Shown: one piece after another, positions 1 through 64,000 of the stretch
Position numbering within the stretch: position 1 is the first letter of the stretch
How the letters are laid out: every line of letters begins with the position of its first letter
Assembly (NCBI GenBank): GCA_001029755.1
Contig: CP011214.1
Coordinates: forward strand, 1,754-65,753
Origin: Candidatus Woesebacteria bacterium GW2011_GWF1_31_35
GTDB taxonomy: Bacteria > Patescibacteriota > Microgenomatia > UBA8517
Length of the DNA stretch: 64,000 nucleotides
Direction of reading: 5' to 3'
Position numbers and translations under genes: made by a program
The notes under the pieces: generated by a model
Database searches by the model: none
What the model was told of the DNA's origin: nothing
The model's input: only the letters and a program-made list of their open reading frames with translations

Positions 1-607
1 AAGTTCCACCCAACCATGCTTTTATTTTTTCTTCAGGTTGACTATCATAAACCCTTGTTTTAGTATATCCAGGAGCAATCGCATTTACTAAAATCTTTGG
101 TGCAACAATCTTTGCAAATGTACGAGTAAAACTATTTACTCCAGCTTTAGAAACAGCATAGCCGACACTTCCCCCACCATATTCCCAACCTTTAATAGAA
201 GATGTATTAATTATTTTTCCTTCATCCATTATTTTTACAGCCATTTTAGAACACATCATTACCGAAGTTGTGTTTACATGTAGAAGTTTAAGTAGATCTT
301 CACTAGTTGCTGTTTCAAATGGAACGTATTCTGAAGGATTGGCTGCATTGTTAATTAAAATATCCAATTTACCAAATTTGCCTTTTACAAAATCAAATAG
401 GTTTTTTATTTCTTCATCTTTCTGTAAATCAACTTTAAATTTAAATCCGTTTTCTCCTAATTTACTTAAGGTTTCATTTGATCCGTCCTCATTTATGTTA
501 TAAGTAAAAACGATTTTACATCCTTCTTTCGCAAGAGCTATACATAAAGCTTTACCTATTCCACTACTACCACCGGTAACTACTGCAATTTTATTTTTTA
601 AATTCAT
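1..607 (-). CDS. SDR-family short-chain dehydrogenase/reductase (FabG-like); N-terminal part only, C-terminus lies beyond the window start
   Basis: The reverse-strand translation from an ATG at 607..605 reads MNLKNKIAVVTGGSSGIGKA... (TGxxxGxG Rossmann motif), with a later YAVSKAG (YxxxK catalytic motif). It is absent from the ORF track because it is truncated by the window edge. The track's plus-strand ORF 270..503 is its antisense shadow. Confidence 0.8.
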   Translation of the reverse strand, partial: MNLKNKIAVVTGGSSGIGKALCIALAKEGCKIVFTYNINEDGSNETLSKLGENGFKFKVDLQKDEEIKNLFDFVKGKFGKLDILINNAANPSEYVPFETATSEDLLKLLHVNTTSVMMCSKMAVKIMDEGKIINTSSIKGWEYGGGSVGYAVSKAGVNSFTRTFAKIVAPKILVNAIAPGYTKTRVYDSQPEEKIKAWLGGT

Positions 608-637
608 CTTTACAATAATAACATTTTTTAAATTATA

Positions 638-889
638 TTATTTATAAACTTCTTTTCTATGACCAAGTAATAGAATAGTTATCATTTTACCATCAATATC
701 ATATATCAAACGATAATCACCTATTCTTAATCTAAATGAACCCAATTTAAATTTTGTTAATCGTTTATTACTAAATAGAATTTCCTCTTTAGATATTAAA
801 TCTAATCTTTCAAGAATTTTCCTTTGGGTAGATTTATCTAATTTTTTTAATTGTCTTAATGCTTTTGTTTTGAATTCGTAAGAATACAC
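638..889 (-). CDS. Type II toxin, RelE/ParE (YoeB/RelE-like) family
   Basis: It is an 83 aa basic protein ending ...RLIYDIDGKMITILLLGHRKEVYK, which is typical RelE/ParE fold sequence. It lies immediately downstream of a Phd/YefM-like antitoxin in antitoxin-toxin order. Confidence 0.7.
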   Translation of the reverse strand: MYSYEFKTKALRQLKKLDKSTQRKILERLDLISKEEILFSNKRLTKFKLGSFRLRIGDYRLIYDIDGKMITILLLGHRKEVYK

Positions 890-896
890 AAATTAA

Positions 897-1178
897 TTAT
901 ATACCCAACATTTCTTTAACCACATCTGAAGAATAAGATCTTTTAGATTTTCTAGAAGAAGCAATAGCTTTTAAATAACTTGGACTAGAAAGAGCTTCCA
1001 TGTCCTCAATTAAAGATTCCCATATGTTATTTGGGATCAATACACCAAGAGGTTCCTGATTTCTCATCACTCTTACAAATTTACCTTTATCTTTTGCTCT
1101 TGCAAACAATTTTGTTATTCCTGCTTGAGCTTCCTGAACGGAAGCAAAAGATTCCATCCTAATTAATTGTTGAGTCAT
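897..1178 (-). CDS. Type II antitoxin, Phd/YefM family
   Basis: It is a 93 aa protein with a Phd/YefM-like N-terminus (...FVRVMRNQEPLGVLIPNNIWESLIEDME...). It is 8 bp upstream of the toxin gene. Confidence 0.65.
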   Translation of the reverse strand: MTQQLIRMESFASVQEAQAGITKLFARAKDKGKFVRVMRNQEPLGVLIPNNIWESLIEDMEALSSPSYLKAIASSRKSKRSYSSDVVKEMLGI

Positions 1179-1179
1179 A

Positions 1180-1206
1180 TGTCATAATTATGACATAATT
1201 ATGACA
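1180..1206. promoter_or_regulatory. Perfect 16-bp palindrome TGTCATAATTATGACA followed by a direct repeat of the half-site TAATTATGACA; putative autoregulatory operator of the Phd/RelE pair
   Basis: It is seen directly in the sequence, one nucleotide upstream of the antitoxin start codon (1178). Phd/YefM antitoxins classically bind palindromes that overlap their own promoter. Confidence 0.4.
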
Positions 1207-1210
1207 GGTG

Positions 1211-2050
1211 TCAAGAGGTTGTATACTTAAAGTAGGCAATGGGAAAATGAAGACTAGATAGAAAGCTCCAAAGGAATCCATTTACACCATCAAGTATCCC
1301 CAAGTGTCTAAAATATAAATTAAAAAATGTAAAAGTTGGTTTAATAAATATATAACTCAAAAATTCAGCTAAACCTTTTGAAACTTTTTTATCTTTTAAT
1401 TCTTTTGCATGTAAATCTGTATAACGATTCATTCTCCAAAAATATTTTTTTAAAGTTGGAGAATCAAAATGTAACAAATCATTATTTAACCAGCCTACTT
1501 TCCCATTAATTTCTATTTGTTCATGCACTGATTTTTGAGGAAACTTGGCAAAACCATTTTTAACAAGTCTTATTACCCCATCAGGATAAACACCTGCATG
1601 AATTAATGGTTTCCCTAAAAACATATTCCTTCTTGGTATAAAATACCCAGTTATTTCACCCCTATCTCTTCCTATTTTTCCATCTCTTTCTTCAATTAAC
1701 ATTTGGTGTCTTAAAAAAAGTTCGGAAGGTTTATTTTGTTTTAATTTATTAGTTATTACATCCTTTATTTCTTTTGAAAGTTCTGGAGTTAATGCTTCAT
1801 CAGCATCCATTTGTAAAATCCATTCATTTGAAGCTTTTTCTAATGCAATTTGTTTTGTTATATGAAAAATATCATGATGTGGTTCAAGATATACTTTTGC
1901 TCCAAAACTTTCTGCAATCTTTTTTGTTTTATCTTTAGAATATTCATCAACAATAATTATTTCATCTGCAATTGTCTTTACAGATTCTAAACATCTCCCA
2001 ATATTTTCTTCTTCGTTTCTTGTTGCAAGTACTACAGATAGTTTATTCAT
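1211..2050 (-). CDS. GT2 family glycosyltransferase
   Basis: The N-terminus reads LSVVLATRNEEENIGRCLESV...IIIVDEYSKDKT...MDADE (GT-A DxD architecture). Confidence 0.8.
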   Translation of the reverse strand: MNKLSVVLATRNEEENIGRCLESVKTIADEIIIVDEYSKDKTKKIAESFGAKVYLEPHHDIFHITKQIALEKASNEWILQMDADEALTPELSKEIKDVITNKLKQNKPSELFLRHQMLIEERDGKIGRDRGEITGYFIPRRNMFLGKPLIHAGVYPDGVIRLVKNGFAKFPQKSVHEQIEINGKVGWLNNDLLHFDSPTLKKYFWRMNRYTDLHAKELKDKKVSKGLAEFLSYIFIKPTFTFFNLYFRHLGILDGVNGFLWSFLSSLHFPIAYFKYTTS

Positions 2051-2052
2051 AT

Positions 2053-3372
2053 TTATTTAGCTATAATTCCTTTGATTTTAAAATAATCTGCAATTGACTT
2101 ATTAATCCAATCACTTTGATCTGATTTTGTTTGTGCATTAGCAACCAATCCAGCTTCTGGTAATTTATTTATGACAACTAATTCATCTTTACCAGAACTT
2201 GAAGCTTCTTTAATTTTTAAAATCATTTGATCAAAAGCTAAACTATAATTTCTTGCAATATAGACATCTCCACCTAAAGTAGAAGTTAAACTAAAAGAAG
2301 AAATAAAAAGAATAAATGAAAACAATAATGTCAATAATTTATTTTGCATTATACCTCTTGCATGCCAAGAAACAATAAAAACAGACATTAGTACTAAAAA
2401 CATTAAAGTAATATCTGACCTATCAGGTGGGAGCCTACCTAATGTTTTAAAGGCAGGGAAAACATAAAGAATACTTGCTATCACCAATAAACTTAAAATT
2501 GATCCTATGTTTAAATATATCTTTTCTTTATCAATATAAATCCTTTTATTAAATTGGCTAAATACGTACGATAAAACTGCAGTTAATGATGAAAGAAAAA
2601 TAATATTTTTAATAATTAAATAATAAAGTAGTTTTGGACCTTCTTGAACAGAATAAAAGATACTTCCTAATATATTCATCGAATCAGATCCTCCACCAAC
2701 TGCTCTTATACTATTTCCAGGTGACAAATAAACTATTAACAGAGAAGTTATTGATGAAATAAACATAATAAGTAAATATTTCTTCGATTTTTTGAAGATG
2801 AATACATAAACTAAACTTCCCAATAGTATTAAATTAACCATTAAACCAAATGTCTCATTTCCTCCGACCGCTAATAATGTAAATAAAAATACTAATAATA
2901 ATTTCTTTGAAGAAAGAGCCAGTAATATAAAAATAATTGGCCAAAGATAAGTTATGGTTCCTGAAAGCCAGTACCAAGTTTCCATTTTGTTAGGTGTAAT
3001 AAAATAAAGAGAAACTAAAGCCATGGATGATAATATATAAAGATAAACATTCTTTAATTTAAGATTTAAAAATGACCTGAAAAATGACAATAATGCGAAA
3101 AATAATAAAGAGAGAGTAATAATTGAAAAAAGAGAGGAATTTCCAGAATTAGAAGAATATGCTCCAAAGAAAGTTTGTAAAAATGTTGAGGTAAATCTTC
3201 CACTCCAAGACAGATACCAACTTAATTGCGCTTTCCAGAAACCTTGACTAAAAACCGTTGATCCATAGGCAAAATCATCAGCAGACATTCTATTAAATGG
3301 AATTATTGAAAAAATTTTTAAAAATCCCATTAAGGCTAATACTGACATTGAAAACCAAGCATATTTTTTCAT
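2053..3372 (-). CDS. Polytopic membrane protein, GT-C-like (acidic ADD motif in first external loop)
   Basis: It is 439 aa with at least 10 predicted hydrophobic helices. The motif ...NRMSADDFAYGS follows the first helix. Confidence 0.45.
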   Translation of the reverse strand: MKKYAWFSMSVLALMGFLKIFSIIPFNRMSADDFAYGSTVFSQGFWKAQLSWYLSWSGRFTSTFLQTFFGAYSSNSGNSSLFSIITLSLLFFALLSFFRSFLNLKLKNVYLYILSSMALVSLYFITPNKMETWYWLSGTITYLWPIIFILLALSSKKLLLVFLFTLLAVGGNETFGLMVNLILLGSLVYVFIFKKSKKYLLIMFISSITSLLIVYLSPGNSIRAVGGGSDSMNILGSIFYSVQEGPKLLYYLIIKNIIFLSSLTAVLSYVFSQFNKRIYIDKEKIYLNIGSILSLLVIASILYVFPAFKTLGRLPPDRSDITLMFLVLMSVFIVSWHARGIMQNKLLTLLFSFILFISSFSLTSTLGGDVYIARNYSLAFDQMILKIKEASSSGKDELVVINKLPEAGLVANAQTKSDQSDWINKSIADYFKIKGIIAK

Positions 3373-3377
3373 ATTAG

Positions 3378-5036
3378 TTAATTAGCTACTATTCTAAAGT
3401 ATTTAAAACTATTTGATCCATATATTTCTTTTACAATATTAGCTTCATTTGAAATTTCTTCAGGAGTCCCTACTAAAAGTGAGTTTGGATAAATTGGTCT
3501 CATCTCATCATATTTAATACTTAAAAAGTGATATTTGTCAAAATTTTTAACTGTTGAAAATCCATATCCATCTCTCGCTGTCAAAGTATGATTTTTTTGA
3601 AAAGTTAAAGGATCATACTTTGTATAGAAAAGAAATAGTATGTACGGTTGGTCATATCTATCAGTAACCACTATATTTTTATACTTATCTTTGTTTTCAT
3701 TAACATAAGTAACCAATTCTTTTAAACCATATTGACTAGAATATGGATATTCTTTTGCCATATGAACCCAATACATATGTTCATATCTTAAAAATCCCAA
3801 AATAGTAGCTACAGATATTAAAACTAACAATAAAATTCTTATTATTTTATTTTTATTTTTTGTTATTAAACCAATAATAGTCAGCAGTCCCAGGCTACTT
3901 ATAATAGTTAATGGTATTACCATGTTTTGAGCTCTAAGTGCGTGCGGTGATTGAAAAGTTAAAGCAGCTGCCATTGGTGCGATAATTAACCAATAAAATA
4001 TAAGTTTAATCGGCTTTTCTTTGAATCTTTTAATTAAAACTATAATTCCAACAGCTAAGAATAAAATATCGGTTAAATACATTTCCCCTGTTTCAGGAAC
4101 TTTATTTCTTTGAATGTCATCTCCTGATAAAAACAAGAATAAACCATGGAAGTGTTCACCCCAATTATCCATAAAAGCTAAACCATAATTAACTACTTTA
4201 TTATGAATTAACTTTGCAGGAAGACTCCTAAAATCACCATGTTCAGTTCTCTGTTCTTCAATTCTTGAAAGTGGTCCTGGATCTGCAAAAAGTCCTACCC
4301 CAGTGACTCTAGAAGATACAGCTCCCTTTGTGAAATCTAATATAAGAGGTATTAATAGTAAAAATGATACAGACAGGCTTATTATTATTACTTTAAGGTT
4401 CTTTTTAACAAATAAATCTCTAAAGTAGATTACCAACAGTCCTAAACCCAGTAGTGGAACTACAATTCTTGCAGCATGATATGTATATAAAGATAATATA
4501 AATGAAAAAAAGCTAAGTATTAAATAGTAAGCTTTTTCCCTGGTATTTATAAACTTAATAAATAACCAGGTTCCCAAAACTATAAAAAATGTAGCCAGAT
4601 TTACTTCCCAACCACCTCTACTAAAATGAATATGCCAAGGTGAGATTGCAAGCATACCACTTGTAATAAGTGCCAAATTTTCGTTTTCTTTAATATTTAA
4701 ATACTTTTTAAAAATCTCTAAAGTAAGATAATAGAGAACTAAAACTGTTAATACACCAGCAAAAGCTCCCGGAATTCTTACAGCCCACTCATTTAAACCT
4801 AATAATTTTACGAAAGGAATAACTGTATAAAAATAAAGCCCTGGTTTATAGTCATTAAATGATTGGAAATGGATAGGCCAAGAATTTCCATGTTCATCCA
4901 TTCCTGTTTTAATTAAAGAATATGCATTGTATCCAATAGCTGCCTCATCAGCGTTAAAGGCGGGGTAGGAATCAAGCCTCCAGAATCTTAATCCAAAAGC
5001 TAAGACAATAATTAAAATAAATAATAACTTTTTCAT
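3378..5036 (-). CDS. GT39/PMT/ArnT-like GT-C membrane glycosyltransferase (paralog 1)
   Basis: The N-terminus has ...NADEAAIGYNAYSLIKTGMDEHGNSWPIHFQSFNDYKPGLYFYT with the PMT/ArnT-family DE motif. It has many TM helices and a C-terminal soluble domain with ...YKNIVVTDRYDQPYILFLFYTKYDP. Confidence 0.8.
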   Translation of the reverse strand: MKKLLFILIIVLAFGLRFWRLDSYPAFNADEAAIGYNAYSLIKTGMDEHGNSWPIHFQSFNDYKPGLYFYTVIPFVKLLGLNEWAVRIPGAFAGVLTVLVLYYLTLEIFKKYLNIKENENLALITSGMLAISPWHIHFSRGGWEVNLATFFIVLGTWLFIKFINTREKAYYLILSFFSFILSLYTYHAARIVVPLLGLGLLVIYFRDLFVKKNLKVIIISLSVSFLLLIPLILDFTKGAVSSRVTGVGLFADPGPLSRIEEQRTEHGDFRSLPAKLIHNKVVNYGLAFMDNWGEHFHGLFLFLSGDDIQRNKVPETGEMYLTDILFLAVGIIVLIKRFKEKPIKLIFYWLIIAPMAAALTFQSPHALRAQNMVIPLTIISSLGLLTIIGLITKNKNKIIRILLLVLISVATILGFLRYEHMYWVHMAKEYPYSSQYGLKELVTYVNENKDKYKNIVVTDRYDQPYILFLFYTKYDPLTFQKNHTLTARDGYGFSTVKNFDKYHFLSIKYDEMRPIYPNSLLVGTPEEISNEANIVKEIYGSNSFKYFRIVAN

Positions 5037-6721
5037 TTAACTTCTATAATTCTAAATGCCGTATCCCTATTATTAAGATATTTAATTTCCTTAATTAGCC
5101 TAAACTCCTTTTCATCATTTGAGTCAGCTGGCGGAATACGAAGTGTATCTGCAACAAAAAGAGTTCCCCTATCTCCCCTATTTATAGACCAATCAATTGG
5201 ACCAAATTCAATATTGTCTAATTTTGTAATATAACCAACATCTCCAATGTACTCACTATTTACAAAACTTGTATTTTTTTGATATTTAGAAGGATCATAT
5301 TTTTGAAAAAATAGAAAGAAAATATATGGCTGTGCAAAACTTTGCTGAACAACAATTTTTTTGTAATTTCCTTGTATTGGTGTAATTGTCTCTACAACTT
5401 GTGAATAGCCATATGACCAAAGTTTGGAGTTGTGTGCTGAAACGTGTACAAAATAAGAATCTAAAAAGTAAGTTATGCTAACTAAATAAACCAAAAAGAC
5501 TATTGAGTAAAAATAAACTTTATATTTATTTTTGTTTATAAAGGTAATTAAACCACTAAGTCCAAATGTACAAATTATTATTAAAGGTATTGCCATATTA
5601 AAACTTCTAACTGCATGCACCTGATCACGTGACAAGACAGCAGGAAGAGGAGCTAATATTAGCCAAAAAAGAAAAAACAAATGTTCTTTCTTAAGCTTAT
5701 TTTTAAATATTTCAAAAAATCCTAAAATTAAAATTATTAAATCAGATAAAAGTAACATTCCTTGATAAGGTGCAGAATGCCTTAGATTTGAAAAATCTCC
5801 TTCGAAAAATAAAAACCTTCCTGAAAAATGATTAAACCAGCGTCCCATTATTCCCCGTTTAAAATTTAGATCTTCTGAATGGAATAGGTAATAACTTAAA
5901 CTTCCAATTTTCTCTTTTCCTTCATCAAGCATACTTTGTATGTATTCTTTAGGCCTTGGGTATGAAAAAACACTAAATACTTCAAGTCTTCCTGTTAAAC
6001 CAGTAAACATACTAAGAATTATTGGAGATGAAATTAATAGACCTAAAAGAAGCGATTGTGTTAAATATTTTTTTGGAAACTTAACTAAATCTTTAAAATA
6101 AAAAATTAATAAAAGTACTACCACCAAACCAGATGAAAGCTTTGCACCTTGGTAAGCTAAGAGTGTAAGAGCAAAGAAAAGAGAACTTATAATTAGGAAT
6201 TTATTCTTTTCTAGTGATTTAAGGAAAAAATAAATTCCTGCTAAAGTTAAAGTAAGTGACAAATTTACTTCCCACGCTCCACGAGAGAAATAAATAAGCC
6301 ATGGATTAAAAGCTCCTATAAAACCTGTAAATATGGCAAACTTTTTTCCAAAGAATCTATTTGCAATTAAATATATTAAATAAATTGAAATTACTCCAAA
6401 AATTGCAGAAGGTAAACGAACTGAAAATTCACTTAGACCTAAAACAGCAACAAATGGAACTGTCGTATAAATATATAGTCCAGGTTTATAATCCCCAAAT
6501 GATTTAAAAATTAAAGGCAAGGTTTTTCCATATTCATCTTTTCCTGTTTTCAAAATTGAATATGCGTTATACCCTAAGGAAGCTTCATCTGGAGTTAGAT
6601 GTGGAGGGATATTATCTAGGTTCCATACTCTAATAATTGCTGCCAATAAAATTATTAGCCACAATATATTTTTATTTAAAAGTTTAATTATTTTCATATA
6701 GTTCAAAGGCAACACTTCCAT
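5033..6721 (-). CDS. GT39/PMT/ArnT-like GT-C membrane glycosyltransferase (paralog 2)
   Basis: It carries TPDEASLGYNAYSILKTGKDEYGKTLPLIFKSFGDYKPGLYIY and the same C-terminal domain motif (QPYIFFLFFQKYDP). It overlaps the upstream gene by 4 bp. Confidence 0.8.
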   Translation of the reverse strand: MEVLPLNYMKIIKLLNKNILWLIILLAAIIRVWNLDNIPPHLTPDEASLGYNAYSILKTGKDEYGKTLPLIFKSFGDYKPGLYIYTTVPFVAVLGLSEFSVRLPSAIFGVISIYLIYLIANRFFGKKFAIFTGFIGAFNPWLIYFSRGAWEVNLSLTLTLAGIYFFLKSLEKNKFLIISSLFFALTLLAYQGAKLSSGLVVVLLLIFYFKDLVKFPKKYLTQSLLLGLLISSPIILSMFTGLTGRLEVFSVFSYPRPKEYIQSMLDEGKEKIGSLSYYLFHSEDLNFKRGIMGRWFNHFSGRFLFFEGDFSNLRHSAPYQGMLLLSDLIILILGFFEIFKNKLKKEHLFFLFWLILAPLPAVLSRDQVHAVRSFNMAIPLIIICTFGLSGLITFINKNKYKVYFYSIVFLVYLVSITYFLDSYFVHVSAHNSKLWSYGYSQVVETITPIQGNYKKIVVQQSFAQPYIFFLFFQKYDPSKYQKNTSFVNSEYIGDVGYITKLDNIEFGPIDWSINRGDRGTLFVADTLRIPPADSNDEKEFRLIKEIKYLNNRDTAFRIIEVK

Positions 6722-8360
6722 CCAAAAAATTAATTGTCTTTATTTTACTCCAATCTGCTGGAGCGTTTTTGGGACTTGTTACAAGAAGGCATTTTGCTTG
6801 CCTACAATCCACTATTCTTTTACTTTCTTGAATAAACTTATAACCTTCTTTAGGTATCTGCCAATCATTAACAAAATAGTATTTATCAAATCCATCAACC
6901 CAATACCAACCTGCTTGATAAAACCTATTTAAATTTTTATCATTCCTATACCAATTAGAATTAAATGCACTATAGAAAAGAATAAATTCATGCGGTTCTC
7001 CATATTTTTTAGTAATTATTATCTTTGCATAATTATCATTATTCTCTTTTATGTAACTAACTACTTCTAAATATCCATATTGCCAACTTTCGGAATATTT
7101 ATTTTTATAATCAGTAAAATATTTCATTAAATAATTTTCAAAAAATAAAAATAATATAACTACATATAAAAATATGAATAATAATCTATTTTTTCCTTTA
7201 ATTTTTTTAATAACATAGTTAACACCAAGCGAAGTTAAAATCATTGGTATTGGAAGCATAGTAATTGCACGTAATACATGTGGGTCTTCTCTAGTTAAAC
7301 TACTAGCAATTGGTCCTAATAAAATCCAAGATAAAAGTAAATAACTTTCTTTGGTTTTTAGTTTCAATAAATAAATAAACCCAATTATTAAAAATGGAAA
7401 ATTAATTAAATAAATAAGACCATTTTTTGGAAGACTAAATTGATAATTTGATCCACCTTCTAAAATCAAAAACTTCGGGGAAAAATGGCTAAAATAATTT
7501 TTAATAAATTCTTTCGAAAAATACGTAATTTTATTTGATAGTATTCTAGGGATTGGGTCAGGAGCCTTTATTTTTTTTCTTAATTCAATTATTTTATTTG
7601 TTGCCCCTTCATCTAATATTGCCACCTTAGAATACCTTGCAGATCCTGAAGAACTAACAAGTTGATAAAACATTGGAACAAAAAAAATTGCTAAGAAAAT
7701 TAGTATTTTTTTGGCTATAATTTTATTTCCTTCAAAAAAACCTTTAAATTCATTTTTATAAATTAATAATAAAGATAATAAAAATAACGGAGTAAAAATA
7801 CGATATGAGTTATATGTCCAAACAGTTAAGCTAAAGAAAAGCGTAGAAAATATTAAATACTTAACTTTTAAACTATTAATAAATTTAATAAGGAAATAAA
7901 CCCCTAAAATAAATAAGAATAAGGCTAAGTTAGCCTCAAAAGCAGGTCTTCCTAAAAAGAAAGTCCATGGTTCAATTGTAACCAAAAAAGCAGAAAACAA
8001 AGCTATCCTTTTATAACTTTTTACAAATTTAAGATTATCTTTTAAAAGTTCTACCATTAATAAATACGTTACCCAGATAGTTCCAATCCCAGCTAAAACT
8101 GAGGGTAATCTAACAGCAAAAGAATTAATTCCAAAGAAAAATTCTGAAATTGAAGTTAAATAAATATAAACAGGTAATTTAAAATCCCCATAAGCTTTAA
8201 AAATTAAAGGCATTATTTTCCCCCACTCATCTTTTCCTGAAGTTAGAATTGAAAAAGCATTATAACCATGACTAATTTCATCCCAATTTAAAGAAGGAGG
8301 GTTGGAATTTATAAACAAAAACCTTGTAACAACAGTTAAAATTAAAATTAAATAAATCAT
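6684..8360 (-). CDS. GT39/PMT/ArnT-like GT-C membrane glycosyltransferase (paralog 3)
   Basis: It carries NWDEISHGYNAFSILTSGKDEWGKIMPLIFKAYGDFKLPVYIY. It is polytopic. Confidence 0.8.
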   Translation of the reverse strand: MIYLILILTVVTRFLFINSNPPSLNWDEISHGYNAFSILTSGKDEWGKIMPLIFKAYGDFKLPVYIYLTSISEFFFGINSFAVRLPSVLAGIGTIWVTYLLMVELLKDNLKFVKSYKRIALFSAFLVTIEPWTFFLGRPAFEANLALFLFILGVYFLIKFINSLKVKYLIFSTLFFSLTVWTYNSYRIFTPLFLLSLLLIYKNEFKGFFEGNKIIAKKILIFLAIFFVPMFYQLVSSSGSARYSKVAILDEGATNKIIELRKKIKAPDPIPRILSNKITYFSKEFIKNYFSHFSPKFLILEGGSNYQFSLPKNGLIYLINFPFLIIGFIYLLKLKTKESYLLLSWILLGPIASSLTREDPHVLRAITMLPIPMILTSLGVNYVIKKIKGKNRLLFIFLYVVILFLFFENYLMKYFTDYKNKYSESWQYGYLEVVSYIKENNDNYAKIIITKKYGEPHEFILFYSAFNSNWYRNDKNLNRFYQAGWYWVDGFDKYYFVNDWQIPKEGYKFIQESKRIVDCRQAKCLLVTSPKNAPADWSKIKTINFLDGSVAFELYENN

Positions 8361-9937
8361 GGTTCAATTAATAGAAACGCTTCTTTTCCGTTTAAATAAT
8401 ATATTGTTTTTACAATTTTTCCCTTTTCTCTTGTCCCATCTAAAAAGTCCCAAGGAGAACCAATTAATAATACATTTTCTTTATTCATATAATCTTCTTG
8501 ATTTGGTCTTCTGAATTTAATCTCTGATCTATGATTTCCAGTCTCTAAAAAGAAATCCCTATCCCACTTACAATAAATTAAAACATAGAGATAAGGTAAA
8601 CCAGTATTTAAAGGCCCTTCTTCCCCAAAAGTATCTGTAATTACTATTTCTTTATATTTATCTATATTTTCACAAGCGTAAATAACAGCATCTTTATACC
8701 CATATTGCCAAGACTCAGAATAAAATCTTGGAAACTGTTTTGTGTAAATATCAAATAAATAAATAAAATTAACCAGAACTAATACAAAATAAATCAAAAC
8801 TACCTTTTTAAATTTAAATCTATTCAATAAGTATTCAAAACCAGAAGCCATAACTATTCCAAAAAAAGGAATCCATACCAAAGCTCTTAGGGGATGTTGT
8901 TCATTCATGGTTAGGGAAGCAGGAAACGGTCCTGCAAAAAACCAGAACAGGGCAAGTGATTTTAATTTGTTATTCTTTGATTTAGCTAAGTAATATATCC
9001 CTACTAAAAATAAGGGTAAATCTATTATCATTAATAAACCCAAATCAGGATATCCTGGAGGTGTAAATTGCATTCCTTTCCAAAACAAAAATCTTAAATC
9101 GTAGTAATTTAGATATTTACTCAACCAGTGACTGTAAACTAAATAGATATCATTGTTAAATAGCCTTTCACCCAAATTTTTATAATTTCCGTTGTGCATT
9201 ATTTTTACTAAAGAACTTTCTCTTAATATTGATGTTGAAAAAGCTCTTTGACTAATCGCAGGAGTGAAAAATGCGAGTTTAATAAAAGGAATTGCAAAAA
9301 TTAAAGTTATCAAAATAAACGTTATTATTTTTTTCTTGGGTTTAAAAATAAAGAAAAGAAAAATGACAATAAGTGGAACAAATAATCTTTCTGCATGATA
9401 TGACCAAACAGAAAGACTCATAAATACCGCTGCTAAAATTGCATTTAACATATTTTTATTTTTAGACCAGGAGATAAAAACTGTAGTACCCAAGACAAGA
9501 AAGAAAAGAGCCGTAACTGCCTCAAAAGAAGCTCTTGAAAAGTGTATATGCCAAGGTAAAATTGCTAACCAAAAACCTGCCAAGATAGAAGATTTAAAAG
9601 ACAATCCTAGATTAATTAACAATAAAATAAATACAACAACAGTTAGAGATCCTATCAGTGCTACTGGAAATCTAATTCCAAATTCATTTAAACCAAAGAC
9701 GGCAATTGATGGTACAGTTAAATAAATATTAACTGGTGGTTTATAATCACCCGCTGATCTAAAAGCTAAGGGTAATAACTCACCAAACTCGTCTCTGGCA
9801 GTTTTTAGGATTGAATATGCATTGTAACCAATAGCCACCTCATCCATTGAAAAAGACACTGGATATTTAGTTAAATTCCAAGTTCTTAAAAAGAATGCTA
9901 ACAGAAATATACTAATAATTATTAATTTTTTAGCCAT
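8357..9937 (-). CDS. GT39/PMT/ArnT-like GT-C membrane glycosyltransferase (paralog 4)
   Basis: It carries SMDEVAIGYNAYSILKTARDEFGELLPLAFRSAGDYKPPVNIY. Confidence 0.8.
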   Translation of the reverse strand: MAKKLIIISIFLLAFFLRTWNLTKYPVSFSMDEVAIGYNAYSILKTARDEFGELLPLAFRSAGDYKPPVNIYLTVPSIAVFGLNEFGIRFPVALIGSLTVVVFILLLINLGLSFKSSILAGFWLAILPWHIHFSRASFEAVTALFFLVLGTTVFISWSKNKNMLNAILAAVFMSLSVWSYHAERLFVPLIVIFLFFIFKPKKKIITFILITLIFAIPFIKLAFFTPAISQRAFSTSILRESSLVKIMHNGNYKNLGERLFNNDIYLVYSHWLSKYLNYYDLRFLFWKGMQFTPPGYPDLGLLMIIDLPLFLVGIYYLAKSKNNKLKSLALFWFFAGPFPASLTMNEQHPLRALVWIPFFGIVMASGFEYLLNRFKFKKVVLIYFVLVLVNFIYLFDIYTKQFPRFYSESWQYGYKDAVIYACENIDKYKEIVITDTFGEEGPLNTGLPYLYVLIYCKWDRDFFLETGNHRSEIKFRRPNQEDYMNKENVLLIGSPWDFLDGTREKGKIVKTIYYLNGKEAFLLIEP

Positions 9938-10515
9938 ATAACTCTTCCTATTATAAATAACATATACAAAACCGCCAATATTAAATATTTTCGATTTACA
10001 GATTTAGAAGCAATGTTAATATATATTAATAAAACAGGAAGAAGGAAGGCTAAATTTCTTTTACCAAGTAAAAATGTAAATAAAGATATTCCCAGTGTCC
10101 AAAAAATAAGTTTAAAGTTTCTATTTTTTATTAAGCTTATTAAACCCAAAACCCAAAATGGGAAAAGTATTCCTGCTATTGGTTCTACGCCAGAAGGTGA
10201 AAATCTAGTTCCATCTCCTGCCTGGAAATAAGGTCTAGGTGAGGTGTAACTTAAAAATGAGAAAAAGTTATCAAGCATTACATAGACTTTGTTATAATAA
10301 ATTTTTGATAATAAGTCTTCTTTTTCATTTCCAAAAGCATTCCACCTAACTTCTTGGATTTTCATAAGATTATCACTAGAAAAAATCGAACTAATATTTT
10401 TTTTGAAATATGAAGGTGCCATTTTCCATTCGAGTACTATACTTTTTAAATTAAATAAATTCCACCAAAATCCTGCTGTCAATATTATTAGTAATAGTGT
10501 TTTTTTATTCTTCAT
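9922..10515 (-). CDS. Short (197 aa) membrane ORF resembling only the central region of the GT39 paralogs; truncated paralog or possible pseudogene remnant
   Basis: The stretch ...SPRPYFQAGDGTRFSPSGVEPIAGILFPFWVLGLISLIKNRNFKL aligns by eye with YFSPSFLILDGPAETTYGMVKGFGVLSYIEIFGLFFLIINFKKFK of the paralog at 10528..11979. It lacks both the N-terminal DE-motif region and the C-terminal soluble domain. Confidence 0.4.
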   Translation of the reverse strand: MKNKKTLLLIILTAGFWWNLFNLKSIVLEWKMAPSYFKKNISSIFSSDNLMKIQEVRWNAFGNEKEDLLSKIYYNKVYVMLDNFFSFLSYTSPRPYFQAGDGTRFSPSGVEPIAGILFPFWVLGLISLIKNRNFKLIFWTLGISLFTFLLGKRNLAFLLPVLLIYINIASKSVNRKYLILAVLYMLFIIGRVIWLKN

Positions 10516-10527
10516 TTTTAAAAAAAA

Positions 10528-11979
10528 TTACTTGAATACGAACTTTCCAAGTTTATATTTTGGCATTTGATCCACCCAATTAACTCCAATTTCTTCAAAC
10601 TTCCAAAGTTTAGTTTCCTCTTGATAGAACTTGGGGTCAATCTTTCCTGCAAATGCAATATAAATATGAGGCTCTGAAAGTGTTTTAGAAACTATTATCT
10701 CATCAAATTTATCAGAATTATTAGTTATCTCAACTGCTTTTTCTAAATTACCTGAAAGCATACCGTCGGCTGATTTAGTTGGACTTTCAATTAAATATTT
10801 TTGAAAAAAGACAATAAAACCAAATAGAACAACTAGACCTAATAAGTATTTGACATTTTTGTTACTTTCTATTAATTTATAAATCCCTAACCCTGCTAAA
10901 ATTTGTAAAACAGGAATCATTGATATTGCTCGATTAGCAGCATAGCCTACTCCTGTTGATAAACTTGCTGGAAGTGGTGAAATTAAAAGCCATAATATTA
11001 AAAAATAAATAATTTTTTTGTCTTTAAATTTTTTAAAATTAATAATTAAAAAAAATAATCCAAATATTTCAATATAAGATAAAACTCCAAAACCTTTAAC
11101 CATTCCATAAGTTGTTTCGGCTGGACCATCTAAAATCAAAAAACTAGGAGAAAAGTATTGAAGATAATTATTTATAAATCTACTTATAACGACTTGGTAT
11201 TTATTATGAAGTAACTTTGCTAGAGTTGGGTTCATTCCATTTTGAATTAAAACAATTTTTGCCTTAGCACCATCTTCTAATGCACCACTGGTAATACTTC
11301 TTTCCGCGACTCTTGCACCAGCTCCTAGATTAAAGGTATAAATTGTTAATATTACAAACAATCCAAAAACTAATAGTGGTTTAAGTATTTTTTTAGATAA
11401 ATTGTTTTTAAAAAATACTAATAACAAAATTATTATTAAAGGTGTAATTAACTTGGCTGAATGATAAGTAAACATATTTACACCAAAGACAGTCATGGAT
11501 AAATAGTATTTTTCTACTAAAAATAAATAAATTCCCAAAGGAAGAAATAGTGTAATTAAATTGGCTTCAAACGCTCCTCTACTCATCATAATATGCCAAG
11601 GACTAATAGTTAGTAAAAACGCAATTAAAATACCATATTTTTTATCGGAAAAAAGTTTATTTGAAAGTAAGTACAAAACATAAACAGCTAAGGTACCAAT
11701 TAAAGCATTTGGAAGCCTTACTGCAAACTTAGTTAATCCAAATATAAAAACAGAAGGAATTGTTAAATAAGCATAAATAGGTGCTTTATAATCTCCAAAG
11801 GATTTTAGAACTAAAGGAAATGCATTCCCCCATTGGTCTTTACCTGTTTTTAAAATTGAATAAGCATCATATCCAAAAGAGGCTTCATCAGGCGTAAATC
11901 CTACTGGATATTTATCAAGTGCTACAACACGAAGAAGAAAAGATAAAGCTAAAATGAGAGGTAATATCCACTTTTTCAT
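10528..11979 (-). CDS. GT39/PMT/ArnT-like GT-C membrane glycosyltransferase (paralog 5)
   Basis: It carries TPDEASFGYDAYSILKTGKDQWGNAFPLVLKSFGDYKAPIYAY, and its C-terminus has SEPHIYIAFAGKIDPKFYQ. Confidence 0.8.
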   Translation of the reverse strand: MKKWILPLILALSFLLRVVALDKYPVGFTPDEASFGYDAYSILKTGKDQWGNAFPLVLKSFGDYKAPIYAYLTIPSVFIFGLTKFAVRLPNALIGTLAVYVLYLLSNKLFSDKKYGILIAFLLTISPWHIMMSRGAFEANLITLFLPLGIYLFLVEKYYLSMTVFGVNMFTYHSAKLITPLIIILLLVFFKNNLSKKILKPLLVFGLFVILTIYTFNLGAGARVAERSITSGALEDGAKAKIVLIQNGMNPTLAKLLHNKYQVVISRFINNYLQYFSPSFLILDGPAETTYGMVKGFGVLSYIEIFGLFFLIINFKKFKDKKIIYFLILWLLISPLPASLSTGVGYAANRAISMIPVLQILAGLGIYKLIESNKNVKYLLGLVVLFGFIVFFQKYLIESPTKSADGMLSGNLEKAVEITNNSDKFDEIIVSKTLSEPHIYIAFAGKIDPKFYQEETKLWKFEEIGVNWVDQMPKYKLGKFVFK

Positions 11980-13232
11980 TTAATCTCATTATATCGCGTG
12001 TAGAGCTTCAAGAGAAGGATAAACAATAAAAATCCTAAAATTCTTGGCATTAATCTGTCTCCAAATGATAAAAATGAAATAATTATATTTATCTTTGGAG
12101 TAAACCAAAAGTTATACATTCCTAATAAACTAATAGTTGTAATTAACCAATACTCCCAATTAGCTACAACGCCTGTTGTTAACAAAATGGTTAAATATGG
12201 GAAAAGTGGATAAAGATATCTTTCATGCATATTTGTCAAAAGCACAAAACTCGCAAAAGCTGTTAAAGCTAGCGTCCATGCAACTACTTTTAAATCACTA
12301 TTTTTATAAACTTTAAAAAGAAGTGGTATATAGGAAATAGTAAATAAAATATAACCCCAGATTTGATAGGTAAACCCAAAGAAAGGTAGAAAGTCTTTGA
12401 TTTCAACCGCAGAGTCCTTCACCCCAAAGATAGTTCCCCATAAATTAAATGCATTAGCAGTAACCACGTGTAATTGATCAATAAAAACTTTATCCTTATA
12501 AAGATAATAAAGCCAAAAGAAAGGTTCACCCTGTGAGAAAGGTAAGGTTATTAATGCAACCACAGTCAAAGACAACACTAATGACAAAATATACTTTTTG
12601 AAAGAATACTTTTGACGTATTGCAATAATTAAAAATATAGGAGCAAAAATTAAAAGGGAAGCTTTAATATAAATTGATAATACAAAGGCAATAATTGCAA
12701 ACAATAACTTTTTTTTATTGAGTAGATAAAATGCAAGAAGAGCAAAAAAATTAATCACTGAGTCATACTGTCCCCAAACTGATGAGTTATACCAAATAAC
12801 TGGGTTTATTAAAAAAATTAAACTTGCCCATTTTTTATTTGTCCATTTATAAATTAAATAGGCAATACCAAAATCCGCTAGAATGGCGGGGAGTTTAAGT
12901 ATGGCTGGATATAAATTTGTTTCAAAGAAAGTAATTACAATTGATGGAAATGCAGGAATTTTTGTATTAATTATCCAAAAGATGCCAAAGATAAATTCAA
13001 AAAATTTTCTAATCCCTGCAAACATATATATCGTCCCAGGAGGTTGATTTGGCCAAGTAAAATTCCAAACATTTTCTGTATAAAACTTTGCGGGACCATA
13101 CTGCCAAAACCTAATACCCCAATCAAAATGATTATTTAAATCAGGATGCCAAATTAAAAAGGATAATATAAGTCTAAAACAGAAAGCTACAAAAAAAATC
13201 CAAAATATCTTCGATCTAATTAGTTTTCGCAT
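11976..13232 (-). CDS. Polytopic membrane protein, GT-C-like (DUF2029/GT87-like); paralog of 13216..14472
   Basis: It is 418 aa. It shares the motif WYNSSVWGQYDS (versus WYNSSLWGQTES in its neighbour) and the C-terminal MHERYLYP (versus MHERYFYP). Confidence 0.5.
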   Translation of the reverse strand: MRKLIRSKIFWIFFVAFCFRLILSFLIWHPDLNNHFDWGIRFWQYGPAKFYTENVWNFTWPNQPPGTIYMFAGIRKFFEFIFGIFWIINTKIPAFPSIVITFFETNLYPAILKLPAILADFGIAYLIYKWTNKKWASLIFLINPVIWYNSSVWGQYDSVINFFALLAFYLLNKKKLLFAIIAFVLSIYIKASLLIFAPIFLIIAIRQKYSFKKYILSLVLSLTVVALITLPFSQGEPFFWLYYLYKDKVFIDQLHVVTANAFNLWGTIFGVKDSAVEIKDFLPFFGFTYQIWGYILFTISYIPLLFKVYKNSDLKVVAWTLALTAFASFVLLTNMHERYLYPLFPYLTILLTTGVVANWEYWLITTISLLGMYNFWFTPKINIIISFLSFGDRLMPRILGFLLFILLLKLYTRYNEIK

Positions 13233-14472
13233 AATCTTTTAAAAATAAATAGATTAGATAAATAAAAAATATCAGATTCAATGTTAGTAGAATTTTTTCA
13301 AAAAAATGATTCGAAAATATGCTAACCAATATATCAATTTTTGGTACCCACCAAAAATGATATAGGTTCAATAAATGCATTGTAGAAAAGAAGTAAAAAA
13401 GTTTCCTAATTTTTTTATCAGCTACAGCTACAGGAATCAAAAGAACCAAAACAGGGTAAAAATATCTTTCATGCATCCTTGGTAAAAACATGAATGCGAT
13501 AAATGATAAAATCGTTGCCATCAATAAAATAGACTTCGTTCCAAAATTCTTTTTTAGTAACAAAATAAATGGTGCAATAGCAGAAATGATATAAACTCCT
13601 TTTCCTAAAATATTTGCAGGTATTCCCAAAAATAGAGACGTATCAGGCCTATTATCAAAACCAAAAAATAATGCCCAAAAATTAAAGGCGTTGGCAACCA
13701 TATATCCAAGTACACCATTCAAACTTCTTAAATAAAATGATATTACCCATGTTAATAATCCATTTGGATGGAAAGGAAAATATAAACTAAGGATAAGAAT
13801 TAGAGAAAACAGCATACCAATAAATATTTCTTTAATTTTACCTTTCCTAAAAAGCCAATAAACAAATACAGGGAAAGCAAAAAACGCTGTTGGCTTAGTC
13901 AATAATGCCAAAGTATAAATAAGCATCGAACTTTTTAATTTTCCTTTATGAAGTAAATAAAACGCACCAATCATTGGAAGCGCAAAGATACTTTCTGTCT
14001 GTCCCCAAAGACTGGAGTTGTACCAAAAAACAGGAAAAAAGGCAAATATTTTGGCAGCCAAAAGTCCGGCTTTTTTATCTTTAAGATCTTTAGCAAAAAG
14101 ATATAAAACGTATATTATTCCTAAATCAGAAAATATTGCAGGTAGTTTGTTAAAAACATACCACCCCTGAGGTGATTCTAACCAGAAAATCAAATTTGAA
14201 GGGAAAATTTTAATGTTTACATTTAAAAACCAGACAACTTGCCAAAAGATATTGTGTAAAATACCTGTAAACCAAAAAAGATATGACGTCACTGGTGGAT
14301 AAATCGGTTGCGTGGCATTAGCAATATTATGATCATAAAAACCAGTTAATCCATTGGAAACTAGATCTCTTGTCCACCAATAAAAATCATTGACGTCTCC
14401 ATGATACCCTAAGAAAGAAACAACAAGTCTTAATAATAATGCCAGTAAAATTATCTTAAATATTTTTTTCAT
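13216..14472 (-). CDS. Polytopic membrane protein, GT-C-like (DUF2029/GT87-like); paralog of 11976..13232
   Basis: See the neighbouring paralog. The motif HGDVNDFYWW follows the first helix. Confidence 0.5.
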   Translation of the reverse strand: MKKIFKIILLALLLRLVVSFLGYHGDVNDFYWWTRDLVSNGLTGFYDHNIANATQPIYPPVTSYLFWFTGILHNIFWQVVWFLNVNIKIFPSNLIFWLESPQGWYVFNKLPAIFSDLGIIYVLYLFAKDLKDKKAGLLAAKIFAFFPVFWYNSSLWGQTESIFALPMIGAFYLLHKGKLKSSMLIYTLALLTKPTAFFAFPVFVYWLFRKGKIKEIFIGMLFSLILILSLYFPFHPNGLLTWVISFYLRSLNGVLGYMVANAFNFWALFFGFDNRPDTSLFLGIPANILGKGVYIISAIAPFILLLKKNFGTKSILLMATILSFIAFMFLPRMHERYFYPVLVLLIPVAVADKKIRKLFYFFSTMHLLNLYHFWWVPKIDILVSIFSNHFFEKILLTLNLIFFIYLIYLFLKDYAKTN

Positions 14473-14499
14473 GAAATATTAAATCTACTTGATTAATAA

Positions 14500-16218
14500 T
14501 CATTTTGCTTTTGTAAATAAGTAAAAAGCTGGTTCACCTGATGGAAATGCTATTGATTTAATCAAGGTCAGTCCATTTGGTTTTTTAGTAGGATCCATAA
14601 TCAGGTTCCAAGGAATTTCTTTTGCAGAAGCTAAATATAAATCTTTTTCTGTAATTACTTTTTCTAACCCATAAATTCCATTTTCATCTTTATTCGGAGA
14701 CCCAAAATAAAATTTACCGGTATGAGAAATTTTTCCAAAACCGGCAACTTCTACATCATTTCCTATAGGAAACTCTTTTTGCCAAAGAGAAGGTGGATAC
14801 TCATACCAACCAGCAAAAAATATCCAAGCAGGTTCATCTGCCATTGTAATTATTACTTTATCGTAATCTTTTTCAATTCCTTTAATGGTTTGGATTGATT
14901 CTTTCCAACCTGTGTGCCACCAACGTTCAGAATCCCAAGGATAGTGAATATAATATAAATGTAAGTAACTTCCAAACTCTAAAATTAAAATAGCAAAATA
15001 AATAATTATTACTATTTTTTTCATTTCAAATAACTTTTTAACTCCATATGAAATTAAAAATATTAGTGGTGGAAGAATCAAGATAAGACGAGTGGCATGA
15101 TTTCCGCCATCACGTGTTATGGAAGCCGGAATAATTCCTGCAATAATCCAAAATAGAATAAATAACTTTAATTTGAAATTTTGATTTTTGTCTGAAATAA
15201 ATAGAATTAAACCTAATATTATTGCAATAAATTCTACTTTATAAAATTCTCCTACCCCAGTTGACGAATGTCTTGGATTAGGATCTCCCTTGGCAAACAA
15301 AAATTCAACTGAAAGGCTTTCTAAAAAATTATTTGAAATAGTATTTCCCCAAAATACAAATTTATTATGCATTATCCTATCTAATAGTTTTGGAGATAAG
15401 CCAGTTCCAGTTTCACCTCTAAACCTACTATCTTGTAATCTTAATGTCCCCACTTCAGGTTCCACAATTGGATCTGAAAAAACACTTATATAATTAAATC
15501 TTTGTCCTCCACCAGAAAATAAAACTGCATAAGAAGTAATTCCGCCTAAAATTAAAAGAGTTATTAATGTATTTATTAAATATTTTTTTGGAAGAGAAAA
15601 TATTTCTTTCTTAAAAAAAATAATTAAAAATACTAAAAGAAAAGGAGTAAATAATTTCGCAGTACTATAAATTAATGGTGTTAAAACTAAAAGTCCTGCA
15701 GAAAGCCATAAATATTTCCCATTCTTCAAACTTTTAAAGAAGATATAAAGTCCAAAAAGTAAAAACGTTAATAACATTGTAACTTCAAAGCCAGTGCGGG
15801 AATATTGTAAATGCCAAGGATTAATTGCTAAAATTGCTGCTGAAATTAAACCCAAATTTTTATTATCAGTTAATTCTTTAATTAAAAGATAAATTCCTAA
15901 AATTCCTAATATCCCAAAAATGGCAGCAGGTAGACGAACACCTAAGGCGTTTATTCCAAAAATTGCTACGGTTGGAACTGCAGAGTATAGATATAAAGGT
16001 GTCCTCCATTCAGCTAAACTTTGAAAATGCAGTGGCATAAAATTTCCTGAATAATCTTTCCCTGTTTTTAAAATAGAATATGCATGATATCCAACATCTA
16101 ACTCGTCCCCAAAAAGTGAGACAGGATCAGAAGAAATCTTGTATAACCTCAAAAATGAAGCTACTAATAAAATTACTATTAATATGACGTTTTTAAAAAT
16201 TATCTTTTTCAAATTCAC
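14500..16218 (-). CDS. GT39/PMT/ArnT-like GT-C membrane glycosyltransferase (paralog 6)
   Basis: It carries FGDELDVGYHAYSILKTGKDYSGNFMPLHFQSLAEWRTPLYLY. It is polytopic with a C-terminal soluble domain. Confidence 0.75.
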   Translation of the reverse strand: MNLKKIIFKNVILIVILLVASFLRLYKISSDPVSLFGDELDVGYHAYSILKTGKDYSGNFMPLHFQSLAEWRTPLYLYSAVPTVAIFGINALGVRLPAAIFGILGILGIYLLIKELTDNKNLGLISAAILAINPWHLQYSRTGFEVTMLLTFLLFGLYIFFKSLKNGKYLWLSAGLLVLTPLIYSTAKLFTPFLLVFLIIFFKKEIFSLPKKYLINTLITLLILGGITSYAVLFSGGGQRFNYISVFSDPIVEPEVGTLRLQDSRFRGETGTGLSPKLLDRIMHNKFVFWGNTISNNFLESLSVEFLFAKGDPNPRHSSTGVGEFYKVEFIAIILGLILFISDKNQNFKLKLFILFWIIAGIIPASITRDGGNHATRLILILPPLIFLISYGVKKLFEMKKIVIIIYFAILILEFGSYLHLYYIHYPWDSERWWHTGWKESIQTIKGIEKDYDKVIITMADEPAWIFFAGWYEYPPSLWQKEFPIGNDVEVAGFGKISHTGKFYFGSPNKDENGIYGLEKVITEKDLYLASAKEIPWNLIMDPTKKPNGLTLIKSIAFPSGEPAFYLFTKAK

Positions 16219-16280
16219 ACTTAAATAATACCACTATTTTAGTAGTTTAATAATTTAAAGTTAAAAAATTTTAATAAGTT

Positions 16281-17171
16281 TTAAGAAAACATAGAAAGGA
16301 TTGCCTCATCACTAACTTTCCCTTCCTTAATCTCTTTCTTTCTAGCCTTTAAAACAATCTTAAGACGCATCAATGCCATGAAAACTACTCTTAAGTAACC
16401 AGGGTGTTTTAAACTTCTACTTAATAATCCTACAATGTGTTTTTTGATTAAATTTTTACTGTGAATATTTTTCCAAATTACTAATAATTGATTTCTTTCC
16501 TTTACTCTTCCAACATATTTTTGTGGAAGTTTTGATATTGTTGACTCATGATGATGGATACAATTACCATTTGGTTCCCAAAGATTAATATAGCCTCTTT
16601 TGATTGCTCTATAACCTAAATCTACATCTTCCCAATAAAAAGGAGATAATAATTTTTCATCCATACCACCTAGTTCTTTCCATAAAGATTTTCTAAATAA
16701 TCCACTTCCACCGCTAACATAAAGGCAGGGATGAAGTGCATTATCCTCTTTTCCCATGGCAAGTTGAATATATCCGTCTCCAAAATATCCTTTTTCATAT
16801 CCATAATCTTTTTCATGCAAAGAAACCGCAAATACTTTCTTATTATCAAAATGGGGCAAAGAAGACTCCAAAAAATTAACTTCTGGAATTACATCAATAT
16901 TTATAAGAAGAATCAAATCTCCAGTGGATGCTCTAACTCCTGTATTTACACTAGCTGAAAACCCTCTATTTTTGGTATGTTTTATAAGTTTAATTCTTCC
17001 TTTAAAATTTTGAGTTAAAAATGAAACACTATCATCCCAAGAACCATCATCAACAATAATAATTTCACAAATATTATTTTTAGGGTTATTAGAGGCAGCT
17101 AAAAGTATTGGAAGATTTTTCTCCAAGATAGTTTTACCGTTTAAACTAGGCATTACAACAGATACTTTCAT
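16281..17171 (-). CDS. GT2 family glycosyltransferase
   Basis: It carries VSVVMPSLNGKT...IIIVDDGSWDDS...INIDV. Confidence 0.8.
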   Translation of the reverse strand: MKVSVVMPSLNGKTILEKNLPILLAASNNPKNNICEIIIVDDGSWDDSVSFLTQNFKGRIKLIKHTKNRGFSASVNTGVRASTGDLILLINIDVIPEVNFLESSLPHFDNKKVFAVSLHEKDYGYEKGYFGDGYIQLAMGKEDNALHPCLYVSGGSGLFRKSLWKELGGMDEKLLSPFYWEDVDLGYRAIKRGYINLWEPNGNCIHHHESTISKLPQKYVGRVKERNQLLVIWKNIHSKNLIKKHIVGLLSRSLKHPGYLRVVFMALMRLKIVLKARKKEIKEGKVSDEAILSMFS

Positions 17172-17176
17172 ATTAT

Positions 17177-17848
17177 TTATTTTCTAACCTTTACCAAGTG
17201 TAACATTTTTAAATGAAATTTTTTATCCACTTCCACCTTAAAACCGGCTTTTTTACAAAGTGTAGGAAGAAAGTTTTCTCTATATGTTTGAATATGAGTA
17301 TCTTTCCATACCCAACCTCTTGGATAAAAGGTTAACCATAACCACCAAACTATTTTAAATAAATCATTATCAGAAGGAACTAAAAATACCCCAAAACCAT
17401 TTTTCTTTAATACTCTTTTAACTTCAAGTAATACTTTTAAAGGATTCTCAACATGTTCTAATACTTCCATAATATAAACAGCATCAAATTCATCTGATTT
17501 AAATTTGAGTTCCTGTGCATCCCCCACTATAAATTTCATTTTTTTATTTTTCTTCCAATGTTTCTTTGCCCAATTAATTGAAGTCTTAATTACATCAATA
17601 CCAATTAAAGAAGAAGCATTAGTTGCATCCAATATTACTTTTGAAAACATTCCATCTGCACATCCTATGTCTAAAACTTTATCGACAGGTTCTGATATTT
17701 TGGTTACTTCCTCAAACCTTCTTTTGTGCCAATATCTTTGAAAAATATCTACCTTTAAAGACTGATAATACCAATCAGCAGGAACATTCTCATGAAGTTC
17801 AACAGCTTTTGATTTTTTTTTAATTTTATTCACTTTAATATTTGACAT
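17177..17848 (-). CDS. Class I SAM-dependent methyltransferase
   Basis: It carries VLDIGCADGMF (motif I) ...FDAVYIMEVLEHVENP...LKKNGFGVF. Confidence 0.8.
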   Translation of the reverse strand: MSNIKVNKIKKKSKAVELHENVPADWYYQSLKVDIFQRYWHKRRFEEVTKISEPVDKVLDIGCADGMFSKVILDATNASSLIGIDVIKTSINWAKKHWKKNKKMKFIVGDAQELKFKSDEFDAVYIMEVLEHVENPLKVLLEVKRVLKKNGFGVFLVPSDNDLFKIVWWLWLTFYPRGWVWKDTHIQTYRENFLPTLCKKAGFKVEVDKKFHLKMLHLVKVRK

Positions 17849-18867
17849 ACATTTTTTTTAAAAAACTCATAACTATATTTTAAAGATGATTTTTTAGCTT
17901 CTGTTGAAATATCTTTATAAAGTCCACCTGTTTTTGTGATTTTTTCTGTAATCCTTATTAAATCTTTCTTATTTTGCCACAAAAAACCATTTTCACCACT
18001 AGTAATTATTTCTTTATAACCACCGGCATTATAAACAACAGGAACACATCCTGCTGACATGCTTTCAATTAAACTAATTCCAAAATGTTCTACTTTTTCA
18101 GGACTACTTGTTTCATTCACCTCGTAACCAGCAGCTGACCAAAAAAATTTGGATTTCCCATATATTTCTTTTAGTTTATTAAAATCAGGACTTTCTACAA
18201 ACTCAATATTAATATTTTTATTTAAAGTCTTTAATCTATTCAAATAGTTTCCAACACCAACTTCAATTCCACCTGCTAAAATTAATTTCCAATCAGTAAA
18301 ACCTTTCTCTTTTATTAAGTTTTTAAAAACATCAATTAAAATTTCATGACCTTTATTCTGAACAAGATTTGAAAATCTTCCGACATATAAAATTATATTT
18401 TCTTTTCTTTTAGATTTAATAGAAAGAATATCAACAGGTGGGTAAATAACCAAGCTATTAACTCCATATTCTTTATCAATCACTTTCTTTGTAAAATTTG
18501 AATTACAAATTATTTTATTAATCCTAAAAAGTTTCATCTTATTTAAAAGTGTTTTTCCGTTAACATTTTTAAAAGGAACTTGAAAATGAAGAAAATTAGT
18601 TCTAGCTCTTAATGTTGGAATACTTCCATCGCTTATCCAAAAACAAATATCATAGTTTTCACCCCTTTTGATATCATCAACAAAATTGATATTTTCCGAT
18701 AATTTAATACCGAATCGATTTTGTATTTTTTCTTTCATTGATTTATCTTTCCACTCAATATCAACGACATACCCCTCATCTGCCAAAACTTTAGCAAAAA
18801 ATATTGTGTATCTTTCCCCACCCCCAAGTGTATCTAGATACGGGTTGAAAATTGCTGCTTTTCCCAT
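17830..18867 (-). CDS. GT4 (GT-B fold) glycosyltransferase
   Basis: The C-terminal half has VEHFGISLIESMSAGCVPVV, an E-x7-E / EXFG-type GT4 motif. Confidence 0.75.
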   Translation of the reverse strand: MGKAAIFNPYLDTLGGGERYTIFFAKVLADEGYVVDIEWKDKSMKEKIQNRFGIKLSENINFVDDIKRGENYDICFWISDGSIPTLRARTNFLHFQVPFKNVNGKTLLNKMKLFRINKIICNSNFTKKVIDKEYGVNSLVIYPPVDILSIKSKRKENIILYVGRFSNLVQNKGHEILIDVFKNLIKEKGFTDWKLILAGGIEVGVGNYLNRLKTLNKNINIEFVESPDFNKLKEIYGKSKFFWSAAGYEVNETSSPEKVEHFGISLIESMSAGCVPVVYNAGGYKEIITSGENGFLWQNKKDLIRITEKITKTGGLYKDISTEAKKSSLKYSYEFFKKNVCQILK

Positions 18868-19565
18868 AATTTAGAATATGAAATTAACCTGCTGTAAACT
18901 TGATAGAATGCATATATTACTCCTAATGAACCATCCATAAAAGCCCTTTGTTTAAAAAATCTTAAATAAAATTCGCGACACCCTGCTGAAAAGAATCTAA
19001 AAATATTCATTTTAGGATGATTTGCGCTAAACATTAACTGTCCTTCAATTTCGGACCAATTATTTGTTTTATCTAACATTTCACTAATTGTTAGATCTTT
19101 ATGATGAATTATAGAATTATCAATTTTACCTAATTTTCCCTCAAATTCAGGTGTCTCATGAAGATCACCTTGCCATTTTTTAAAATTCTTCTTTAAAAAA
19201 AGTCTCTTTTGATAATCAGGATATTGTCCGCCATATTTAAATTCTTTACCAAAAATAATATTTTTCCTAGGTATTTTAAATCCCGTAAACATAATTTTTG
19301 GATTATTAATAATATTATTAATTTCTTTTTGTAAACTCGTGGTTACTTCTTCATCAGTATCAATGTAAAGAATCCAATCACCAATTGCTTTTTTATGTCC
19401 TAAGTTTCTCCATTCAGAAAAACTTCCCTGTTGGTTTTTTGTTTCAACTCGAACTATTTCGTCAGCCCATGAAACTGAATTTAGACATTTTTTAAATAAA
19501 CCATCATTAATTTTTTCTCCTACTAAAATAATTACTGAAATTTTCATTTTTTGCTGTTTAGCCAT
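18834..19565 (-). CDS. GT2-like glycosyltransferase
   Basis: It carries KISVIILVGEKINDGLFKKCLNSV...YIDTDEEV. Confidence 0.5.
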   Translation of the reverse strand: MAKQQKMKISVIILVGEKINDGLFKKCLNSVSWADEIVRVETKNQQGSFSEWRNLGHKKAIGDWILYIDTDEEVTTSLQKEINNIINNPKIMFTGFKIPRKNIIFGKEFKYGGQYPDYQKRLFLKKNFKKWQGDLHETPEFEGKLGKIDNSIIHHKDLTISEMLDKTNNWSEIEGQLMFSANHPKMNIFRFFSAGCREFYLRFFKQRAFMDGSLGVIYAFYQVYSRLISYSKLWEKQQFSTRI

Positions 19566-20494
19566 CTACCTGAACCAAATCGATGAAGATAATAATCAGT
19601 TACACCTTTTTTCTGCCATTCACGACCTGTAAATAAAAGTCTAATGCTATCTCTTAAAAGTGCAAACTTAGTCCTTAAACTTGAGTATCGAGATCCAAAG
19701 ATAAGTCTATTTCTAATTAAAAAATAATCATTTGAAGGACTTCCGGAATTTCCTGTACTTACTGAAACCATATGCCAAAGCTTTGTTTCTGGAGTATAGA
19801 CTACTCTGAAACCAGCTTTTTTAACTTGTTCTGAATAATCTGCATCTTCCCAATAAAGAAAAAATGTTTCATCCATTGTTCCAATTTTTTTAATAACTTC
19901 TTTAGTAATTAACATACAAGCCCCATTTGCAAAGTCTGTATCTTCAATTTTTTCATATTGACCTTTATCTACTTCATCAACTCCCCTATGTGATGAGTAA
20001 ACATTGTTTCTATCTAAAATTCCTCCTGCATACCAAATCACTTTCCCTTTTTCACTTTCCTTGTATCTATCCTTATGAAATTCAAACCCTGGAGCAAAAT
20101 ACATCTTGGGGGAGATTAATCCTATGGTTTTGTCTTTCTCAGCTAAAGAAACAATTTTAGTTAAAATATCTTCAGATAAGATCAAATCATTGTTCATTAA
20201 AATTACATAGTCAGCTCCACGTTTTATTGCATCTTTAATTCCATAATTATTTCCCCCAGCAAAACCCTTATTTGACCCAGTCTCGATAAATTTATAACCC
20301 ATATTGGAAAGTGTGTATTTTGAAAGTTCCTCTATAGTTTCATCCGTCGAACCATTATCAACAATAATCGTTTCAGCAATTAAACCTTTTGTATCAAGCT
20401 TGGATACATCTTTAAGTTGATCTTTAGTCATCTTGAGGGCATTCCAAGTTAAGATTACTATCGATACTTTAGGGATTTTGTTATTTTTAGCCAT
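19544..20494 (-). CDS. GT2 family glycosyltransferase
   Basis: It carries VSIVILTWNALKMT...IIVDNGSTDET...GFAGGNNYG...ILMNNDLIL. Confidence 0.8.
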   Translation of the reverse strand: MAKNNKIPKVSIVILTWNALKMTKDQLKDVSKLDTKGLIAETIIVDNGSTDETIEELSKYTLSNMGYKFIETGSNKGFAGGNNYGIKDAIKRGADYVILMNNDLILSEDILTKIVSLAEKDKTIGLISPKMYFAPGFEFHKDRYKESEKGKVIWYAGGILDRNNVYSSHRGVDEVDKGQYEKIEDTDFANGACMLITKEVIKKIGTMDETFFLYWEDADYSEQVKKAGFRVVYTPETKLWHMVSVSTGNSGSPSNDYFLIRNRLIFGSRYSSLRTKFALLRDSIRLLFTGREWQKKGVTDYYLHRFGSGRWLNSKK

Positions 20495-21369
20495 AATTTT
20501 TTAAAAAAGTTGGTACTTTCTAATATTTTTGAATTAATTATCCACCAAGAAAAATCTTTGTAAGATTTTTCAAATATTTCATGAACTTCGGTGATATCTA
20601 GTTTTTTCTTTTTAAAATCCTGTTTTTGCCACAGTTTTGAATAAAGAACGATTTCTGAAAATGCCTGTAATAGAGAAAGGTTTAACCCATGAAGACCATC
20701 TTTAAAGCCTTCCTCTGCAAAATATCTTCTTAAAAATTCTGCAGTTGGTTTAATTATTAAATCTTTCCAAGAAAACTCCACTCCTTTTTTATTTAATTCT
20801 CTTGCCTGAATGGTAGTATATCTATTCATCCTTGTAATATATTCTTCCAATGATGAATAGGTCTTATGTTTAATTGCTAATTCCTCACTACAGTCAATAT
20901 CCATGCCTTTCCCAGAAGTTACGGGGACAGAATGAATTATTTCGTTCCAAGAAACAGTTCCTTTTTTAAAAAACCTAATATTAAGGTCAGGCCACCAACC
21001 AGTATGCTTCATCCATTTACCAAAAATTATGTTACGACGAGGAATTCTATAGAAATTGGCCTGTGGCTCTTTAATTTCATTTTTAAGATAAATTTTTAAT
21101 GTTTCAGGTATTTCTTCATCAGCGTCTAAAATAAAAACCCATTCATACTTAGCCTTCTCAATTGCAAAATTTCTAGCAGGCTCAACATAACCTATTTTTT
21201 TATGCTTAAATACTCTTGCTTTAAATTTTTTAGCAATTTCTCTAGTTTGATCCGTTGACATCATGTCAACCACTACAATCTCATTTGCAAAGCCTTTTAG
21301 AGAAGAAAGGGCACGAGATAGCCTCTTTTCCTCATTATAAGTGTTAACTACGACAGAAATCTTAGCCAT
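20458..21369 (-). CDS. GT2 family glycosyltransferase
   Basis: It carries ISVVVNTYNEEKRLSRAL...VVVDMMSTDQT...ILDADEEI. Confidence 0.75.
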   Translation of the reverse strand: MAKISVVVNTYNEEKRLSRALSSLKGFANEIVVVDMMSTDQTREIAKKFKARVFKHKKIGYVEPARNFAIEKAKYEWVFILDADEEIPETLKIYLKNEIKEPQANFYRIPRRNIIFGKWMKHTGWWPDLNIRFFKKGTVSWNEIIHSVPVTSGKGMDIDCSEELAIKHKTYSSLEEYITRMNRYTTIQARELNKKGVEFSWKDLIIKPTAEFLRRYFAEEGFKDGLHGLNLSLLQAFSEIVLYSKLWQKQDFKKKKLDITEVHEIFEKSYKDFSWWIINSKILESTNFFKKLWLKITKSLKYR

Positions 21370-21397
21370 ACCCTTAATTGTATCAAAGAAGCCAAAA

Positions 21398-23008
21398 CTA
21401 TTCGACTTGGAATATATCTACAGAAGAATTTTCAAATATTTTAGTTATACCCAATTGTCCTTCTCCATAGAATGCCCTTTGGCCCTTTAACCAGTAAACA
21501 TATTTAATATTATTTACTTTTAAAAAGTTTTTAGCTTTTACTAAATCGGTTTCTTTATACCAACCTTGAATTTCTAAAAGTCTTTCTTTCCAGTTATATC
21601 CTAATATATCTAAATTGACTTCATCTTCTAAAGATACAGGTTTATTTGTATAGGCTGAAACATATGATGTTGAATCATATAAATAAAGTGGTCTTGGAGG
21701 GTTATTTATTGCATCTTTGGCTTTTTGACTATCAAAAGGATAAGTTAAAACAACACCAGTCGGTTTTTCTCTTAAATAACTTAAAGCAGAAAGTTCTTCT
21801 GGAGAAACTTTGGCAGGAGGTCTATTTGGAATATAAACATCTTTTAATGTTAAAAGGGTTGTTGGAATAGTTAAAAGAATAATTACTAACACAATATACT
21901 TTTTAGCTTTTGAGAGAACTATTCCAGATAAAATACTTGAAAAGAATAAAGAATAGTAAAAAAATTGAATAGTATTCCATGGAGTTCCCTTTTGCACAAA
22001 GAATGTAGGTATTAAAATACCGGCTAAAATAACGGAATAGAAAAATAGATCCATTTTCGTTAATTTAATTTTTCGTTTTAGTAGATTAAATAGAAAAATT
22101 ATTCTAGTTCCAAAATTTCCAACAATAAAAATTGTAAATGCTAAACCATAAGCTAAAATTCCTTTAATCCAAATATGTCCGGTTTTATATGTTGTCATTG
22201 CAGAATAAAATTTATCCCAACCTAATCTATCACTATAACTGGCCATTGTTTCTAAAAACCAAAATGGTTGCCAGGAAATCGAAGAAGTAGCTTCTTTATT
22301 AAAAGGAATAAATATTAAACTTGATATTAATAATGCTCCTATAAATATTTGAAAATAACCAGAAACAAGTAATGCTCCTAATACTAATAGCCCAGCATAA
22401 ACTTTAATTTGAATCAAAAGTCCAAAAAAAACAATTGCAAGTATTTTTTTATCTTTCAAAATAGCAATTAATCCTAATAAAATAAATATTAAAGACAGGG
22501 CAAACGGAGGATTTATTAAAGTTGAAATCCCTTGTTGTGACCAAAATGTTGATTCCCCTTTTCCTAAAATCCAAGATAAAGATCCGCCGAAATATACAAA
22601 GAACATTGAAAGAGTAGCCGATAACTTATTTTTTATCCAAATATTCACAAACTTATAAGTCAAAAGTCCAATTAATAATGCAAAAATTGGTGGAAGAATT
22701 TGAAAATATATTAAACTTATCGGAATTTTGGTTAATTTATTTATCAATACCAAAAGTAAATCAAAACCTATATGATAATTTTTTAAAAGCTCTCCAGAAA
22801 AAACAGAGTTTTCGAATGAACCTCTCGCTAAACCTTGGGAAAGAGCAATATGCCAAATTCCATCATGTCCATTTGGCCCCCAAAAACCTTGACCGAAGGA
22901 ATAATTAAGGCCACTTTTAACCATTGTCAAAGACAATGATAAAGATCCTAACAAAAGAATTGTTAGAAATAATATATTTCTTTTAATTTTCTGGCCAATA
23001 GTTTCCAT
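21398..23008 (-). CDS. Polytopic membrane protein with C-terminal extracytoplasmic domain, GT-C-like
   Basis: It is 536 aa with at least 10 hydrophobic helices followed by a roughly 150 aa soluble tail. No family-level motif is certain. Confidence 0.4.
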   Translation of the reverse strand: METIGQKIKRNILFLTILLLGSLSLSLTMVKSGLNYSFGQGFWGPNGHDGIWHIALSQGLARGSFENSVFSGELLKNYHIGFDLLLVLINKLTKIPISLIYFQILPPIFALLIGLLTYKFVNIWIKNKLSATLSMFFVYFGGSLSWILGKGESTFWSQQGISTLINPPFALSLIFILLGLIAILKDKKILAIVFFGLLIQIKVYAGLLVLGALLVSGYFQIFIGALLISSLIFIPFNKEATSSISWQPFWFLETMASYSDRLGWDKFYSAMTTYKTGHIWIKGILAYGLAFTIFIVGNFGTRIIFLFNLLKRKIKLTKMDLFFYSVILAGILIPTFFVQKGTPWNTIQFFYYSLFFSSILSGIVLSKAKKYIVLVIILLTIPTTLLTLKDVYIPNRPPAKVSPEELSALSYLREKPTGVVLTYPFDSQKAKDAINNPPRPLYLYDSTSYVSAYTNKPVSLEDEVNLDILGYNWKERLLEIQGWYKETDLVKAKNFLKVNNIKYVYWLKGQRAFYGEGQLGITKIFENSSVDIFQVE

Positions 23009-24638
23009 TTAAGTTAATTTTACTTGGTTCTTCATTCCATTCCAATCTTTTTGGAAGTGGACCAAATTGTTTTTCATTAAAATCAACTAAAATAATTGCA
23101 GGAAGACCATCTTTGTATCTAAAAACTTCAATAATTCTTCCCGCTTTCGGTACTTTATAACCAAAACAAACGTAAAGAGTGTTTTTTTGTCCAGTTGGAG
23201 GGCAATCATATGGCATGTTAAATATTAGTTTTTCAAATATGCCTTTTTTATTTATAAAATCGTTAGGATTTTCTTTTCCATAAAATAAAAATGGAACATA
23301 ATGACCTCTTGAAACAACAATCTTTTGATATCTATCTTTATAAGTTTTGTTAATAGATAAAACCATTTCTTTAAGTCCCACATCATTGTTCCACGGATGA
23401 TGATAAATTTTATGAACCGTGTATTGGTGAAAGAAAAAAATAAAATTACCAACATATAAAAACGCCAAGATTCCGATTACATATTTTTTGAACTTTTTTT
23501 GTTCAAATAAAAATCCAAAACCTACTCCGATTATTAGCGACAATGCATAAACCAAAAATACAGACCTTGTTATACTTCTTACTCCAACTATTGTTGCTGA
23601 AGCAAGTGGAGCCGAAAAAAGCATAATAAATGGCACTAAAATTAATTTATTTTTCTTAAGTTTTGAAAAAGCGTAAATTGAAATTAATAAAATTGGCAAT
23701 TCAATTAAAAAGATAAGACCTACTTTTGGTATCGAATGTCTTTCAGATGTAATACTTGTTTCCAAAAATAAAAAACTTGGATCAAAATATGAAAAGTATC
23801 TATTTGCAAAATCAAGGGAAAAAGAAGTAATTTTATTATGAATAATACGAGTAAGTAATAAATTAGTTCCAGCACTATTGTCTTCGGCTGCGTTTTCAAA
23901 AAGAGCTGGTTTATCTATAATTGTTAATATACTCTGAGACCTAGCTCTAGACTCAACAGGAACAAAAGAAATTATTACTGTAGTAAGTACTATTCCAAGA
24001 AGCATTAACAATTTTTTTGAAAACTGTCTATATAAAATAATTGTTAAAGTTAAAAATATTACAGGGATTAATATTCTATATGCTTGATATGAAAAAATTG
24101 CCAAAACAAATGGAACTAATGTTAATATGAAATTTCTAATATTTTTAGACTTAATAAATTTTAAGAAAAATGTTATTGCAAGAACTGTAAAAAACGCTCC
24201 CATTATGTTGCCATAGGAAACTCTAGAAAAATGAATGTGTGTTGGGTTAATTGCCAAAACAAAAGATGAAGCTAGTGCATAGGTTTTATTATTAAATATA
24301 GTCAGCGCTAAAAAATATATTGCTATTATTGATAAAGCACCGAAGACGGCAGAAGGAAATCTTGTAGTAAAAGTGTTTAACCCAAAAATTTTAACTATTG
24401 GGGCTACTGCATATGAATAAAGTCCATATTTATAATCCCCCACAGATTTAAAATAAATTGGAAATTTATTCCCATATTCATCTACACCAAAATTTGAAAG
24501 AGAATAACCATAATAACCTAAAGCCATTTCATCTTCATCAATTGCTTCAGGGTAAGTTTCCAGTTTCCAAAGTCGAAAAAATAGAGCTAGTAAAAATATT
24601 AATATTAAAATCCAATTTTTTTTCACTTTTGTCCCCAT
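22983..24638 (-). CDS. GT39/PMT/ArnT-like GT-C membrane glycosyltransferase (paralog 7)
   Basis: It carries IDEDEMALGYYGYSLSNFGVDEYGNKFPIYFKSVGDYKYGLYSY. Confidence 0.8.
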   Translation of the reverse strand: MGTKVKKNWILILIFLLALFFRLWKLETYPEAIDEDEMALGYYGYSLSNFGVDEYGNKFPIYFKSVGDYKYGLYSYAVAPIVKIFGLNTFTTRFPSAVFGALSIIAIYFLALTIFNNKTYALASSFVLAINPTHIHFSRVSYGNIMGAFFTVLAITFFLKFIKSKNIRNFILTLVPFVLAIFSYQAYRILIPVIFLTLTIILYRQFSKKLLMLLGIVLTTVIISFVPVESRARSQSILTIIDKPALFENAAEDNSAGTNLLLTRIIHNKITSFSLDFANRYFSYFDPSFLFLETSITSERHSIPKVGLIFLIELPILLISIYAFSKLKKNKLILVPFIMLFSAPLASATIVGVRSITRSVFLVYALSLIIGVGFGFLFEQKKFKKYVIGILAFLYVGNFIFFFHQYTVHKIYHHPWNNDVGLKEMVLSINKTYKDRYQKIVVSRGHYVPFLFYGKENPNDFINKKGIFEKLIFNMPYDCPPTGQKNTLYVCFGYKVPKAGRIIEVFRYKDGLPAIILVDFNEKQFGPLPKRLEWNEEPSKINLNGNYWPEN

Positions 24639-25519
24639 GCTTCAATTTCTCCTGTATATGCCTTAAAGGCAAAATCCTTTAATTTACTTCCATTTATAAT
24701 TTTAAGTAAATTTTCAAAAATAAATGGAGAATAATATTTAAGTCTATTTAATACATATTCGATACTTAATACATTGTAAGTTTTTCTAGTTTCTATATTT
24801 TTAAAACCAGCTTTCTCTAAAATTAATCTTAAAGATTTCTGGGAAAAATACATGATATGTTCTCCTGGTTTATAGTGATACCACAAAGGTCCAAGTAATT
24901 TATGCCATAAACCCCCAACATCCGGTGTAACAACTAAAACTAAACCATCCTTTTTTAAAACTTTGTGAACTAATTTCATTTCTATTAAGGGATCTTTAAT
25001 ATGTTCTATGACGTCTTGATAAGTGACAGCGTTAAAAGAATTAGGTTTAATGGTAGTTTTATCTAAAGTAGAATTTATTACATCTAAACCTCTTTTTTTT
25101 GCAAAATCATATGCAAATTTAGAAACTTCTAAACCCATTATATTTTTCCAACCTAATTTTCTTGCCCCATCTAAACAATCTCCCAAAGCAGAACCAACAT
25201 CTAATAATAATTCTTTTTTACCCAATTTTTTATATAATTTATTTAATCTGTCTGAAAAAGTTTTTCTATTTACTTTCATTCCTTCAAAATAATTTGCATA
25301 ACCCCCTTTTGGATTTTCATTTTGAAAATATGATTTATCGTATTGAGCTATGATATTCTCTGCAGGGTAAAAATCCCAAACCATGCTGCACTCATTACAT
25401 TTTGCTAATTTGTAACCACTCATGGCCCAATACTCAGAAGAGTTATTGTTTCCACATATCGGACAGGTATGTTTAATTCGTTTTACCATTTTGTATCCAT
25501 CTAGTACAAAAATCATCAT
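24623..25519 (-). CDS. Class I SAM-dependent methyltransferase with N-terminal Cys4 zinc ribbon
   Basis: It carries CPICGNNNS...CNECSMVW, then LLDVGSALGDCL...FNAVTYQDVIEHIKDP. Confidence 0.75.
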   Translation of the reverse strand: MMIFVLDGYKMVKRIKHTCPICGNNNSSEYWAMSGYKLAKCNECSMVWDFYPAENIIAQYDKSYFQNENPKGGYANYFEGMKVNRKTFSDRLNKLYKKLGKKELLLDVGSALGDCLDGARKLGWKNIMGLEVSKFAYDFAKKRGLDVINSTLDKTTIKPNSFNAVTYQDVIEHIKDPLIEMKLVHKVLKKDGLVLVVTPDVGGLWHKLLGPLWYHYKPGEHIMYFSQKSLRLILEKAGFKNIETRKTYNVLSIEYVLNRLKYYSPFIFENLLKIINGSKLKDFAFKAYTGEIEAWGQK

Positions 25520-27224
25520 TATTCATTTTCTCTATATTATAGTCTGACACCAGATGATTTCTGCGATATGTTGTCAGATTAGATTCTTCGCACAATTTAT
25601 CGTTATAAATTCTAAAAACTACACCAGAATCACTTTGATTTTGTATAACTACATAATTTTTGCCATTAAAATTACAATTGACCTTACTATCGAACATATA
25701 CGTTCCTTCTAAACTAGTTATTGGACAATTTTTGATGATAATAATGTTCCCAACAAAATAACTGTCTTTTTCCTTTGATAGTAATTTTTCTGTTTCTAAT
25801 ATTTTGTTTGAATAAAACAAATATTCATTAAATATTGAATATGGAGACGTTGTCACAACTACAACCTTTTGATTTAAATTATTTCTGGCTAAATAACTTG
25901 CAACAATTCTACCATTTAAAAAATTATTATCCTGTTGTTTTACTGGATATCTAAAAAAATAAAAAATCAAGAAATTAACAAATAAAGAGAAATAAATTAG
26001 AAAAACTGATATTGTAATAATTGATTTGTAATTCTTTTTTAAATTTTTGTACATGTATGTTAAACCTAGAGAGATTAGAATAATTAAAGCAGGAATTAAT
26101 AAAAATCCTCTATAAAAAAATGAATCTCCATGAAGACTTAATGCGGGAGGTATAGAAGAAACAATAAAAAGAGTAATTAGTAATGGAATGAGTTTTTTAT
26201 AATTGCTAATTCCATATATTCCAATAACGATAAATAAAAGATCTAATACATATATTAAACCATGGTCTTCAAATGTATACATTCCTCTAGCATCACCCTT
26301 CCAAAATAGAAAATCTGATGAAATCCAAGACATATATTTTTTGGAAAACTCTAATAAAGTAACTGTATATTTATTTATTAATACGTTTTTTAATGGGTAA
26401 TCAATCGAGGCTCTTCTGTATTCATTAACCTTATCTGAAAAATAATCTGCATTTAAAATTAATATCTCATCTTGGCTTCTGGCAGAAAATGTATTGAGGT
26501 TCAACTTTTTAGATACCCCAAAATAAATTCCTGCAAAAAGTATAAAGGAAAGCAAAAAAAAGATATAGATTTTTATATTACGTTTATTATTAATAAAATA
26601 ATGTATTATCAAAAGGACAGGTACTAATAATAGTAGTAATGGTTTCGCCCCAAAATACGAATAAAATGCTCCAACAAAAAATAATAACGAATAGAAAATT
26701 TTATATCCTTTAAATTTAAATAAGAAATACATACCTACAATAATTAGTAATAAAGAAAAAGGTGCTTCAGTAGGAACTCTTGAATATGCAAACATCCATG
26801 GATTAATAAAACCTATTAACAGAGTAAATATAATAATTATTTTTTCTTTAGTTAATTCAAACACCAAAAGAGACAAAAATATAATAGTAATAACATTTAT
26901 TATTACAAAAGGAATCCTAATATTTGTCAGATTAAGTTTACTAAAATAATAAAGGGGTGAAATCATTATTGATGGTAAACCCGCAATCCCAGCTTTTGTA
27001 TTATTACCAAAAATCATAGTTTTCCAACCAGTACCAGAAGAGTCGACCCCAAATAAACCAATCGTTTTTGCACTTAATGAGACTTCAACTTGATCTGCAT
27101 CCATTCCACCTGGAAATCTATCAATCCAAGTAAATCTTAATATTAATGAAAACAGAATTATTAATAACGGTATTATTAATAACTTATTTTTTACTAAATA
27201 TTGTTTTAAAACTTTTTTTAACAT
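25473..27224 (-). CDS. Polytopic membrane protein with C-terminal soluble domain, GT-C-like
   Basis: It is 583 aa. The motif FPGGMDADQVE follows the first helix. It has many TM helices. Confidence 0.45.
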   Translation of the reverse strand: MLKKVLKQYLVKNKLLIIPLLIILFSLILRFTWIDRFPGGMDADQVEVSLSAKTIGLFGVDSSGTGWKTMIFGNNTKAGIAGLPSIMISPLYYFSKLNLTNIRIPFVIINVITIIFLSLLVFELTKEKIIIIFTLLIGFINPWMFAYSRVPTEAPFSLLLIIVGMYFLFKFKGYKIFYSLLFFVGAFYSYFGAKPLLLLLVPVLLIIHYFINNKRNIKIYIFFLLSFILFAGIYFGVSKKLNLNTFSARSQDEILILNADYFSDKVNEYRRASIDYPLKNVLINKYTVTLLEFSKKYMSWISSDFLFWKGDARGMYTFEDHGLIYVLDLLFIVIGIYGISNYKKLIPLLITLFIVSSIPPALSLHGDSFFYRGFLLIPALIILISLGLTYMYKNLKKNYKSIITISVFLIYFSLFVNFLIFYFFRYPVKQQDNNFLNGRIVASYLARNNLNQKVVVVTTSPYSIFNEYLFYSNKILETEKLLSKEKDSYFVGNIIIIKNCPITSLEGTYMFDSKVNCNFNGKNYVVIQNQSDSGVVFRIYNDKLCEESNLTTYRRNHLVSDYNIEKMNNDDFCTRWIQNGKTN

Positions 27225-28647
27225 CCTGAATTAAAGATAACCCCATCATTGATACCATGGAAGTAGAATAAACAATTAAACCTACAAGAGCTAAAGTAAG
27301 CATAGAATTAATATTTAATGGTAGGTATCTTCTGATAATCAAGAGTGTTATACCCATGACAAAGGATCCTACAATTGGTTTAATCATGGAATTCATAATT
27401 GAAAAATTTACATATTTTTTTGCAACAATAATTGCAACCACTGATGAAAAACCAACTAAAGAGTAGCCTACTGATGCTCCAATTACTGAATATTTAATAG
27501 CTAAAAATGGAATAAAGGCCCAGGTTAAAACTGTCCACATAATCATTAAGTAAAATGTTATTTTGATTTTTCCAATTGCATTTAAAAGATTTGTCAATTG
27601 AGTTGTAGCTGCAGCAAAAAGAAAGTTAATTGAAATAAAAATTAGAGGAACAAGTGCTGGAATCCATTGATTATATCTAGGAACTATCCTAACTAAGATT
27701 GGAGCTAAAATTACTATTCCAACTAAACTTGGAAAAACTAAAAGACAGATAAAAAATATTGACCTTGTTACACTTTTTTCAAGGTCGGTTTTATGATCCT
27801 GCATTCTTGAAAATGCAGGAAAAGTCACACGAGTCACCGTATCCATAAAAAAGGTCAAAGGAAGTCTTGCTAATTTTTGAGCAAAGGAAAGTATTCCAAT
27901 GCCAACTGGACCAATTATTCCCCCTAGTATAATTGTCATCCCATCATCTTTAAAGGTTGCTAGAAATGTATTAATTTGAAAAGGAATACCAAATTTGAAA
28001 AGCCCCTTTAAAGTGTTTTTTGAAAAAGCAAGACCAGGTTTCCATGGTTGAAGTGCATAAATTGCAACAAGTCCTACCAATCCTCTTAATATTACTGCAA
28101 CAGTAAAGCTTTTTAATCCAAAACCTTTCATTGCTAAAATTACTAAAACAACGTTATATACAATTTGTTCCAGAATTTGTGGAAACACTAATTTAACAAA
28201 TTCAAGTTTTCTTTCAAGCAAAATTGAGGGAATACTTTTTAAAGAAGAGAAAATAAGTGATAAAGAAAGAGCATAGAGAAGTATTTGTCCATCATGAGTA
28301 AGTGAGTATTTTTGTACAAAAAATGGAGTTAAAAGAAAAACTATTCCAATTATTGTAAAGATTAATATTTGTTGAACAAAAAAAGTTGTCTTTAAATCAG
28401 TTTCTGTGGGGGTTTCTTTTTTCTGGATCAGTGCCGCAGCCAAACCAATGTCAGAAAAATAGACCAAAAAATTAATTATTGCACTAACAATTGCAAAAAC
28501 TCCAAATTCATATCCACCTAAATAGGCAAATAGAAAAAACTGTGCAACAAGACCAATAATCTGAAGTAAAAACGTTCTGCCAGTTAAAATGACAACTCCA
28601 CGTACAGATCTTTCTTTAACTGTCTCAATGCCTATTTCTTCTTCCAC
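27184..28647 (-). CDS. Wzx-type oligosaccharide flippase (MOP superfamily, Polysacc_synt-like)
   Basis: It is 487 aa with about 12-14 TM helices. Its N-terminus RGVVILTGRTFLLQIIGLVAQFFLFAYLGGYEFGVFAIVSAIINFLVYFSDIGLAAALIQKKE is typical of Wzx/RfbX. Confidence 0.7.
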   Translation of the reverse strand: MEEEIGIETVKERSVRGVVILTGRTFLLQIIGLVAQFFLFAYLGGYEFGVFAIVSAIINFLVYFSDIGLAAALIQKKETPTETDLKTTFFVQQILIFTIIGIVFLLTPFFVQKYSLTHDGQILLYALSLSLIFSSLKSIPSILLERKLEFVKLVFPQILEQIVYNVVLVILAMKGFGLKSFTVAVILRGLVGLVAIYALQPWKPGLAFSKNTLKGLFKFGIPFQINTFLATFKDDGMTIILGGIIGPVGIGILSFAQKLARLPLTFFMDTVTRVTFPAFSRMQDHKTDLEKSVTRSIFFICLLVFPSLVGIVILAPILVRIVPRYNQWIPALVPLIFISINFLFAAATTQLTNLLNAIGKIKITFYLMIMWTVLTWAFIPFLAIKYSVIGASVGYSLVGFSSVVAIIVAKKYVNFSIMNSMIKPIVGSFVMGITLLIIRRYLPLNINSMLTLALVGLIVYSTSMVSMMGLSLIQDVKKSFKTIFSKK

Positions 28648-30449
28648 TTCTTAAATTGTAGCATTAAATAGGCTCCAAGTCCTAGCCACGAAACAAGAGA
28701 GATTAAATTTGAAACTGTCCTTACAGGAGTATTTACAAATTTAGCTTCAACTGAATGTTTCCCACTAGGAACCTCTATCCACATTCTTCCCCATGTTTCT
28801 TCTTTTGGTACAAAATAATCTACCTCTTTTCCATCTATATATACTTTCCAGCCTGGAAACTTAAATATATTAATTCTGACTATTGATCCTGTTGTTTCAA
28901 TTTTAAATTTTGCAAAATTAGTTTTTTCTTCTGTATTGGTAATTTCACCCATACCATTAACTATTTCAGCTACTACCTTTTGGGGTTCTTTAGGAGCCGT
29001 TTCAGCCCAAATAGGTAGGTAATCATAAATTCCTGCAGTTTGCTGCATATCCCAAGCTACTCCCGAAAGTTTTTCCTCATCAGTTAACTTGCCCAGTTTC
29101 CCATGCTCTGGTAGAAAATAGTTCCAATTAAATAATATTACAAAAAATATTAATGCCGAAAGAAAATATTTATTTTTTACAAAGATAGTAATTGCACCAG
29201 CTAAAAATGAGAATGAAAAAATAACTATAGTTAGAAATCTCCAAGGAAATTGAACTAAAGCCAAAGGTGAGACCAATTTATAAATTGGTGTTGATTTATT
29301 GTGTGTCATAAAAACAGCAAACCAACCAACCAAAAATAAAAACAGTATCAGGTAGTCAGTAGTTTTTAAATTTTTTAATTTTATTTTTTTGTTTTTAACT
29401 AGATAAAAACCAATAAGCCAAAGAGCTAGAATTACTAAGGTAATAACCCAATGAACATGGCCAACCTGAAAAGGCATTCCGTCATCCTTTACTCCCCAAA
29501 CAGAAGGACCATATCCCCAAAACCTGGTTATTAAAAGTTGTTTGATACTTACAAAATGTGCAATGTATTCATAGTATCCAGTAAGTTGGGATTTTACTTG
29601 TGTAAATTTATTTTCAAATATTGCAGGTAATGAAAAATAAGATGAAAGACCTAAAGCTAAAATTCCACTTATTATTAGCTTAGGAATTATTTTAAAATTT
29701 TTCTCTTTCCACATCCAAAGAAGACACCAAAACCCAAATATTGGTGTAAAAATAATAACCATCAAGTTATGTGTAATTAAAAGTCCAAACCAAGAAAGAG
29801 CAAGTAATATTAACCACTTAATAGTTTCGTTTTTTTTCTTACTAATTAACTTATATGAGTATAGAAATATTAACGGAAAGAAAATTAATGCCCAAGCCTC
29901 ATTCATTGCTCCTCTCACATAAACATCAACTGAGTGGTATGGTGCCCAAATATAAAAGATTGCTGAAATAATTCCACCAAAACGATCAAAAAATTGTTTT
30001 GCTAAATAATACATTCCAATACCACTTGCGATTAAAGATAGTGCAAAAGTTAGTTTTACAGTTACAATAAATGAAAACCCTAATAATCTAAATATCTCCC
30101 CCACTAGATAGGGAAGTGGTGGATAAAAATTATAAAGTGGAAATCCAAAACCATATCCCATATCTGGTACCCATCTACAAGGAATTTGGAAATCTTTAAA
30201 ACACTTCTCCATTTCAAGTTGTCTCATTATTTGAAGGTCATCATGCATATTAAAATAACCTTTTTGAAAAAGAAGAGTACGAGATGCTAATAATCCGGCG
30301 ATTAAAACTACCATTATAGCTAAAAATTCTTTTGATTTAAATAAATTTTTAATAAATTTCATAGAAAATAAATTATATACCCTGCCAAATAAGACCAATA
30401 CCATCAATTTCTTTGTAAGAGACAATTCCATCAAATCCAGCAGGGACAA
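28632..30449 (-). CDS. Polytopic membrane protein (YfhO/DUF2206-like, GT-C-like). An alternative start at 30362 (MKFIKNLF...) would remove the 77-bp overlap with the upstream gene
   Basis: It is 605 aa. The motif NMHDDLQIMRQLE follows the first helix, followed by W-PD-GYGFGFPLYNFYPPLPY. Confidence 0.4.
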   Translation of the reverse strand: MSLLDLMELSLTKKLMVLVLFGRVYNLFSMKFIKNLFKSKEFLAIMVVLIAGLLASRTLLFQKGYFNMHDDLQIMRQLEMEKCFKDFQIPCRWVPDMGYGFGFPLYNFYPPLPYLVGEIFRLLGFSFIVTVKLTFALSLIASGIGMYYLAKQFFDRFGGIISAIFYIWAPYHSVDVYVRGAMNEAWALIFFPLIFLYSYKLISKKKNETIKWLILLALSWFGLLITHNLMVIIFTPIFGFWCLLWMWKEKNFKIIPKLIISGILALGLSSYFSLPAIFENKFTQVKSQLTGYYEYIAHFVSIKQLLITRFWGYGPSVWGVKDDGMPFQVGHVHWVITLVILALWLIGFYLVKNKKIKLKNLKTTDYLILFLFLVGWFAVFMTHNKSTPIYKLVSPLALVQFPWRFLTIVIFSFSFLAGAITIFVKNKYFLSALIFFVILFNWNYFLPEHGKLGKLTDEEKLSGVAWDMQQTAGIYDYLPIWAETAPKEPQKVVAEIVNGMGEITNTEEKTNFAKFKIETTGSIVRINIFKFPGWKVYIDGKEVDYFVPKEETWGRMWIEVPSGKHSVEAKFVNTPVRTVSNLISLVSWLGLGAYLMLQFKKWKKK

Positions 30450-31761
30450 TGACTGAAAATATTTTTGTCTCTTCTTTTTTAGGTGGAACGTCAGCTTTAA
30501 TTTTCAAATAATCAAAAATATATTTAAAACCAAACGCATCACCTAGTTTTGTTGTTAATGAAATTCCATAACCTTCTTTACCACCTTTTTCTATTATAAA
30601 TTTAGTAATCTCTTTTTTAGCACTTAAGTTATATAGCCTCTTTTGATCTTTTAAAGAAATAAGGTTTAGAAACAAAGCAATAATCAAAACAGTTATTATT
30701 AAAAATTTTCTTTTTAAGATTTGTTTAATAAATATGCCCAATAATAATATTAAAGAAGGAACTGTCATCATTAAATAGTATTCTGAGAATTTCCCCTGTT
30801 GAACATAAAAAAATATTGCTGGAATAGTAATTGTAAATAATAAAAGGAGTGAAAGATTTCTTTCTTTTTTGTTTAATAAAAGTTTAATACCGCTAACTAA
30901 AAGTAAGGCTAAAAATCCTTTTGAAATTATACTGTCTAATAAATTTATTTGTCTTGGATAAACAATTGAAGAAACATTATATGCAATAGTTTTTATTATC
31001 TTTCCAAGACCAGTAAAGTAATCTAATCCATCTCCTTTAAAAATTAATATAAATCTTTTAAGGTTTGTAAAATTATTAAATACATCAAAAGTAATATTTG
31101 GTAAAAGGCCTATAAATAAAATACCTAAAGACATCAATAGTATTTTAAGACTTGGTTTTTTAGGTTTTATAAGAATATAATAAATTAAAATTGATAATAA
31201 ACTTAAAAATATTCCAAAATGTGACTGGAATCCAACAATAAAACCTACAGCTAAAAATAAATAACCTAAATCATTTTTTATCGAAAGATATGCACCAGCT
31301 AAAAGAATTATTTGGGAAAGATAAAAAAGTGATGGAGCCCAAGGTATCTGGTCCCAAAAAATAAGTGATGATGAAATAGATACTAAAAATAAAAGAATAA
31401 ATGCTACTTTTTCATTTATAAAGTATTTGGCAAAAATAAAAATTGCTAAACAAGTTAAAATTCCTAAAGATACTGAAAGGTATACTCCAGAAACAGGATT
31501 GCCATGAGTTAATAATGCAAAAAAACTCCAAAGATAAATAAATCCTGGACCTATTGAAAAATTTCCAACAGAAGTAACAGGTCCTAATAAAACTAAATCT
31601 CCACTTAAAATATCTTTTGCTCTAAATGCTAACCATTCCTGATCAGCATCAAATAATGTCTTTGATTCAAGATTGTTAAGTCTTAAAAATAATCCAACAG
31701 TTAAAAGAAGTAAGACCAATAAAGTTTTATAATTTAGAAATCGTTTCATTTGTAATCTCAA
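30373..31761 (-). CDS. Polytopic membrane protein, GT-C-like
   Basis: It is 462 aa. The motif LFDADQEWLAFRAKD follows the first helix. Confidence 0.4.
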   Translation of the reverse strand: MRLQMKRFLNYKTLLVLLLLTVGLFLRLNNLESKTLFDADQEWLAFRAKDILSGDLVLLGPVTSVGNFSIGPGFIYLWSFFALLTHGNPVSGVYLSVSLGILTCLAIFIFAKYFINEKVAFILLFLVSISSSLIFWDQIPWAPSLFYLSQIILLAGAYLSIKNDLGYLFLAVGFIVGFQSHFGIFLSLLSILIYYILIKPKKPSLKILLMSLGILFIGLLPNITFDVFNNFTNLKRFILIFKGDGLDYFTGLGKIIKTIAYNVSSIVYPRQINLLDSIISKGFLALLLVSGIKLLLNKKERNLSLLLLFTITIPAIFFYVQQGKFSEYYLMMTVPSLILLLGIFIKQILKRKFLIITVLIIALFLNLISLKDQKRLYNLSAKKEITKFIIEKGGKEGYGISLTTKLGDAFGFKYIFDYLKIKADVPPKKEETKIFSVIVPAGFDGIVSYKEIDGIGLIWQGI

Positions 31762-33253
31762 ATAACATTAATGATTGATATGATCCATCTGGTCTAATTG
31801 CTTTTGGGTAAGCTGTAATAAGTTTTAAATTTAGATCTTTGTAATTTGCATTCATCCGTTCATTATTGGCAACTAAATAAGTTAAGTTACCAAATTTTCT
31901 AGATTCAATTAGTTGTGTTGGTACTTTATTTAACTCTAATCCAATACCTATGACCAAAACATTAGGATTTTTCTCAAAATTAATTTGCAATCCATCAGGT
32001 AATGTTCCAAAGTACCCTTCAGTTCCTACAACTATCTTACTACCAGGGTTATTAACTACCTCATCTTTTAAATATTTTGTAATTTCAGAAATTCCTTGTC
32101 CAGCAGTCCATCCTTCTAGATATTCTGCTCTCTCACCTCTAGGTAAATTTGCTTTTTCGGGGCTTACAAATAGCTTAAAATCAAACCAAATGCTATGAAA
32201 GGTAAAAATAACAAAAAGTAAAATCGCTAATTTACTTAATATTTTATCTTTGTTTAAAAATAATGATGAAACCAAAATTATAAAATATGGTAGGGTAAAA
32301 TAAACATATCTTGCAGTCATTGTCTTACTAAACTCGGCTGAAACAAATATTGGAAATAGCATCCAAATAGATAATATAAGTGCCTCTTTTTTGTATTTTT
32401 TCCAATTTGTAAAGTAACTTAATAACCAAGTGACAAAAATTGCCCATCCTCCATAAATAACGTAAAACTGTCTGATTCTATCTAAAAATGGTTTTAATGG
32501 ATCAAAAAATGAAGTTAAAATATGACTTACTGGATAAACATAATCCAAGTTCCTAATTGCTATCATTTGAAAGTTAGGACCAAGGCGAAGTATATTGTAA
32601 ATTCCAAAACCTATTAAATAAGTTGGAATTAAAAGTAAAATAAGTTTTACTAATTCTTTTTTAGATTTTGCAAAAATTAAACCTAATGGGACCATTAAAG
32701 AAAAGTAAAGAGCGGGAGATTTGGTGAGCCATGCTCCCCCAAGGAAAAAGCCTGTAATCATAGCAAGGTCTAATCTTTTAAATTTAACAGTTAATATTGA
32801 GAAAAATAATATCCAAACTCCAAAGAAAGATAGCATAGAATCAGCAAGAGCTATCCGATCATAAAATACACTGAAAGGAAAAATTGCATAAATAAAAGAA
32901 GAAATTAAAGAAACTTTAAATGATTTAAATAATAGATGTGATAATGCAAATATTCCAACTAATGTTCCAATTCCAAAAAAAACTGACACTATTCTTCCTG
33001 CAATTAAAGGGTTTGAAAATACTTTCAAAAAAGGAATCATAATCCACATAAATAAAGGTTGTTTTCCATCAGACAGTGGTAAGAATCTTAAAGTAGATTC
33101 TGATCTCATTACTTGTGCCCACCTAATATAAATTGCCTCATCGCAAAAAATAGGTAAACTAGTTAAATTGTAAATTCTGATTCCAAACCCAACCGCAATA
33201 ATTACCAAGAGTCCCAATATCACCCATCTCCATTCTTTAAATATTTTCTTCAT
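31727..33253 (-). CDS. GT39/ArnT-like GT-C membrane glycosyltransferase (divergent paralog)
   Basis: It carries IFCDEAIYIRWAQVM after TM1. It has an ArnT-like topology and a C-terminal soluble domain. Confidence 0.6.
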   Translation of the reverse strand: MKKIFKEWRWVILGLLVIIAVGFGIRIYNLTSLPIFCDEAIYIRWAQVMRSESTLRFLPLSDGKQPLFMWIMIPFLKVFSNPLIAGRIVSVFFGIGTLVGIFALSHLLFKSFKVSLISSFIYAIFPFSVFYDRIALADSMLSFFGVWILFFSILTVKFKRLDLAMITGFFLGGAWLTKSPALYFSLMVPLGLIFAKSKKELVKLILLLIPTYLIGFGIYNILRLGPNFQMIAIRNLDYVYPVSHILTSFFDPLKPFLDRIRQFYVIYGGWAIFVTWLLSYFTNWKKYKKEALILSIWMLFPIFVSAEFSKTMTARYVYFTLPYFIILVSSLFLNKDKILSKLAILLFVIFTFHSIWFDFKLFVSPEKANLPRGERAEYLEGWTAGQGISEITKYLKDEVVNNPGSKIVVGTEGYFGTLPDGLQINFEKNPNVLVIGIGLELNKVPTQLIESRKFGNLTYLVANNERMNANYKDLNLKLITAYPKAIRPDGSYQSLMLFEITNETISKL

Positions 33254-34077
33254 TTAAGTAGTTTATCTTTTTTTTCTTCAAAACGATATTTACTAATAAC
33301 TTTCCTTCTTGTTTTTCCTTCAATCTGTCTTCTCGCACTTCCAGCAATCCCCCCGCCTTCTCTTGCTACAATCCTATTTTGACTAAAATTTTGCGGTTTT
33401 TTACTTTCTGATATCTCAGTTGTTGCTGTTTCTGCTAACATATTTAAAACTAATTCTAAATTGGTCATATTATCTCTCAAATTCTCTTTCTTTAAACTTT
33501 TATATTTTTTATAATCCTTCGTTCGAAGTCCGGCCCAAGCAAATGTAATATCATCAGTTAATATTGCATATTCGTTTGAATTTTTAACACCTCGTTCATC
33601 CCATTCATTAGTCAAGTCTTTCCTAATTTCAATACTTTTAAGTCTTAAATCAACCCATGACTTTGTATAACCTTTTTTAAGATATGTAGCTAGAGCTCTT
33701 TGAATTGCTTTTTCTGGATCTTCTGTTTCTTCAATTCTTTCATAACCAACTCTTGCAAGCCACAATTTGAAAGGCTCTGCACTTGGAGAAGGAATTGATT
33801 GAATTAATCTTAGAATTATTTCAGTGTCTGCAACATCAGTAACACGCATTTTTCCATCAGACGCTATCATTTTCAAACCGTTACATTTTGTAACGGTTTC
33901 ATTGGACCCTTCGTTAAGCAATCTTTTTTTTAAAACTCTCCAATAAACTTGAGGATTTGAACTTGAAGTTAGAGCTAAAACAACATCTACAACAGAAAAA
34001 TACCATTTTTCTTTCTTCTCATTCCAATGTCTACGAATTTTATTTTGTTTAAATAAAACGACCTTATTTTTTTTCAT
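33250..34077 (-). CDS. DinD/RhuM-like (Bro-N / KilA-N-type DNA-binding) protein
   Basis: The N-terminus ...IRRHWNEKKEKWYFSVVDVVLALTSSSNPQVYWRVLKKRL resembles the Bro-N/ORF6N-type domain. The C-terminal half (...AIQRALATYLKKGYTKSWVDLRL...) resembles RhuM/DinD (COG3943) proteins. It overlaps both neighbours by 4 bp. Confidence 0.4.
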   Translation of the reverse strand: MKKNKVVLFKQNKIRRHWNEKKEKWYFSVVDVVLALTSSSNPQVYWRVLKKRLLNEGSNETVTKCNGLKMIASDGKMRVTDVADTEIILRLIQSIPSPSAEPFKLWLARVGYERIEETEDPEKAIQRALATYLKKGYTKSWVDLRLKSIEIRKDLTNEWDERGVKNSNEYAILTDDITFAWAGLRTKDYKKYKSLKKENLRDNMTNLELVLNMLAETATTEISESKKPQNFSQNRIVAREGGGIAGSARRQIEGKTRRKVISKYRFEEKKDKLLK

Positions 34078-35396
34078 CTTTTGTTTAATATCAGAATTTT
34101 ATCTCTATCTTTTGCAATTAAAGTATATTCCTTTGCATTGATTTTTTCCTCAGTTAGTCTCCAATCTCTGGTAATTAATAAAAATTCTTTTTGGCTATTA
34201 AAGGTCATCCTGATACCATCTCTACCCATAATTCTTTCTACTCTATCTTTTCCACTATAAAAAATTGCTTCTGGAACTGCATCATCATCAAGATATAAAG
34301 GCAAATTATATTCTTTTGATTTTGTAGAAAGTATATTTATATCTGAAATATATGCAGGTACATTAATTATTTCATACCAATTTCTTTTAATTTGATTCCA
34401 TGAAATTAACATAAACAAAATAAACATAAGAATATATTTGTATTTTTTTACAGTTAATTCGATTAAACCAAAAAAAACTAAAATCCAAAATGGATGTAGA
34501 GGTATTAAATGCCATATATGACCCTTATTAGAAAATGCGAAAGGCAACAAAAAAGTAATAATAAAAACAATTATTGGGAAATATTTTTTTCTAAAGAGTA
34601 AAAGACCAAAACCAAATGACAATATTCCCCACCAAAACCAATTTCCAATACCATTGTGTAAATATATTTTTGTTAACAAAATATTCTGCCAAATATTTGT
34701 ACCACTTTTATTACCCGGATACCCAATTGCAAAATATCTGCTAATCAAATCTGGGTTATTAAAATAATTAACAACAAACCAAGGCAAAACTATTATTAAA
34801 AATAATAAAAATGGAAAAAATAAATTCTTTAAAGTCACTTTCTTCCAAAGTATAATTATTAATGCTGGAATAATTGTAAATGGAACTAAAGTCTTAGTTA
34901 AGAAAAGAAACCCCAAGCTAACTGATAAAGGAATTAAATATGTAAAGTTTTTACTAGCTTTAATGCATAAATAAAATGAAAGAACAAATAAAAAGGTTAG
35001 TGGTACATCTAAGTTTCCCGATCTTGCTCTAAACAAAAACCAAGGAGAAGTAGCTAAGGAAATTGCAGCAAAAAAACCAGCCGATTTACCAAAGATCTCT
35101 CTTCCCAAAAGATAAAGAACAATTATCGTTAGAAAACCTAAAATTGCAGAGGGAAACCTTACTGAAAAATCACTTATTCCAAATATTTTATAAGCGATAT
35201 CTTGTAGCCAAAAACCAAACGGTGGATGGTCATAAAAAGCTCTTCCATTAAAACTTAAATTTAGTAAATCACCTTTTAAATAGATGTTTCTTGCAATAAC
35301 TCCATACCATGCTTCATCCCACGAAGAAAGAGATACAGCACTTAATTTATAAAAAAATACTGGTAGTAAAAAAAATAAAGAAAATAAGAGTATCAC
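34074..35396 (-). CDS. ArnT/PMT-like GT-C (GT39/GT83) membrane glycosyltransferase
   Basis: It carries SLSSWDEAWYGVIARNIYLKGDLLNLSFNGRAFYDHPPFGFWLQ, an ArnT-like first loop. Confidence 0.75.
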   Translation of the reverse strand: MILLFSLFFLLPVFFYKLSAVSLSSWDEAWYGVIARNIYLKGDLLNLSFNGRAFYDHPPFGFWLQDIAYKIFGISDFSVRFPSAILGFLTIIVLYLLGREIFGKSAGFFAAISLATSPWFLFRARSGNLDVPLTFLFVLSFYLCIKASKNFTYLIPLSVSLGFLFLTKTLVPFTIIPALIIILWKKVTLKNLFFPFLLFLIIVLPWFVVNYFNNPDLISRYFAIGYPGNKSGTNIWQNILLTKIYLHNGIGNWFWWGILSFGFGLLLFRKKYFPIIVFIITFLLPFAFSNKGHIWHLIPLHPFWILVFFGLIELTVKKYKYILMFILFMLISWNQIKRNWYEIINVPAYISDINILSTKSKEYNLPLYLDDDAVPEAIFYSGKDRVERIMGRDGIRMTFNSQKEFLLITRDWRLTEEKINAKEYTLIAKDRDKILILNKR

Positions 35397-36148
35397 TTTA
35401 TTTGATATTTTCCTGAAACCGCATTTAATTTTACTTTTAATAAATCTCTAAATCCTTCATATGAATCTTTAATTGGATTTACTTTTGTTCCCTCTTTATG
35501 ATGCCAATCAACAGGAACATCGCAAATTTTATATCCCAACTTATTGGCTACATATAAAATTTCCAAATCAAATCCAGCAGACACTGAAGCTCCTTGCATT
35601 TTTCCATTTTCTTTAAAAACTTTTAATCTTTTAAATATTTCTCTACTAGCTTCATTTTTAAAAGCTTTAAAACCACATTGTGTATCTTTGTATGGAAGTT
35701 GTAAAAATAAATATCTTAACAAAGAAAAACCATAAGCCATGATTTTTCTTACAATTGGAGCTCCCTCTCTTCCACTTCTAGAACCAATTACTACCTCGTA
35801 TCCTTCTTTAACTTTATTAATTACTTTTTCTACTTGATCAATCGGAGTTGCTTGATCCATATCAGTAAAAAGAACTATTTCTCCTTCTGCTTTAAGCATT
35901 CCTGTAATTACTGTTCTCCCTTTTCCTCTATGGGGTTCTTTTAGTACTTTAAACCCTACATGTTTTCTTGAAAACTCTTCTGCTATTTTCACTGTTTCAT
36001 CCATTGATCCGTCATCAACAACTATTACCTCCCAAGTATATTCTTGGCTTGATAAATAATCATGAACACTATCCAATACTCCTGTACGAAGATTGTATTC
36101 TTCGTTGTATGAAGGTATGACTACACTTAAATATGGTCTATTATTCAT
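35393..36148 (-). CDS. GT2 polyprenyl-phosphate sugar synthase (DPM1/ArnC-like)
   Basis: It carries LSVVIPSYNEEYNL...VIVVDDGSMDET...LFTDMDQATPIDQ. Confidence 0.8.
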   Translation of the reverse strand: MNNRPYLSVVIPSYNEEYNLRTGVLDSVHDYLSSQEYTWEVIVVDDGSMDETVKIAEEFSRKHVGFKVLKEPHRGKGRTVITGMLKAEGEIVLFTDMDQATPIDQVEKVINKVKEGYEVVIGSRSGREGAPIVRKIMAYGFSLLRYLFLQLPYKDTQCGFKAFKNEASREIFKRLKVFKENGKMQGASVSAGFDLEILYVANKLGYKICDVPVDWHHKEGTKVNPIKDSYEGFRDLLKVKLNAVSGKYQIK

Positions 36149-37629
36149 ATTCTAATTCTTCTTTGGACTATTATTCCTCCAAACTTAATTTCTTTTTCCA
36201 CCTTACCAATTCCTTTTTGCCTTGCTAGCCAAGCTTCAAGCCTATCAGGGTGTGGCGGATCCACCTCATATAAAGTATAGAGTAAATCAAACTTTTCTGT
36301 AAATTTAAGATTATCATTATTTCTAATATTTTTTTCCCATAAAAATAAGTAGTCATATGAGTAAGGAATTACAGGTGGAACATAGACATCAACATTAAAA
36401 TTATTACCAATTGAATCTTCATAAATCCAATTTATTGCTTCTAGCTGATTTTGAATAAATATTTCGTTAGAGTTATTAACGTTGGTTGTTAGTTTAATTT
36501 TTATTTGAATTAAATTTAATAAAATTAATAAGATGAACATTAAAACAATTCTTTTTGGACTAATTTTAAAAAAATAGGAAATTCCCCAAGAAAAAAATAG
36601 TACGAAAATTAAAAAATATCCTGTTAAATAATAATTATATAAATTTCCATAATTTCCTCTATATAATAAGTAACCTATTAATGGAATCCCTAAAAAAATT
36701 GCAAAAAGTTTACTAATTTCATTATTCTTTTTCAATTTTAATATTCCAAATAATGAAATAGTTAAAAATATACTAGCTATTAATATATTATTGTTAAATA
36801 TTAATGAACTTATAATATCCCATATTCTTTTTATTCTAGTTTGTAAAAATTGTAAGAAGTTAATTTCTATTTGACTATCCTTATGATTAGTAATTTGAAG
36901 CAAAATATTATTAAATAAAATATTTTCGTGTCTAAAATTAAAAATTACTTGTGGAAGAAAAGTTGTAATTAATAAACTTAATGATAAAACTGCAGTTAAT
37001 TTATTTAATTTTTTCTTTTGCCAAAAGCTAAAAATTAAAAGTATAGGTAAATAAAATATTGCACTAGCAAGTTCAAAGTGAAATGAAATCCCAACTAATA
37101 AAAACATTAATATCCAAAATATTGGTTTATTATCTTTTTCTTTTATAATTTTAATCATTAAATAGAAAATTAAAATTGATGTTAAATAAATCGGAGTAGG
37201 GTTTGATAACCACCTACTAGATAAAATTAAATAATTTGAAAATGATCCAATTAAAAGTGCTATAAAACCAACCACCTTTCCACCTATCTCTTCCCCTGAC
37301 TTATAAAGAAAAAATAAAGAAATTGTCACCAAAGATGATAGAAATATTGATGGAATTGCCGGATTTCCGTTGCCAATAAAATAAAATGGGGCAATTAAAT
37401 AATAATAAAATGGACCTAGAAATACTCCTTCAAGTCCAGTAACAGGTCCTATTAGAAAAAATTTATGGTTTTTTATTAATTCCCAAATAATTAACGCGTC
37501 TCTTCCTTGATCATAATGAAAATCCAACAAGTCTCCTATTCTATAAATTCTTAAGATAAATGCAAAGAGCAAAATTATTAGAATTAATAAATTCCACGGA
37601 GTAAATTGTTTTCTAAGATTTTTTAGCAT
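36145..37629 (-). CDS. Polytopic GT-C-like membrane protein; paralog of 38629..40116
   Basis: It carries FHYDQGRDALIIWELIKNHKFFLIGPVTGLEGVFLGPFYYYLIAPF, which matches LGDEGRDVIVVRNLLVKADPILIGPGTSIGSMYLGPLYYYFIAPF in 38629..40116. Confidence 0.5.
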   Translation of the reverse strand: MLKNLRKQFTPWNLLILIILLFAFILRIYRIGDLLDFHYDQGRDALIIWELIKNHKFFLIGPVTGLEGVFLGPFYYYLIAPFYFIGNGNPAIPSIFLSSLVTISLFFLYKSGEEIGGKVVGFIALLIGSFSNYLILSSRWLSNPTPIYLTSILIFYLMIKIIKEKDNKPIFWILMFLLVGISFHFELASAIFYLPILLIFSFWQKKKLNKLTAVLSLSLLITTFLPQVIFNFRHENILFNNILLQITNHKDSQIEINFLQFLQTRIKRIWDIISSLIFNNNILIASIFLTISLFGILKLKKNNEISKLFAIFLGIPLIGYLLYRGNYGNLYNYYLTGYFLIFVLFFSWGISYFFKISPKRIVLMFILLILLNLIQIKIKLTTNVNNSNEIFIQNQLEAINWIYEDSIGNNFNVDVYVPPVIPYSYDYLFLWEKNIRNNDNLKFTEKFDLLYTLYEVDPPHPDRLEAWLARQKGIGKVEKEIKFGGIIVQRRIRI

Positions 37630-38608
37630 ACTTTCTCACAACATCCAATACTTTTTCTGAAGCTTTTTCAAAAGACAATCCTTCTATTTTTGCAGCTGAT
37701 GCAATTTTATGACCTCCTCCACCAAGTTCTTTAGTAATAGCTGATGTATCAAAATCTGTTCGTCCTCTAAAACTAATTGTCATATATTTAGGTCGTTCTT
37801 CTACTCCTATAAATCCAAAATCTGTTCCTTTAACAATCGGAGCAAAAAGACTTGAAGATTTAGCCTTTACATCTTCTAAATCTCCACCTGTTTTATAGAC
37901 TTCATAAGGCACAAAAGACCAAACAAATCTTCTTTCTTTATCTATTTCCATTCTGGAAAGTACTTTTGAATAAAATTTCAAAATATCAAAATTTTCACTT
38001 CGATAAATTTTATTTACTACCATATTCTTATCAGCTCCAAGCTCCATAAGTTTAGAAACTATTAATAAAGTCTTAGAAGTAACGTTTGGATAAGCTAATG
38101 CGCCAGTATCTCCAATAATTGATGTCAATAAACATTCAGCAATTTTTTTGTCTAGTAATATTCCCCAATCTTTATATATATCAAAAAGAATTTCTCCTAC
38201 TGACGTAGCTTTACTATCTAAAAGTTTTATATCTCCAGTTAAAGTACTTATAAAATGATGGTCTATTACTATTGTGAAAATATCAGCTTTAAAAAAAATA
38301 TCTTTATCAATTAAGAGTGATAGATTCGGGGTATCTAAAGTAATAAATAATTCATATTCAGAAAAATCAAATTTTTCAAAATCAATTCCGACCTTTATAT
38401 CTTGATAACCTTTTAGATAATCTACTTGTCTAGTTACTTTTTTTGAAGGACAAATTACATCAACCTTTTTTCCCATATCTTCTAAAACCAGTTTCAACGA
38501 AAGAGTACTACCAATCCCATCCGGGTCTGCTCCTCTATGACAATTTAATAAAATTGTATTTGCTTTTTTTATTTTATCTAGAATTAATATTGATTCTTCG
38601 TAGTTCAT
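37613..38608 (-). CDS. DHH-family phosphoesterase (NrnA-like bifunctional oligoribonuclease/pAp phosphatase)
   Basis: It carries NCHRGADPDGIGSTLSL...IVIDHH... and a DHHA1-like C-terminus with GGGH. Confidence 0.75.
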   Translation of the reverse strand: MNYEESILILDKIKKANTILLNCHRGADPDGIGSTLSLKLVLEDMGKKVDVICPSKKVTRQVDYLKGYQDIKVGIDFEKFDFSEYELFITLDTPNLSLLIDKDIFFKADIFTIVIDHHFISTLTGDIKLLDSKATSVGEILFDIYKDWGILLDKKIAECLLTSIIGDTGALAYPNVTSKTLLIVSKLMELGADKNMVVNKIYRSENFDILKFYSKVLSRMEIDKERRFVWSFVPYEVYKTGGDLEDVKAKSSSLFAPIVKGTDFGFIGVEERPKYMTISFRGRTDFDTSAITKELGGGGHKIASAAKIEGLSFEKASEKVLDVVRKYAKKS

Positions 38609-38628
38609 AATTTATTTTTTAACTATGC

Positions 38629-40116
38629 TTATTTTGTATGAATTAACTTATATATTATAACTCCATCAACTTCCCACATACTATCAATCTTGCTCCAACC
38701 AAAATTAGCTACTTCTGCTTTTGACGAATGTGTTGGATCGCATTTTTTCTCCTCCATCTCACAAACTACGAAAAGTTGAGCTTTAACACTTTCTGGAATT
38801 TGTGGATCAATCTCAACCATCTTTGAATTTTCTTTTTCTAGAAAATACTGATATCCATCTTCATAATTTCTTTCAGCAACAACCGCGAAATTAAAAGCTT
38901 CTCCTAAAGATTTATTAATAATATCTTTAGAAACATTTTCACTTCTTTGAAGTTGTCTATTAGGACTAAATAGTATTGGACTATTTTTTAAATTAACAAA
39001 GACTAATATTAAAAATATTAAAATTGCTAATATTTTAAATTTAGTTTTATAAACAAATTGCAAAATAAAACCTAATAATATAAATAGTGCCGGAAATATA
39101 AATCCAAAATAATGATCATAAATGTGTTGTTTATATAATGCCAAACCTAAAAGTGCAAAGCCTAACCATATTATTAAAACCAGTAAGGGTTTATTAAATT
39201 GTTTTATTCTTTTTCTGACTGCAATAAACCACGCCAAAGATAAGATGATTAGAGGTGTAATAATTTTGCCAACAAGTAGATTTTTTCCTGTTAGAAGTGA
39301 TGTATTAATATCAACAAATATTGGATATACATTAGGTATAGCCTTCCAGGGTTTTATAGAAACAGTTTCTTGTCTTACTGTCAAAAATTTATAAAAAGCC
39401 TTGGTATTCATCCAATCATGTCTAATATCAAAAATAAAAAGGGGACTCATTAAAAATAAAAATACTGATCCGGCAATTAAAGTGTATTTAACCGGAACTT
39501 TAGAAATTAGCCAAAAAATAAATAGTACTGGAGCAAGAAGTAAACCTAAGTAATGGGATTGTAAAACAAAAGCATATGAAATCACTGTAACTATTAACCA
39601 ATTGTATTTTTTTTCTTTCCATACTTTCCAAATTGAATAAATAGAGAACAGTGCAAAAAAAGGCATAATATTAGGATTCCAGGATGACCTTGAATAAATA
39701 ATTACTACTGGAGAAATTGCATAAAGTATTGAAGAGAAAATTGAAGCAGTCTCTCCAAACCATTCTTTAGATACTTTATAAATTAGAAAAATTGTAATAA
39801 CACCTAAAAATGCAATCTCAACTGCAGGCCCAACTGGAGAAAAATTAAAAAGAAATAAAAAAGGTGCTATAAAATAATAATAAAGTGGGCCTAAGTACAT
39901 ACTTCCAATTGATGTTCCAGGACCTATTAAAATAGGGTCAGCCTTAACTAATAAATTCCTAACAACTATTACATCACGTCCTTCATCTCCTAAAAAGGTC
40001 ATAAACTCATTTATCTTATAAAGCCTTAAAAAGGCACCAACTAATAAAATTAATACCAATATCCAATTATTTTTTAACCAACTAATAATTCTTTTTTTCA
40101 TCTTAATTTTCTCCAA
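38629..40116 (-). CDS. Polytopic GT-C-like membrane protein; paralog of 36145..37629
   Basis: See 36145..37629. Confidence 0.5.
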   Translation of the reverse strand: MEKIKMKKRIISWLKNNWILVLILLVGAFLRLYKINEFMTFLGDEGRDVIVVRNLLVKADPILIGPGTSIGSMYLGPLYYYFIAPFLFLFNFSPVGPAVEIAFLGVITIFLIYKVSKEWFGETASIFSSILYAISPVVIIYSRSSWNPNIMPFFALFSIYSIWKVWKEKKYNWLIVTVISYAFVLQSHYLGLLLAPVLFIFWLISKVPVKYTLIAGSVFLFLMSPLFIFDIRHDWMNTKAFYKFLTVRQETVSIKPWKAIPNVYPIFVDINTSLLTGKNLLVGKIITPLIILSLAWFIAVRKRIKQFNKPLLVLIIWLGFALLGLALYKQHIYDHYFGFIFPALFILLGFILQFVYKTKFKILAILIFLILVFVNLKNSPILFSPNRQLQRSENVSKDIINKSLGEAFNFAVVAERNYEDGYQYFLEKENSKMVEIDPQIPESVKAQLFVVCEMEEKKCDPTHSSKAEVANFGWSKIDSMWEVDGVIIYKLIHTK

Positions 40117-40817
40117 AGTTTAAATAGATCTAAAAAACTTTTAATTATTACCTTAATATTTCTTCCCGTACCTTTTCCTTTAGTTCTTGGATAATGAGTT
40201 ACTGGAATTTCAATAATCTTGTAATTTGCTCTCTTTACTTTTATTAAAAACTCACTTGAAATAAAAGCTCCTCTTTCTGATTCTAATTTTGGAATTTTAT
40301 CAATTACTGATTTTGAAACTAATTTAAAACCACAATCAATATCATGAACATGAAGTCCAAAAAGAATCATAACAGCAAGTTCCCACATTCTAGAAGTTAT
40401 TATTTTAAACTTAGAAACCTGTCTTTTTTTATAATAACCAATAACTAAATCTGCATTTGTTTCTTTTTGTTTTTCTATAAACTTGGTAATCTCATTAAAA
40501 TCAAACTGTCCATCTGAATCAGTAAAGGCAACCCAAGAATATTTTGCATTATAAAAACCACTTTTAAGGCTCGCTCCATAACCTTTATTTTCATTGTGAG
40601 TTATTACTTTAATTCGAGAGTCCTTTGCTAGATTATTACTAATTTCTCCAGTTCTATCAGAAGATCCATCATTAACTATAATTATTTCCCAATTTTTAGC
40701 CACTTTTTCTAAGATTTTTTTAGTTTTTTCTACAGTTTCTTCAATACTACCTTCTTCATTAAAAGTGGGGAAAAAGACTGATAATTCATCAATTTTATAA
40801 TCATTCATAGATATCAA
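40098..40817 (-). CDS. GT2 polyprenyl-phosphate sugar synthase (DPM1/ArnC-like). The track start is a TTG codon; the first ATG is at about 40808
   Basis: It carries LSVFFPTFNEEGSI...IIIVNDGSSDRT...FTDSDGQFD. Confidence 0.8.
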   Translation of the reverse strand: MISMNDYKIDELSVFFPTFNEEGSIEETVEKTKKILEKVAKNWEIIIVNDGSSDRTGEISNNLAKDSRIKVITHNENKGYGASLKSGFYNAKYSWVAFTDSDGQFDFNEITKFIEKQKETNADLVIGYYKKRQVSKFKIITSRMWELAVMILFGLHVHDIDCGFKLVSKSVIDKIPKLESERGAFISSEFLIKVKRANYKIIEIPVTHYPRTKGKGTGRNIKVIIKSFLDLFKLWRKLR

Positions 40818-40857
40818 ATTCTACCACGAAAAGGTAGTTTTGTGATATGATTTAAGC

Positions 40858-42018
40858 GTGCAGAAGAAAATTTTAAAGATAACTATTTTAATATTATTAA
40901 CCATAATTCCTACTTTTTTGATCTGGATTCCATTTTTTGCCAGAGTTAAGTCTTTTTGGACTATTCCACTTCCCCAACAAGGAATGGCTACAATTGTCTC
41001 TAACTTTGATGGTCCACTTTATCTTATAATAGCCAAGACTTTTTATAACCCAGATTTAATTGGAGCAAATTATCAATTTCCACTATCAAATGAATACTAT
41101 TCAGCCCATTTTCCACTTTTTCCAATTTTTATTAAAACTTTTGCAATTTTTTTGGGACACCCCTATTCAATGCTTTTTGTAACCTTAATCTCCTCATTTT
41201 TAGCATTGTTTTTCTTCAACAAACATGCAAGAAAATTATTAGATAAAAATAATGCCATGTGGTTAACCTTTATTTTTGCGATTTTTCCTGCAAGATGGTT
41301 AATAGTAAGGTCGGTTGGTTCTCCTGAACCATTTTTCATTGCAGCAATCCTGGCTTCTACATATTTTTTTGGAAAGAAAAAATATATTTGGGCTGGAATT
41401 TGGGGAGCTTTAGCTCAAATGACCAAATCCCCTGGAATACTTTTATTTTTAGCTTACCTTATTCAAATTTCAATCCCGCATTTTAAAGAATTAGCCACAG
41501 GTGGAATAAAAAAATTTATATTAAAGCTGGATCTTAAAAATACCTATCCAATATTTTTTATACCACTAGGCCTTTTGGTTGTGTTTACAATTTATGGATT
41601 TACCTATGGCGATTTTTTCACCTATTTTAAATCAGGGGATAATATTCATCTTTTCTTCCCACCTTTTCAGATTTTTAATTTTTCAGCTCCTTGGGTAGGA
41701 ACTTTTTGGCTTGAAGAAATAATATTTATCTACACGATAGGAGTTTTAGGAGTTTATAAACTTTATCAAGAAAAATTATTTAATTATTTTTACTTTTCAT
41801 TAATATTTTTTATATCTTTACTATTCGTAGCTCACAGAGATTTATTAAGATATGCCCTTCCATTAATCCCTTTTTTAATTTTAGCCTTTAGAGAAACATT
41901 AATTAAAAAGGAATTTAAGATCGCTATGGCTGTTATTATAATTCCAATTTATCTTTATTCACTTGCTTTCATATCCCAAAATGCTATGCCAATTGCAAAT
42001 TGGGCTCCATTCCTATAA
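40858..42018 (+). CDS. Polytopic membrane protein (GT-C-like), GTG start; the only large plus-strand gene inside the glycosylation locus
   Basis: It is 386 aa with about 11 TM helices, and is divergent from 40098..40817. Confidence 0.4.
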   Translation: MQKKILKITILILLTIIPTFLIWIPFFARVKSFWTIPLPQQGMATIVSNFDGPLYLIIAKTFYNPDLIGANYQFPLSNEYYSAHFPLFPIFIKTFAIFLGHPYSMLFVTLISSFLALFFFNKHARKLLDKNNAMWLTFIFAIFPARWLIVRSVGSPEPFFIAAILASTYFFGKKKYIWAGIWGALAQMTKSPGILLFLAYLIQISIPHFKELATGGIKKFILKLDLKNTYPIFFIPLGLLVVFTIYGFTYGDFFTYFKSGDNIHLFFPPFQIFNFSAPWVGTFWLEEIIFIYTIGVLGVYKLYQEKLFNYFYFSLIFFISLLFVAHRDLLRYALPLIPFLILAFRETLIKKEFKIAMAVIIIPIYLYSLAFISQNAMPIANWAPFL

Positions 42019-42064
42019 TTCGATAGTGTTTGAGAGGAAAAATACTTTTAAAATATGCTCTTAT

Positions 42065-42274
42065 ATGGAAATTCCTAGGCATTGGAGACTAAAACAATCA
42101 AGGTACAATCTTTTGGGGGAAATGTGTCCCAATCCTGATTGCCAAGAATTTATATTTCCTCCTAGAGATGTCTGTCCAAACTGTAAAGGTGAGGCAAAAA
42201 TTAAACCTAATGAAATCAGTGGAGCAATATATGATAGAACTCTTAGATTAGCTGGTAGTACCAAGCAAGGCTAA
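42065..42274 (+). CDS. Short Zn-ribbon protein resembling the N-terminal part of DUF35 (thiolase/HMG-CoA-synthase-associated Zn-ribbon/OB-fold) proteins; probably truncated
   Basis: MEIPRHWRLKQSRYNLLGEMCPNPDCQEFIFPPRDVCPNCKG matches the DUF35_N pattern (PRFWR...RY.L.G.KC..C....FPPR..CP.C). The ORF stops about 25 aa later, before any OB-fold. The true start is an internal ATG of track ORF 41963..42274. Confidence 0.35.
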   Translation: MEIPRHWRLKQSRYNLLGEMCPNPDCQEFIFPPRDVCPNCKGEAKIKPNEISGAIYDRTLRLAGSTKQG

Positions 42275-43105
42275 ATTTAATTCTGATACTTGTTCATATA
42301 TTTTGTCTTCATCTTTTATATATTCATTATATTTAGTAATTATTTCTTTTACCCCAGATCTAACAACTTCTTTTGATAATAAAATTTCTTTAGAAGAAAT
42401 AAACGAATGGTCTTTGACCTTAAAACTTGAAAAATCATTTGAATTTAAAAAATTATCAGAAATTTCCAAATGATATACAGAAACTTTAATATCAGCGATA
42501 GAAAGATGCATAAAAGGCTTTGGATTTTCAGGAATAATCTCAGTTGGGATATTTTTATTAACTGCCAATTCTGAATATACTTCTTGTTGAAGCACTCTTA
42601 ATATTGACGTCTTTGGATCTTCACTATCACTTGAATAGGTCATTGGTAAAGTTTTAGATCCTGTAGGTTTTCCTAATTCTATCTTTGGTGGAGTTATATC
42701 CTCACCCATTAAGATACTGTTTTTCTGATTCTTAGGTGTAATTACTAAAGCTGTACCAAATCTTCTGGTTACTCCAGTTTTTACATTATGTAGGATTCTA
42801 TGCATTGTAGAAAGAGAAGTTTTAAATGATGGAGGAAGCTTTTTAAAAAGTCTTTCCATTGGAATTTGATTGTCTGAAAGAAGTGTTAAAAAAGTTAAAG
42901 TTTCAGATAATTTACTATTAGGTCCTGCTGATTTAATAATCCCCCATCTTTTAATTAAATGGTGCATTCCAGGATATGATATTGGTAAATCATAATTAGT
43001 AACCCTAAAAACTTCATCAACCGAACCATATTTAAGATAAAGTCTAATTATATTTTTGTAAAAATCATTTTCTCTTTCTCTAATTTCTGTTTCTTGAAAC
43101 ATCAT
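42248..43105 (-). CDS. Hypothetical protein
   Basis: It is a 285 aa soluble ORF in a consistent coding frame. No family was recognised. Confidence 0.4.
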   Translation of the reverse strand: MMFQETEIRERENDFYKNIIRLYLKYGSVDEVFRVTNYDLPISYPGMHHLIKRWGIIKSAGPNSKLSETLTFLTLLSDNQIPMERLFKKLPPSFKTSLSTMHRILHNVKTGVTRRFGTALVITPKNQKNSILMGEDITPPKIELGKPTGSKTLPMTYSSDSEDPKTSILRVLQQEVYSELAVNKNIPTEIIPENPKPFMHLSIADIKVSVYHLEISDNFLNSNDFSSFKVKDHSFISSKEILLSKEVVRSGVKEIITKYNEYIKDEDKIYEQVSELNLALLGTTS

Positions 43106-43121
43106 ATGAGTGAAGATATTA

Positions 43122-44243
43122 CTACTTTTTCTTCCAAATTACCTTTGTATACATAAGGTAGTTATATGGTAAGACTAGAAATGCAACAACAAAAGCAAGA
43201 ACTAAAAAGTCGTACTTTTCTCCAACTAATTTTGTCCCAATTGGTCCTGCAATTGATTGAATAATTAAAGCCCCTGCTGAAGTTAAATTAAATTGTAAAA
43301 ACTTTAAAACTATCGCCTTTACGCCTTTAATTTCACTATCTTTAAATGTCCAAATATTATTAAAAATATAATTGTTAAAAATTGCAAGCTCTGTTGATAA
43401 AAGCCAAACTAAAACTTCTGTTAATCCTAAATTTCTAAATACTCTTAAAAATATAAAATTAACAATAAACCCAGTTCCTCCAACTATTCCAAACTTTATA
43501 ATTTTTTGTTTATCTTTTATTCCTAAAATAATTGCAACTTTAAAAGTTGAAATCATTTCTTTAGGATTAAACTTTGATTTTTCCATTGTACGAGGTGCAA
43601 ATTCCAAAGGAACTTCAACTGTTTTTTTAGAAAGTTTTATTGATTGATATAAAAGATCTACTTTATAAGCAAATCTAGTAGGTTCCATTAATTTTTCAAG
43701 CTTAATTTTATCAAGCACCCCTTTTACTCTAGTTAGTCTAAAACCAGTAGTTAAATCATGAAGAGATGGTTTAAGTAAAACTAACCTAATAAAAAGATTA
43801 CCAAAAAAACTTACAGCTTTTCGAGATAGCGCCCATTCTTTTGGAACAGATCCTCCTTTAACATAACGGCTTCCAATACAATAATCAGCACCACTTAAAT
43901 ATGCCTCTACCATTGGTTTAACAAATCTTGGAGGATGTTGAAAATCAGCATCCATTTCCATTACAGCATCAGCATTGAGTTTTTCCATTGCAAATTGCAT
44001 TCCTCTAATATAAGCCCAACCTAATCCTTCCTTTTGTTTTTGAAGTAAATGTAAGTTTTTATATTTAGATTGATATCCTTCTACCTTTTTTCCTGTTCCG
44101 TCTGGAGAATAATCGTCAACTATCAAAAGATGCATATCAGCATCTTTTATCTTTGGAAATTCTTCTCCAAAAAGAGCTTCAATCATCCTCCCAATATTTT
44201 CTGCCTCGTTATAGGCAGGCATTACTATTACTATCTTTTGCAT
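43122..44243 (-). CDS. GT2 polyprenyl-phosphate sugar synthase fused to a C-terminal GtrA-like 4-TM domain (GtrB-GtrA-type fusion)
   Basis: The N-terminus has IVIVMPAYNEAENIGRMIEAL...LIVDDYSPDGT...MDADFQHPP. The C-terminus GIVGGTGFIVNFIFLRVF...ELAIFNNYIFNNIWTF is GtrA-like. Confidence 0.7.
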   Translation of the reverse strand: MQKIVIVMPAYNEAENIGRMIEALFGEEFPKIKDADMHLLIVDDYSPDGTGKKVEGYQSKYKNLHLLQKQKEGLGWAYIRGMQFAMEKLNADAVMEMDADFQHPPRFVKPMVEAYLSGADYCIGSRYVKGGSVPKEWALSRKAVSFFGNLFIRLVLLKPSLHDLTTGFRLTRVKGVLDKIKLEKLMEPTRFAYKVDLLYQSIKLSKKTVEVPLEFAPRTMEKSKFNPKEMISTFKVAIILGIKDKQKIIKFGIVGGTGFIVNFIFLRVFRNLGLTEVLVWLLSTELAIFNNYIFNNIWTFKDSEIKGVKAIVLKFLQFNLTSAGALIIQSIAGPIGTKLVGEKYDFLVLAFVVAFLVLPYNYLMYTKVIWKKK

Positions 44244-44288
44244 ATTAAATTAAACTTTATCATCTTAAACTGGTAAAATACAAGAGAC

Positions 44289-44939
44289 ATGTTAAAAATC
44301 GATATAATTACACTTTTTTCAAAAATGTTTGTTGGTCCATTAAATGAATCAATTATGTGGAGAGCGCAAGATAAAAAATTTATTGAGTTAAACATAGTTG
44401 ACCTAAGACAATTTGGAATAACAGAAAGAAAAACTGTAGACAATAGACCATATGGGGGTGGTGCTGGAATGATTTTAAGAATTGATGTAATTGATAATTG
44501 TCTTAAATCAATTAAGGCAAAACCAAAAACTAAAGATACCAAAATTGTTCTTTTAGATGCTGGGGGAGAAAAGTTTACCCAAAAGAAAGCTTATGAATAT
44601 TCTAGTTTAAAAAGACTGATTTTAATTTGTGGCCATTATGAAGGAATTGATCACAGGGTTCATGAAAATTTAGTAGACGAAATAATATCAATTGGAGATT
44701 ATGTTTTAACAGGTGGGGAAATTCCTGCTATGGTTGTTGCAGATACAGTAACAAGATTGGTTCCTGGAGTTATTAAAGAAAAATCTTTGAAAGAAGAATC
44801 TTTTTCAGATTCTTTAGAAGAAGTGACTGAATACCCCCAATATACTAGACCAGAAATATATAAAAACTTAAAAGTACCGAGTGTTCTATTAACTGGAAAT
44901 CATAAAAAAATTGATAAATGGAGAAAAATAAAGAAATAA
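44289..44939 (+). CDS. trmD: tRNA (guanine37-N1)-methyltransferase
   Basis: It carries IDIITLFSKMFVGPL...DNRPYGGGAGMIL...LICGHYEGIDHRV...SIGDYVLTGGE, canonical TrmD motifs. Confidence 0.9.
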   Translation: MLKIDIITLFSKMFVGPLNESIMWRAQDKKFIELNIVDLRQFGITERKTVDNRPYGGGAGMILRIDVIDNCLKSIKAKPKTKDTKIVLLDAGGEKFTQKKAYEYSSLKRLILICGHYEGIDHRVHENLVDEIISIGDYVLTGGEIPAMVVADTVTRLVPGVIKEKSLKEESFSDSLEEVTEYPQYTRPEIYKNLKVPSVLLTGNHKKIDKWRKIKK

Positions 44940-44944
44940 ATCTT

Positions 44945-45856
44945 TTAAACTTTACTTCTTTTTATAAACTCATCAACCATTTCTCTCCAGGTTTTAAATT
45001 TAATTCCTAATTTTTCTTGAGTAATTTCAGTCTTTAAACCTCCAAGTCTTGAACGTGGAGTTCGTCCTTCTACTTTTAAAAATTCTTCCATTGATCCTTT
45101 TTGAACAACATTAGTAACTCCCCTAGCTTTTTCAAGTAAATAACTAACAAATTCAAATGGAGTTGTAGTATCAGATGAAACAACATGATAAATTCCAGTT
45201 TGTTTAATTTCGATAATTTTTTCTAATGCCGGAGTTAAATCGTCAATCAAAAGAGGTGTTAAAATTTGATCTGTAAAAATTGGGAATAATTTTCCTTCAT
45301 CAAAGAGTTTTAAATAACTTTTTGCGTAATCTAACTTCAAATCACAATTTTCTCCATAAAAAGGATATGCGATTCTAACAATTGCATACTTACATCCTGA
45401 ATTTCTAACTACAAACTCAGATCTATTTTTAGTCCATCCATACCAACCCATTTTTTCAGTTAATTTGTCAGGTGTTAATGATCTTTCGGAATATGGACCA
45501 GGATAATCAGAGGTTCCATTGAAAACAAAGTCAGTCGAAATTTGTATTAAAAATTTATTATATTTTTTACATGCTTTTGCTAAATTTTCAGGACCATCCA
45601 CATTTAATCTATAACAAAAACCATTTTCATCTCCTCTTTCTTTTTCAGCTACATCAACATTAGTAAAACCAGCAAAGTTAACAACTGCATCAAAATTATC
45701 TTTTTCCATTTCAAAAAAATCATTAACTATCTTTTCATCAGTTATGTCTAATTCAATTTCATTTGGAGCCACCTTTCTATTAGATAAAATAGATGAAGCA
45801 AATTTAGAACCCACTAAGCCGGAAGATCCAATTATAAGTAACTTTTTCATATTCAT
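44945..45856 (-). CDS. rmlD: dTDP-4-dehydrorhamnose reductase
   Basis: It carries an N-terminal LLIIGSSGLVGSKF Rossmann motif and the Y-x3-K motif YGWTK. It sits in an rml gene cluster. Confidence 0.75.
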   Translation of the reverse strand: MNMKKLLIIGSSGLVGSKFASSILSNRKVAPNEIELDITDEKIVNDFFEMEKDNFDAVVNFAGFTNVDVAEKERGDENGFCYRLNVDGPENLAKACKKYNKFLIQISTDFVFNGTSDYPGPYSERSLTPDKLTEKMGWYGWTKNRSEFVVRNSGCKYAIVRIAYPFYGENCDLKLDYAKSYLKLFDEGKLFPIFTDQILTPLLIDDLTPALEKIIEIKQTGIYHVVSSDTTTPFEFVSYLLEKARGVTNVVQKGSMEEFLKVEGRTPRSRLGGLKTEITQEKLGIKFKTWREMVDEFIKRSKV

Positions 45857-46431
45857 TTAAATTTATCTGGAAAAAGTTCTCTTAATTTAGGATTGTTTTG
45901 ATCACGTTCTGAAAGAATTGGGTTATCAACTGGCCATTTTATAGCAAGGTCTGGATCATCCCATGCAACCCCTTTGGCTTTTGCATCGTCCCAATATTCA
46001 TCAATTAAATAAAAATAATGCATCATCTCGTTCCCAAGTGTACAGATTGAATTACCAATTCCACCAGAAGGCAGGAATAATGCCTGCCTTGGGGAATCTT
46101 CTTTTGTATTATCAATTGTTATATATTCTACTTTTCCAAAAGTAGAAGATTCTGGTCTCAAATCCACAATTGGAGCATATAGAATTCCAGTTACAGGATA
46201 AATTAATTTATTCCAATCTTCACTATGAACTGCCTTAATTACTCCTGGTTTTATATAGGCATGTGTCCACTGGACAGGATTAAACTCAATGCCTGTTGCT
46301 GCCTTTAATTCTTCTTTATTATAAGGCTCATGAAGAAATCCTCGACTATCACCCAAGATTGGTCTTTGAATCAAAACAACCCCATCAATTGAAGTCTTGA
46401 TAATATGTTTCTCTGGATCAAATCTCATCAT
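45853..46431 (-). CDS. rmlC: dTDP-4-dehydrorhamnose 3,5-epimerase (cupin)
   Basis: It is a 192 aa RmlC-like cupin with RGFLHEPYN. It overlaps rmlD by 4 bp. Confidence 0.75.
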   Translation of the reverse strand: MMRFDPEKHIIKTSIDGVVLIQRPILGDSRGFLHEPYNKEELKAATGIEFNPVQWTHAYIKPGVIKAVHSEDWNKLIYPVTGILYAPIVDLRPESSTFGKVEYITIDNTKEDSPRQALFLPSGGIGNSICTLGNEMMHYFYLIDEYWDDAKAKGVAWDDPDLAIKWPVDNPILSERDQNNPKLRELFPDKFK

Positions 46432-46447
46432 ACTTATAAATATGATT

Positions 46448-47035
46448 TTAGTTTAAATTGGTGTTAATTTCAACGAGGTTATTAGTTTTTTCTAATAAAT
46501 TTTGAAAATATTCTTTACCATCATCAGTATTTTCCTCAGGTGCCCAACTGGCAAACTCCTTATCAGTTTCTGCTATATATCCACCCTTTGCCTGCCTTTT
46601 TGACTCCAATATTACAAATGGCTCATCAGATATGATAGTATGCCAAATATTTGGTCTTATTGTAACAATGTTTTTTCCCACTTCTGACAACTTAACAACT
46701 TTATTAACTTTTCCATCATCATCAAACATGACAACTGAAGCTTTTCCTTTTAATAGTCTAAAAGATTCTGTTTTTTCAAGCTCATTATGTTTATGGGGTC
46801 TAACATAGTTCTCGGTAGAAATTGCATTAATCATTAAGTGTTGTTCTGCCTTAAGTGAATCATGAATTCTAAAAATAAATCTTCCTCTTTCAGAAACCTT
46901 GGCAATTCCTAATGCTAAATTTGCTAAATCTTTTGAAAGATAATCGCCTTTGTGTGATTTAATATATTTATCTAAATCAACAGCAGAAGGTATTGATCCA
47001 TCAAAATCTTTTTTAATTGAATCCAGAGGTTCCAT
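46448..47035 (-). CDS. WbuC-like cupin-fold protein
   Basis: It is 195 aa with His-rich cupin-like motifs (PHKHNE...). It lies within a nucleotide-sugar operon. Confidence 0.4.
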   Translation of the reverse strand: MEPLDSIKKDFDGSIPSAVDLDKYIKSHKGDYLSKDLANLALGIAKVSERGRFIFRIHDSLKAEQHLMINAISTENYVRPHKHNELEKTESFRLLKGKASVVMFDDDGKVNKVVKLSEVGKNIVTIRPNIWHTIISDEPFVILESKRQAKGGYIAETDKEFASWAPEENTDDGKEYFQNLLEKTNNLVEINTNLN

Positions 47036-47051
47036 TTTTAAATTAAAGAAA

Positions 47052-47930
47052 TTATTTACCAGAACGAATTAAGCCTAATTCCTCACGAGCAAAATTAACT
47101 GATTCAGCAACCATTGCATCAGGAGTTCTAAAAACATCTATCCGAACTGCCATTTTGCCAAAAAGTTTCTCACCTTCCTGTTTTATTTCATCCCCCACTC
47201 TTTCAAATTTTGAAAAACCTACTCCTACCAAACTAGCAACACTTGCCCTATTAAACGATTTTTTATCAAAAACAGGTTTATCTATGGCTATTCCAGCTTC
47301 TTCCATTGCCTCTCTTTTTGCAACATCTTCAGTTGTATCTCCTACAAATTGTGCAAAACCACCAGGTACTGTTAAAAACCACATACCTGTTTTCAATGCT
47401 TTGTATTCTTCAATTTCTTTAGGATCAGTTAGATTATCTGGAATGATTATTTTTGCATCCCAAGCAGCTGGTCTCCATTGCCAAAAACAATGGACATAAT
47501 AGTCATCATTAATTTTTTCAATTGGGGCAACTAAAGATCCTGGAGTTGCAATACCTGTTCTTGTGTCTAACTTTCCATCTTGCCACAAAAGACCATCATT
47601 AAGATAGTTGATAAGATTTCCCTCAGTATCATACTCTACAACGGCGTAGTGTTGTACTGAACCAAAGTTTGGATTTTTTAATCCAGAGTTATCAATATTC
47701 CAACCAATACCCTTTTTCTTTTCATTTTCAGAATTATGATTGTCAATAAAATCATTAATCCAATCCTTTATTAATGTAACTGGTAGTAAAGTTTGCCTTG
47801 GTCTTTCTATTGGCTCGGAAGGAAGAACATCATAATATGAAACCTCCCCAATTTTAAAATTAGGCTCAATAGAAATCGTTTTCCTATTTTCAGAACTATA
47901 TTTTTCAATAGGTAATTTAACTTCTACCAT
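47052..47930 (-). CDS. Nudix hydrolase with a roughly 170 aa N-terminal domain
   Basis: It has a Nudix-box-like segment GGFAQFVGDTTEDVAKREAMEEAGIAI (REx2EExGI). Confidence 0.6.
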   Translation of the reverse strand: MVEVKLPIEKYSSENRKTISIEPNFKIGEVSYYDVLPSEPIERPRQTLLPVTLIKDWINDFIDNHNSENEKKKGIGWNIDNSGLKNPNFGSVQHYAVVEYDTEGNLINYLNDGLLWQDGKLDTRTGIATPGSLVAPIEKINDDYYVHCFWQWRPAAWDAKIIIPDNLTDPKEIEEYKALKTGMWFLTVPGGFAQFVGDTTEDVAKREAMEEAGIAIDKPVFDKKSFNRASVASLVGVGFSKFERVGDEIKQEGEKLFGKMAVRIDVFRTPDAMVAESVNFAREELGLIRSGK

Positions 47931-47986
47931 ATTTGTGTATTTTACTTAAAAAAATGAATCTAGTCAAGACTACAGGGTGTATTTTA

Positions 47987-49903
47987 TTAAAGTTTCAACC
48001 CTTTAATTTCCATGAGATTAAGGCGTGTTAATGCCGAAAGAAAGTATGCATCATCACATTTATTAATTAAATCAGAAAGTTTTTCAATAGGCCAAAGAAC
48101 TATTCCCTCATCTTCTTCAAATTTATCTCCTTTTTTGACATCTGTATAAAGTTCATTTGAAAGATCAACAACAATTGCATATAAATTAGGTTTATTGTTT
48201 GTCATACCGGAATCAGGGTTGAGTCTTCCTAAAGAAATTATTTGATCTAAAACAGCATCATTATTCGCAACACTTAAATTTAAATCTTTTTGTAAAGACC
48301 TAACTATAAAATCCAAAACTGACTCATTTAGGGTTGGAAGTCCTCCTGGAAGAGTGTATTCAATTGCTCCTGTTGGAAATTTTAATTCTCTTTGTGTCGC
48401 CAAATGTGTAATTTCTCCCCTTCTTTTAATCAAAACTAATAGTTTTGCACCTGATTTGGGTCCCCAACCCCAAGAATAGTACCCTTCCATTCTTTTCTCT
48501 TTCTTGGTATTTTCAACTTCAAACCAAGATCCAATACCATATATCCCATATTTTGGATCTCCATGTTCAATTTTTTCTAGGCTTAGGATAGTGTCCCCAT
48601 CTAAATGGTCTTCTCTTCCTGCTAAATCTTCAACATAACCAAAAGTTGAAGGGTTAATTCCTAGAGATTTAATTTCCTTTTTAATTTTCTCTGAACTATT
48701 TTGGTACCATTTTTTACTTTCCAGATTTCTAATAACAATTTCATATCTAATTAGATTTTGTTCAACAAAATGTTTCTCGGTATCAATTTTTCCTACAGAA
48801 CTAGCTACACCCTTGCTATCATCATTTTTTTCAACTTTTCCGAAAACAAATTTAGTTTTACCCGATTCTCTATCAAGAGAGATATAGGCTGAAATAGTCT
48901 TTGAAGAATCCATTATCATTGCTTTCCTTTTAAGAAGAGGTCTCCACCAATCTTGGTTTTCCCTATACCATTTGATTGTTTCTTTTAACCCTTCATTAAA
49001 ATCATCTCTTCCAATTTTTGGCTTCCAACCTAATTCTTCTATAATTTTTGTAGCATCAATTGCGTATCTTCTATCATTACTATGGCGATCAGAAACGTTA
49101 CGAATCATATTTTCATTAGCACCATATAGATTAACTATCTTTTTAGCAATATAACCATTACTTCTGTCATTATTAGATCCCACTAAATATGTTTCTCCCT
49201 TTTTACCTTTTTCTAAAATTAATTCAATTGCAGAGGAATGATCTCTGGTATGAATCCAATCTCTGACATTTCTACCATCTCCATGAAGTGGAACTTTAAT
49301 ATTGTCAATTAGATTACAAATAACTATTGGTGCAAACTTTTCAGGAAATTGAAATGGTCCATAATTATTTGAACAGTTTGAAATTGTAATATACATTTTA
49401 GTTTTTTCATAAAAATCCATAACAATCCTATCTGCTTCAGCTTTTGACAATGCATATAAATTATCAGGTCTTGGAGAATATGGAGTTTTTTCAGTAAATT
49501 TAAGATCTGAATCTAAAGGAAGTTCTCCGTAAACTTCATCAGTTGATATTTGATGGAACCTGGTAACTCCTGCTTTTTCTGCTTCTTCCAGTAAAGTTAA
49601 TGTTCCATGAACATTTGTTTGCCAATAAGTTGAAGGATCAAAAACAGATCTATCAACATGACTTTCAGCAGCAAAATGAACCAAAGTGTCAACCCCCTTT
49701 AAGCTTTCTGAAACTATTTTTCTGTTATTGATATCTCCTTCAATAAACTCAATTTTTTTTGAAATTGGTCGAAGTGTTTCAAAATTTCCAGCATAGGTTA
49801 ACGAATCCAATACTTTAATTTTATCTTTAGGATGTTTTTCTAGCCAATAATAGGTAAAATTTGAACCAATGAATCCTGCACCCCCTGTTATTAAAATATT
49901 CAT
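47987..49903 (-). CDS. rmlB: dTDP-glucose 4,6-dehydratase fused to a roughly 300 aa C-terminal degenerate Nudix-like domain
   Basis: The N-terminal 330 aa are canonical RmlB (MNILITGGAGFIGSNF...YxxxK...). The C-terminal extension contains KLLVLIKRRGEITHLATQRELKFPTGAIEYTLPGGLPTLNESVLDFIVRSLQKDLNL, a Nudix-box pattern with RE changed to RS and EE changed to KD. Confidence 0.75.
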   Translation of the reverse strand: MNILITGGAGFIGSNFTYYWLEKHPKDKIKVLDSLTYAGNFETLRPISKKIEFIEGDINNRKIVSESLKGVDTLVHFAAESHVDRSVFDPSTYWQTNVHGTLTLLEEAEKAGVTRFHQISTDEVYGELPLDSDLKFTEKTPYSPRPDNLYALSKAEADRIVMDFYEKTKMYITISNCSNNYGPFQFPEKFAPIVICNLIDNIKVPLHGDGRNVRDWIHTRDHSSAIELILEKGKKGETYLVGSNNDRSNGYIAKKIVNLYGANENMIRNVSDRHSNDRRYAIDATKIIEELGWKPKIGRDDFNEGLKETIKWYRENQDWWRPLLKRKAMIMDSSKTISAYISLDRESGKTKFVFGKVEKNDDSKGVASSVGKIDTEKHFVEQNLIRYEIVIRNLESKKWYQNSSEKIKKEIKSLGINPSTFGYVEDLAGREDHLDGDTILSLEKIEHGDPKYGIYGIGSWFEVENTKKEKRMEGYYSWGWGPKSGAKLLVLIKRRGEITHLATQRELKFPTGAIEYTLPGGLPTLNESVLDFIVRSLQKDLNLSVANNDAVLDQIISLGRLNPDSGMTNNKPNLYAIVVDLSNELYTDVKKGDKFEEDEGIVLWPIEKLSDLINKCDDAYFLSALTRLNLMEIKGLKL

Positions 49904-50781
49904 TTTAAATCGAGAGTTTTTAGATACTCTCTAAAATCACCATTTAGATCTTTGTGTTTTAGAGCGAACTCAACAACAGTTTTTAGATATTCCAATTTAT
50001 TACCTGTGTCATAGTAAACTCCGTTTTCAATTTCACAAGCATATATTGGAATTCCTTGTTTTCTTAAGACATTAATTGCATCAACTAACCATATTTCTCC
50101 ACCCTTGGAAGGTTTTAGGTCTCTTAATGCTGGAAAAATTTCGGGAGGTAAAATATAGGCTCCATGTGTAGCTAAATTGGAAGGAGCTTCTTCAGGAAGT
50201 GGTTTTTCAATTATTTCTTTAATCTTAAAGACTCTATCCTCAACTGGTTCCAAGTCTGCAATGCCATATCTTGATAGTCTATCTTTAGACTCAATCCTAA
50301 CCCCAGAGATAACAACTCCTCCATATTTTTCATATACTTTCATCATTTGTTGTAGTCTTGGAGGATTAGAACTAATAAATTCATCGCCCCAAAGGACTGC
50401 AAAACTTTCCTTCCCTATAACAGACTCAGCAGATAAAACTGGGGTTCCATTACCATAAAGGCCTTTCTGTCTTACATATATAAAATTAGCCATTTCAGCA
50501 ATTCTTTTAACTTCTTCCAAGAGCTTTTCTTTGCCACCTTGAATAAGATTATTAATTAAATCGGCATTTGGCATATCGAAATGATCTTCAATTGCTCTTT
50601 TTGAAGAACCAGTAACAATTACAATGTCTTTAATTCCACTCTCAACAGCTTCTTCAACAACATATTGAATAACAGGTTTATCTACGATTGGAAGCATTTC
50701 CTTTGGCATAGCTTTAGTTTGGGGTAGAAATCTAGTTCCAAAGCCTGCTGCGGGTATTACTGCCTTTGTTACCTTTTTCAT
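49900..50781 (-). CDS. galU: Sugar-1-phosphate nucleotidyltransferase of the GalU (UTP-glucose-1-phosphate uridylyltransferase) type
   Basis: KAVIPAAGFGTRFLPQTKAMPKEMLPIVDKPVIQYVVEEAVESGIKDIVIVTG matches the GalU signature rather than short-form RmlA. Confidence 0.7.
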   Translation of the reverse strand: MKKVTKAVIPAAGFGTRFLPQTKAMPKEMLPIVDKPVIQYVVEEAVESGIKDIVIVTGSSKRAIEDHFDMPNADLINNLIQGGKEKLLEEVKRIAEMANFIYVRQKGLYGNGTPVLSAESVIGKESFAVLWGDEFISSNPPRLQQMMKVYEKYGGVVISGVRIESKDRLSRYGIADLEPVEDRVFKIKEIIEKPLPEEAPSNLATHGAYILPPEIFPALRDLKPSKGGEIWLVDAINVLRKQGIPIYACEIENGVYYDTGNKLEYLKTVVEFALKHKDLNGDFREYLKTLDLK

Positions 50782-50827
50782 AAGCTTAGCTTGTCTTTCA
50801 TATAGGGTACTTGTGATTATACAGAAC

Positions 50828-51088
50828 CTAACCTCTTAAAATCAATGATAGGATCATAACAAGACCTAAAATTGCAACAGCTACGTATTCTAAAATTACG
50901 GAAAGGTATATATCTTTATGAATTACATGATGAATTATTCCCCAAGAAACATATGATCCGGCTAATGCAATAGCTACTCCAATTTGAAAACTTTTATCAT
51001 ATGAGAATAAATAAAATCCTAAAACTCCTGCAAAAAATATTGCAAATAAAGAAATATAGTGAGGTATATGTTTTTTAAATGATTTCAT
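50828..51088 (-). CDS. Small membrane protein (86 aa, 2-3 TM)
   Basis: It is a hydrophobic ORF in an operonic position. Confidence 0.35.
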   Translation of the reverse strand: MKSFKKHIPHYISLFAIFFAGVLGFYLFSYDKSFQIGVAIALAGSYVSWGIIHHVIHKDIYLSVILEYVAVAILGLVMILSLILRG

Positions 51089-51120
51089 ATTAATTTTTAA
51101 AAAATTTTATTTATAAATGT

Positions 51121-52080
51121 TTATAATATTTTACCTGCTTTTAAGATTAAAATAATTGCCATAATCATACCTAAAAATGATACATGAGCAAAACTTCTGC
51201 CTGCAATTCTAGCAATACCTTTTTTTGATACAAAAAAACTATCAACCAAAAATACCACCACCAAAAGTCCCACAACACTTAAAGATATTGCCCTAGTTGT
51301 TGCAAATGGAGATATTATAAATTGTTGTATTTTTGATGTAGTAAAAATAGCCTCAACAGTAGAAACAGGTGAAGCTATTGCAATAATCGGAATTGGAGAA
51401 CTAGTTGGAGAAATAGTCGCAGCAATAGTAGGCTTTATTGTTGGTTTAATAGTTGGATTATCATTTATAGGATTGTTGGCAGCTACAGGCTGGGCAATAT
51501 TATCAACATAGGTTGATCCAAAAAATTGAACTATTATAGTTGTATCAACTCCAGCTAAATCTCCTTCAACTACCCCAATCCCAATTTCTTTGTATTTTGA
51601 ATTTAAAATATTTTCCCTATGAGTTGGGGAATTCATCCAAGCATCAACTGCAGAAGAAGCACTACTAAAGTCTCTTGCTAAATTTTCACCAGCGTATCTA
51701 TATCTATAACCAGCACTTGTAAAAAAACTCCAAGGCTGTGTTCCATCTGGAGCTATATGTGCCCAATAATCCTTTATAATCATATCATTTCCCTTAGATT
51801 GGGCAGCTACAGAAAGTGTTCCATTTAATGTTAATGAAGGTAAGCCTGCTTGGGCTCTTTTTTCGTTTGTAAGCCTTATAATTTCATCAGGTGAGATCTG
51901 GGAGGCATATCCTAAGATAGATGGACCCAATTTAGGTATAAAATTTAAAACAGCTTGGAAAAGAATAAAAAATGAGGCTAAAACTAATAAACCACTTGGA
52001 TGTAAAATTTTAGCCTTGTGGTTATTACTTGCTCGAGGCAAAAATAAATGAAGTGTTTTTTCTATAAAATCCATACACAT
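51121..52080 (-). CDS. CAP/SCP/PR-1 domain protein with Pro/Thr-rich linker (PTIKPTIKPTI) and C-terminal TM anchor
   Basis: It carries ...AAQSKGNDMIIKDYWAHIAPDGTQPWSFFTSAGYRYRYAGENLARDFSS...WMNSPTHRENIL. Confidence 0.65.
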   Translation of the reverse strand: MCMDFIEKTLHLFLPRASNNHKAKILHPSGLLVLASFFILFQAVLNFIPKLGPSILGYASQISPDEIIRLTNEKRAQAGLPSLTLNGTLSVAAQSKGNDMIIKDYWAHIAPDGTQPWSFFTSAGYRYRYAGENLARDFSSASSAVDAWMNSPTHRENILNSKYKEIGIGVVEGDLAGVDTTIIVQFFGSTYVDNIAQPVAANNPINDNPTIKPTIKPTIAATISPTSSPIPIIAIASPVSTVEAIFTTSKIQQFIISPFATTRAISLSVVGLLVVVFLVDSFFVSKKGIARIAGRSFAHVSFLGMIMAIILILKAGKIL

Positions 52081-52129
52081 TCATCATATCTTTTCGATTA
52101 GGAGAATTCAATCATTCTTCAATGAAAGT

Positions 52130-53509
52130 TTAGTTATTTTCAAACAAAATTGTTGGAGATGGTTCAGGACTTGGAGACGGACTTAGTGTCGGTGTTGGAA
52201 AAACTTCTGGAATAGGCGTAGGTGATGGACTTGAACTTGATTCAGATTCTACAGTTTGTGTAGAAAAAGAAGAAATTAAATCTTCTTCTGAAAGATTTGT
52301 ATATCCTGGTGTTCCATAATTATTTCCTTCAATATCCCAATATTTAGTACTATTGCAAGCAATATTTGTACAGGTATGCCATCCAGATGATAGATCACTA
52401 TTTCTTTCCATAGACTGTTCGACAGTTGCCGGCGAAGTATGTGTACCAGCAACCCATGACCCCATAGGGGTTTGGTCAATAATATTACCTGAAGCATCCT
52501 TAAGTATTAATTGCTCCCCAGGACTTTTAGTCAAATGTAGACTACTATCAATTTGATCTACTACCAATGAATGACTCAACGCAGATTTATCATCTATTGA
52601 TGCATAATGACTTAGAAGAAAATAACCATTAGCTTCAATCTTTCCATTTAAAATTATTTCGTTAGGGCCAGGACCTGCACCATAAAGTTTCCAGCCCGTT
52701 ATATCAATAACTTCATTAGTAGTATTTCTTAGTTCTATCCATTTATCTAATTCATGTACAGTTGAACCCATCCACATTATTTCATTAATAACAACACTCC
52801 CTATAACATCAGGTGTTGACCAATTACTAGTCGCTGAAAAAGTACTACCCCCAATTACAGCCACATCAGAAAAATAAGCATTTATAGGTTTGATTTGAAA
52901 AAGACCGAATCCTAATAAAAAGTAAATAAGTAACAAATCAATGGGTTTGTTTTTATGCAATTTTTCAGATTCTTCATATTTTTTTTCTACTTCTTTTTCA
53001 ATTGTCTTTTTAATATTTAATAATTCACTAATAATAATGAGAAGGGCAGGTAAAACCACCAAAAGACCAAAACCTAAAGGTTTTTTTATCCAAACAGATA
53101 AATAACCTAAAAAGGGTAAGGAAAAAATAACTTTACCTTTTATTTGAAATGAAGAAATTTCAGCAATATCTTCAATACTATTAGCATCCCCTTTTGTTTT
53201 AAAGACAGTCTCACCATTCTTCTTTTCAACTGCTACCAATCGGTGAGTAATTGATACGTTTGGATCTTCTGCTGAAATATATGTAATAATCTCTCCTTTT
53301 TTTAAAATTTCAGGATCAACTTTTTGAGTAAAAACTACTGAACCTACTTTGATTGCAGGTTCCATCGAACCGGACATGACTCTTAAAACTTGAAAGCTCT
53401 TAATTGGGTTAAAAGCAGTAAAAACCAACAATAAAACTATCGAAATCAAAACAACAGTTAATAACCATTGAAAAATATTAATTATTTTTTTTAATATATT
53501 TTTAAGCAT
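52130..53509 (-). CDS. sipW: SipW-type (archaeal/eukaryotic-type S26) signal peptidase I fused to a C-terminal lamin-tail domain (LTD) and Pro/Ser-rich tail
   Basis: The N-terminus has a TM helix then ...LRVMSGSMEPAIKVGSVVF...ITHRLVAV...GDAN (SipW/Sec11-like Ser/His). The C-terminus has VVINEIMWMGSTVHELDKWIELRNTTNEVIDITGWKLYG (LTD pattern), then SPSPTPIPEVFPTPTLSPSPSPEPSP. Confidence 0.7.
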   Translation of the reverse strand: MLKNILKKIINIFQWLLTVVLISIVLLLVFTAFNPIKSFQVLRVMSGSMEPAIKVGSVVFTQKVDPEILKKGEIITYISAEDPNVSITHRLVAVEKKNGETVFKTKGDANSIEDIAEISSFQIKGKVIFSLPFLGYLSVWIKKPLGFGLLVVLPALLIIISELLNIKKTIEKEVEKKYEESEKLHKNKPIDLLLIYFLLGFGLFQIKPINAYFSDVAVIGGSTFSATSNWSTPDVIGSVVINEIMWMGSTVHELDKWIELRNTTNEVIDITGWKLYGAGPGPNEIILNGKIEANGYFLLSHYASIDDKSALSHSLVVDQIDSSLHLTKSPGEQLILKDASGNIIDQTPMGSWVAGTHTSPATVEQSMERNSDLSSGWHTCTNIACNSTKYWDIEGNNYGTPGYTNLSEEDLISSFSTQTVESESSSSPSPTPIPEVFPTPTLSPSPSPEPSPTILFENN

Positions 53510-53526
53510 ATTTAAAACCTTTTATA

Positions 53527-53569
53527 AGTTACCCAAATCAGACCTATATTCTAGGCCCTTTCTGGGTAA
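53527..53569 (-). promoter_or_regulatory. Compound inverted repeat (GTTACCCA ... TGGGTAAC enclosing CCTA-tattc-TAGG) between the TasA-like gene and sipW; possible attenuator/partial terminator
   Basis: It was seen in the sequence. On the transcribed strand it is followed by an A/T-rich stretch, but there is no clean U-run. Confidence 0.25.
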
Positions 53570-53591
53570 CCTAAAAAACCTCAAACATAGT

Positions 53592-54227
53592 TTAAGGTGT
53601 TTGTACAAGGCCAAATACCGCATTCATGGTAACACTATCTCCTTGTATACTATTCCCTGCAGTAGTAGGAATTGACCACTCAATTTTAACACTGGCTGTT
53701 GTATTCATTTCCCCAACACTTTCACCAATCATTGGACCAAGTGTATAAGGACCATTGAATTGATCAACAGTACCATTTAAACCAGTATCTACAAAAAAAC
53801 CATTATGATCACCATCATAATAAACACGGAAATTTAAAACTCCAGCAAGATCACTCCAACCAGAAGTTCTATTTAAATCAATTGTTGCATTGCCATTAAT
53901 AGTACCATCATTCGCAATGTCTATTATTTGTACTCTAGTATCACCTGGTTTTAAATTATTTAGACCTGCCTGAGCCATAAAGTTATCATAACCTATCCCA
54001 ATTGTTGTATCCAAATAAGTTCTATAATCAGTACTAGAAATATCAAATCCATCAACCCAATTATAAGTGGCTGATCTTGGATCTTGATCTATCTTAAGAT
54101 CCATAGTTCCAGAAGAGAAAGTGGTTCCAAGAATTGACGCTGTATCACTAAAATAAGCAACTGTAGCAGTTGTTACTCCAGCGATAACCAAAGCAATCAT
54201 TGTTAGACTTAATAATATTTTTTTCAT
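53592..54227 (-). CDS. Secreted TasA/camelysin-like protein with SipW-cognate-class signal peptide
   Basis: The N-terminus MKKILLSLTMIALVIAGVTTATVAYFSDTASILGTTFSSGTMDLKI matches the SipW-cognate signal pattern (..GATGAYFSDTE...NTF.AGTLDL). A strong SD (AAGGAGGTGA) lies upstream. It is adjacent to sipW. Confidence 0.65.
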   Translation of the reverse strand: MKKILLSLTMIALVIAGVTTATVAYFSDTASILGTTFSSGTMDLKIDQDPRSATYNWVDGFDISSTDYRTYLDTTIGIGYDNFMAQAGLNNLKPGDTRVQIIDIANDGTINGNATIDLNRTSGWSDLAGVLNFRVYYDGDHNGFFVDTGLNGTVDQFNGPYTLGPMIGESVGEMNTTASVKIEWSIPTTAGNSIQGDSVTMNAVFGLVQTP

Positions 54228-54440
54228 GTTTTTTAATTATTCACCTCCTTTCATATATCCAAAAGAAATATGGAGAATTTTTAAAAAAAGAGTAATATCC
54301 TGAAGAAAAACAGGCTTTTCATCAACTGACAATGTATTTAACATACCAGTCATGAAACAAAGCCTTTTGGGGACAGTCAAAAAGTTAATTACAATATACA
54401 CTAACCATTAGAATAGTTGTCAAGTAGTATCCGTGTTATG

Positions 54441-54965
54441 TTATTGTAATCTATATGAAATAAATTGTCTGGGTTCACCAAACATTTGAACAATTACAGT
54501 ACGTGTCTGACCATTTACTACTCCAGTTGCTAAAGCTATTCCAGTTTCTTTGTAACGATTAGAAAGAAGGTTTTGTTTATGAGTAGGTGATGCTAACCAC
54601 GCACCTATTAAAGATCCAGTATCACCATAATCTCTCCCTAAATTTTCTCCAGCTAATCTACCTCTATATCCTGTTGCTAATATAAATTTCCAAGGAGTAG
54701 CCCCAGTTGTTGGATTATTATGAGCCCAATAACCATAGGAAATTAAATCTTGTGCTTTTCGTTGTGCAGCTAAAGTTAATAAATTATTTTTCTTTAAAGC
54801 TAATTGTCCATTTTGGATACGTGTCTGATTTACTTCATTATAAACATTTTCAACAGAAAGACCTGAAGCCTTTACTAAATTGGGTATAGCTAAAAATACA
54901 AATGCAAAAATAAAAATAGCACTTGAGATAATTATGCTTTTAAAAAAGTTATTCTTGTTCATCAA
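54441..54965 (-). CDS. CAP/SCP/PR-1 domain secreted protein
   Basis: It carries ...AAQRKAQDLISYGYWAHNNPTTGATPWKFILATGYRGRLAGENLGRDYGD...WLASPTHKQNLL. It has an N-terminal signal/TM. Confidence 0.65.
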   Translation of the reverse strand: MMNKNNFFKSIIISSAIFIFAFVFLAIPNLVKASGLSVENVYNEVNQTRIQNGQLALKKNNLLTLAAQRKAQDLISYGYWAHNNPTTGATPWKFILATGYRGRLAGENLGRDYGDTGSLIGAWLASPTHKQNLLSNRYKETGIALATGVVNGQTRTVIVQMFGEPRQFISYRLQ

Positions 54966-54970
54966 TGTAA

Positions 54971-55036
54971 GTGTGAAGATTAGTGAAGTAGCTTGCGTGA
55001 TGAGATAACTGACAAAAATATGTCAAAAAATGCAAA
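54971..55036. repeat. Copy 1 of a roughly 65-bp direct repeat carrying GTGAAGAT...TTGCGTGAT...AACTGACAAAAATATGTCAAAAAATG (TGACA-N6-TGTCA palindrome)
   Basis: It aligns by eye at roughly 75% identity with copy 2 (about 55189..55263). It lies in the 5' region of the CAP gene 54441..54965. Confidence 0.4.
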
Positions 55037-55062
55037 GTTTATTACTATCTATTTGTCCTTTT

Positions 55063-55158
55063 TTACTCTCCCAACATGTTTGGCTTAGATGGAATAATTG
55101 CCAAAGCAGCAAATACACCTAAAATATAGCCAACTGTAACCAATGCAAAATAAATCAT
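55063..55158 (-). CDS. Possible 31 aa single-TM micro-protein (MIYFALVTVGYILGVFAALAIIPSKPNMLGE)
   Basis: It is an ORF between the two repeat copies. It is hydrophobic, has no convincing SD, and is below the track size cutoff. Confidence 0.2.
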   Translation of the reverse strand: MIYFALVTVGYILGVFAALAIIPSKPNMLGE

Positions 55159-55188
55159 AATAATTATATTTTTTCTAACTTACTACTA

Positions 55189-55263
55189 TTGTGAAGATAA
55201 TTAAAATAGGTTGCGTGATAAACAAACTGACAAAAAATAGTCAAAATTGACAAAAAATGATAC
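55189..55263. repeat. Copy 2 of the roughly 65-bp direct repeat (…TTGCGTGATAAACAAACTGACAAAAAATAGTCAAAATTGACAAAAAATG), containing a TTGACA -35-like hexamer; immediately upstream of the plus-strand regulator gene
   Basis: See copy 1. Confidence 0.4.
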
Positions 55264-55276
55264 CATATGCTCCTAA

Positions 55277-56476
55277 ATGTCAAAACTTGAAAAATTAGTA
55301 GTCACCAAACAATATCTTGATGCCGAAAATAAGTGGGGACAAATACTTAATAATGGAGAAAGTCTTTCAATCCTATTTCCCCCTGTTTCAGATTGCCAAC
55401 GTAGAATTAGCCAATTTATTAGTGAACACAACAATGAATTTCTATTCTCAGAAGTAAACCCCCTTGATCTAGCTACTGAAGAATTAATTGACCTTGAAGC
55501 AAGTTTACTGATTCAAGCTAGGTTATTGTCTGAATTTAAAAAATTCCAAAGTTTTGAATCTTTAATTCATCATTTAGATAAAAACAAACGGCATTTAATA
55601 ATAACCTGTCCACTAGCTGATTTTTTGTTTACTCAAAAAGGCAAACAATATCTATCTTTAATTCAAAAAATTATTTTTCAATATACACCAACTCTTACTT
55701 GTTTTTTAGCATTTGAGACTGACATTATTCACCCTGATAATGCTGAATTGGTACGTAATTACCACATGCTTTTTCAACATATTGGTTATTACCCACTTTA
55801 CTCATCTACTGATACATCCACCTTTATTAATTATCTATGTCTAAAATGGGAAATTAAAATAAAAACAAAGGTTAAACAAGAAATTATTGAAAAATGTGGT
55901 GGATATTTTTGGTTAGTAAAAGAGGCTTTAAGACAAATTCGTGATAATGGTTCTTGGGAGATAAACTCAGAATCTTTCCAATATCGTTTGCAAACAATCG
56001 CCCAATCTTTAAAAGAGAGTGAATATATAACTATCGCCAAAATCTTAAGTAAAAGCCGTGGATTTGATGATGTTCAATTACACAGCAGAAAATATCTACA
56101 AAAGATAGGATTATTAGATAATAAATTCAATTTAACTGTCCCACTTTTAAAAGATACAATAATTAAGCTTGGAGCAAGTAAAAGAAAACTTATACTTATC
56201 AAAAATGAAATCTTTTTAAACCAAGTGCCTGTTAGTAATTTCTTTTCTCGAAAGGAATTCCGCATTATTAAATTACTTTTATCTCGCGAAGGAGAAACTG
56301 TCACTCGTGACGAAATTGCAGATGTAATTTGGTTAATGGATGTTAAGGAAAAATATTCAGAATGGGCAATTGATCAATTAGTTAAAAGATTACGAAATCG
56401 TTTGTCAGAACTTTTAATACCAAAAACAGTATTACGTTCTGTTCGTGGAAAAGGATATTGCTATGTTCAATCATGA
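55277..56476 (+). CDS. Transcriptional regulator with C-terminal OmpR/PhoB-type winged-helix DNA-binding domain and a roughly 300 aa N-terminal domain of unknown (possibly degenerate P-loop-like) fold
   Basis: The C-terminus FSRKEFRIIKLLLSREGETVTRDEIADVIW...AIDQLVKRLRNRL...VRGKGYCY is a trans_reg_C signature. The N-terminal region has no receiver-domain residues and no Walker A motif. Confidence 0.6.
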   Translation: MSKLEKLVVTKQYLDAENKWGQILNNGESLSILFPPVSDCQRRISQFISEHNNEFLFSEVNPLDLATEELIDLEASLLIQARLLSEFKKFQSFESLIHHLDKNKRHLIITCPLADFLFTQKGKQYLSLIQKIIFQYTPTLTCFLAFETDIIHPDNAELVRNYHMLFQHIGYYPLYSSTDTSTFINYLCLKWEIKIKTKVKQEIIEKCGGYFWLVKEALRQIRDNGSWEINSESFQYRLQTIAQSLKESEYITIAKILSKSRGFDDVQLHSRKYLQKIGLLDNKFNLTVPLLKDTIIKLGASKRKLILIKNEIFLNQVPVSNFFSRKEFRIIKLLLSREGETVTRDEIADVIWLMDVKEKYSEWAIDQLVKRLRNRLSELLIPKTVLRSVRGKGYCYVQS

Positions 56477-58457
56477 AATAGAAATAAATATTGACCAAAA
56501 TAAAGAATCGCAAAATGATAGGGGTAATCTTTTTTCTTTATTAAAAAGAAATATATTAATAAATACAATTAAAGAAAACCCTGGCAGTTGTAATTTACCA
56601 GAAGTCGTCGAAAACATATTAAAAGAAACTCTAATTTTTCCCCAAACTGAAAAGGTAGAATTAACAGGAAGTTTGGCCAGATTTGCGATTGGATTTGGTT
56701 CAATGGAAAGACACAATCAAGGAAAAGATGGTGCGAGTAAATTACTAAGAGAGGTTAATATTTCAACAAATAAAAATAATTTTGAAAACAATCCATGGAA
56801 AAACATTATTACTGATCTTTCTGAAAGTGATTTGGATATGGATACTTGTTTTTATTTTAGACCAGGTTATTCATTATTGGATTTATATAATTCATTGGAA
56901 GAAAAACACAAAGATTCTAACAATTTAAAGGTAGAAAAAACAGATATTATTAGCACTTTTTCATTTAATCTAATGGATAACTTTCAACTAGCCATTACTC
57001 ATGAACCAATTATCACTAACCCTGGACTTAATAAATTAACTATTGATATATCTTACAAACCAGTAAATGAAGATTATAAACAAATCATGCATATTGATGT
57101 TAGTGAATCCCCGATAGATGCAGAAAAAGCAAGAAGACAAAAAAGACATGGTGGCAGAACTACAAAATCGCAAGATAGAGGTCGTCTAACATTAAAAATA
57201 GAAAATAAAAAAATAATTTATGAGGTAACAAATGAAGCTAAAATGGCACTTAAGGGGAGAGAGAGAATTAGTACTTCTGGAAAAAATATGAAAGATATTT
57301 TTGAATTATCACTGCGTTCCTTGCGAATAAGATTAATTCATACACCTGATGATCTTTCTATTAAAATAAATCATCTTTTCCCACTTTTCGATTCTAAAAG
57401 TTTATTTTCAATTAGAAAAAATGTTCAAGAATATGTATCAACAAATAATAACAAGTTGACTACAAAAGAAATGTCTCTTCCTTTAAAAGACTTAATTTTA
57501 TGTTTTAACTACGATCCATATATCACATTACATTTCTTGCAAGATAGTAATTTTTATTTATTATTTCCAGGACTAAATAATATTACTTCCAAGGGTTGGC
57601 GTAATTTATATTTGAGCGATTGGTTAAATCTAACAACCGTTGATGGTAATTTTTTAGAACCTGACAAAAGATCGTTAAATAGTTTAGTTAAAGATCAAGA
57701 TGAATATAGTAAGAGAAATTTATCCAATGGATTCATTTCAATACTACACGCAATTAGTGAATTAAAATATCCTAAAAAAGAATTTGATTTAATGAATTCT
57801 TTTAATTACTTTGATACATCAAAGATAGTTGAATTTAATCAAGAAAGAATAAAATCAAATAAACCTACTAAAGCTATTTCTTACCTTTTAAATTTCTTTA
57901 ATGGTGGTCTAACTGAAATAGAAATTCAAAGACTTTATAATTTATATTCAGATAAAAAAATTGAGACTGAAGAATTTAGAAAAGTATTGCGTGAACTTAA
58001 ATTGGAATCAAAAATAGATAAACAATTACGTACAGTAAACATCCAAGGAAGAAAAAGATCAGTAATCTTATATGGTTTAAGAACTGTAAAATCACAAAAC
58101 CCGTTACAATTAGATAATTTAATAGATAAAACTAGTGAAGTTACAAAGCATCCATGTTTAGATCGTGCTAATGAATACTTGATTAAAAACTTTAAAAATT
58201 TAGAATTTAATGATAAAACCATAACTTTAAAAAGTATTCATAACTTTCTAAAAAGTAATGGAGTATTAACCTTAGAAGCGCTTAGATCATTTTCTTACAA
58301 AGATTTTTCAGATTTTTATAATAAATATAATAACGAAGAAAAAAATAAATTAAATCAAGGAAACTTTCAGATTTATTGCAGAGGCCTTCAAATTATTTCT
58401 GAAGATGTTTTAAGATATCCACTATTTTCAAATTATTTACGTTTAGATAAAAAATAG
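56445..58457 (+). CDS. Large hypothetical protein (670 aa), translationally coupled to the upstream regulator
   Basis: It overlaps the regulator by 32 bp. It is soluble and K/N-rich. GS...SDLDMD segments are at best a weak nucleotidyltransferase-like hint. No family was recognised. Confidence 0.45.
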   Translation: MEKDIAMFNHEIEINIDQNKESQNDRGNLFSLLKRNILINTIKENPGSCNLPEVVENILKETLIFPQTEKVELTGSLARFAIGFGSMERHNQGKDGASKLLREVNISTNKNNFENNPWKNIITDLSESDLDMDTCFYFRPGYSLLDLYNSLEEKHKDSNNLKVEKTDIISTFSFNLMDNFQLAITHEPIITNPGLNKLTIDISYKPVNEDYKQIMHIDVSESPIDAEKARRQKRHGGRTTKSQDRGRLTLKIENKKIIYEVTNEAKMALKGRERISTSGKNMKDIFELSLRSLRIRLIHTPDDLSIKINHLFPLFDSKSLFSIRKNVQEYVSTNNNKLTTKEMSLPLKDLILCFNYDPYITLHFLQDSNFYLLFPGLNNITSKGWRNLYLSDWLNLTTVDGNFLEPDKRSLNSLVKDQDEYSKRNLSNGFISILHAISELKYPKKEFDLMNSFNYFDTSKIVEFNQERIKSNKPTKAISYLLNFFNGGLTEIEIQRLYNLYSDKKIETEEFRKVLRELKLESKIDKQLRTVNIQGRKRSVILYGLRTVKSQNPLQLDNLIDKTSEVTKHPCLDRANEYLIKNFKNLEFNDKTITLKSIHNFLKSNGVLTLEALRSFSYKDFSDFYNKYNNEEKNKLNQGNFQIYCRGLQIISEDVLRYPLFSNYLRLDKK

Positions 58458-59347
58458 AAATAAAGAACTGGGAGAACAATTATTAGAGTAATAATTCCAA
58501 GTGTTATTTTAGTTCTATCCTTCGCAAATTTAACTACCTTTCCAATAATTCCATTGGGAGTTTCTGTTGCAGATGGATTATTAATAGTTTCAAGATTTGC
58601 TTCCTCACCCAACACCTGTCCAGTACCTTCTTTAGGAAGTACTGTAACCTTACCAGATCCATTTTGAGATGGAACAGGTGTTATAACTGTAACAGTTGTA
58701 CTTCCATCCCCTACTAAACTTGATGAATTATCTGCTTTATCTAAAGCTCTTAATGCATAAAAGTAAGTTTTGTTAAAATCTGGTGTATGTTCATCATAGG
58801 TCATATCAGAATTTGAAGATCCTGATATTCTAGCAATTTCATGTTGGTTATCTGCTGAAAAGTCTACAGTCTCTCCTCTATAAATAACTACTTTTGAAAA
58901 ATCAGTGTCATTAGGATTTATCCAATGAATTTTAAAATCATCACTATCAATTGTATCTTTATAATAACCAGTTACAGGTGATGGTCCTGAAATATCATAG
59001 AAAGAACTTGTTTCATCTGTAGCACCAGAAATTTCTACTTTAAAATAGTATTTTGTTTGATCACTAACTTGTGAACTTGTAACTTCAACTTGGCCAGAAG
59101 CTCCATTTATAATTGGACCTAATGTTACATAACTTCCACCCTCTTTTCTGTAATAAAACTGAGCTGAAATACTTGTTGGATCACTAGTTACTGCAGAATA
59201 TGAAAGTTTAAAATTATTTGTATTAAAGTAACTTGGAAGTTTACTTATTGAAACCTCAGGTGTTATTTCTGCAACAGCTGGTCTAACCAAAAGTCCTAGA
59301 CCTAATAATAAAGAGATTAAAAATGTTATAACTTTACTTTTTTGCAT
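58433..59347 (-). CDS. Secreted, C-terminally membrane-anchored protein with two Fn3-like beta-sandwich domains
   Basis: It has the signal peptide MQKSKVITFLISLLLGLGLLVRPAVA, Fn3-like segments (...FKIHWINPNDTDFSKVVIYRGETVDF...), and a C-terminal TM helix plus KRK. Confidence 0.5.
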   Translation of the reverse strand: MQKSKVITFLISLLLGLGLLVRPAVAEITPEVSISKLPSYFNTNNFKLSYSAVTSDPTSISAQFYYRKEGGSYVTLGPIINGASGQVEVTSSQVSDQTKYYFKVEISGATDETSSFYDISGPSPVTGYYKDTIDSDDFKIHWINPNDTDFSKVVIYRGETVDFSADNQHEIARISGSSNSDMTYDEHTPDFNKTYFYALRALDKADNSSSLVGDGSTTVTVITPVPSQNGSGKVTVLPKEGTGQVLGEEANLETINNPSATETPNGIIGKVVKFAKDRTKITLGIITLIIVLPVLYFYFLSKRK

Positions 59348-62300
59348 ATTTTCTATTTATATAAATCCCTATACCCAACATTGTAAGTGCCATTATAATC
59401 CATAGAGTATCACTTCCTGTATCGGGTAATTCTATAGAAGCTCCTAAAACTTGTCCCAATAGATTTCCACCATAACCTATTCCTGTTCCTATAACTACAC
59501 TTGAATTAGCTACATTACATTCAATAGTTTCTAAACTTTCTTCTCTTTCTTCTGACCCAATTGTTCCTTTACAAGTTGCAAAGTTTTTATATGATGATCC
59601 TTGAAATACACTTGATAACACTTTTGCTTTGTAGGTAATTTTAATTTCCTGACCACTTATTATGTCTCCAATACTCCATTTCAAAACGCCTGAGGTTATT
59701 GTCGGATCTGAGGTTGACACATCATTTATTAAGCTAGATCCTGAAACATATTCAAAACCACCAGGTAAAATATCAATTACTTCCAAGTTATTAATTGTTA
59801 CATTACCAGTATTTTTAACTTTTAAAGTATAAATTACTTCATCGCCAATTCTTGCTCCAAATAATTTATCATTACTTTTTTCAATCTTAACCTCTTTTGA
59901 TGGTACAAATCCAAAATCTGCTGCATCAAAGTTTGCCCCAGAGACAACTGCAATTGGACCATATGGATCGGTTGTAGTTGGTGCATATCCTGTAGGTACT
60001 GTTAAATCAACAACATCAACCCAATAATTACCTGGTAAAAGATTGGTAAATAGATATATACCTGATCCATCCGTTGTAGTTGATCCTACTAATATATCAG
60101 CCTCACCTAAATCTTGAATTCCATCACCATTATCTAAATAAAGATCAGTCTGAACTCCAGAAATTCCAGGTTCTCCAACATCTTGAATTCCATTACCATT
60201 ATAATCAGTCCAAACAAAGTCTCCAATTTCTGCAAGTTTGAAATTACCAAAATTTTGCACTACATTGTTATTATTTTGAGGTACATTAACAAAGTGACAA
60301 TTAGGATCTGTTGGATATGTTTGTGTCCAACCTGTCTTTAATTCCTCACAAACTTTATATGTAGCTGGGAATAGATGATTAAACCAATACCATCCTAAAT
60401 CAGAGCCAATAGTTGTGTCAGTTGTGGTTGTTTTTACTAACTTTGTATAATCGTTTGTCCCATTATCCCAACCATATAAATTAATAGCCCAATTACCAAG
60501 TGGATTGTCATCAATATTTTCAATTCCATTTCCATCTTTATCTTCCCATTTATATCCGTGAATTGAACCATTTGGAGTATTTATAAATGTACAAATTATA
60601 GTTTCACCTTCTCCTAGAATTATTCCATTTACACTATCTAAATTATCATATGTACCTTTAAAAGTTTCTCCTAATTTACAATAAGCGGTAACTAAATCGT
60701 ATCCATCTTGTTTAGATTCAATTGCCAAATATTCTCCAGTTTTAATATCATCAGTTATATTTTCTCCATTCAAATCAGTTGTAAGTGGAGATGGATCTTC
60801 TGTGTCAGTACTGTTTCCATTTATATCAATAACCCAACCAACACCCGGTGTTTGATCTGAAGTAGTAGTAATATAACCATCTTCATCAATAATTTTCTTT
60901 ACTTCAATTTTTCCTAAATCTCTCGTATTTGTAACTGTACAAGTTTTATTTTCTCCCAAAGCTATGGATCCATCGCAATCATCTGAGAATGATGATGTAT
61001 ATCCTGTGACAACATCCTCGGAAACAATATAACTTCCTACATCCAAAGAAGCTGTTGTTCCAGCTGAAGATCCTGGGAAAGAATCCTCACTTACATTGTC
61101 TCCATCTATATACATTGTAAAGTCGCCAGATACTTTTGCACTACTTCCTACAACATTTTTGACAACTGTTAAATGTGGAGTTTTGTCATCATTATGAATT
61201 GTACAAGTAACATTTTCTCCTTCATCTAGTGTTAAACTTCCACCTAATACACTAGGACACTTACTATCACCTGTAATATTTACAAAATTATATCCTTCCA
61301 AAACTGTCTCATTTAGAGAGATTGAAGTATTAGCATCAACTGTAGTTGTGGATCCTGAAAGTACCAAATTTCCTCCAACCATTAAACTAAAATCATCTGG
61401 ATTTGCGTCCCCACCATTGTCATTTGTTACATCTTTAATAAGTGTAATTGTTGGGGCTATATCATTATTAGTTATCGTGCATGTTGCAGTTCCACCATTT
61501 GGAATAACTACATCAGTACAGTTATTATATCCGGTTGAATATCCTGAAACTGATGGCTCAACTACTGAATATGTTCCGGCATTAACATTTAAATCATTCT
61601 GACCGTCAGATTCAAATGCAACAGCTGTTCCACCATTTACTTTAAATGTAAAATTACCATATGTTTCATTTCCACCATTATCTTTTACGAGAACTTTTTT
61701 AACAATTAAGGTAGCTGATTGATCATCATTTGTAATAGTACAAGTTACATTACTATTAGCAGAAAGGGTTAAATTATCATTTACTAAATTTCCACCAGTA
61801 CATGACCAAGAACTTGCAGAATATCCAACTGGACCTGATTCTGAAAGAGAATATTGTTTATTTGCTAAAATTTTACCAGTAATTGAAGGTCCATTTCCTT
61901 GAACTTTTAATGAGTTAGAATCATATATTGCAGAGAGTTCCCAATCAGAAGGTTCTTTGGTTCCACCACTATTATTGTTTACAACTTTTTCTAAAGTTAA
62001 AGTTGCTGTGTCAATTGCATTACAAAGAGTAATGTTAGTATCAACATCTTTATTTACTGTGACTGTTACGGGAAGCGTAATTCCTTCAGGAGTATTACAA
62101 GAATATCCTGTACTCCCTGTAGTAAACCATCCAACAAAATGATAATCAGAAACATCATCATTCTCGGTAACAGTGTGGGTTACTCCAGTTATAGTAGTTT
62201 CAATGCCACTTACAGTAGAGCCCATGCTATACGCTTGACTTGTGTCAACTTTAAAAGAAAAACCTAAAGTATTAGCTTGACTATTACCACCTTCAAATGT

Positions 62301-64000
62301 GTTGTCTCCATCACTATCAACTTTTTTATTAACTGTTACACTTCCAGTATCTCGAGTATTTGTAAATGTACAAGTTCCACCACTTTCTGTAACATCTAAA
62401 GAAGCAGTTGAACCTACAAATGTAGGACAAACTCCACCAGTTGAAGTTAATGTGTATCCTAATACAGAACTTGTTTCCTCAACTGTATATGATCCTGTAT
62501 TAAGTAAGGCACTATCTTCATCATGTAAACCACCTTGAACAAGATTTGTTATATTTTTGAAAATTGTAAATGTCCAATCAGAATCATTTGCAGTGCCTCC
62601 AATAAATATTTTATCAAAGAAAATATTCCCTGTTTTTCGAGTATTGTAGATTGTACAAGTAACATTATCTCCTGCAGAAAGATTTACTTCTCCATTAGCA
62701 CAATTTGAAGAATATGATATGTTGTAATCAGAAAGGCTTGTATCAGTTCCGGCAGTTTCACTAACTTGATATTGACCGGCGTTTAATATTAATGATCCTG
62801 TTGTACCTCCATCACCAACATTGGAAGCATAAACAGTAGATCCTATTAGAAGATTGAATTTACCAGGATCATTTGATGGAGTTAAATCTTTTATCACAGT
62901 TAATTTTGGATATTTAAAATTATTGAATGTACAAGTTACTGTTTCTCCCAAAGAAAGTGAAATATTATTAATAGAACTACCATCATTACAGGTTGCTGAT
63001 GTTAAATCCCAACCAGTGAGTTCATCTTCAACCAATGAATAATTCCCCGCTGAGAGTGGGCCACTATCATATGGTGTATCTAAATCATTTAATTGAAATG
63101 AATCAACTAAATTAGTAGATTTTGAGAGTGTAAAATCAAATTTTTGAGGATCTTCCAAAGGATTTGTCACTTTATCTACAATTATTTTTCCTGGAATATC
63201 ATCATTTGTAATAGTACAAATAATATCTTGTCCAGGATTTAAAGTAACTGTTCCACCAAGACTAGTTGGGCAACCAGTTCCTGCAATAGAAGTGAAAGAA
63301 TAACCAGCAAGTCCTGCCTCATTAATAGCATATTCCTTATTTGCATCAACTGAATACTTTTGTCCAGAATTTGCAGCTACCCCACCAATAGTTAGACCAA
63401 AATCATTAACTCCTGCAGTTCCACCATTATCTTTAATTACATTTTTAATTAAAGTAATAGTTGGGGCAATATCATCATTTGTAATAGTGCATGATTTAGT
63501 ATCTCCTAATCCAAGAGTGATTGATCCATTAGAAGCACAATTACCACTAATTGTCCCTGTATATCCTTCCTGATCTGTTTCAGAAATAATATAGGTACCT
63601 ACATTAAATCCATTTTCAATTCCACTTATTACACCAGTGTTATCAACAAAAAGTGGGAAATCACTAATTTCTTTGTTTCCACCATTGTCATTAACAACAA
63701 CTTTTATAACCGTCAATTTTGGTTGAATGTCGTTATTTGTAATAGTACAAGTTGTTATTTGATCAGTAACCACAGTAACATTTGTACAATTATCATAAGT
63801 AGTTGCATAACCAGAAACACCCGGTTCAATCACACTATAAGTTCCAGGAACAACTGTTAAATCATTTGTTCCACCTGTTTCAAATGCAATTAAACTTCCT
63901 CCATTTACTTGGAATGAAAAATCAGAGGCAACTTTTGTACCCCCGTTATTATTATTAACCACTTTAGTAACTCTAAGTGTTCCTTGACTATGTTTATTGT
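59334..64000 (-). CDS. Giant LPXTG-anchored surface protein (>1540 aa; N-terminus outside the window) built from more than 12 repeated roughly 100 aa prealbumin/SpaA-like two-Cys domains plus a DUF11-type domain
   Basis: The C-terminus ...ELPDTGSDTLWIIMALTMLGIGIYINRKYAKK is an LPXTG motif plus TM plus basic tail. The repeats carry K-rich first strands (TLIKNVIKDNGG / TVIKVVVNDNGG) and C-x15-20-CTITNDD ends. Near the C-terminus VKIEKSNDKLFGARIGDEVIYTLKVKNTGNVTINNLEVIDILPGGFEYV is DUF11-like. The ORF is open to the window end. Confidence 0.75.
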   Translation of the reverse strand, partial: NKHSQGTLRVTKVVNNNNGGTKVASDFSFQVNGGSLIAFETGGTNDLTVVPGTYSVIEPGVSGYATTYDNCTNVTVVTDQITTCTITNNDIQPKLTVIKVVVNDNGGNKEISDFPLFVDNTGVISGIENGFNVGTYIISETDQEGYTGTISGNCASNGSITLGLGDTKSCTITNDDIAPTITLIKNVIKDNGGTAGVNDFGLTIGGVAANSGQKYSVDANKEYAINEAGLAGYSFTSIAGTGCPTSLGGTVTLNPGQDIICTITNDDIPGKIIVDKVTNPLEDPQKFDFTLSKSTNLVDSFQLNDLDTPYDSGPLSAGNYSLVEDELTGWDLTSATCNDGSSINNISLSLGETVTCTFNNFKYPKLTVIKDLTPSNDPGKFNLLIGSTVYASNVGDGGTTGSLILNAGQYQVSETAGTDTSLSDYNISYSSNCANGEVNLSAGDNVTCTIYNTRKTGNIFFDKIFIGGTANDSDWTFTIFKNITNLVQGGLHDEDSALLNTGSYTVEETSSVLGYTLTSTGGVCPTFVGSTASLDVTESGGTCTFTNTRDTGSVTVNKKVDSDGDNTFEGGNSQANTLGFSFKVDTSQAYSMGSTVSGIETTITGVTHTVTENDDVSDYHFVGWFTTGSTGYSCNTPEGITLPVTVTVNKDVDTNITLCNAIDTATLTLEKVVNNNSGGTKEPSDWELSAIYDSNSLKVQGNGPSITGKILANKQYSLSESGPVGYSASSWSCTGGNLVNDNLTLSANSNVTCTITNDDQSATLIVKKVLVKDNGGNETYGNFTFKVNGGTAVAFESDGQNDLNVNAGTYSVVEPSVSGYSTGYNNCTDVVIPNGGTATCTITNNDIAPTITLIKDVTNDNGGDANPDDFSLMVGGNLVLSGSTTTVDANTSISLNETVLEGYNFVNITGDSKCPSVLGGSLTLDEGENVTCTIHNDDKTPHLTVVKNVVGSSAKVSGDFTMYIDGDNVSEDSFPGSSAGTTASLDVGSYIVSEDVVTGYTSSFSDDCDGSIALGENKTCTVTNTRDLGKIEVKKIIDEDGYITTTSDQTPGVGWVIDINGNSTDTEDPSPLTTDLNGENITDDIKTGEYLAIESKQDGYDLVTAYCKLGETFKGTYDNLDSVNGIILGEGETIICTFINTPNGSIHGYKWEDKDGNGIENIDDNPLGNWAINLYGWDNGTNDYTKLVKTTTTDTTIGSDLGWYWFNHLFPATYKVCEELKTGWTQTYPTDPNCHFVNVPQNNNNVVQNFGNFKLAEIGDFVWTDYNGNGIQDVGEPGISGVQTDLYLDNGDGIQDLGEADILVGSTTTDGSGIYLFTNLLPGNYWVDVVDLTVPTGYAPTTTDPYGPIAVVSGANFDAADFGFVPSKEVKIEKSNDKLFGARIGDEVIYTLKVKNTGNVTINNLEVIDILPGGFEYVSGSSLINDVSTSDPTITSGVLKWSIGDIISGQEIKITYKAKVLSSVFQGSSYKNFATCKGTIGSEEREESLETIECNVANSSVVIGTGIGYGGNLLGQVLGASIELPDTGSDTLWIIMALTMLGIGIYINRKYAKK

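What the first reader, a model, noticed from the sequence alone, without database searches (positions are those of the whole stretch)
44945..50781. dTDP-rhamnose operon with an RmlB-Nudix-like fusion, a second stand-alone Nudix, a WbuC cupin and a GalU-type (not RmlA-type) nucleotidyltransferase
The minus-strand operon reads galU-type NTase, then rmlB fused to a roughly 300 aa C-terminal domain, then a Nudix protein with an N-terminal extension, then a WbuC-like cupin, then rmlC, then rmlD. The fused domain's Nudix box is degenerate (GGLPTLNESVLDFIVRSLQKDL, with RE changed to RS and EE changed to KD) and is likely a non-catalytic nucleotide-sugar binding module. The stand-alone Nudix keeps REAMEEAGI. 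Nudix enzymes that hydrolyse NDP-sugars, embedded in and fused to an NDP-sugar biosynthesis operon, suggest built-in regulation or salvage of the sugar-nucleotide pool. No short-form RmlA is present. The first-step enzyme looks like GalU, which raises the question of whether the pathway runs from UDP-glucose or the GalU-like enzyme has TTP specificity.
Basis: partly seen in the sequence, partly recalled or inferred. Interest (0 to 1): 0.6.

Follow-up and report, generated by a model that had tools for sequence, protein, structure and literature searches.

The report
RmlB fused to degenerate Nudix domain
In a group of ultra-small (CPR) bacteria, the second enzyme of the rhamnose-sugar pathway carries a built-in, apparently disabled nucleotide-sugar hydrolase domain, and wherever this domain occurs the usual first enzyme (RmlA) is missing from the gene cluster, which suggests the domain has taken over part of RmlA's job.

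Summary
The window comes from a Candidatus Woesebacteria genome. Its minus strand encodes GalU-type NTase, RmlB plus a 314 aa C-terminal domain (CTD), a stand-alone Nudix, a WbuC cupin, RmlC and RmlD.

The CTD has no Pfam or PDB sequence hit of its own. Its predicted fold and a family profile (NUDT5, E=4e-7) place it among ADP-sugar/ADP-ribose pyrophosphatase-type Nudix proteins. About 100 stand-alone homologue clusters keep a canonical Nudix box. All 33 RmlB fusions found have lost the "RE" glutamate, and the window's clade also has EE changed to KD. The family's other motifs are conserved.

New finding: the fusion is the core of a cassette conserved across at least 25 distinct Woesebacteria lineages. 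0 of 31 fused loci have an RmlA-type gene nearby, against 33 of 35 unfused loci. Both exceptions carry CTD-family genes. GalU is present in both cassette types.

The stand-alone Nudix and WbuC are accessory genes in a variable slot.

Most likely the CTD is a non-hydrolytic nucleotide-sugar-binding module that compensates for the loss of RmlA. This mechanism is inferred, not shown. New variant of a known kind. Interest 0.65.

The parts
49900..50781 (-). GalU-type UTP--glucose-1-phosphate uridylyltransferase (293 aa). Its stop overlaps the rmlB start.
   Evidence: TIGR01099 311.5 bits against rmlA_long 114.6 and rmlA 59.9. The top 16 PDB sequence matches are all GalU.
48932..49903 (-). RmlB domain of the fusion (aa 1-324): NDP-glucose 4,6-dehydratase with intact GxxGxxG, TDE and YxxxK motifs.
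   Evidence: TIGR01181 381.3 bits (cut-off 365.1). The 10 best PDB matches are all dTDP-glucose 4,6-dehydratases. Motifs are conserved in 22 fusions.
48596..48931 (-). Linker of the fusion (aa 325-436). It holds a conserved hairpin-like stretch (TISAYISLDRESGKTKFVFGK) and a helical segment (WY..S..I..EI..L....FGYVEDLA.R) that the stand-alone homologues share.
   Evidence: Alignments A1 and A3. In the AF2 model, CTD residues 1-59 (fusion aa 325-383) have pLDDT below 50, and helices span CTD residues 52-105 (fusion aa 376-429).
47990..48595 (-). Nudix-like domain proper (aa 437-638): a beta N-subdomain plus a Nudix fold of the ADP-sugar pyrophosphatase (NUDT5/ADPRase/YffH) type.
   Evidence: Foldseek top 50. 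Family profile against NUDT5, E=4e-7. 128 representative homologues found.
48275..48343 (-). Degenerate Nudix box G521-x5-E527-x7-R535-S536-L-Q-K539-D540-L-N542-L.
   Evidence: Equivalent NUDT5 residues are E103, R111, E112, E115, E116 and G118.
48194..48217 (-). Family hallmark loop P563-D-S-G-M-T-N-N570. It aligns with the NUDT5 D133-P-G-L-S-N loop and is conserved in both catalytic and degenerate members.
47052..47930 (-). Stand-alone Nudix protein (292 aa) of ADPRase-like fold with an N-terminal extension. It is an accessory gene in the variable slot.
   Evidence: AF2 pLDDT 75, pTM 0.73. Foldseek top hits are Klebsiella and E. coli ADPRase and YffH, from E 3e-6. The family has 26 clusters.
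47289..47363 (-). Nudix box of the stand-alone protein: G190-G-F-A-Q-F-V-G-D198-x7-R206-E207-A-M-E210-E211-A-G213-I. The catalytic glutamates are kept, and the first half is one residue longer than the consensus.
   Evidence: Alignment A2: E207 and E211 are invariant, E210 is at least 90% conserved.
46448..47035 (-). WbuC-family cupin (195 aa), an accessory gene in the variable slot.
   Evidence: TIGR04366 100.1 bits (cut-off 42). Present in the slot in only a minority of the fusion loci (window, L004, L007, L008, L035).
45853..46431 (-). RmlC-type NDP-4-keto-6-deoxyhexose 3,5-epimerase (192 aa).
   Evidence: PF00908 120.9 bits. TIGR01221 104.5 bits, below the equivalog cut-off of 155.75.
44945..45856 (-). 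RmlD-type NDP-4-dehydrorhamnose reductase (303 aa).
   Evidence: PF04321 158.9 bits. TIGR01214 148.9 bits, below the equivalog cut-off of 224.

Best explanation
The locus is a 6-deoxyhexose (L-rhamnose-type) nucleotide-sugar operon of a Woesebacterium. Its conserved core is GalU, RmlB~CTD, RmlC and RmlD.

The CTD descends from an ADP-sugar/NDP-sugar pyrophosphatase-type Nudix enzyme. It has lost two of the Nudix-box glutamates needed for metal-dependent hydrolysis: the NUDT5 E112 equivalent is Ser, and the E115 equivalent is Lys. It has kept the family's other conserved motifs (SW.GPKSGAK, KFPTG, D.GMTNN, DD.YFL).

It therefore most likely binds a (d)NDP-hexose without hydrolysing it. It would serve RmlB as a nucleotide-sugar sensing or hand-over module, in a cassette that has dispensed with RmlA. 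RmlA is the enzyme that normally makes dTDP-glucose and is feedback-inhibited by dTDP-rhamnose. NDP-glucose would then come from the GalU-type enzyme encoded immediately upstream.

The stand-alone Nudix, whose catalytic box is intact, is an accessory NDP-sugar/ADP-ribose-type pyrophosphatase. Together with the WbuC cupin it occupies a variable slot that in sister genomes holds other Nudix genes and an IMPase-like phosphatase, which points to turnover or salvage of the nucleotide-sugar pool.

Shown: the domain identities, the degenerate box, the strict conservation of the fusion, and the RmlA/CTD complementarity.
Inferred: binding without hydrolysis, the regulatory or hand-over role, and GalU as the source of NDP-glucose.
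For: Fold and homology:
- All 50 top Foldseek hits are ADPRase/YffH/NUDT5/NDP-sugar hydrolases.
- The exhaustive profile search finds 128 representative homologues. Most are stand-alone proteins of about 250 aa that share the CTD motifs but have an intact [RKT]E[LI]xEE[LF]G box. Three of nine tested pass Pfam NUDIX.
- The family profile hits NUDT5 at E=4e-7 with the Nudix box in register.

Degeneration is specific and fixed:
- 0 of 33 fusions keep the RE glutamate. 33 of 33 keep the Gx5E glutamate, the Arg and the final acidic residue. The window's clade has a conserved R-S-[LIF]-x-K-D.
- More than 60 columns are invariant across 11 family members at 46-83% identity. This indicates purifying selection on a non-hydrolytic function.

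Fusion is real and conserved:
- 40 contigs for the identical protein.
- One ORF in 33 loci, giving 25 clusters at 90% identity and 13 at 80%.
- The RmlB catalytic motifs are intact.

Complementarity with RmlA:
- 0 of 31 fused loci against 33 of 35 unfused loci have an RmlA-type gene within 6 kb. Both exceptions carry CTD-family sequences: L001 is a frameshifted fusion, and L032 has two adjacent degenerate paralogues.
- The unfused cassettes in the same syntenic slot have RmlA directly upstream of RmlB.

Independent unfused links between the CTD family and rml or dT metabolism:
- L031 reads RmlB, IMPase-like gene, P0064.
- L032 has the CTD-like genes next to an NT5C deoxynucleotidase and rmlDCB.
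- L028 has a neighbouring FdtA/WbuC-like cupin.

Precedents for Nudix domains that lost hydrolysis but bind ligand: TRPM2 NUDT9-H (PMC6461439, PMC4974056). The AraR Nudix-type regulator also appears among the profile hits.
Against: - No binding or activity data exist.
- The CTD model is of modest quality (pLDDT 61, pTM 0.45; TM-scores 0.3 and 0.47), so no ligand site can be read from it.
- Deep-branching fusions keep EE, DE or DD and could retain some catalysis.
- GalU also sits at this position in RmlA-containing cassettes, and L032 has no NTase at all within 7-8 kb. The source of NDP-glucose is therefore not established.
- An RmlA elsewhere in the genome is not excluded. The only evidence is weak: none of the 120 best long-form RmlA clusters lies on a contig that carries a fusion.
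- The complementarity rests on few independent evolutionary events, perhaps two. The Fisher p-values are not phylogenetically corrected.
Confidence: 0.48

Rival explanations
1. Catalytic replacement of RmlA. The degenerate Nudix domain is a repurposed catalyst that makes RmlB's substrate. It could transfer glucose-1-phosphate from UDP-glucose (made by GalU) onto dTMP, giving dTDP-glucose plus UMP, or it could carry out an RmlA-like reaction. The product would be channelled to the fused dehydratase.
For: - RmlA and the CTD family are perfectly complementary (0 of 31 against 33 of 35, both exceptions CTD-positive). Two alternative cassettes occupy one syntenic slot.
- The fusion places the domain on the enzyme that consumes NDP-glucose, and galU overlaps rmlB.
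- Loss of water-activating, metal-binding glutamates with retention of the ligand motifs is what a change from hydrolase to transferase would need.
- CTD-family genes neighbour dTMP and deoxynucleoside salvage genes: NT5C in L032 and Nuc_deoxyrib_tr in L025.
- The RmlB domain still looks dTDP-type.
Against: - To my knowledge no Nudix-fold nucleotidyl or sugar-phosphate transferase is known.
- The metal ligands that such chemistry would probably also need are the ones that were lost.
- GalU is equally present in RmlA-containing cassettes, and L032 lacks GalU nearby.
- The complementarity reflects few independent events.
- An RmlA elsewhere in the genome is not excluded.
Confidence: 0.15
2. The CTD is still an enzyme acting on a pathway metabolite with non-canonical Nudix chemistry. 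Examples would be a Gmm-like glycosyl hydrolase attacking C1, a residual NDP-sugar pyrophosphatase, or an EvaA-like 2,3-dehydratase acting on the RmlB product.
For: - Sugar 2,3-dehydratases such as EvaA belong to the Nudix superfamily and use dTDP-4-keto-6-deoxyglucose, the RmlB product (PMC8987622).
- The CTD keeps many invariant polar residues (H447, H500, K483, K487, K508, D564, N569, N570, E596, D617, D618 in fusion numbering) and always keeps one acidic box residue.
- Deep-branching fusions keep EE, DE or DD.
Against: - There is no PF03559 (hexose 2,3-dehydratase) hit, even at E up to 1.
- The CTD has one Nudix domain, whereas EvaA has two.
- No EvaA structure appears among the 50 best fold hits.
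- The conserved core has no 3-ketoreductase to process a 2,3-dehydration product.
- A hydrolase fused to the enzyme that makes its own substrate would create a futile cycle.
Confidence: 0.15
3. The CTD is only a structural or oligomerisation scaffold. ADPRase-type Nudix proteins are obligate dimers, and the CTD may recruit RmlC, RmlD or the stand-alone Nudix. RmlA is simply encoded elsewhere, or GalU is promiscuous, so the complementarity with RmlA is a by-product of a single cassette replacement.
For: - The two cassette types differ throughout: RmlB is 47-53% and RmlC 47-71% identical between them, which fits a single ancestral swap.
- P0058 is a tandem of a degenerate and an intact CTD-like domain, and L032 has tandem paralogues. 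Both suggest that dimer partners matter.
- The stand-alone Nudix family and CTD-family members co-occur in the window, L007, L032 and L034.
Against: - The motifs shared with catalytic homologues, which are probably ligand contacts, are more conserved than a pure scaffold would need.
- L032 is an independent case of 'no RmlA, CTD-family present'.
- Most fusion loci have no stand-alone Nudix nearby.
Confidence: 0.15
4. The fusion is an artefact: a mis-assembly or a missed stop codon joining rmlB to a separate downstream gene.
For: - In L001 the two parts are called as separate genes.
- P0013 and P0014 are 369 aa RmlBs that end shortly after the linker.
Against: - The identical 638 aa protein is seen on 40 contigs from several sources.
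- A single uninterrupted ORF of 629-650 aa occurs in 33 loci from independent assemblies.
- The L001 split is a local duplication and frameshift inside an otherwise continuous reading frame.
Confidence: 0.01

Closest known systems
ADP-sugar / ADP-ribose / NDP-sugar pyrophosphatases of the Nudix superfamily (human NUDT5, E. coli NudF/ADPRase, E. coli YffH/NudK GDP-mannose hydrolase, Bdellovibrio NDP-sugar hydrolase)
   Same: Same two-part fold, a beta N-subdomain followed by the Nudix sandwich. These are the best structural matches for both the CTD and the stand-alone Nudix. The family profile aligns to NUDT5 through the Nudix box and the D-P-G-L-S-N loop.
   Different: The CTD lacks the equivalents of NUDT5 E112 and E115, has an extra linker and helical segment of about 110 aa, and is covalently fused to an SDR dehydratase. 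The stand-alone protein has an N-terminal extension of about 90 aa and an extra residue in the first half of the box.
TRPM2 NUDT9-H domain (a Nudix-derived ligand sensor)
   Same: An ADPRase-type Nudix domain fused to the C-terminus of another protein. Hydrolysis was lost through Nudix-box substitutions, ligand binding was retained, and older lineages keep a more intact box (PMC6461439, PMC4974056). Here the deep-branching fusions keep EE, DE or DD while the window's clade has KD.
   Different: It is eukaryotic, the partner is an ion channel and the ligand is ADP-ribose. In the present case neither ligand binding nor loss of activity has been tested.
GDP-mannose mannosyl hydrolase Gmm/WcaH (NudD) in the E. 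coli colanic-acid gmd-fcl-gmm-manC cluster (from my own knowledge)
   Same: A Nudix gene embedded in an NDP-6-deoxyhexose biosynthesis operon, thought to tune the nucleotide-sugar pool. It is the nearest precedent for the stand-alone Nudix in this operon.
   Different: It belongs to a different Nudix subfamily and a different sugar pathway (GDP-fucose). It is not fused to the dehydratase, and the first-step enzyme is not lost. No NCBIfam model other than ADP-ribose diphosphatase/YffH matched the stand-alone protein at E up to 0.1.
EvaA-type NDP-hexose 2,3-dehydratases (Nudix superfamily)
   Same: Nudix-fold proteins without hydrolase chemistry that act on dTDP-4-keto-6-deoxyglucose, the RmlB product. 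One of their two domains is an inactive remnant that still binds dTDP-rhamnose (PMC8987622).
   Different: They have a double-Nudix architecture and match PF03559. The CTD shows neither. They also occur in antibiotic deoxysugar clusters together with 3-ketoreductases, which are absent here.
RmlA (glucose-1-phosphate thymidylyltransferase), allosterically inhibited by dTDP-L-rhamnose (from my own knowledge)
   Same: It is the function that is missing wherever the CTD family is present. The CTD may supply RmlA's regulatory role or, less probably, its catalytic role.
   Different: There is no homology. RmlA has a Rossmann-like NTP-transferase fold (PF00483), whereas the CTD is Nudix-like.
Nudix-type transcription regulators (NrtR, Bacteroides AraR)
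   Same: Non-catalytic Nudix domains that sense a sugar or an ADP-ribose ligand. AraR (5bs6) is hit by the CTD-family profile at E=4e-4.
   Different: They are fused to a winged-helix DNA-binding domain, not to an enzyme.

Membership tests
Nudix superfamily (PF00293): C-terminal domain of the fusion | Nudix alpha/beta/alpha fold | tested here: met
   All 50 best Foldseek PDB hits are Nudix proteins, E 9e-7 to 1.5e-4. The model quality is modest (pLDDT 61). Transitive sequence homology supports the call independently.
Nudix superfamily (PF00293): C-terminal domain of the fusion | Nudix box GX5EX7REUXEEXGU with the catalytic glutamates | tested here: not met
   The box reads G521-x5-E527-x7-R535-S-L-Q-K-D540-L-N-L. 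The RE Glu is lost in 33 of 33 fusions, and the first Glu of EE is lost in 30 of 33.
Nudix superfamily (PF00293): C-terminal domain of the fusion | Score above Pfam's gathering threshold | tested here: not met
   No PF00293 hit at E up to 1. The stand-alone homologues P0062, P0161 and P0165 do pass, at 23.2, 24.4 and 27.7 bits against 21.1.
Nudix superfamily (PF00293): C-terminal domain of the fusion | Hydrolysis of a nucleoside diphosphate linked to X | not testable with these tools
   This needs an enzyme assay.
Nudix superfamily (PF00293): stand-alone 292 aa protein | Nudix fold and a Nudix box with REUXEE | tested here: met
   AF2 pLDDT 75. Foldseek top hits are ADPRases and YffH. R206-E207-A-M-E210-E211-A-G213 is conserved in the family. 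The Pfam score of 19.6 bits is just under the 21.1 threshold.
ADP-sugar/ADP-ribose pyrophosphatase subfamily (NUDT5/NudF/YffH) | N-terminal beta subdomain plus Nudix domain; a post-box loop and a downstream acidic residue used as catalytic base | tested here: inconclusive
   Fold hits and the profile alignment to NUDT5 residues 59-163 support subfamily-level similarity. The near-invariant family Glu (E596 in 'GDKFEED') may correspond to NUDT5 E166, but that lies just beyond the aligned stretch. Equivalence of the catalytic base, and dimer formation, could not be tested.
dTDP-glucose 4,6-dehydratase RmlB (TIGR01181) | Equivalog score above cut-off; NAD-binding GxxGxxG; catalytic T/D/E and YxxxK | tested here: met
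   381.3 bits against 365.1. Motifs are intact in 22 fusions. The 10 best PDB relatives are all dTDP-glucose dehydratases. Unfused CPR RmlBs score 456-465 bits, so the fused one is more divergent. Nucleotide specificity (dTDP or UDP) was not testable.
GalU (TIGR01099) | Equivalog score above cut-off; full-length similarity to characterised GalU enzymes | tested here: inconclusive
   311.5 bits, just below the 326.8 cut-off. The top 16 PDB matches are all GalU, aligned over the full length. UTP versus dTTP use was not testable.
RmlA, short (TIGR01207) or long (TIGR01208) form | Equivalog-level similarity | tested here: not met
   59.9 and 114.6 bits against cut-offs of 360.65 and 320.25. PDB RmlA matches are limited to the N-terminal ~55 aa.
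WbuC-family cupin (TIGR04366) | Score above cut-off | tested here: met
   100.1 bits against 42.
RmlC (TIGR01221 / PF00908) and RmlD (TIGR01214 / PF04321) | Family-level and equivalog-level scores | tested here: inconclusive
   The Pfam domains are clearly met (120.9 and 158.9 bits). The NCBIfam equivalog cut-offs are not reached (104.5 against 155.75, and 148.9 against 224).
NDP-hexose 2,3-dehydratase (EvaA/TylX3; PF03559) | PF03559 match and a tandem double-Nudix architecture | tested here: not met
   No PF03559 hit for the CTD at E up to 1, or for the stand-alone protein at E up to 0.1. The model has a single Nudix domain.

The most novel reading that the evidence does not exclude
The degenerate Nudix domain is not a passive binder. 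It is a Nudix fold repurposed from hydrolase to transferase, and it supplies RmlB with its substrate in lineages that have lost RmlA. For example, it could move glucose-1-phosphate from UDP-glucose (made by the adjacent GalU) onto dTMP, giving dTDP-glucose that is handed directly to the fused dehydratase. This would be a new enzymatic route into the dTDP-sugar pool and a new chemistry for the Nudix fold. It would also suit organisms with minimal nucleotide metabolism.
Probability: 0.15. Interest if true: 0.9.

Novelty: new variant of a known kind. Interest (0 to 1): 0.65.

Why it matters
dTDP-L-rhamnose synthesis (RmlA-D) is one of the best-studied nucleotide-sugar pathways and is treated as invariant in bacteria.

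This work finds a whole lineage of CPR bacteria (Woesebacteria) in which the rml cluster lacks RmlA. In its place the cluster carries a conserved Nudix-derived domain with a degenerate catalytic box, welded to RmlB. The same syntenic slot in sister lineages holds a canonical RmlA plus RmlB.

If the domain is an end-product sensor, it is a new way of putting feedback control on the pathway, and a bacterial parallel to the TRPM2 NUDT9-H story. If it makes the substrate, it is new Nudix chemistry and a new entry into dTDP-sugars.

In either case it affects how 'complete' rhamnose pathways are scored in metabolic reconstructions of CPR genomes. It also provides a small, well-defined pair of proteins (RmlB~CTD and GalU) that can be tested directly in vitro.

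The co-occurrence of several Nudix families, an IMPase-like phosphatase and a deoxynucleotidase around rml genes also suggests that these nucleotide-poor organisms actively recycle nucleotide sugars.

Tried and rejected
1. Direct sequence identification of the CTD failed. Pfam, NCBIfam and phmmer against PDB, and a profile of the 11 close relatives against PDB, all gave nothing. Only the wider family profile (A3) reached NUDT5.
2. Paralogy between the CTD and the stand-alone Nudix is marginal: blastp E=0.024 and hhalign E=0.009 with probability 4%. They share a fold class, but I do not claim close paralogy.
3. 'Stand-alone CTD genes' in the close family (P0003, P0005, P0009) turned out to be frameshifted or truncated calls of fusions.
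4. The EvaA-type 2,3-dehydratase idea: no PF03559 signal, no double domain and no 3-ketoreductase partner. I kept it only as part of a low-probability rival.
5. The 285 aa ORF at 42248-43105 looked by eye like it had a degenerate Nudix box. hhalign against A2 gave E=0.35 and Pfam gave nothing, so I dropped it.
6. The search for RmlA elsewhere in this genome, using the 'longest_contig = 826104' signature, found no such hit among the 120 listed clusters. Since 6,971 clusters matched, this is only weak evidence of absence.
8. The promoter and terminator scan was uninformative: 30 promoter-like sites found against 29.7 expected.
9. The L028 cupin and the window's WbuC show no pairwise similarity. 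The L028 cupin gives only a weak TIGR04366 match.

Full report
1. WHAT IS IN THE SEQUENCE

The window has about 29% G+C. Its proteins match records of Candidatus Woesebacteria bacterium (RIFOXYC1_FULL_31_51 / GW2011 series), a member of the Candidate Phyla Radiation. Identical proteins lie on a contig of 826,104 bp.

- NTase, 49900-50781
- a 638 aa protein, 47987-49903
- a 292 aa protein, 47052-47930
- a 195 aa protein, 46448-47035
- a 192 aa protein, 45853-46431
- a 303 aa protein, 44945-45856

They overlap or are separated by at most 56 bp. No terminator-like site lies between them on the coding strand, and promoter-like matches are at chance level.

HMM scans give these identities:
- GalU: TIGR01099 311.5 bits, just under the 326.8 cut-off. 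For comparison, rmlA_long scores 114.6 and rmlA 59.9.
- RmlB: TIGR01181 381.3 bits, above the 365.1 cut-off, over aa 2-323.
- The 292 aa protein: a weak Nudix match, PF00293 19.6 bits against 21.1, covering the box only.
- WbuC cupin: TIGR04366 100.1 bits against 42.
- RmlC: PF00908 120.9 bits.
- RmlD: PF04321 158.9 bits.

Against PDB sequences, the NTase's 16 best matches are all GalU enzymes aligned over the full length (262-174 bits). RmlA-type enzymes score 65 bits or less and align only over the N-terminal ~55 residues. The RmlB domain's ten best matches are all dTDP-glucose 4,6-dehydratases. No second NTP-transferase gene exists in the 64 kb window.

2. THE C-TERMINAL DOMAIN (CTD) IS A NUDIX DOMAIN OF THE ADP-SUGAR PYROPHOSPHATASE TYPE

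Residues 325-638 have no Pfam, NCBIfam or PDB sequence match on their own. A word-indexed search of 5.8 billion clusters found only 14 relatives.

An AlphaFold2 model built on these relatives is of modest quality (pLDDT 61, pTM 0.45). Even so, all 50 best Foldseek hits in the PDB are ADP-ribose/NDP-sugar pyrophosphatase-type Nudix proteins: NudE, YffH GDP-mannose hydrolase, NUDT5, the Klebsiella and E. coli ADPRases, and the Bdellovibrio NDP-sugar hydrolase, at E 9e-7 to 1.5e-4.

Sequence evidence supports this independently.
- An exhaustive HMM search of 1.84 billion representatives found 128 homologues, 100 of them below 1e-10. Most are stand-alone proteins of about 250 aa.
- These share the CTD's hallmark motifs (WF..S...Q..L, SW..GP.SGAKG, KFATG, D.GMTNN, DD.YFL). 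Most carry a canonical Nudix box such as R-E-L-E-E-E-F-G or R-E-I-E-E-E-L-G.
- Three of nine tested pass Pfam's NUDIX threshold.
- A profile of fused plus stand-alone members hits human NUDT5 at E=4e-7, with the Nudix box and the following D-P-G-L-S-N loop in register.

That alignment gives residue equivalences. The roles assigned to the NUDT5 residues come from my memory of the NUDT5 literature.

NUDT5 residue | Window CTD | State
G97 | G521 | kept
E103 | E527 | kept
R111 | R535 | kept
E112 (metal ligand) | S536 | lost
E115 | K539 | lost
E116 (metal ligand) | D540 | conservative change
G118 | N542 | changed
D133-PGLSN loop | D564-SGMTNN | conserved as the family hallmark

3. THE DEGENERATION IS SPECIFIC, FIXED AND GRADED

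Across all 33 RmlB~CTD fusions recovered:
- none keeps the glutamate of 'RE' (it is always R-S or R-K);
- all keep the Gx5E glutamate, the arginine and the last acidic residue;
- the first residue of 'EE' is K in 23, R in 1, D in 4, E in 3, N in 1 and M in 1.

The deep-branching fusions (44-46% CTD identity) read R-K-L-E-E-E-L-G, or have DE, DD or ED. The window's clade has a conserved R-S-[LIF]-x-K-D-L.

Outside the box the domain is strongly conserved. More than 60 columns are invariant among 11 sequences at 46-83% identity. The RmlB catalytic motifs (GxxGxxG, [S/T]DE, YxxxK) are intact in every fusion examined. This is the signature of a domain that is under selection for something other than canonical hydrolysis, not of a decaying domain.

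4. THE FUSION IS REAL AND IS THE CORE OF A CONSERVED CASSETTE

The identical 638 aa protein occurs on 40 contigs from NCBI, JGI, ENA and Logan assemblies.

A scan of one genome per GTDB species found the CTD in 21 genomes. Most are labelled Woesebacteria, Microgenomates or Patescibacteria. A few MAGs are titled only 'bacterium', and five are titled 'uncultured Gammaproteobacteria', but all share the same synteny. In every one it forms a single ORF of 629-644 aa with RmlB.

The surrounding block is conserved: SDR - CAP-domain protein - GalU - (RNaseH-like gene) - RmlB~CTD - [variable slot] - RmlC - RmlD - trmD (opposite strand) - GT2/GtrA. A metagenome scan added 11 more fusions. The 33 fusions form 28, 25 and 13 clusters at 95, 90 and 80% identity.

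Apparent 'split' versions are frameshifted or truncated calls. In L001 a short local duplication shifts the frame inside an otherwise continuous gene.

5. THE STAND-ALONE NUDIX AND WbuC ARE ACCESSORY GENES

The stand-alone protein belongs to a small family of 26 clusters. Its model is better (pLDDT 75, pTM 0.73), and it also matches ADPRases and YffH (from E 3e-6). Its REUXEE glutamates are conserved (E207 and E211 invariant, E210 at least 90%), so it is probably an active pyrophosphatase.

It is not a fixed member of the operon. Most fusion loci have nothing between rmlB~CTD and rmlC. Those with an insert carry different cargo:
- the window: this Nudix plus WbuC;
- L007: a 27%-identical relative, an MFS transporter and WbuC;
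- L004: a 191 aa protein of unknown function, a different 251 aa Nudix (box N-E-L-S-E-E-M-G, a distant member of the CTD superfamily), a weak IMPase/FBPase-like protein and WbuC;
- L008: a homologue of that 251 aa Nudix, an unrelated 298 aa protein of unknown function and WbuC;
- L005: unrelated genes.

Outside the fusion loci, the family is rml-linked in L003 (between galU and rmlA) and in L032 (divergent from rmlB). It is not linked in four other contexts. The association between Nudix genes and rml genes is therefore recurrent and involves several Nudix families.

6. THE NEW SIGNAL: THE CTD FAMILY AND RmlA ARE COMPLEMENTARY

The same syntenic slot exists in two versions.
- Type I, as in the window: GalU-(RNaseH-like)-RmlB~CTD-...-RmlC-RmlD-trmD.
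- Type II (L003, L046, L055, L058, L061 and others): GalU-RNaseH-like-RmlA-RmlB-RmlC-RmlD-trmD.

In type II the RmlB is plain, 335-340 aa and 47-53% identical to the fused one. The RmlA is either long-form (TIGR01208 318 bits) or a roughly 245 aa RmlA-type enzyme (TIGR01207 216-251 bits).

rmlB type | RmlA-type gene within 6 kb | none
RmlB~CTD fusion | 0 | 31
unfused RmlB | 33 | 2

The two exceptions are L001 and L032. L001 is the frameshifted fusion. L032 is an unrelated rmlB-C-D operon flanked by two tandem stand-alone CTD-family paralogues, both with degenerate boxes, together with an NT5C-type deoxynucleotidase and a relative of the stand-alone Nudix.

Fisher's exact p is 1.6e-16 for all loci and 1.5e-7 within the syntenic context. 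These values overstate the evidence, because the loci are related and probably represent only about two independent events.

GalU is present in both cassette types, so its presence does not by itself explain the loss of RmlA.

A search with a Woesebacterial long-form RmlA listed 120 of its 6,971 matching clusters. None lies on a contig whose length equals that of a fusion-bearing contig, including the 826 kb, 778 kb, 1.08 Mb and 438 kb contigs. This is weak evidence against an RmlA elsewhere in those genomes.

Further unfused links between the CTD family and this chemistry:
- L031 reads RmlB (TIGR01181 456 bits), an IMPase-family phosphatase, then P0064, which has an intact box.
- In L028, P0059 is followed by an FdtA/WbuC-like cupin.
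- In L025, P0068 lies two genes from a nucleoside deoxyribosyltransferase.

7. HOW IT MOST LIKELY WORKS

Established background, from my own knowledge:
- RmlA makes dTDP-glucose and is the feedback-controlled step, being allosterically inhibited by dTDP-L-rhamnose.
- RmlB is a homodimer.
- ADPRase-type Nudix proteins are domain-swapped dimers whose sites bind an NDP-sugar.
- Losing Nudix-box glutamates abolishes hydrolysis but need not abolish binding. TRPM2 NUDT9-H is the documented example (PMC6461439, PMC4974056).

Best explanation (confidence about 0.5). The CTD is a pseudo-hydrolase that binds a (d)NDP-hexose and gives RmlB a sensing or hand-over function. It does so in a cassette where RmlA has been lost and NDP-glucose comes from the GalU-type enzyme, which would either be promiscuous for dTTP or feed a UDP-based pathway. 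The fused RmlB domain is more divergent from canonical RmlB (381 bits against 456-465 for unfused CPR RmlBs). That leaves room for an altered nucleotide preference.

Rivals:
- The CTD catalytically replaces RmlA, for example by UDP-glucose + dTMP giving dTDP-glucose + UMP (0.15). This is attractive because of the complementarity and the fusion to the enzyme that consumes the product. It has no precedent for the fold.
- The CTD still catalyses a non-canonical reaction on a pathway metabolite, Gmm-like or EvaA-like (0.15). No PF03559 signal, a single domain and the lack of a 3-ketoreductase partner argue against the EvaA version (PMC8987622).
- The CTD is a scaffold only, with RmlA encoded elsewhere (0.15).
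- The fusion is an artefact (refuted).

8. COMPARISON WITH WHAT IS KNOWN, AND NOVELTY

By fold and ancestry the CTD is a Nudix-superfamily domain of the NUDT5/ADPRase/YffH branch. It fails the family's defining catalytic signature and Pfam's threshold, so I describe it as Nudix-derived rather than as a Nudix hydrolase.

Nudix genes inside NDP-sugar operons are known (Gmm/WcaH in the GDP-fucose/colanic-acid cluster). Non-catalytic Nudix sensor domains are known (TRPM2 NUDT9-H, NrtR, AraR). Nudix-fold enzymes acting on the RmlB product are known (EvaA).

Full-text searches for Nudix with RmlB, dTDP-rhamnose or CPR rhamnose pathways found no description of an RmlB-Nudix fusion or of an RmlA-less rml cassette. 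The CPR literature simply scores dTDP-rhamnose synthesis as conserved in these classes (PMC9166423).

I rate it a new variant of a known kind: a new domain architecture and a new family-level pseudo-Nudix, with a comparative-genomic pattern that makes a specific hypothesis testable.

Interest is 0.65. A nucleotide-sugar specialist would be surprised by a conserved RmlA-less rml cassette with a Nudix-derived domain on RmlB. The mechanism is still inferred, and a trivial explanation (a promiscuous GalU or a distal RmlA) remains open.

Noticed in passing
window 3378-40116 (minus strand): A long co-directional array with at least 10 paralogous membrane proteins of about 480-570 aa matching PMT/PMT_2 (GT-C, ArnT-like glycosyltransferases). 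GT2 genes and a DHH/DHHA1 protein are interspersed. This is an unusually large glycosyltransferase expansion for a genome of about 0.8 Mb.
   Followed up: partly
L032:1946-2716 and L032:2709-3500; NT5C at 3505-4050; rmlD-C-B at 4047-6520 (minus strand); Nudix at 7001-7723: An unfused rmlBCD operon with no NTase within 7-8 kb. It is flanked by two tandem stand-alone CTD-family paralogues with degenerate Nudix boxes, a 5'(3')-deoxyribonucleotidase-like gene, and a relative of the window's stand-alone Nudix.
   Followed up: partly
P0058 (571 aa): A single protein with two tandem CTD-like domains. The first has a degenerate box (E-N-S-V-C-E-Q-L-G) and the second a near-canonical one (K-V-E-A-Q-E-E-L-G). 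This suggests that pseudo/active pairs occur within the family.
   Followed up: no
P0013 and P0014 (369 aa RmlBs): RmlB proteins that keep only the first ~45 residues of the extension (…SAYISLDRESGKTKFVFGKIEKPVKKDKVAFD) and then end. Either the Nudix-like part was lost secondarily or the conserved hairpin has its own role on RmlB.
   Followed up: no
L001:7850-8000: In this relative the fusion is interrupted by a short local duplication and frameshift (…GLKETVNW / EQWLEKTVEWYKNNQDWW…), so gene callers report two genes. It could be an assembly error or a genuine split.
   Followed up: yes
window 49900-50781 compared with L004-L007: The window's GalU is 86% identical to that of L004 but only 58-59% identical to those of L005-L007. 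The RmlB~CTD of L005-L007 is nonetheless about 80-83% identical to the window's. The galU allele seems to have been exchanged independently of the neighbouring fusion gene.
   Followed up: no
L004:6561-9134, L008:5780-7773, L034:5230-5982: The variable slot, and one non-rml locus, carry a further Nudix family of about 250 aa (box N-E-L-S-E-E-M-G). It is a distant member of the CTD superfamily (HMM E 1e-15 to 1e-7). In L004 it lies next to a weak IMPase/FBPase-like gene, and in L034 next to the stand-alone Nudix family.
   Followed up: partly
L016:6142-9399: A second deoxysugar gene set lies directly downstream of the fusion: an NTase that by its N-terminal sequence resembles glucose-1-phosphate cytidylyltransferases (my reading of the sequence, not scanned), a 363 aa dehydratase-like SDR, and RmlC-like and RmlD-like genes. 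GT2 genes follow.
   Followed up: no
window 42248-43105 (minus strand): A 285 aa ORF with no family match. One stretch (…SEDPKTSILRVLQQEVYSEL…) looks by eye like a degenerate Nudix box, but hhalign against the stand-alone Nudix family gave E=0.35.
   Followed up: yes
window 47939-47967 (minus strand): The best internal promoter-like match of the region (TTGACT-17-TAAAAT, 10 of 12) lies in the 56 bp gap just upstream of the stand-alone Nudix. This would fit an inserted module that brought its own promoter, but promoter-like sites overall are at chance frequency.
   Followed up: no
L003:7466-7948 and 7 fusion loci (e.g. L008:3024-3530): A roughly 160 aa PF04308 (RNaseH_like/DUF458) gene sits between galU and the rml genes in many loci of both cassette types. 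It is absent from the window.
   Followed up: no
L046:8227-8973, L053:1028-1753, L057:8240-8998: Some unfused CPR cassettes use a truncated RmlA-type enzyme of about 245 aa that covers only positions 1-235 of the 286-position TIGR01207 model. It lacks the C-terminal part of canonical RmlA.
   Followed up: partly

Follow-up and report, generated by a model that had tools for sequence, protein, structure and literature searches.

A SipW/Sec11-type signal peptidase that appears to carry one of its own substrates in a TasA-superfamily locus of Candidatus Woesebacteria

Introduction

Why would a signal peptidase of the SipW type be fused to a lamin-tail domain (LTD), and how is it related to the TasA-like secreted protein encoded beside it? 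We analysed this locus of four open reading frames (Table 1) within the window, the whole 64-kb stretch of DNA under study. The host belongs to the Woesebacteria in the Patescibacteria/CPR and is a tiny groundwater bacterium. A sequence-only reading of this DNA had described four genes, an AYFSD motif, an LTD, a Pro/Ser/Thr-rich tail and two CAP paralogues, all of which we found where it had placed them. The key feature, which it overlooked, is an internal second signal with a donor-strand motif inside the peptidase reading frame. Three independent records contain this locus; the fused reading frame is therefore no assembly artefact, and the 459-aa protein is identical in three assemblies.

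Table 1. Features of the locus, with positions counted from the first letter of the window
Feature	Position	Strand	Details
Four open reading frames (CAP1, SipW-LTD, TasA-like, CAP2)	51121-54965	all minus	
86-aa protein, constant companion of CAP1	50828..51088	-	two TM helices
CAP1, membrane-anchored CAP/SCP protein	51121..52080	-	319 aa; PF00188 E=4e-20
Fused SipW-LTD gene	52130..53509	-	459 aa
Disordered Pro/Ser/Thr-rich tail	52133..52294	-	residues 406-459; 57% Pro+Ser+Thr; pLDDT <50
Lamin-tail domain, Ig-like beta-sandwich	52295..52804	-	residues 236-405; Cys-containing insert (WHTC..CN..YWD..GTP)
Donor-strand-like segment of the LTD subunit (YFSDVAVIGGSTFSATSNWSTP)	52811..52876	-	residues 212-233
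Lys/Glu-rich cytoplasmic linker and internal signal-peptide-like hydrophobic region (DLLLIYFLLGFGLFQ)	52877..53020	-	residues 164-211; ends I-N-A
SipW/Sec11-type signal peptidase I domain	52967..53509	-	residues 1-181
Terminator-like hairpin and T-run, directly 3' of the tasA-like stop	53578..53598	-	9-bp stem, then TTTTTT
Major TasA-superfamily fibre subunit gene	53592..54227	-	precursor 211 aa
Predicted N-terminal donor strand of the major subunit (YFSDTASILGTTFSSGTMDL)	54093..54155	-	
SipW-type signal peptide of the major subunit	54156..54227	-	residues 1-24; ends T-V-A; predicted cut after Ala24
CAP2, secreted or anchored CAP/SCP paralogue, upstream of the cassette	54441..54965	-	174 aa; PF00188 E=3e-10

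Results

Profile searches and modelling place the 211-aa protein in the TasA/AbpX superfamily of fibre proteins. Along the full length of the mature domain, a profile of its family matched AbpX (9sj2) at 6e-10 and TasA (5of1/8aur) at 2e-6, and the motifs TFxxGTLDL, NLKPGD and N.YQG.S..Q are common to the family, AbpX and TasA. The monomer prediction that the sequence-only reading had proposed returned the fold of this superfamily: the AF2 model is compact (pLDDT 89), and Foldseek ranks the TasA fibre 8aur first (E=2.8e-6), with AbpA and other donor-strand pilins after it. The mature protein (~187 aa) is acidic, with a pI of 4.05. By hydropathy, the hydrophobic segment of the signal peptide spans residues 4-22. 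Its T-V-A site aligns with the TasA site, T-W-A followed by AFND, and mature TasA begins at residue 28 (PMC10151520). Among 70 major subunits, Thr is found at position -3 in 59 and Ala at position -1 in 66. The sequence that follows the site, [YF]-F-S-D-T-E-T-S-x-G-N-T-F-x-A-G, is conserved across the TasA-like family and corresponds by homology to residues 28-47 of TasA, its donor strand in the fibre (PMC9674648). In the AF2 monomer this segment is unpacked and of low confidence. Of the three profiles suggested earlier as a check, PF12389 exceeded its cutoff for the TasA-like protein (31.4 bits against 22.5, in an alignment confined to residues 2-48) and PF00932 did so for the LTD (48.9 bits against 34.3, E=1e-12, residues 236-347). 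TIGR04088 fell 1.6 bits short for the TasA-like protein (17.4 bits, cutoff 19) but matches 40 of the 45 members of its family.

The peptidase domain consists, by hydropathy, of a first transmembrane helix (TM1, residues 15-33), a catalytic domain and TM2 (residues 145-163). Sequence and model comparisons assign it to the ER/archaeal (SipW/Sec11) type. The SipW-LTD protein scored 113.8 bits with TIGR02228 (cutoff 51.85, E=6.8e-33), and its peptidase domain matched human SEC11C/A in sequence (3.6e-11) and in fold (3.8e-6). It is not an orthologue of Bacillus SipW, since it reached only 105.9 bits with the SipW equivalog model, under the cutoff of 190. Ser48, His89, Asp108 and Asp114 are intact, and among 62 homologues they are invariant or nearly so. 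The core of the earlier view is borne out: a peptidase of the SipW type, its catalytic Ser/His(/Asp) set intact, adjoins a cognate TasA-like secreted protein that is a credible fibre subunit. Neither of the two checks that could have told against this view, on the signal-peptide profile and on the catalytic dyad, did so.

In all six frames of the 64-kb window, only two real instances of the AYFSD motif occur, and the second lies inside the peptidase reading frame. The motif is not a chance match; the internal instance scored 16.4 bits with an N-terminal TasA-like HMM, a score reached by none of 2000 shuffles, the best of which gave 4.7. The putative cleavage site and donor strand, INA followed by YFSDVAVIGGSTFSA, lie after TM2, the charged linker and a hydrophobic stretch and immediately ahead of the LTD, with a cut predicted after Ala211. 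The hydrophobic stretch preceding the site is ~14-15 residues long, the length of a signal-peptide h-region and under the 19-residue threshold for a TM segment; AF2 models a helix at residues 190-204. The same segment is the genuine N-terminal signal peptide of separate LTD proteins in 37 split loci. TIGR04088 matches 15 of 62 fused proteins and did not detect the internal motif of this one. The internal site keeps its position in 18 fused proteins, 16 of which have Ala at -1; at -3, 17 of them have Thr, Ser, Ala or Val. At this locus the LTD strand and the strand of the major subunit have 10 of 16 residues in common. Over 50 loci the identity between the two strands is 0.49 within a genome and 0.36 between genomes, and none of 20000 permutations reached the observed value; this within-genome similarity points to a constraint shared by the two strands. 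In the AF2 monomer the LTD strand is disordered (pLDDT <50), and residues 210-236 lie disordered between two confident domains. One of these, the LTD, matched the Ig-fold of lamin A/C (1ifr, 6e-5) in Foldseek, and its core VVINE..W.EL.N is invariant among homologues. The Pro/Ser/Thr tail differs between homologues in both length and sequence.

The SipW-LTD architecture had been called unusual, but it recurs. Full-length fused homologues number at least about 60 and are spread over many Patescibacteria lineages, and among 58 non-redundant genome loci, sipW and the LTD gene are separate and adjacent in 40 and fused in 18, this locus included. The split genes meet in an ATGA overlap at 8 of the 12 junctions read. 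Split LTD proteins start with a canonical signal peptide followed by T-x-A and [YFL]-F-S-D...G-N-T-F-S-A, as is seen inside the fused proteins. From this shared signal we read the 459-aa protein as a peptidase fused, at the gene level, to the substrate encoded downstream of it; the internal signal and donor-strand motif account for the architecture. The peptidase thus appears to bear one of its own substrates, with the cleavage site retained. A neighbour-joining tree, built from a short domain and not robust, suggests about three fusion or fission events. The cassette (tasA-like, sipW, LTD gene) is widespread in Patescibacteria, and its order is kept across very divergent members and on one contig labelled Bathyarchaeia. 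A fourth cassette gene found in most related loci (330-470 aa, with a weak TasA-like region) is absent from the window.

The two CAP genes do bracket the pair, as proposed, and are paralogues with 44% identity over 132 aa; as core parts of the module they did not hold up, their position being poorly conserved. Comparison of related loci places them at the periphery, outside the core cassette. Hydropathy gives CAP1 two TM helices at its C-terminus, and the protein also has a Pro/Thr linker. Homologues of the 86-aa protein directly follow the CAP1 orthologue in L005, L009, L020, L034, L058, L061 and L063, and CAP1, the 86-aa membrane protein and an NTP-transferase come after the cassette in only seven related loci. 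The position of CAP2 is not conserved, and related loci have no consistent upstream CAP gene.

Discussion

We consider it probable that the locus encodes a TasA-superfamily donor-strand fibre system in which the SipW-LTD protein is a fusion with a cleavable, TapA-like minor subunit. For such a system we infer cleavage, polymerisation and a nucleator or anchor role. The exported 211-aa precursor would be cut after T-V-A by the SipW/Sec11-type peptidase, and the exposed strand (YFSD...GTTFSSG) would enter the beta-sandwich of the next subunit to give an acidic extracellular fibre. The peptidase, joined to the product of what is normally the next gene, is predicted to have a cytoplasmic N-terminus, TM1, a catalytic domain on the outside, TM2, a cytoplasmic Lys/Glu linker and a former signal peptide running outward. 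Either in cis or between neighbouring molecules, it would cut after I-N-A211 and free a 27-kDa acidic subunit composed of the donor strand, the LTD and the Pro/Ser/Thr tail, while itself keeping a third membrane helix. The freed subunit may then fill the groove of the first major subunit, nucleating or capping the fibre, and the LTD and tail would keep that end of the fibre at the cell envelope or display it as a tip. Since the LTD subunit has a donor strand and lacks a TasA-type acceptor domain, it would act in the manner of TapA or AbpB. The N-terminus of TapA mimics the TasA donor strand, given there as residues 28-38, and nucleates fibres (PMC9674648, PMC10151520), and by analogy we regard the LTD substrate as a probable minor subunit of the TapA kind, serving to nucleate, cap or anchor the fibre. 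TapA and the LTD are not homologous and the Foldseek search gave no TapA match, so the analogy rests on the N-terminal strand and the gene position. The fusion would ensure that peptidase and nucleator are produced 1:1 and would keep both together.

Alternatively, the fusion might stay uncleaved, which we regard as unlikely. The internal hydrophobic segment would then be a permanent third TM helix, consistent with the helix modelled there, and the strand-like segment and LTD would remain on the peptidase. Such a protein could be a membrane anchor and assembly platform at the fibre base, or its LTD could be a peptidase accessory domain, comparable to DUF5305-SPase I fusions or to the non-catalytic subunits of the eukaryotic signal peptidase complex. 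Precedents exist: DUF5305 is sometimes joined to SPase I (bioRxiv 10.64898/2026.01.04.697558), and a passage in PMC6085458, citing Mans 2004, gives bacterial LTDs as proposed membrane-directing domains. The fused state also occurs in several clades and may give something that cleavage would undo. However, the small residues at -3 and -1 are kept, and no selection for them, including the frequent Ala at -1, would be expected at a site that is never cut. The hydrophobic stretch is too short for the TM threshold, and the LTD protein of the split loci is an ordinary secreted precursor.

It is very improbable that the SipW-LTD protein instead does general housekeeping as the signal peptidase of a reduced genome and lies beside the tasA-like gene through inherited order, with no dedicated functional link. 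Patescibacteria genomes are small, and we found no second S26-family peptidase within the 64-kb window, but the conserved order of tasA-like gene, sipW and LTD gene speaks against this explanation, as do the specialised motif recognised by TIGR04088 that is common to the substrates and the separate LepB-type peptidase (GASMxPT, GDNRxxSxDSR) lying a few kb away in the related genomes of L032, L047 and L087. We give even less credence to the 211-aa protein being a monomeric secreted protein (a camelysin-like protease, an antimicrobial or a coat protein) and no fibre subunit. A sequence scan of the mature protein revealed no HExxH motif, no Cys and a single His, despite the Pfam family name 'camelysin metallo-endopeptidase'. 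TasA was originally reported as an antimicrobial spore-associated protein (PMC9674648) and AF2 yields a compact monomer, yet TasA, AbpX and AbpA, its nearest relatives of solved structure, all form donor-strand filaments, and no part of the family is as conserved as the N-terminal strand motif.

A dedicated peptidase with a TasA-superfamily fibre is a known kind of system, found here in a variant with a peptidase-substrate fusion. As in tapA-sipW-tasA of B. subtilis, a dedicated ER/archaeal-type peptidase gene adjoins a TasA-superfamily subunit gene, the signal and donor-strand motif is homologous (T-x-A followed by aromatic-F-x-D...TFxxGTLDL), and there is a second substrate, low-copy like TapA, with a TasA-like N-terminal strand on another beta-sandwich. 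The minor-subunit gene is translationally coupled to sipW in both; the stop codon of tapA overlaps the start codon of sipW, and both are of low abundance (PMC10151520), whereas an ATGA overlap or a fusion is seen here. In contrast to B. subtilis, the gene order starts with the major subunit and places the minor subunit after sipW, the minor subunit has a lamin-tail domain, is no TapA homologue and is joined in frame to a peptidase that is not a SipW orthologue, and the host is a Patescibacteria/CPR bacterium.

The AbpX, Tafi and AbpA loci of archaea and bacteria, which specify TasA-superfamily filaments, encode signal peptidase I with minor and tip subunits (bioRxiv 10.64898/2026.01.04.697558; PMC9245690). 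They resemble the present locus in pairing SPase I with a minor or tip component that has a donor strand, and fusions of SPase I to an accessory module (DUF5305) are known. The family profile fits AbpX better than TasA, and the mature subunit is likewise acidic (pI ~4). However, the AbpX SPase I has ten TM helices, as opposed to the two-TM SipW/Sec11 layout with a retained signal peptide, DUF5305 is absent here, and the peptidase appears to be fused to a substrate that has a cleavage site of its own instead of to an accessory subunit. More distantly, the Fim, Pap and CS20 pilins of chaperone-usher pili follow TasA and AbpA in Foldseek (E 1e-3 to 1e-2) and share N-terminal donor-strand assembly, with end subunits of incomplete donor or acceptor capacity; unlike those pili, this system has no chaperone, usher or outer membrane, and the likeness is one of fold and mechanism, not of family. 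Streptococcus pyogenes SipA/LepA (4n31, found by fold search at E=8e-4), a signal-peptidase homologue needed for pilus polymerisation, likewise has the S26 fold and is dedicated to a locus for surface fibres. Unlike the peptidase described here, which keeps all its catalytic residues and lies on the Sec11/SipW branch, SipA has no catalytic activity and serves sortase-linked pili.

Host attachment is a plausible candidate role for the fibre system. The hairpin behind the tasA-like gene, identified as a match in a consensus scan only, could possibly be an attenuator through which the peptidase and minor subunit would be expressed less strongly than the major subunit.

Gene organization of the locus

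All the open reading frames (ORFs) of the fiber module proposed in the sequence-only reading are present where it had placed them, and all lie on the minus strand (see table). The intergenic gaps, followed in transcription order from CAP2 through the genes for the TasA-like protein, the SipW-LTD protein, CAP1 and an 86-aa membrane protein to the sugar block, are 213, 82, 49, 32 and 46 nt, in a window with a G+C content of ~29%. The TasA-like and peptidase genes are thus on the same strand with a gap of only 82 nt, and the adjacency of tasA-like and sipW genes is kept in nearly all related loci. That the fused peptidase-LTD ORF is an assembly or frameshift artefact is ruled out by an identical locus in three independent records, by 18 fused loci and by ~60 fused database proteins. 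Directly 3' of the tasA-like stop codon lies a terminator-like hairpin, identified by pattern match only, which would be consistent with strong expression of the major subunit and weak expression of the minor one. A promoter scan of positions 50700-55400 gave 23 sites compared to 24.4 expected from shuffles and is therefore uninformative; the hairpin alone is noteworthy.

Features of the cassette locus and its surroundings; positions refer to the window
Feature	Positions	Strand	Remarks
CAP2	54965-54441	minus	174 aa; first in transcription order
TasA-like protein	54227-53592	minus	211 aa; after CAP2
Peptidase-LTD protein	53509-52130	minus	459 aa; after the TasA-like gene
CAP1	52080-51121	minus	319 aa; after the peptidase-LTD gene
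86-aa membrane protein	51088-50828	minus	after CAP1
Nucleotide-sugar (rhamnose-type) gene block	46448-50781	minus	last in transcription order, after the 86-aa membrane protein
399-aa winged-helix protein	55277-56476	plus	C-terminal OmpR-type winged-helix domain only, no receiver domain
670-aa ORF	56445-58457	plus	no family match; overlaps the 399-aa protein gene
304-aa protein	58433-59347	minus	N-terminal signal peptide, C-terminal transmembrane helix; overlaps the end of the giant gene
Giant surface protein	59334-63962	minus	SpaA-like, SdrD_B and CLIPPER Ig-like domains; upstream of the cassette, perhaps running past the window end

The TasA-like major subunit

The sequence-only reading had suggested running the models for the camelysin/TasA family and for the SipW-cognate signal. 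The former matches the TasA-like protein, with 31.4 bits against the gathering score of 22.5 for PF12389 (Peptidase_M73) in an alignment confined to residues 2-48, and the latter falls short in this protein, with 17.4 bits for TIGR04088 (cutoff 19, E=0.0035). Across the TasA-like family, TIGR04088 matches 40 of 45 homologues at E≤0.01, with a best value of 4.3e-11. The TasA equivalog NF046066 scores 19.6 against a cutoff of 450, and the window protein is therefore not a TasA orthologue. A family profile of 194 positions, built from 45 homologues, finds the archaeal biomatrix protein AbpX, a solved structure (9sj2), at E=5.7e-10 and B. subtilis TasA (5of1 and 8aur) at E about 2e-6. Positions 31-193 of the profile are aligned, essentially the whole mature domain, and the motifs TFxxGTLDL, NLKPGD and N.YQG.S...Q are common to the family and AbpX/TasA. 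An AlphaFold2 (AF2) model of the monomer has a mean pLDDT of 89, and the structure prediction suggested in the sequence-only reading leads back to TasA, the best PDB match by Foldseek being the TasA fiber 8aur (E=2.8e-6, probability 1.00). The next matches are the Pyrobaculum bundling pilin AbpA, chaperone-usher pilins, the Sulfolobus thread and cannulae, all of them donor-strand-complemented filaments. Judged by profile and model, the TasA-like protein belongs to the TasA superfamily, with a predicted jelly-roll β-sandwich mature domain homologous to TasA/AbpX. The mature protein is acidic (pI 4.05), has no Cys and lacks an HExxH motif, which speaks against the older reading as a "camelysin" metalloprotease; for want of HExxH that reading was rejected.

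The donor strand of TasA is formed by residues 28-38, right behind the site cut by SipW (PMC9674648). The homologous segment of the TasA-like protein, after T-V-A, is YFSDTASILGTTFSSGTMDL. The major subunits of related loci (n=70) have the consensus T(-3)-x-A(-1)↓[YF]-F-S-D-T-E-T-S-x-G-N-T-F-x-A-G, where the arrow marks the predicted cut. This consensus obeys the rule reported for AbpX donor strands, by which position 2 is aromatic and position 4 acidic (bioRxiv 10.64898/2026.01.04.697558). Conservation extends to the N-terminal strand, which the monomer model leaves unpacked. The TasA-like protein would polymerize by N-terminal donor-strand exchange.

The peptidase domain

The peptidase domain matches TIGR02228 (archaeal/ER-type signal peptidase I) over residues 10-162 with 113.8 bits (cutoff 51.85), as do all 62 fused homologues. 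The Bacillus SipW equivalog NF046067 gives 105.9 bits against a cutoff of 190, which makes the enzyme SipW-like in type and not a Bacillus SipW orthologue. Ser48 (SGSMEP), His89 (THR) and Asp108 and Asp114 (GDANxxxD) are invariant or nearly so in alignments of 26 and 62 homologues. The catalytic set is accordingly Ser and His with Asp, not the bacterial Ser-Lys dyad, and it aligns with human SEC11C/SEC11A both in sequence (E=3.6e-11) and in fold (E=3.8e-6). The sequence-only reading had named the lack of a Ser/His dyad on alignment with Sec11 as evidence that would count against it; the dyad is present and aligned, and its other named counter-finding, a failure of the signal-peptide model, was likewise not made. 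Membrane helices around the catalytic domain are predicted at residues 15-33 and 145-163 by hydropathy and at 2-33 and 144-181 by AF2. From these alignments and the model, the peptidase is best described as an intact SipW/Sec11-branch S26 enzyme with the expected two membrane helices. Related genomes at loci L032, L047 and L087 have a separate LepB-type peptidase nearby, which argues that the SipW-type enzyme is dedicated and not housekeeping.

An internal signal and putative donor strand in the 459-aa protein

The domains that the sequence-only reading had assigned to the 459-aa protein, a SipW-like peptidase, a lamin-tail domain (LTD) and a Pro/Ser/Thr-rich tail, are all there, and what it had overlooked is a cleavage-site and strand motif between them, a second AYFSD within the peptidase ORF. 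Across all six frames, the window has two genuine AYFSD motifs and no more, this one and that of the TasA-like protein. The second membrane helix is followed by a Lys/Glu-rich linker, KKTIEKEVEKKYEESEKLHKNKP, then by a hydrophobic stretch of 14-15 residues, DLLLIYFLLGFGLFQ, and then by I-N-A↓YFSDVAVIGGSTFSATSNW, with the LTD directly behind. After the predicted cut, INA↓YFSDVAVIGGSTFSAT of this protein and TVA↓YFSDTASILGTTFSSG of the major subunit are identical at 10 of 16 residues. TIGR04088 does not match the isolated internal segment of the window's peptidase. The motif was judged instead by a family-specific N-terminal HMM with a shuffle control and by TIGR04088 over the 62 fused homologues. 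The TasA-like N-terminal HMM scores 16.4 bits on the internal segment, compared to 4.7 for the best of 2000 protein shuffles, and TIGR04088 matches 15 of the 62 homologues (best 1.2e-5).

The LTD is confirmed by PF00932 at residues 236-347 (48.9 bits against 34.3), and Foldseek finds the Ig-like lamin-tail fold, with 1ifr at 6.2e-5 and also 3gef and 3umn. AF2 models the peptidase (residues 1-181) and the LTD (237-410) of the 459-aa protein with confidence and places a helix at residues 190-204. The cleavage site and strand fall in a disordered region (residues 210-236), and the Pro/Ser/Thr tail is disordered too. The pTM of 0.47 leaves the arrangement of the domains undefined.

Split and fused loci across Patescibacteria

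A contig scan with one genome per species gave 80 loci, and HMMs representing the TasA-like family, the SipW domain and the LTD region were run on their ORFs. In relatives the cassette consists, in order, of one to four tasA-like genes, sipW, a gene for an LTD protein and usually a gene for a 330-470-aa protein with a weak TasA-like region. It occurs in Woese-, Roizman-, Levy-, Davies-, Curtiss-, Chisholm-, Moran-, Dojka- and Parcubacteria groups, and also on several probably mislabelled MAGs and one contig labelled Bathyarchaeia. The scan yielded 58 non-redundant SipW domains, 40 in stand-alone genes (160-246 aa) and 18 fused to an LTD protein. Behind most stand-alone sipW genes lies a distinct LTD gene, with 37 split LTD genes in all, and at 8 of 12 split junctions inspected the two overlap by ATGA. 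The split LTD proteins have an ordinary N-terminal signal peptide and then T-x-A↓[YFL]-F-S-D...G-N-T-F-S-A, the same motif as inside the fused proteins. Position by position, this motif hardly differs among 70 major subunits, 37 split LTD proteins and the internal sites of 18 fused proteins. At the fused sites, Ala occupies position -1 in 16/18, one of Thr, Ser, Ala and Val occupies -3 in 17/18, and Phe occupies +2 in 15/18. The two states and their common signal motif identify the 459-aa protein, at the level of sequence, as a fusion of sipW to the downstream substrate gene in which the substrate's signal peptide has been kept internally. Such a topology is workable because the SipW C-terminus and the n-region of a signal peptide are both cytoplasmic.

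In a neighbor-joining tree of SipW domains the fused forms fall in about three clades, with a Fitch minimum of three changes; since the tree is built on a short domain, it can be read only as both states being widespread. The donor strand of the LTD protein has a mean identity of 0.49 to the major-subunit strand of its own genome, compared to 0.36 to those of other genomes (50 loci; 0 of 20000 permutations reach the observed value). This likeness within genomes implies a shared constraint, which may lie in common peptidase subsites, in a common acceptor groove, or in the two together.

Several loci depart from the basic pattern. At L009 (8001-10724), L032 (7911-11426) and L044 (5721-8678) the fused SipW-LTD proteins reach 900-1170 aa, and 400-650 additional residues separate the LTD from the donor-strand motif. 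A variable insert at this place is what we would expect of a surface-exposed tip or adhesin region. A fourth gene after the LTD gene is found in most loci, for example L005 (7449-8585), L013 (3230-4471) and L026 (9988-11232). In its 330-470-aa product the weak TasA-like region lies at residues ~45-175, and the L005 protein also has an fn3 domain. The window lacks this gene, and CAP1 directly follows the peptidase-LTD gene. L062 (DATKWX010000096.1, labelled Candidatus Bathyarchaeia; 5282-9813) is a split cassette with genes for a TasA-like protein, SipW, an 889-aa LTD protein and a protein with a TasA-like region, and it could reflect cross-domain transfer or a binning error. L058 (CAYSEI010000004.1; 929-10618), with three sipW and several tasA-like genes in tandem followed by genes for a CAP1-like and a small membrane protein, looks like a local amplification of the cassette.

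A possible self-processing polyprotein

We tentatively propose, as a reading that is possible but somewhat short of probable, that the fused gene encodes a signal peptidase polyprotein that processes itself. The peptidase would cut off one of its own substrates, the LTD subunit, at the internal signal peptide and keep the latter as a third membrane helix, so that the fiber nucleator would be born at, and 1:1 with, the enzyme that matures the fiber subunits. The whole would form a conserved, previously undescribed platform for surface-fiber assembly in Patescibacteria and a candidate means of attaching them to hosts or surfaces. The main rival is that the fused protein stays uncleaved and serves as a membrane-tethered anchor. 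Against an anchor stands the canonical cleavage site kept in the fused proteins, with Ala at -1 in nearly all of them, and this retention favors release of the LTD subunit.

For the role of a released LTD subunit, the minor subunits of the TapA/AbpB type serve as models (PMC9674648; PMC10151520; PMC9245690). Like TapA, the LTD subunit has an N-terminal donor-strand mimic of the major subunit behind a SipW-type cleavage site; unlike TapA, it carries as its folded domain an LTD, which is not TapA-homologous. No TapA structure is among the 50 best fold matches of the LTD protein, and a profile search gave no TapA family match. The LTD subunit may therefore work like TapA without being a member of the TapA family. 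By analogy, it could be the functional counterpart of TapA or archaeal AbpB, a low-copy subunit with a major-like donor strand on a different β-sandwich. Its strand would occupy the groove of the major subunit that comes first, thereby nucleating the polymerization of major subunits or capping the fiber. Roske et al. noted that B. subtilis tapA and sipW overlap and that both products are low in abundance, and read this as a hint of association (PMC10151520). The theme is taken further here, where sipW and the LTD gene are ATGA-coupled or fused, and comparative genomics alone supports the view that TapA-like nucleators act closely together with SipW. Bacterial LTDs have been suggested to help direct proteins to membrane-associated structures (PMC6085458).

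That Patescibacteria have TasA homologues was noted earlier from Pfam distribution (PMC9245690), and TasA-superfamily loci with SPase I, minor and tip subunits and a fusion of SPase to an accessory domain (DUF5305) have been described (bioRxiv 10.64898/2026.01.04.697558). In the literature searched we found no paper linking SipW with lamin-tail domains or with CPR, and no description of a signal peptidase physically joined to one of its substrates; databases annotate the fused proteins simply as "signal peptidase I". Judged from sequence comparison, what appears new here is a conserved CPR version of the TasA/SipW/TapA-like fiber system, in which an LTD minor subunit is translationally coupled or fused to the peptidase.

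The Patescibacteria (CPR) are abundant and mostly uncultured, many live attached to other cells, and discussion of their surface structures has been mainly about type IV pili. A complete TasA-type cassette, with major subunit, dedicated peptidase and LTD minor subunit with a donor strand, is conserved in many CPR lineages and provides a testable candidate for a matrix or attachment fiber. Its split and fused states amount to a natural experiment in joining a signal peptidase to one of its substrates, and its proteins are small and soluble enough for direct biochemistry.

CAP proteins and neighboring genes

The two CAP/SCP proteins match PF00188 (threshold 21.1) with 73.2 bits (E=4e-20) for CAP1 and 41.4 bits (E=3e-10) for CAP2. 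For the YkwD subfamily TIGR02909 they score 113 and 77 bits, respectively, both under the cutoff of 171. The proposal that two paralogous CAP proteins bracket the peptidase and fiber pair as parts of one module stands as to paralogy (44% identity over 132 residues) and fails as to membership. The position of CAP2 is not conserved among related loci, and it was rejected as a cassette component. A CAP1 orthologue, followed by a homologue of the 86-aa membrane protein and usually by an NTP-transferase, lies downstream of the cassette in only seven loci (L005, L009, L020, L034, L058, L061 and L063). CAP1 is therefore regarded not as a core component but as part of a neighboring unit conserved in one sub-lineage.

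The nucleotide-sugar genes directly downstream of the cassette comprise a GalU/RmlA-like NTP-transferase, RmlC- and RmlD-like genes and an RmlB-like dehydratase with a ~300-aa extension (638 aa in total). The similarity between the C-terminal half of the latter and the adjacent 292-aa protein is not significant (E=0.089). Such genes likewise lie directly downstream of the cassette in several distant relatives (L006, L009, L015, L058, L061 and L063), and might provide sugars for glycosylating the Pro/Ser/Thr tails or the fiber.

On the other side, the 399-aa winged-helix gene and the 670-aa ORF form a pair divergent from the fiber locus; both were rejected as conserved cassette regulators, as homologues occur in none of the related loci. 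The giant surface protein, 1542 aa as an ORF of the window compared to 2047 aa annotated in GCA_001793555.1, adds a second candidate adhesin to this surface island. The 304-aa protein has no family match by profile search, and a region homologous to it is found within a 1376-aa ORF ~1.4 kb upstream of the L032 tasA-like gene (E=3e-22).

Follow-up and report, generated by a model that had tools for sequence, protein, structure and literature searches.

Several described systems share parts of their organization with the locus analysed here. MalT/LAL-type STAND activators carry an N-terminal oligomerisation module (nucleotide-binding domain (NBD), lid and winged helix) followed by a C-terminal DNA-binding domain, and ligands as well as NOD-docking partner proteins determine how active they are. 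ORC/Cdc6, DnaA and the archaeal PF01637-type ATPases (PAB2304, SSO1545) are active ATPases with a canonical Walker A, in which an AAA+ base is followed by a lid and, at the C-terminus, a DNA-binding winged helix. SARP/AfsR proteins join an OmpR-type winged helix-turn-helix (wHTH) and a STAND-class NTPase in one polypeptide, in the order N-terminal wHTH, BTAD, NB-ARC and TPR. AbiE combines a wHTH antitoxin (AbiEi) with a nucleotidyltransferase (NTase) toxin (AbiEii). To our knowledge, CPR/Patescibacteria have very few recognisable signalling or regulatory systems and almost none of them is characterised. The window, that is the whole 64-kb stretch of Woesebacteria DNA that was analysed (~29% GC), codes for a regulator (gene 1) and a partner protein (gene 2) in the following surroundings:

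40858-42018, plus strand: PMT_2-like ORF, 386 aa, in the right half of the window
44289-44939, plus strand: trmD (E=2.4e-52)
54441-54965, minus strand: CAP/SCP-domain gene, divergent from the regulator, with a secreted or membrane-anchored product (Pfam CAP E=3e-10)
55063-55158, minus strand: putative gene for a hydrophobic product of 31 aa, MIYFALVTVGYILGVFAALAIIPSKPNMLGE, between two operator copies
55277-56476, plus strand: regulator gene (gene 1), ORF of 399 aa confirmed
56445-58457, plus strand: partner ORF (gene 2) read from GTG, 670 aa confirmed
56450-56455, plus strand: AAAGGA, Shine-Dalgarno-like, in the 3' end of gene 1, 7 nt 5' of ATG 56463
56463-58457, plus strand: partner gene from its probable start, ATG 56463, 664 aa

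Both ORFs proposed in the first-pass annotation are real, while the 32-nt overlap that it gave holds for the GTG start of gene 2. The overlap is likely 14 nt because the start is equivalent to partner Met7 in three of six homologues and a Shine-Dalgarno-like sequence precedes ATG 56463. The 14-nt overlap is also present in locus L001. Judged from these sequence features, the internal Shine-Dalgarno and the 14-nt overlap, gene 2 is predicted to be translationally coupled to gene 1. The first-pass claim that the right half of the window has no other substantial genes on the plus strand is incorrect, as trmD and the PMT_2-like ORF are also found there.

The regulator gene is immediately 5' of gene 2 in 12/12 loci sampled (the window, L001-L008, L036/37, L038 and L040; the upstream gene of L039 is cut by the contig end), with identity of gene 2 down to ~20%. 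The two genes are on the same strand, overlapping or at most 5 nt apart, amid differing wider contexts, and one copy of the pair sits between rplA and rplJ. They are thus conserved neighbours, and neither protein was assigned to a housekeeping family. Both are conserved in other metagenomes with close homologues labelled Candidatus Woesebacteria. The module is so far known only from uncultured CPR bacteria and its named members are all Woesebacteria. Relatives of the pair were found neither in viral contigs nor in plasmid collections, and PADLOC returned 0 families for both proteins. The pair is thus not mobile. CAP synteny and promoter kept across deep divergence, together with the copy between rplA and rplJ, argue for vertical, chromosomal inheritance. 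Some distant regulators are paired with NUDIX enzymes (L014/L015), which suggests that the regulator family recurrently adjoins nucleotide-handling enzymes.

The regulator is divided as follows:

about aa 1-176: nucleotide-binding fold of AAA+/STAND-like type, in which Walker A is degenerate and the Walker B position has an Asp (ADFLF)
about aa 177-230: helical lid, KCGGYFWL
about aa 232-300: winged helix
about aa 303-399 (nt 56183-56473): OmpR/PhoB wHTH

Its residues 324-395 match Pfam Trans_reg_C (PF00486) with 46.2 bits, above the cut-off of 26.2 (E=5e-12), so that the C-terminal DNA-binding domain of OmpR/PhoB type recognised at first reading is real. This domain matches PcoR (2.3e-06), SaeR and OmpR in the PDB, its model shows the wHTH layout (four strands, three helices and a hairpin), and its recognition helix SEWAIDQ is unchanged throughout the family. 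The N-terminal ~300 residues have no match to receiver, BTAD or AAA Pfam models, and AAA_16, NACHT and NB-ARC do not match the regulator. Response_reg is likewise absent from it in Pfam and NCBIfam, the NCBIfam response-regulator matches spanning only aa ~305-397. The AlphaFold (AF2) model of the regulator (pLDDT 89.1) has 218 Foldseek matches in the PDB at E<=1e-3, led by ORC4 (E=3.3e-07), Cdc6, Orc1, DnaA, RFC, PAB2304 and MalT at E ~1e-6 to 1e-7; SSO1545, RuvB and the MalT structure 8bob are also among them, and 2qen aligns with TM 0.48/0.53 and rmsd 6.8. By its predicted structure, the region of the N-terminal 300 residues is an ORC/Cdc6/STAND-like AAA+ module composed of NBD, lid and winged helix.

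The Walker A site of the regulator reads FPPVSDCQRR (aa 34-43). GK[ST] is found in 0/14 aligned relatives, the nearest being PGTGRTS of L012. The segment LIITCPLAD113FLF retains a single Asp at the Walker B position, placed by alignment and secondary structure only, where L011 has FDE. Distant relatives retain near-canonical remnants, namely the PGTGRTS of L012, the FDE of L011 and a GGHPYML lid. The lid KCGGYFWL aligns with GGHPYML and with GGYPRLV of distant relatives, motifs that presumably resemble the STAND "GGxP" lid motif. The AAA+ fold of the model and the degenerate Walker A indicate that the module is a pseudo-ATPase rather than a receiver domain. The first-pass annotation had suggested as possible a sensor fold resembling a degenerate P-loop and had excluded a response regulator, SARP or CadC, and the analysis agrees with both. 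The response regulator assignment was rejected since no receiver domain is present and the N-terminal region folds like an AAA+ protein; an AfsR-like SARP was rejected since the DNA-binding domain is C-terminal and no BTAD Pfam match is found.

The best folds of gene 1 (ORC4, Cdc6, Orc1 and DnaA) and weak matches of gene 2 to Pol lambda, beta and mu might denote a remnant replication module of an integrated element, made of an ORC/Cdc6-like initiator and a Pol-beta-like polymerase. This origin is extremely improbable: no member has an intact Walker A, the DNA-binding domain is that of OmpR-type transcription factors, the Pol X matches of gene 2 are not significant, neither an integrase nor element boundaries nor entries in viral or plasmid collections were found, and chromosomal synteny is conserved.

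A shared element of 28 bp, with the tripartite sequence TGAY-N8-TGAC-N8-GTCA in 12-bp phasing, lies 5' of the regulators. In the window it is present as:

54993-55025, plus strand: operator copy 1, TTGCGTGAT-N..-ACTGAC-N8-GTCA, ~30 bp away from the start codon of the CAP gene
55211-55266, plus strand: operator copy 2 and regulator promoter, from alignment and regular expression (regex)
55211-55219, 55226-55231 and 55240-55243, plus strand: TTGCGTGAT, ACTGAC and GTCA of operator copy 2
55238-55243 and 55261-55266, plus strand: -35 (TAGTCA) and -10 (TACCAT) of the regulator promoter, with a 17-nt spacer

Copy 1 lies within a 57-nt direct repeat that is 79% identical to copy 2, and the operator is likewise duplicated in L001 and L003. 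In an alignment of 10 upstream regions the TGA, TGAC and GTCA positions are invariant and the -10 is conserved. Note that the invariant SEWAIDQ recognition helix of the regulator matches the invariant TGAC half-site. The operator regex yielded 15 copies, present in every distinct locus with the pair except L039 (its contig ends in the upstream gene), every one 5' of a regulator and on the gene strand, against a background of ~0.6 per shuffle and 2 unrelated matches in 488 kb. Within its 64 kb the window has no operator copies other than these two, both located between the CAP gene and the regulator gene. As the operator's right arm doubles as the -35 hexamer, part of its conservation could result from promoter function alone. 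The -10 ends 10 nt before the ATG in the window (10-11 nt across loci), so that the regulator mRNA would be near-leaderless. The operator also holds the inverted repeat CTGAC-N8-GTCAG. Distant regulators with other partners (L011, L012) have CTGAC repeats upstream, with three direct CTGACTAAA in L011. The protein that binds this conserved candidate operator is most likely the regulator.

The divergent CAP gene is found upstream of the regulator in 9/12 loci (the window, L001-L007 and L036/37), whereas L008, L038 and L040 lack it. The CAP-domain gene is a likely regulated target. An ORF of 32 aa (MINFAFLTLGYFSGAFVAIFFLIPKTAKKTLS) similar to the small ORF of the window occupies the equivalent position in L003. 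The first-pass annotation had envisaged control of surface-structure expression, and the pair of the window, L001 and L003 is indeed flanked by CAP/TasA/SipW-like genes on one side and, on the other, by a giant SpaA-domain adhesin with a sortase, as would suit a pair that controls this adjacent apparatus (SpaA-type LPxTG adhesin, sortase and SipW/TasA-like genes). The adhesin/sortase neighbourhood is, however, confined to close relatives and lost in L002, L004, L006, L007, L008, L036 and L040, the adhesin operon is convergent and not divergent to the pair, and the operator copies of the window are restricted to the intergenic region upstream of the regulator, which renders control of the apparatus quite improbable. 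It is the divergent CAP-domain gene, and not the adhesin and secretion genes, to which linkage is conserved.

The partner has the following features, numbered according to the 670-aa ORF from GTG 56445:

N-terminal alpha/beta region: location of G75-S76, D131-x-D133 and H216-I-D218
nt 56634-57110, plus strand: gene segment coding the NTase-like motifs hG[GS]...DxD...hDh, from family column counts
K233-R234, Q243-D244 and E287-x3-R291-x2-R294: conserved basic/acidic cluster
aa 357-367: D357-P358...D367 motif
about aa 474-546: wHTH
aa 557-660: C-terminal helical domain

Searches of Pfam, NCBIfam, PADLOC, PHROGs and PDB sequences gave no family match, in line with the earlier statement that the protein fits no recognisable family, and its matches among 1.84 billion representatives amount to only 61 clusters. 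Its AF2 model, built from a 7-sequence alignment, has a pLDDT of 68.6 and is confident at aa 30-220 and 470-660; Foldseek with this model against PDB and BFVD found nothing below E=0.02. Conserved columns include D131 (53/53), D133 (52/53), D218 (44/53), G75 (40/53, and S in 11 more), S76 (38/53), R234 and R291 (each 53/53), R294 (51/53) and E287 (48/53). The model has the order helix 51-63, strand 68-74, helix 75-82, a two-helix insertion and strand 130-138. The partner family has a pattern hG[GS], DxD, hDh on predicted strand-helix-strand elements that recalls the Pol-beta-superfamily NTases, among them minimal NTases, Pol X, CD-NTases and class II CCA/poly(A) polymerases, with a gap of ~55 aa between G[GS] and DxD versus the 9-15 aa usual in the superfamily, and its architecture of ~660 aa with wHTH and helical tail is unlike any described NTase. 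Foldseek matches to CdnB (0.28) and to Pol lambda, beta and mu (0.4-0.6) are non-significant. NTase Pfam models match no member of the partner family, and hhalign/hmmsearch comparisons with CCA enzyme, PcnB, KNTase, Pol beta, OAS1 and DncV gave probabilities <1% or chance-level scores. A greedy, non-significant hhalign alignment puts D131/D133 on Pol beta D190/D192 and H-I-D218 on R-I-D256. By eye, E287-x3-R291-x2-R294 and [DN]P...LRD[SC]G...hP are like motif D and the body region of class II CCA enzymes; the sub-profile of aa 280-380 scored 4.3 bits against the E. coli CCA enzyme (reference verified as 100% identical), within shuffles (top 7.0), and had no score with PcnB. Assignment to the class II CCA-adding/poly(A) polymerase family was rejected, motifs A-E of the PolyA_pol head and neck being undetected by profile. 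That the partner may be an NTase is thus suggested by motifs only. The caution first expressed over its GS...SDLDMD segments was justified, as the motif is family-wide and no profile or fold test supports NTase membership.

The partner wHTH is conserved (G488, L489, T490, K519 and Y543 in the family alignment), matches the TFIIE-alpha winged helix (Foldseek probability 1.0) and PadR, and corresponds in family members to weak Pfam matches to TFIIE_alpha, TrmB and CvfB_WH. Gene 2 might accordingly code for a non-enzymatic co-regulator, either DNA-binding or anti-activator, in the manner of MalY, MalK and Aes acting on MalT, whose winged helix binds the palindromic half of the operator or docks on the regulator. 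The CTGAC-N8-GTCAG repeat, of a type typical of dimeric wHTH proteins, and the undetectable enzyme fold fit this possible, if doubtful, alternative. The invariant Asp, Arg and Glu are nevertheless clustered in the N-terminal alpha/beta region like a catalytic centre and not like a docking surface, and a conserved portion of 450 aa outside the winged helix would be left to explain.

The bicistronic overlapping operon with the DNA-binding gene first and the NTase-motif gene second, as well as the repeat-bearing operator overlapping the promoter, also recall AbiE-like toxin-antitoxin/abortive-infection modules, in which a wHTH autorepressor precedes an NTase toxin and promoter repeats serve autoregulation. 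Such an identity is very unlikely considering that PADLOC and PHROG gave no match, that DUF1814/AbiEii Pfam models match 0/53 members, that the pair is not in plasmid or viral collections and its family is extremely rare (61 clusters in 1.84e9), that synteny, promoter and the rplA-rplJ copy point to vertical, chromosomal inheritance, and that the proteins are 2-3 times the size of AbiEi and AbiEii.

The reading preferred here, for which we judge the chances about evenly balanced, is an autoregulated CPR-specific regulator-plus-partner module in which gene 2 provides a signal-input enzyme or co-regulator. Gene 1 would code for a one-component-style transcription factor whose AAA+ module drives the OmpR/PhoB winged helix in place of a phospho-receiver. 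Loss of the Walker A Lys/Thr argues for switching without ATP hydrolysis; this would probably proceed through ligand- or partner-induced conformational change or oligomerisation, and not through phosphorylation. The gene would be transcribed from a sigma-70-type promoter with its -35 embedded in the tripartite operator, where the regulator may repress or tune the operon it belongs to; the divergent CAP-domain gene and, where present, the small membrane peptide gene may likewise be under its control. The gene 2 product is predicted to be cytoplasmic and multi-domain, with its own winged helix and an invariant Asp/Arg/Glu constellation resembling a Pol-beta-type NTase centre. It would be the signal-input partner acting on the pseudo-ATPase domain, as an enzyme making or transferring a nucleotide-derived group or, failing that, as a non-catalytic co-regulator. 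A bolder version, which we consider rather unlikely, is an undescribed signalling system replacing two-component logic in Woesebacteria: gene 2, as a new and very divergent NTase-like enzyme, would make a nucleotide-derived ligand for the dead-ATPase pocket of the regulator, or covalently nucleotidylate it, thereby switching assembly on the three-site operator and controlling the secreted CAP protein, with the NUDIX pairings in Saccharibacteria as an "eraser" version.

The module supplies a transcription-factor family of unusual architecture (pseudo-ATPase NOD followed by OmpR wHTH), a precisely conserved candidate operator with its promoter, and an obligatory partner without detectable relatives that may be a new enzyme family. 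We infer a module that is novel but narrow. If the partner does control the regulator via a nucleotide, the AAA+/STAND pocket would be reusable as a ligand sensor and the module would provide an entry point into gene regulation of uncultured episymbiotic bacteria. If not, it would be a regulator restricted to one lineage, well delimited and with a local regulon, of value for annotation and of narrow interest.

The regulator thus combines elements of the systems described above. It has the NBD-lid-winged helix module and the C-terminal DNA-binding domain of MalT-type activators but differs from them in size (399 aa versus ~900), in the absence of a sensor repeat domain and of the Walker A Lys/Thr in every member, and in a DNA-binding domain of OmpR/PhoB and not LuxR type. 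The ORC/Cdc6, DnaA and PF01637-type proteins are its best whole-length matches; in contrast to their canonical Walker A its P-loop is FPPVSDCQRR, and relative to these proteins it has an extra OmpR-type wHTH and belongs to a transcription unit with an operator, not to an origin. The domain order is reversed with respect to SARP/AfsR, with no BTAD and a degenerate NTPase. The operon logic of a presumed autoregulator followed by an overlapping NTase-motif gene is similar to that of AbiE, from which the pair differs by the lack of detected homology, by much larger proteins and by its chromosomal, syntenic location outside mobile elements. OmpR/PhoB response regulators have, unlike the regulator, a receiver domain with a phospho-acceptor Asp, and histidine kinases differ from the partner in having HisKA, HATPase_c (Pfam domains absent from the partner and all 53 family members) and transmembrane segments. 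The regulator nonetheless shares with these response regulators the C-terminal effector domain and a larger downstream operon partner, as in response regulator-histidine kinase operons, so that gene 2 would take the functional place that a histidine kinase has beside an OmpR regulator of the classical kind.

The two genes studied lie together on the plus strand of the window, which has a GC content of about 29%. They are given here, as found in the ORF listing, with two further plus-strand genes.

55277-56476, plus strand: gene 1, the regulator, 399 aa, ATG start
56445-58457, plus strand: gene 2, the partner, as longest ORF, 670 aa, GTG start
44289-44939, plus strand: trmD (E=2.4e-52)
40858-42018, plus strand: PMT_2-like ORF, 386 aa

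The presence of trmD and of the PMT_2-like ORF contradicts the first-pass annotation, in which the pair was the only substantial plus-strand coding region in the right half of the window. Judging from their homologues, both are genuine genes: gene 1 has 10 (33-95% identity) and gene 2 has six (43-93%), one of them labelled "MAG: Candidatus Woesebacteria". The ATG at 56463 is more likely than the GTG to be the gene 2 start because the equivalent methionine (MYNHEIE) is the amino terminus in three of the six homologues and an AAAGGA Shine-Dalgarno sequence is found 7 nt upstream. The two genes first proposed are thus retained, while their overlap is likely to be 14 nt rather than 32. The 14-nt overlap is also found in locus L001; in the remaining loci the two genes overlap by up to 11 nt or are separated by up to 5 nt.

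The carboxyl terminus of gene 1 (residues 324-395) matches Pfam Trans_reg_C with 46.2 bits (cut-off 26.2), and NCBIfam response-regulator models and PDB chains of the OmpR family align only to this part. The AlphaFold2 model, for which 11 sequences were aligned, is of high confidence (pLDDT 89.1, pTM 0.78) and yields 218 Foldseek matches in the PDB at E<=1e-3, with alignments of 320-460 columns. They are led by ORC4, Cdc6, archaeal Orc1/Orc2, DnaA, RFC subunits, RuvB, SSO1545 and MalT. Superposition on PAB2304, a PF01637-type ATPase like SSO1545, gives TM scores of 0.48/0.53 and an rmsd of 6.8 Å. On the strength of the Foldseek matches, the amino terminal 300 residues are an AAA+ initiator/STAND-like module composed of a nucleotide-binding domain, a helical lid and a winged helix. 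Such a module excludes all three classes (response regulator, SARP and CadC) that had been discounted from the sequence. The P-loop position reads FPPVSDCQRR, and the alignments of the close and extended regulator families have no member with GK[ST] there. Remnants of a P-loop NTPase are found in distant regulators (PGTGRTS in L012, a Walker B FDE in L011), and the lid motif KCGGYFWL of the window protein corresponds to GGHPYML and GGYPRLV in distant relatives. The missing GK[ST] and these remnants indicate that the domain is a pseudo-ATPase of P-loop NTPase descent, which gives substance to the degenerate P-loop-like sensor fold tentatively put forward before.

The pair was surveyed in every reachable distinct gene 2 locus (the window, L001-L008, L036/L037, L038/L039 and L040). 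A Trans_reg_C protein of 377-440 aa is encoded immediately upstream of gene 2, on the same strand and overlapping it or at most 5 nt away, in all loci except L039, where the contig ends within the upstream gene. The two genes are therefore conserved neighbours, a point that had been left for checking. Pairing is kept even where gene 2 has only ~20-23% identity to the window protein, and across unrelated wider contexts (rplA/rplJ in L008; GGDEF and Crp-type genes beside the L036 pair). Named members are Woesebacteria without exception. Note that in L008 (2582-11424) the pair sits between rplK-rplA and rplJ-rplL, within an otherwise universally conserved ribosomal protein cluster, and that PMT_2 and Acyl_transf_3 genes adjoin the module in L036. 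The 304-aa gene at 58433-59347 was rejected as a conserved third member, having no homology to the gene at the same position in L038. Two further readings of the pair are an AbiE-like toxin-antitoxin module, which is quite improbable, and an element replication module, which is highly improbable even with initiators such as ORC4 and DnaA among the structural matches of gene 1. A defence, phage or plasmid origin was rejected after negative searches of PADLOC and PHROGs, and no relatives of the pair were found in IMG/VR viral contigs or PLSDB plasmids.

A CAP-domain gene (54441-54965, minus strand, in the window) is divergent from the regulator in nine of the 12 loci. In L038 (194-418, minus strand) and L040 (4438-4575, minus strand) this place is taken by a small non-CAP protein, both with the carboxyl terminal motif DTI(F/I)VNG(K/Q)..(I/L)FP. 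The regulator upstream regions of all loci share the element TGCTTGAY-N8-(C)TGAC-N8-GTCA, followed by a 17-nt spacer, TAnAAT, 10-11 nt and the ATG. Its right arm is the -35 hexamer (TTGTCA; TAGTCA in the window), and alignment of the upstream regions places the window promoter as follows.

55238-55243, plus strand: regulator -35 (TAGTCA)
55261-55266, plus strand: regulator -10 (TACCAT), with the ATG at 55277

The closeness of this -10 to the ATG implies that the regulator mRNA would be near-leaderless. The pattern TGAY.{6,9}TGAC.{8}GTCA has 15 copies against ~0.6 in shuffled sequence, all on the regulator's strand and directly upstream of the regulator or of adjacent CAP or small-peptide genes; only two unrelated matches occur in 488 kb. 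The 28-bp spacing, with three tetramers 12 bp apart, is fixed except for one overlapping minus-strand match within the palindrome of L008. In the 64-kb window the element is found only at 54998-55025 and 55216-55243. These copies belong to a 57-nt direct repeat (54972-55028 and 55190-55246, 79% identical), a duplication of the operator region that is present also in L001 and L003, not in more distant loci; copy 1 has kept the operator part and not the -10. The recognition helix SEWAIDQ is invariant throughout the extended family, and CTGAC repeats also precede distant regulators with other partners (three direct CTGACTAAA in L011; a similar site in L012). From this co-conservation of helix and CTGAC-type sites we infer that the regulator recognises the element as its binding site and controls its own expression. 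Operator control of the CAP gene is suggested by position only, as no convincing sigma-70 promoter was identified for it on the minus strand. Between the operator copies lies a small hydrophobic ORF of 31-32 aa (55063-55158, minus strand, in the window; 708-806, minus strand, in L003) whose peptides are alike (MIYFALVTVGYILGVFAALAIIPSK... and MINFAFLTLGYFSGAFVAIFFLIPK...), while L001 has a different hydrophobic peptide in the same place (~1866-1975, minus strand). The product could be a small membrane protein that is regulated together with the CAP gene.

A pattern scan of GTDB genomes returned nothing for gene 2 and only distant regulators for gene 1, from Roizmanbacteria, CPR3, Saccharibacteria and bins labelled Eisenbacteria or Gammaproteobacteria. 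Their partners in L009, L010 and L013 are weakly related proteins of 640-650 aa (E 1e-5 to 1e-10; hhalign probability of 58% for L010) in other orientations, and the 622-aa partner in L012 has no detectable relation to gene 2. L009 carries two paralogous regulators (5968-7224 and 10261-11484, both plus strand) around one distant gene 2-like ORF (8271-10220, minus strand); its bin label "uncultured Gammaproteobacteria" is doubtful because its relatives are CPR-like. In the two saccharibacterial loci the 660-aa partner is replaced by a NUDIX hydrolase gene that overlaps or abuts the distant regulator on its downstream side.

L014, 6048-6716, plus strand: NUDIX hydrolase with NrtR-type winged helix
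L015, 6849-7319, plus strand: NUDIX hydrolase without NrtR-type winged helix

These few loci are suggestive of recurring nucleotide-handling partners of the regulator family.

As had been reported from the sequence, gene 2 matches no recognised family: searches of Pfam, NCBIfam, PADLOC, PHROGs and the sequences of the PDB were all negative. Only 61 clusters (E<=1e-3), most of 600-820 aa, were retrieved when 1.84 billion representative proteins were searched exhaustively by HMM. The 53 aligned members have no match to Pfam enzyme families, only weak, scattered winged-helix matches, and a PDB search with the family profile is negative. The AlphaFold2 model is moderate (pLDDT 68.6; confident at ~30-220 and 470-660, poor at 280-460), with no Foldseek match below E=0.02 in the PDB or BFVD. 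Family-wide conservation covers [GS]75-[SG]76 directly after a strand, D131 (53/53), D133 (52/53), H-I-D218 (44/53), K233-R234 (R in 53/53), Q243-D244, E287-x3-R291 (53/53)-x2-R294 (51/53), D357-P358 and D367, followed by a winged helix with conserved G488, L489, T490, K519 and Y543. This conservation points to a putative catalytic centre. A non-enzymatic co-regulator, a role with which the local Foldseek match to the TFIIE-alpha winged helix is consistent, is rather unlikely.

The order hG[GS]...DxD...hDh and its strand-helix-strand elements resemble the Pol-beta nucleotidyltransferase signature, although gene 2 differs in a 55-aa two-helix insertion within the motif set. In a greedy, non-significant alignment D131/D133 and D218 fall on Pol beta D190/D192/D256, and the Foldseek scores of CdnB (0.28) and of Pol lambda, beta and mu (0.4-0.6) are likewise non-significant. 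With hhalign, the 53-sequence family gives probabilities below 1% against each of KNTase, Pol beta, OAS1, DncV and PcnB. Class II CCA/poly(A)-polymerase membership, considered because of the E-x3-R-x2-R and LRDxG...P motifs, was rejected, hhalign and sub-profile hmmsearch (1000 shuffles) being at chance level; the E. coli CCA enzyme reference was verified as 100% identical, and a search for its relatives retrieved only proteins of 87% identity or more, too alike for a diverse profile. Since profile comparisons stay below 1% or at shuffle level, nucleotidyltransferase activity is a hypothesis at motif level only, in agreement with the earlier caution that the GS...SDLDMD segments, conserved as they are, do not suffice for such a call.

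The module is flanked downstream by surface-protein genes.

59334-63962, minus strand: adhesin, 1542 aa, with eight SpaA_2 repeats and SdrD_B and DUF11 domains
58433-59347, minus strand: membrane-anchored protein, 304 aa, following the adhesin

The adhesin has at its end a sorting signal of the sortase type (LPDTGS and a transmembrane segment) and is followed by a sortase in L001 and L003; the 3' end of the 304-aa gene has a convergent 25-nt overlap with gene 2. The proposal that the pair controls surface-structure expression, here the adhesin locus, is compatible with the preferred autoregulatory reading. It is nevertheless unlikely and was not borne out, for a SpaA-type adhesin and sortase neighbourhood is restricted to the window, L001 and L003, and the element in the window to the CAP-regulator region. 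On the other side of the CAP gene, a three-gene group (52130-53509, 53592-54227 and 51121-52080, minus strand) codes for an S26 signal peptidase, SipW-like in appearance and carrying a fused Lamin-Tail Domain, a TasA-like protein with a match to the camelysin family (Peptidase_M73) in its signal-peptide region, and a second CAP-domain protein. The group resembles a cassette for the secretion of TasA-type fibres, here in a CPR bacterium. Genes of 400-600 aa form a very long tandem array at ~2000-40100 (minus strand); at least seven of ten sampled genes are PMT/PMT_2 (GT-C, ArnT-like) membrane glycosyltransferase paralogues, with which the 386-aa plus-strand ORF is grouped. This expansion is unusually large for a small CPR genome.

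The reading preferred here is an autoregulated regulator-plus-partner module with gene 2 as input, a mechanism to which, taken whole, we give an even chance of being correct. The pseudo-ATPase module would gate assembly of the OmpR domain on the three-site operator, which overlaps the -35 of the regulator itself and borders on the divergent CAP gene; gene 2, co-translated with the regulator, would supply the input as a nucleotidyl-transferring enzyme or a co-regulator. The anatomy of the module is well defined and readily testable, with a narrow phyletic range and a deduced mechanism. No description of the gene 1 architecture or of the pair was found in the literature and libraries searched. 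Gene 1 is made up of known domain types, and what is new within that literature and those libraries is their combination with an obligate partner of unassigned family and a conserved operator. In joining a dead STAND/ORC-like module to a carboxyl terminal OmpR winged helix, gene 1 is kin to transcription regulators of the STAND/AAA+ type.
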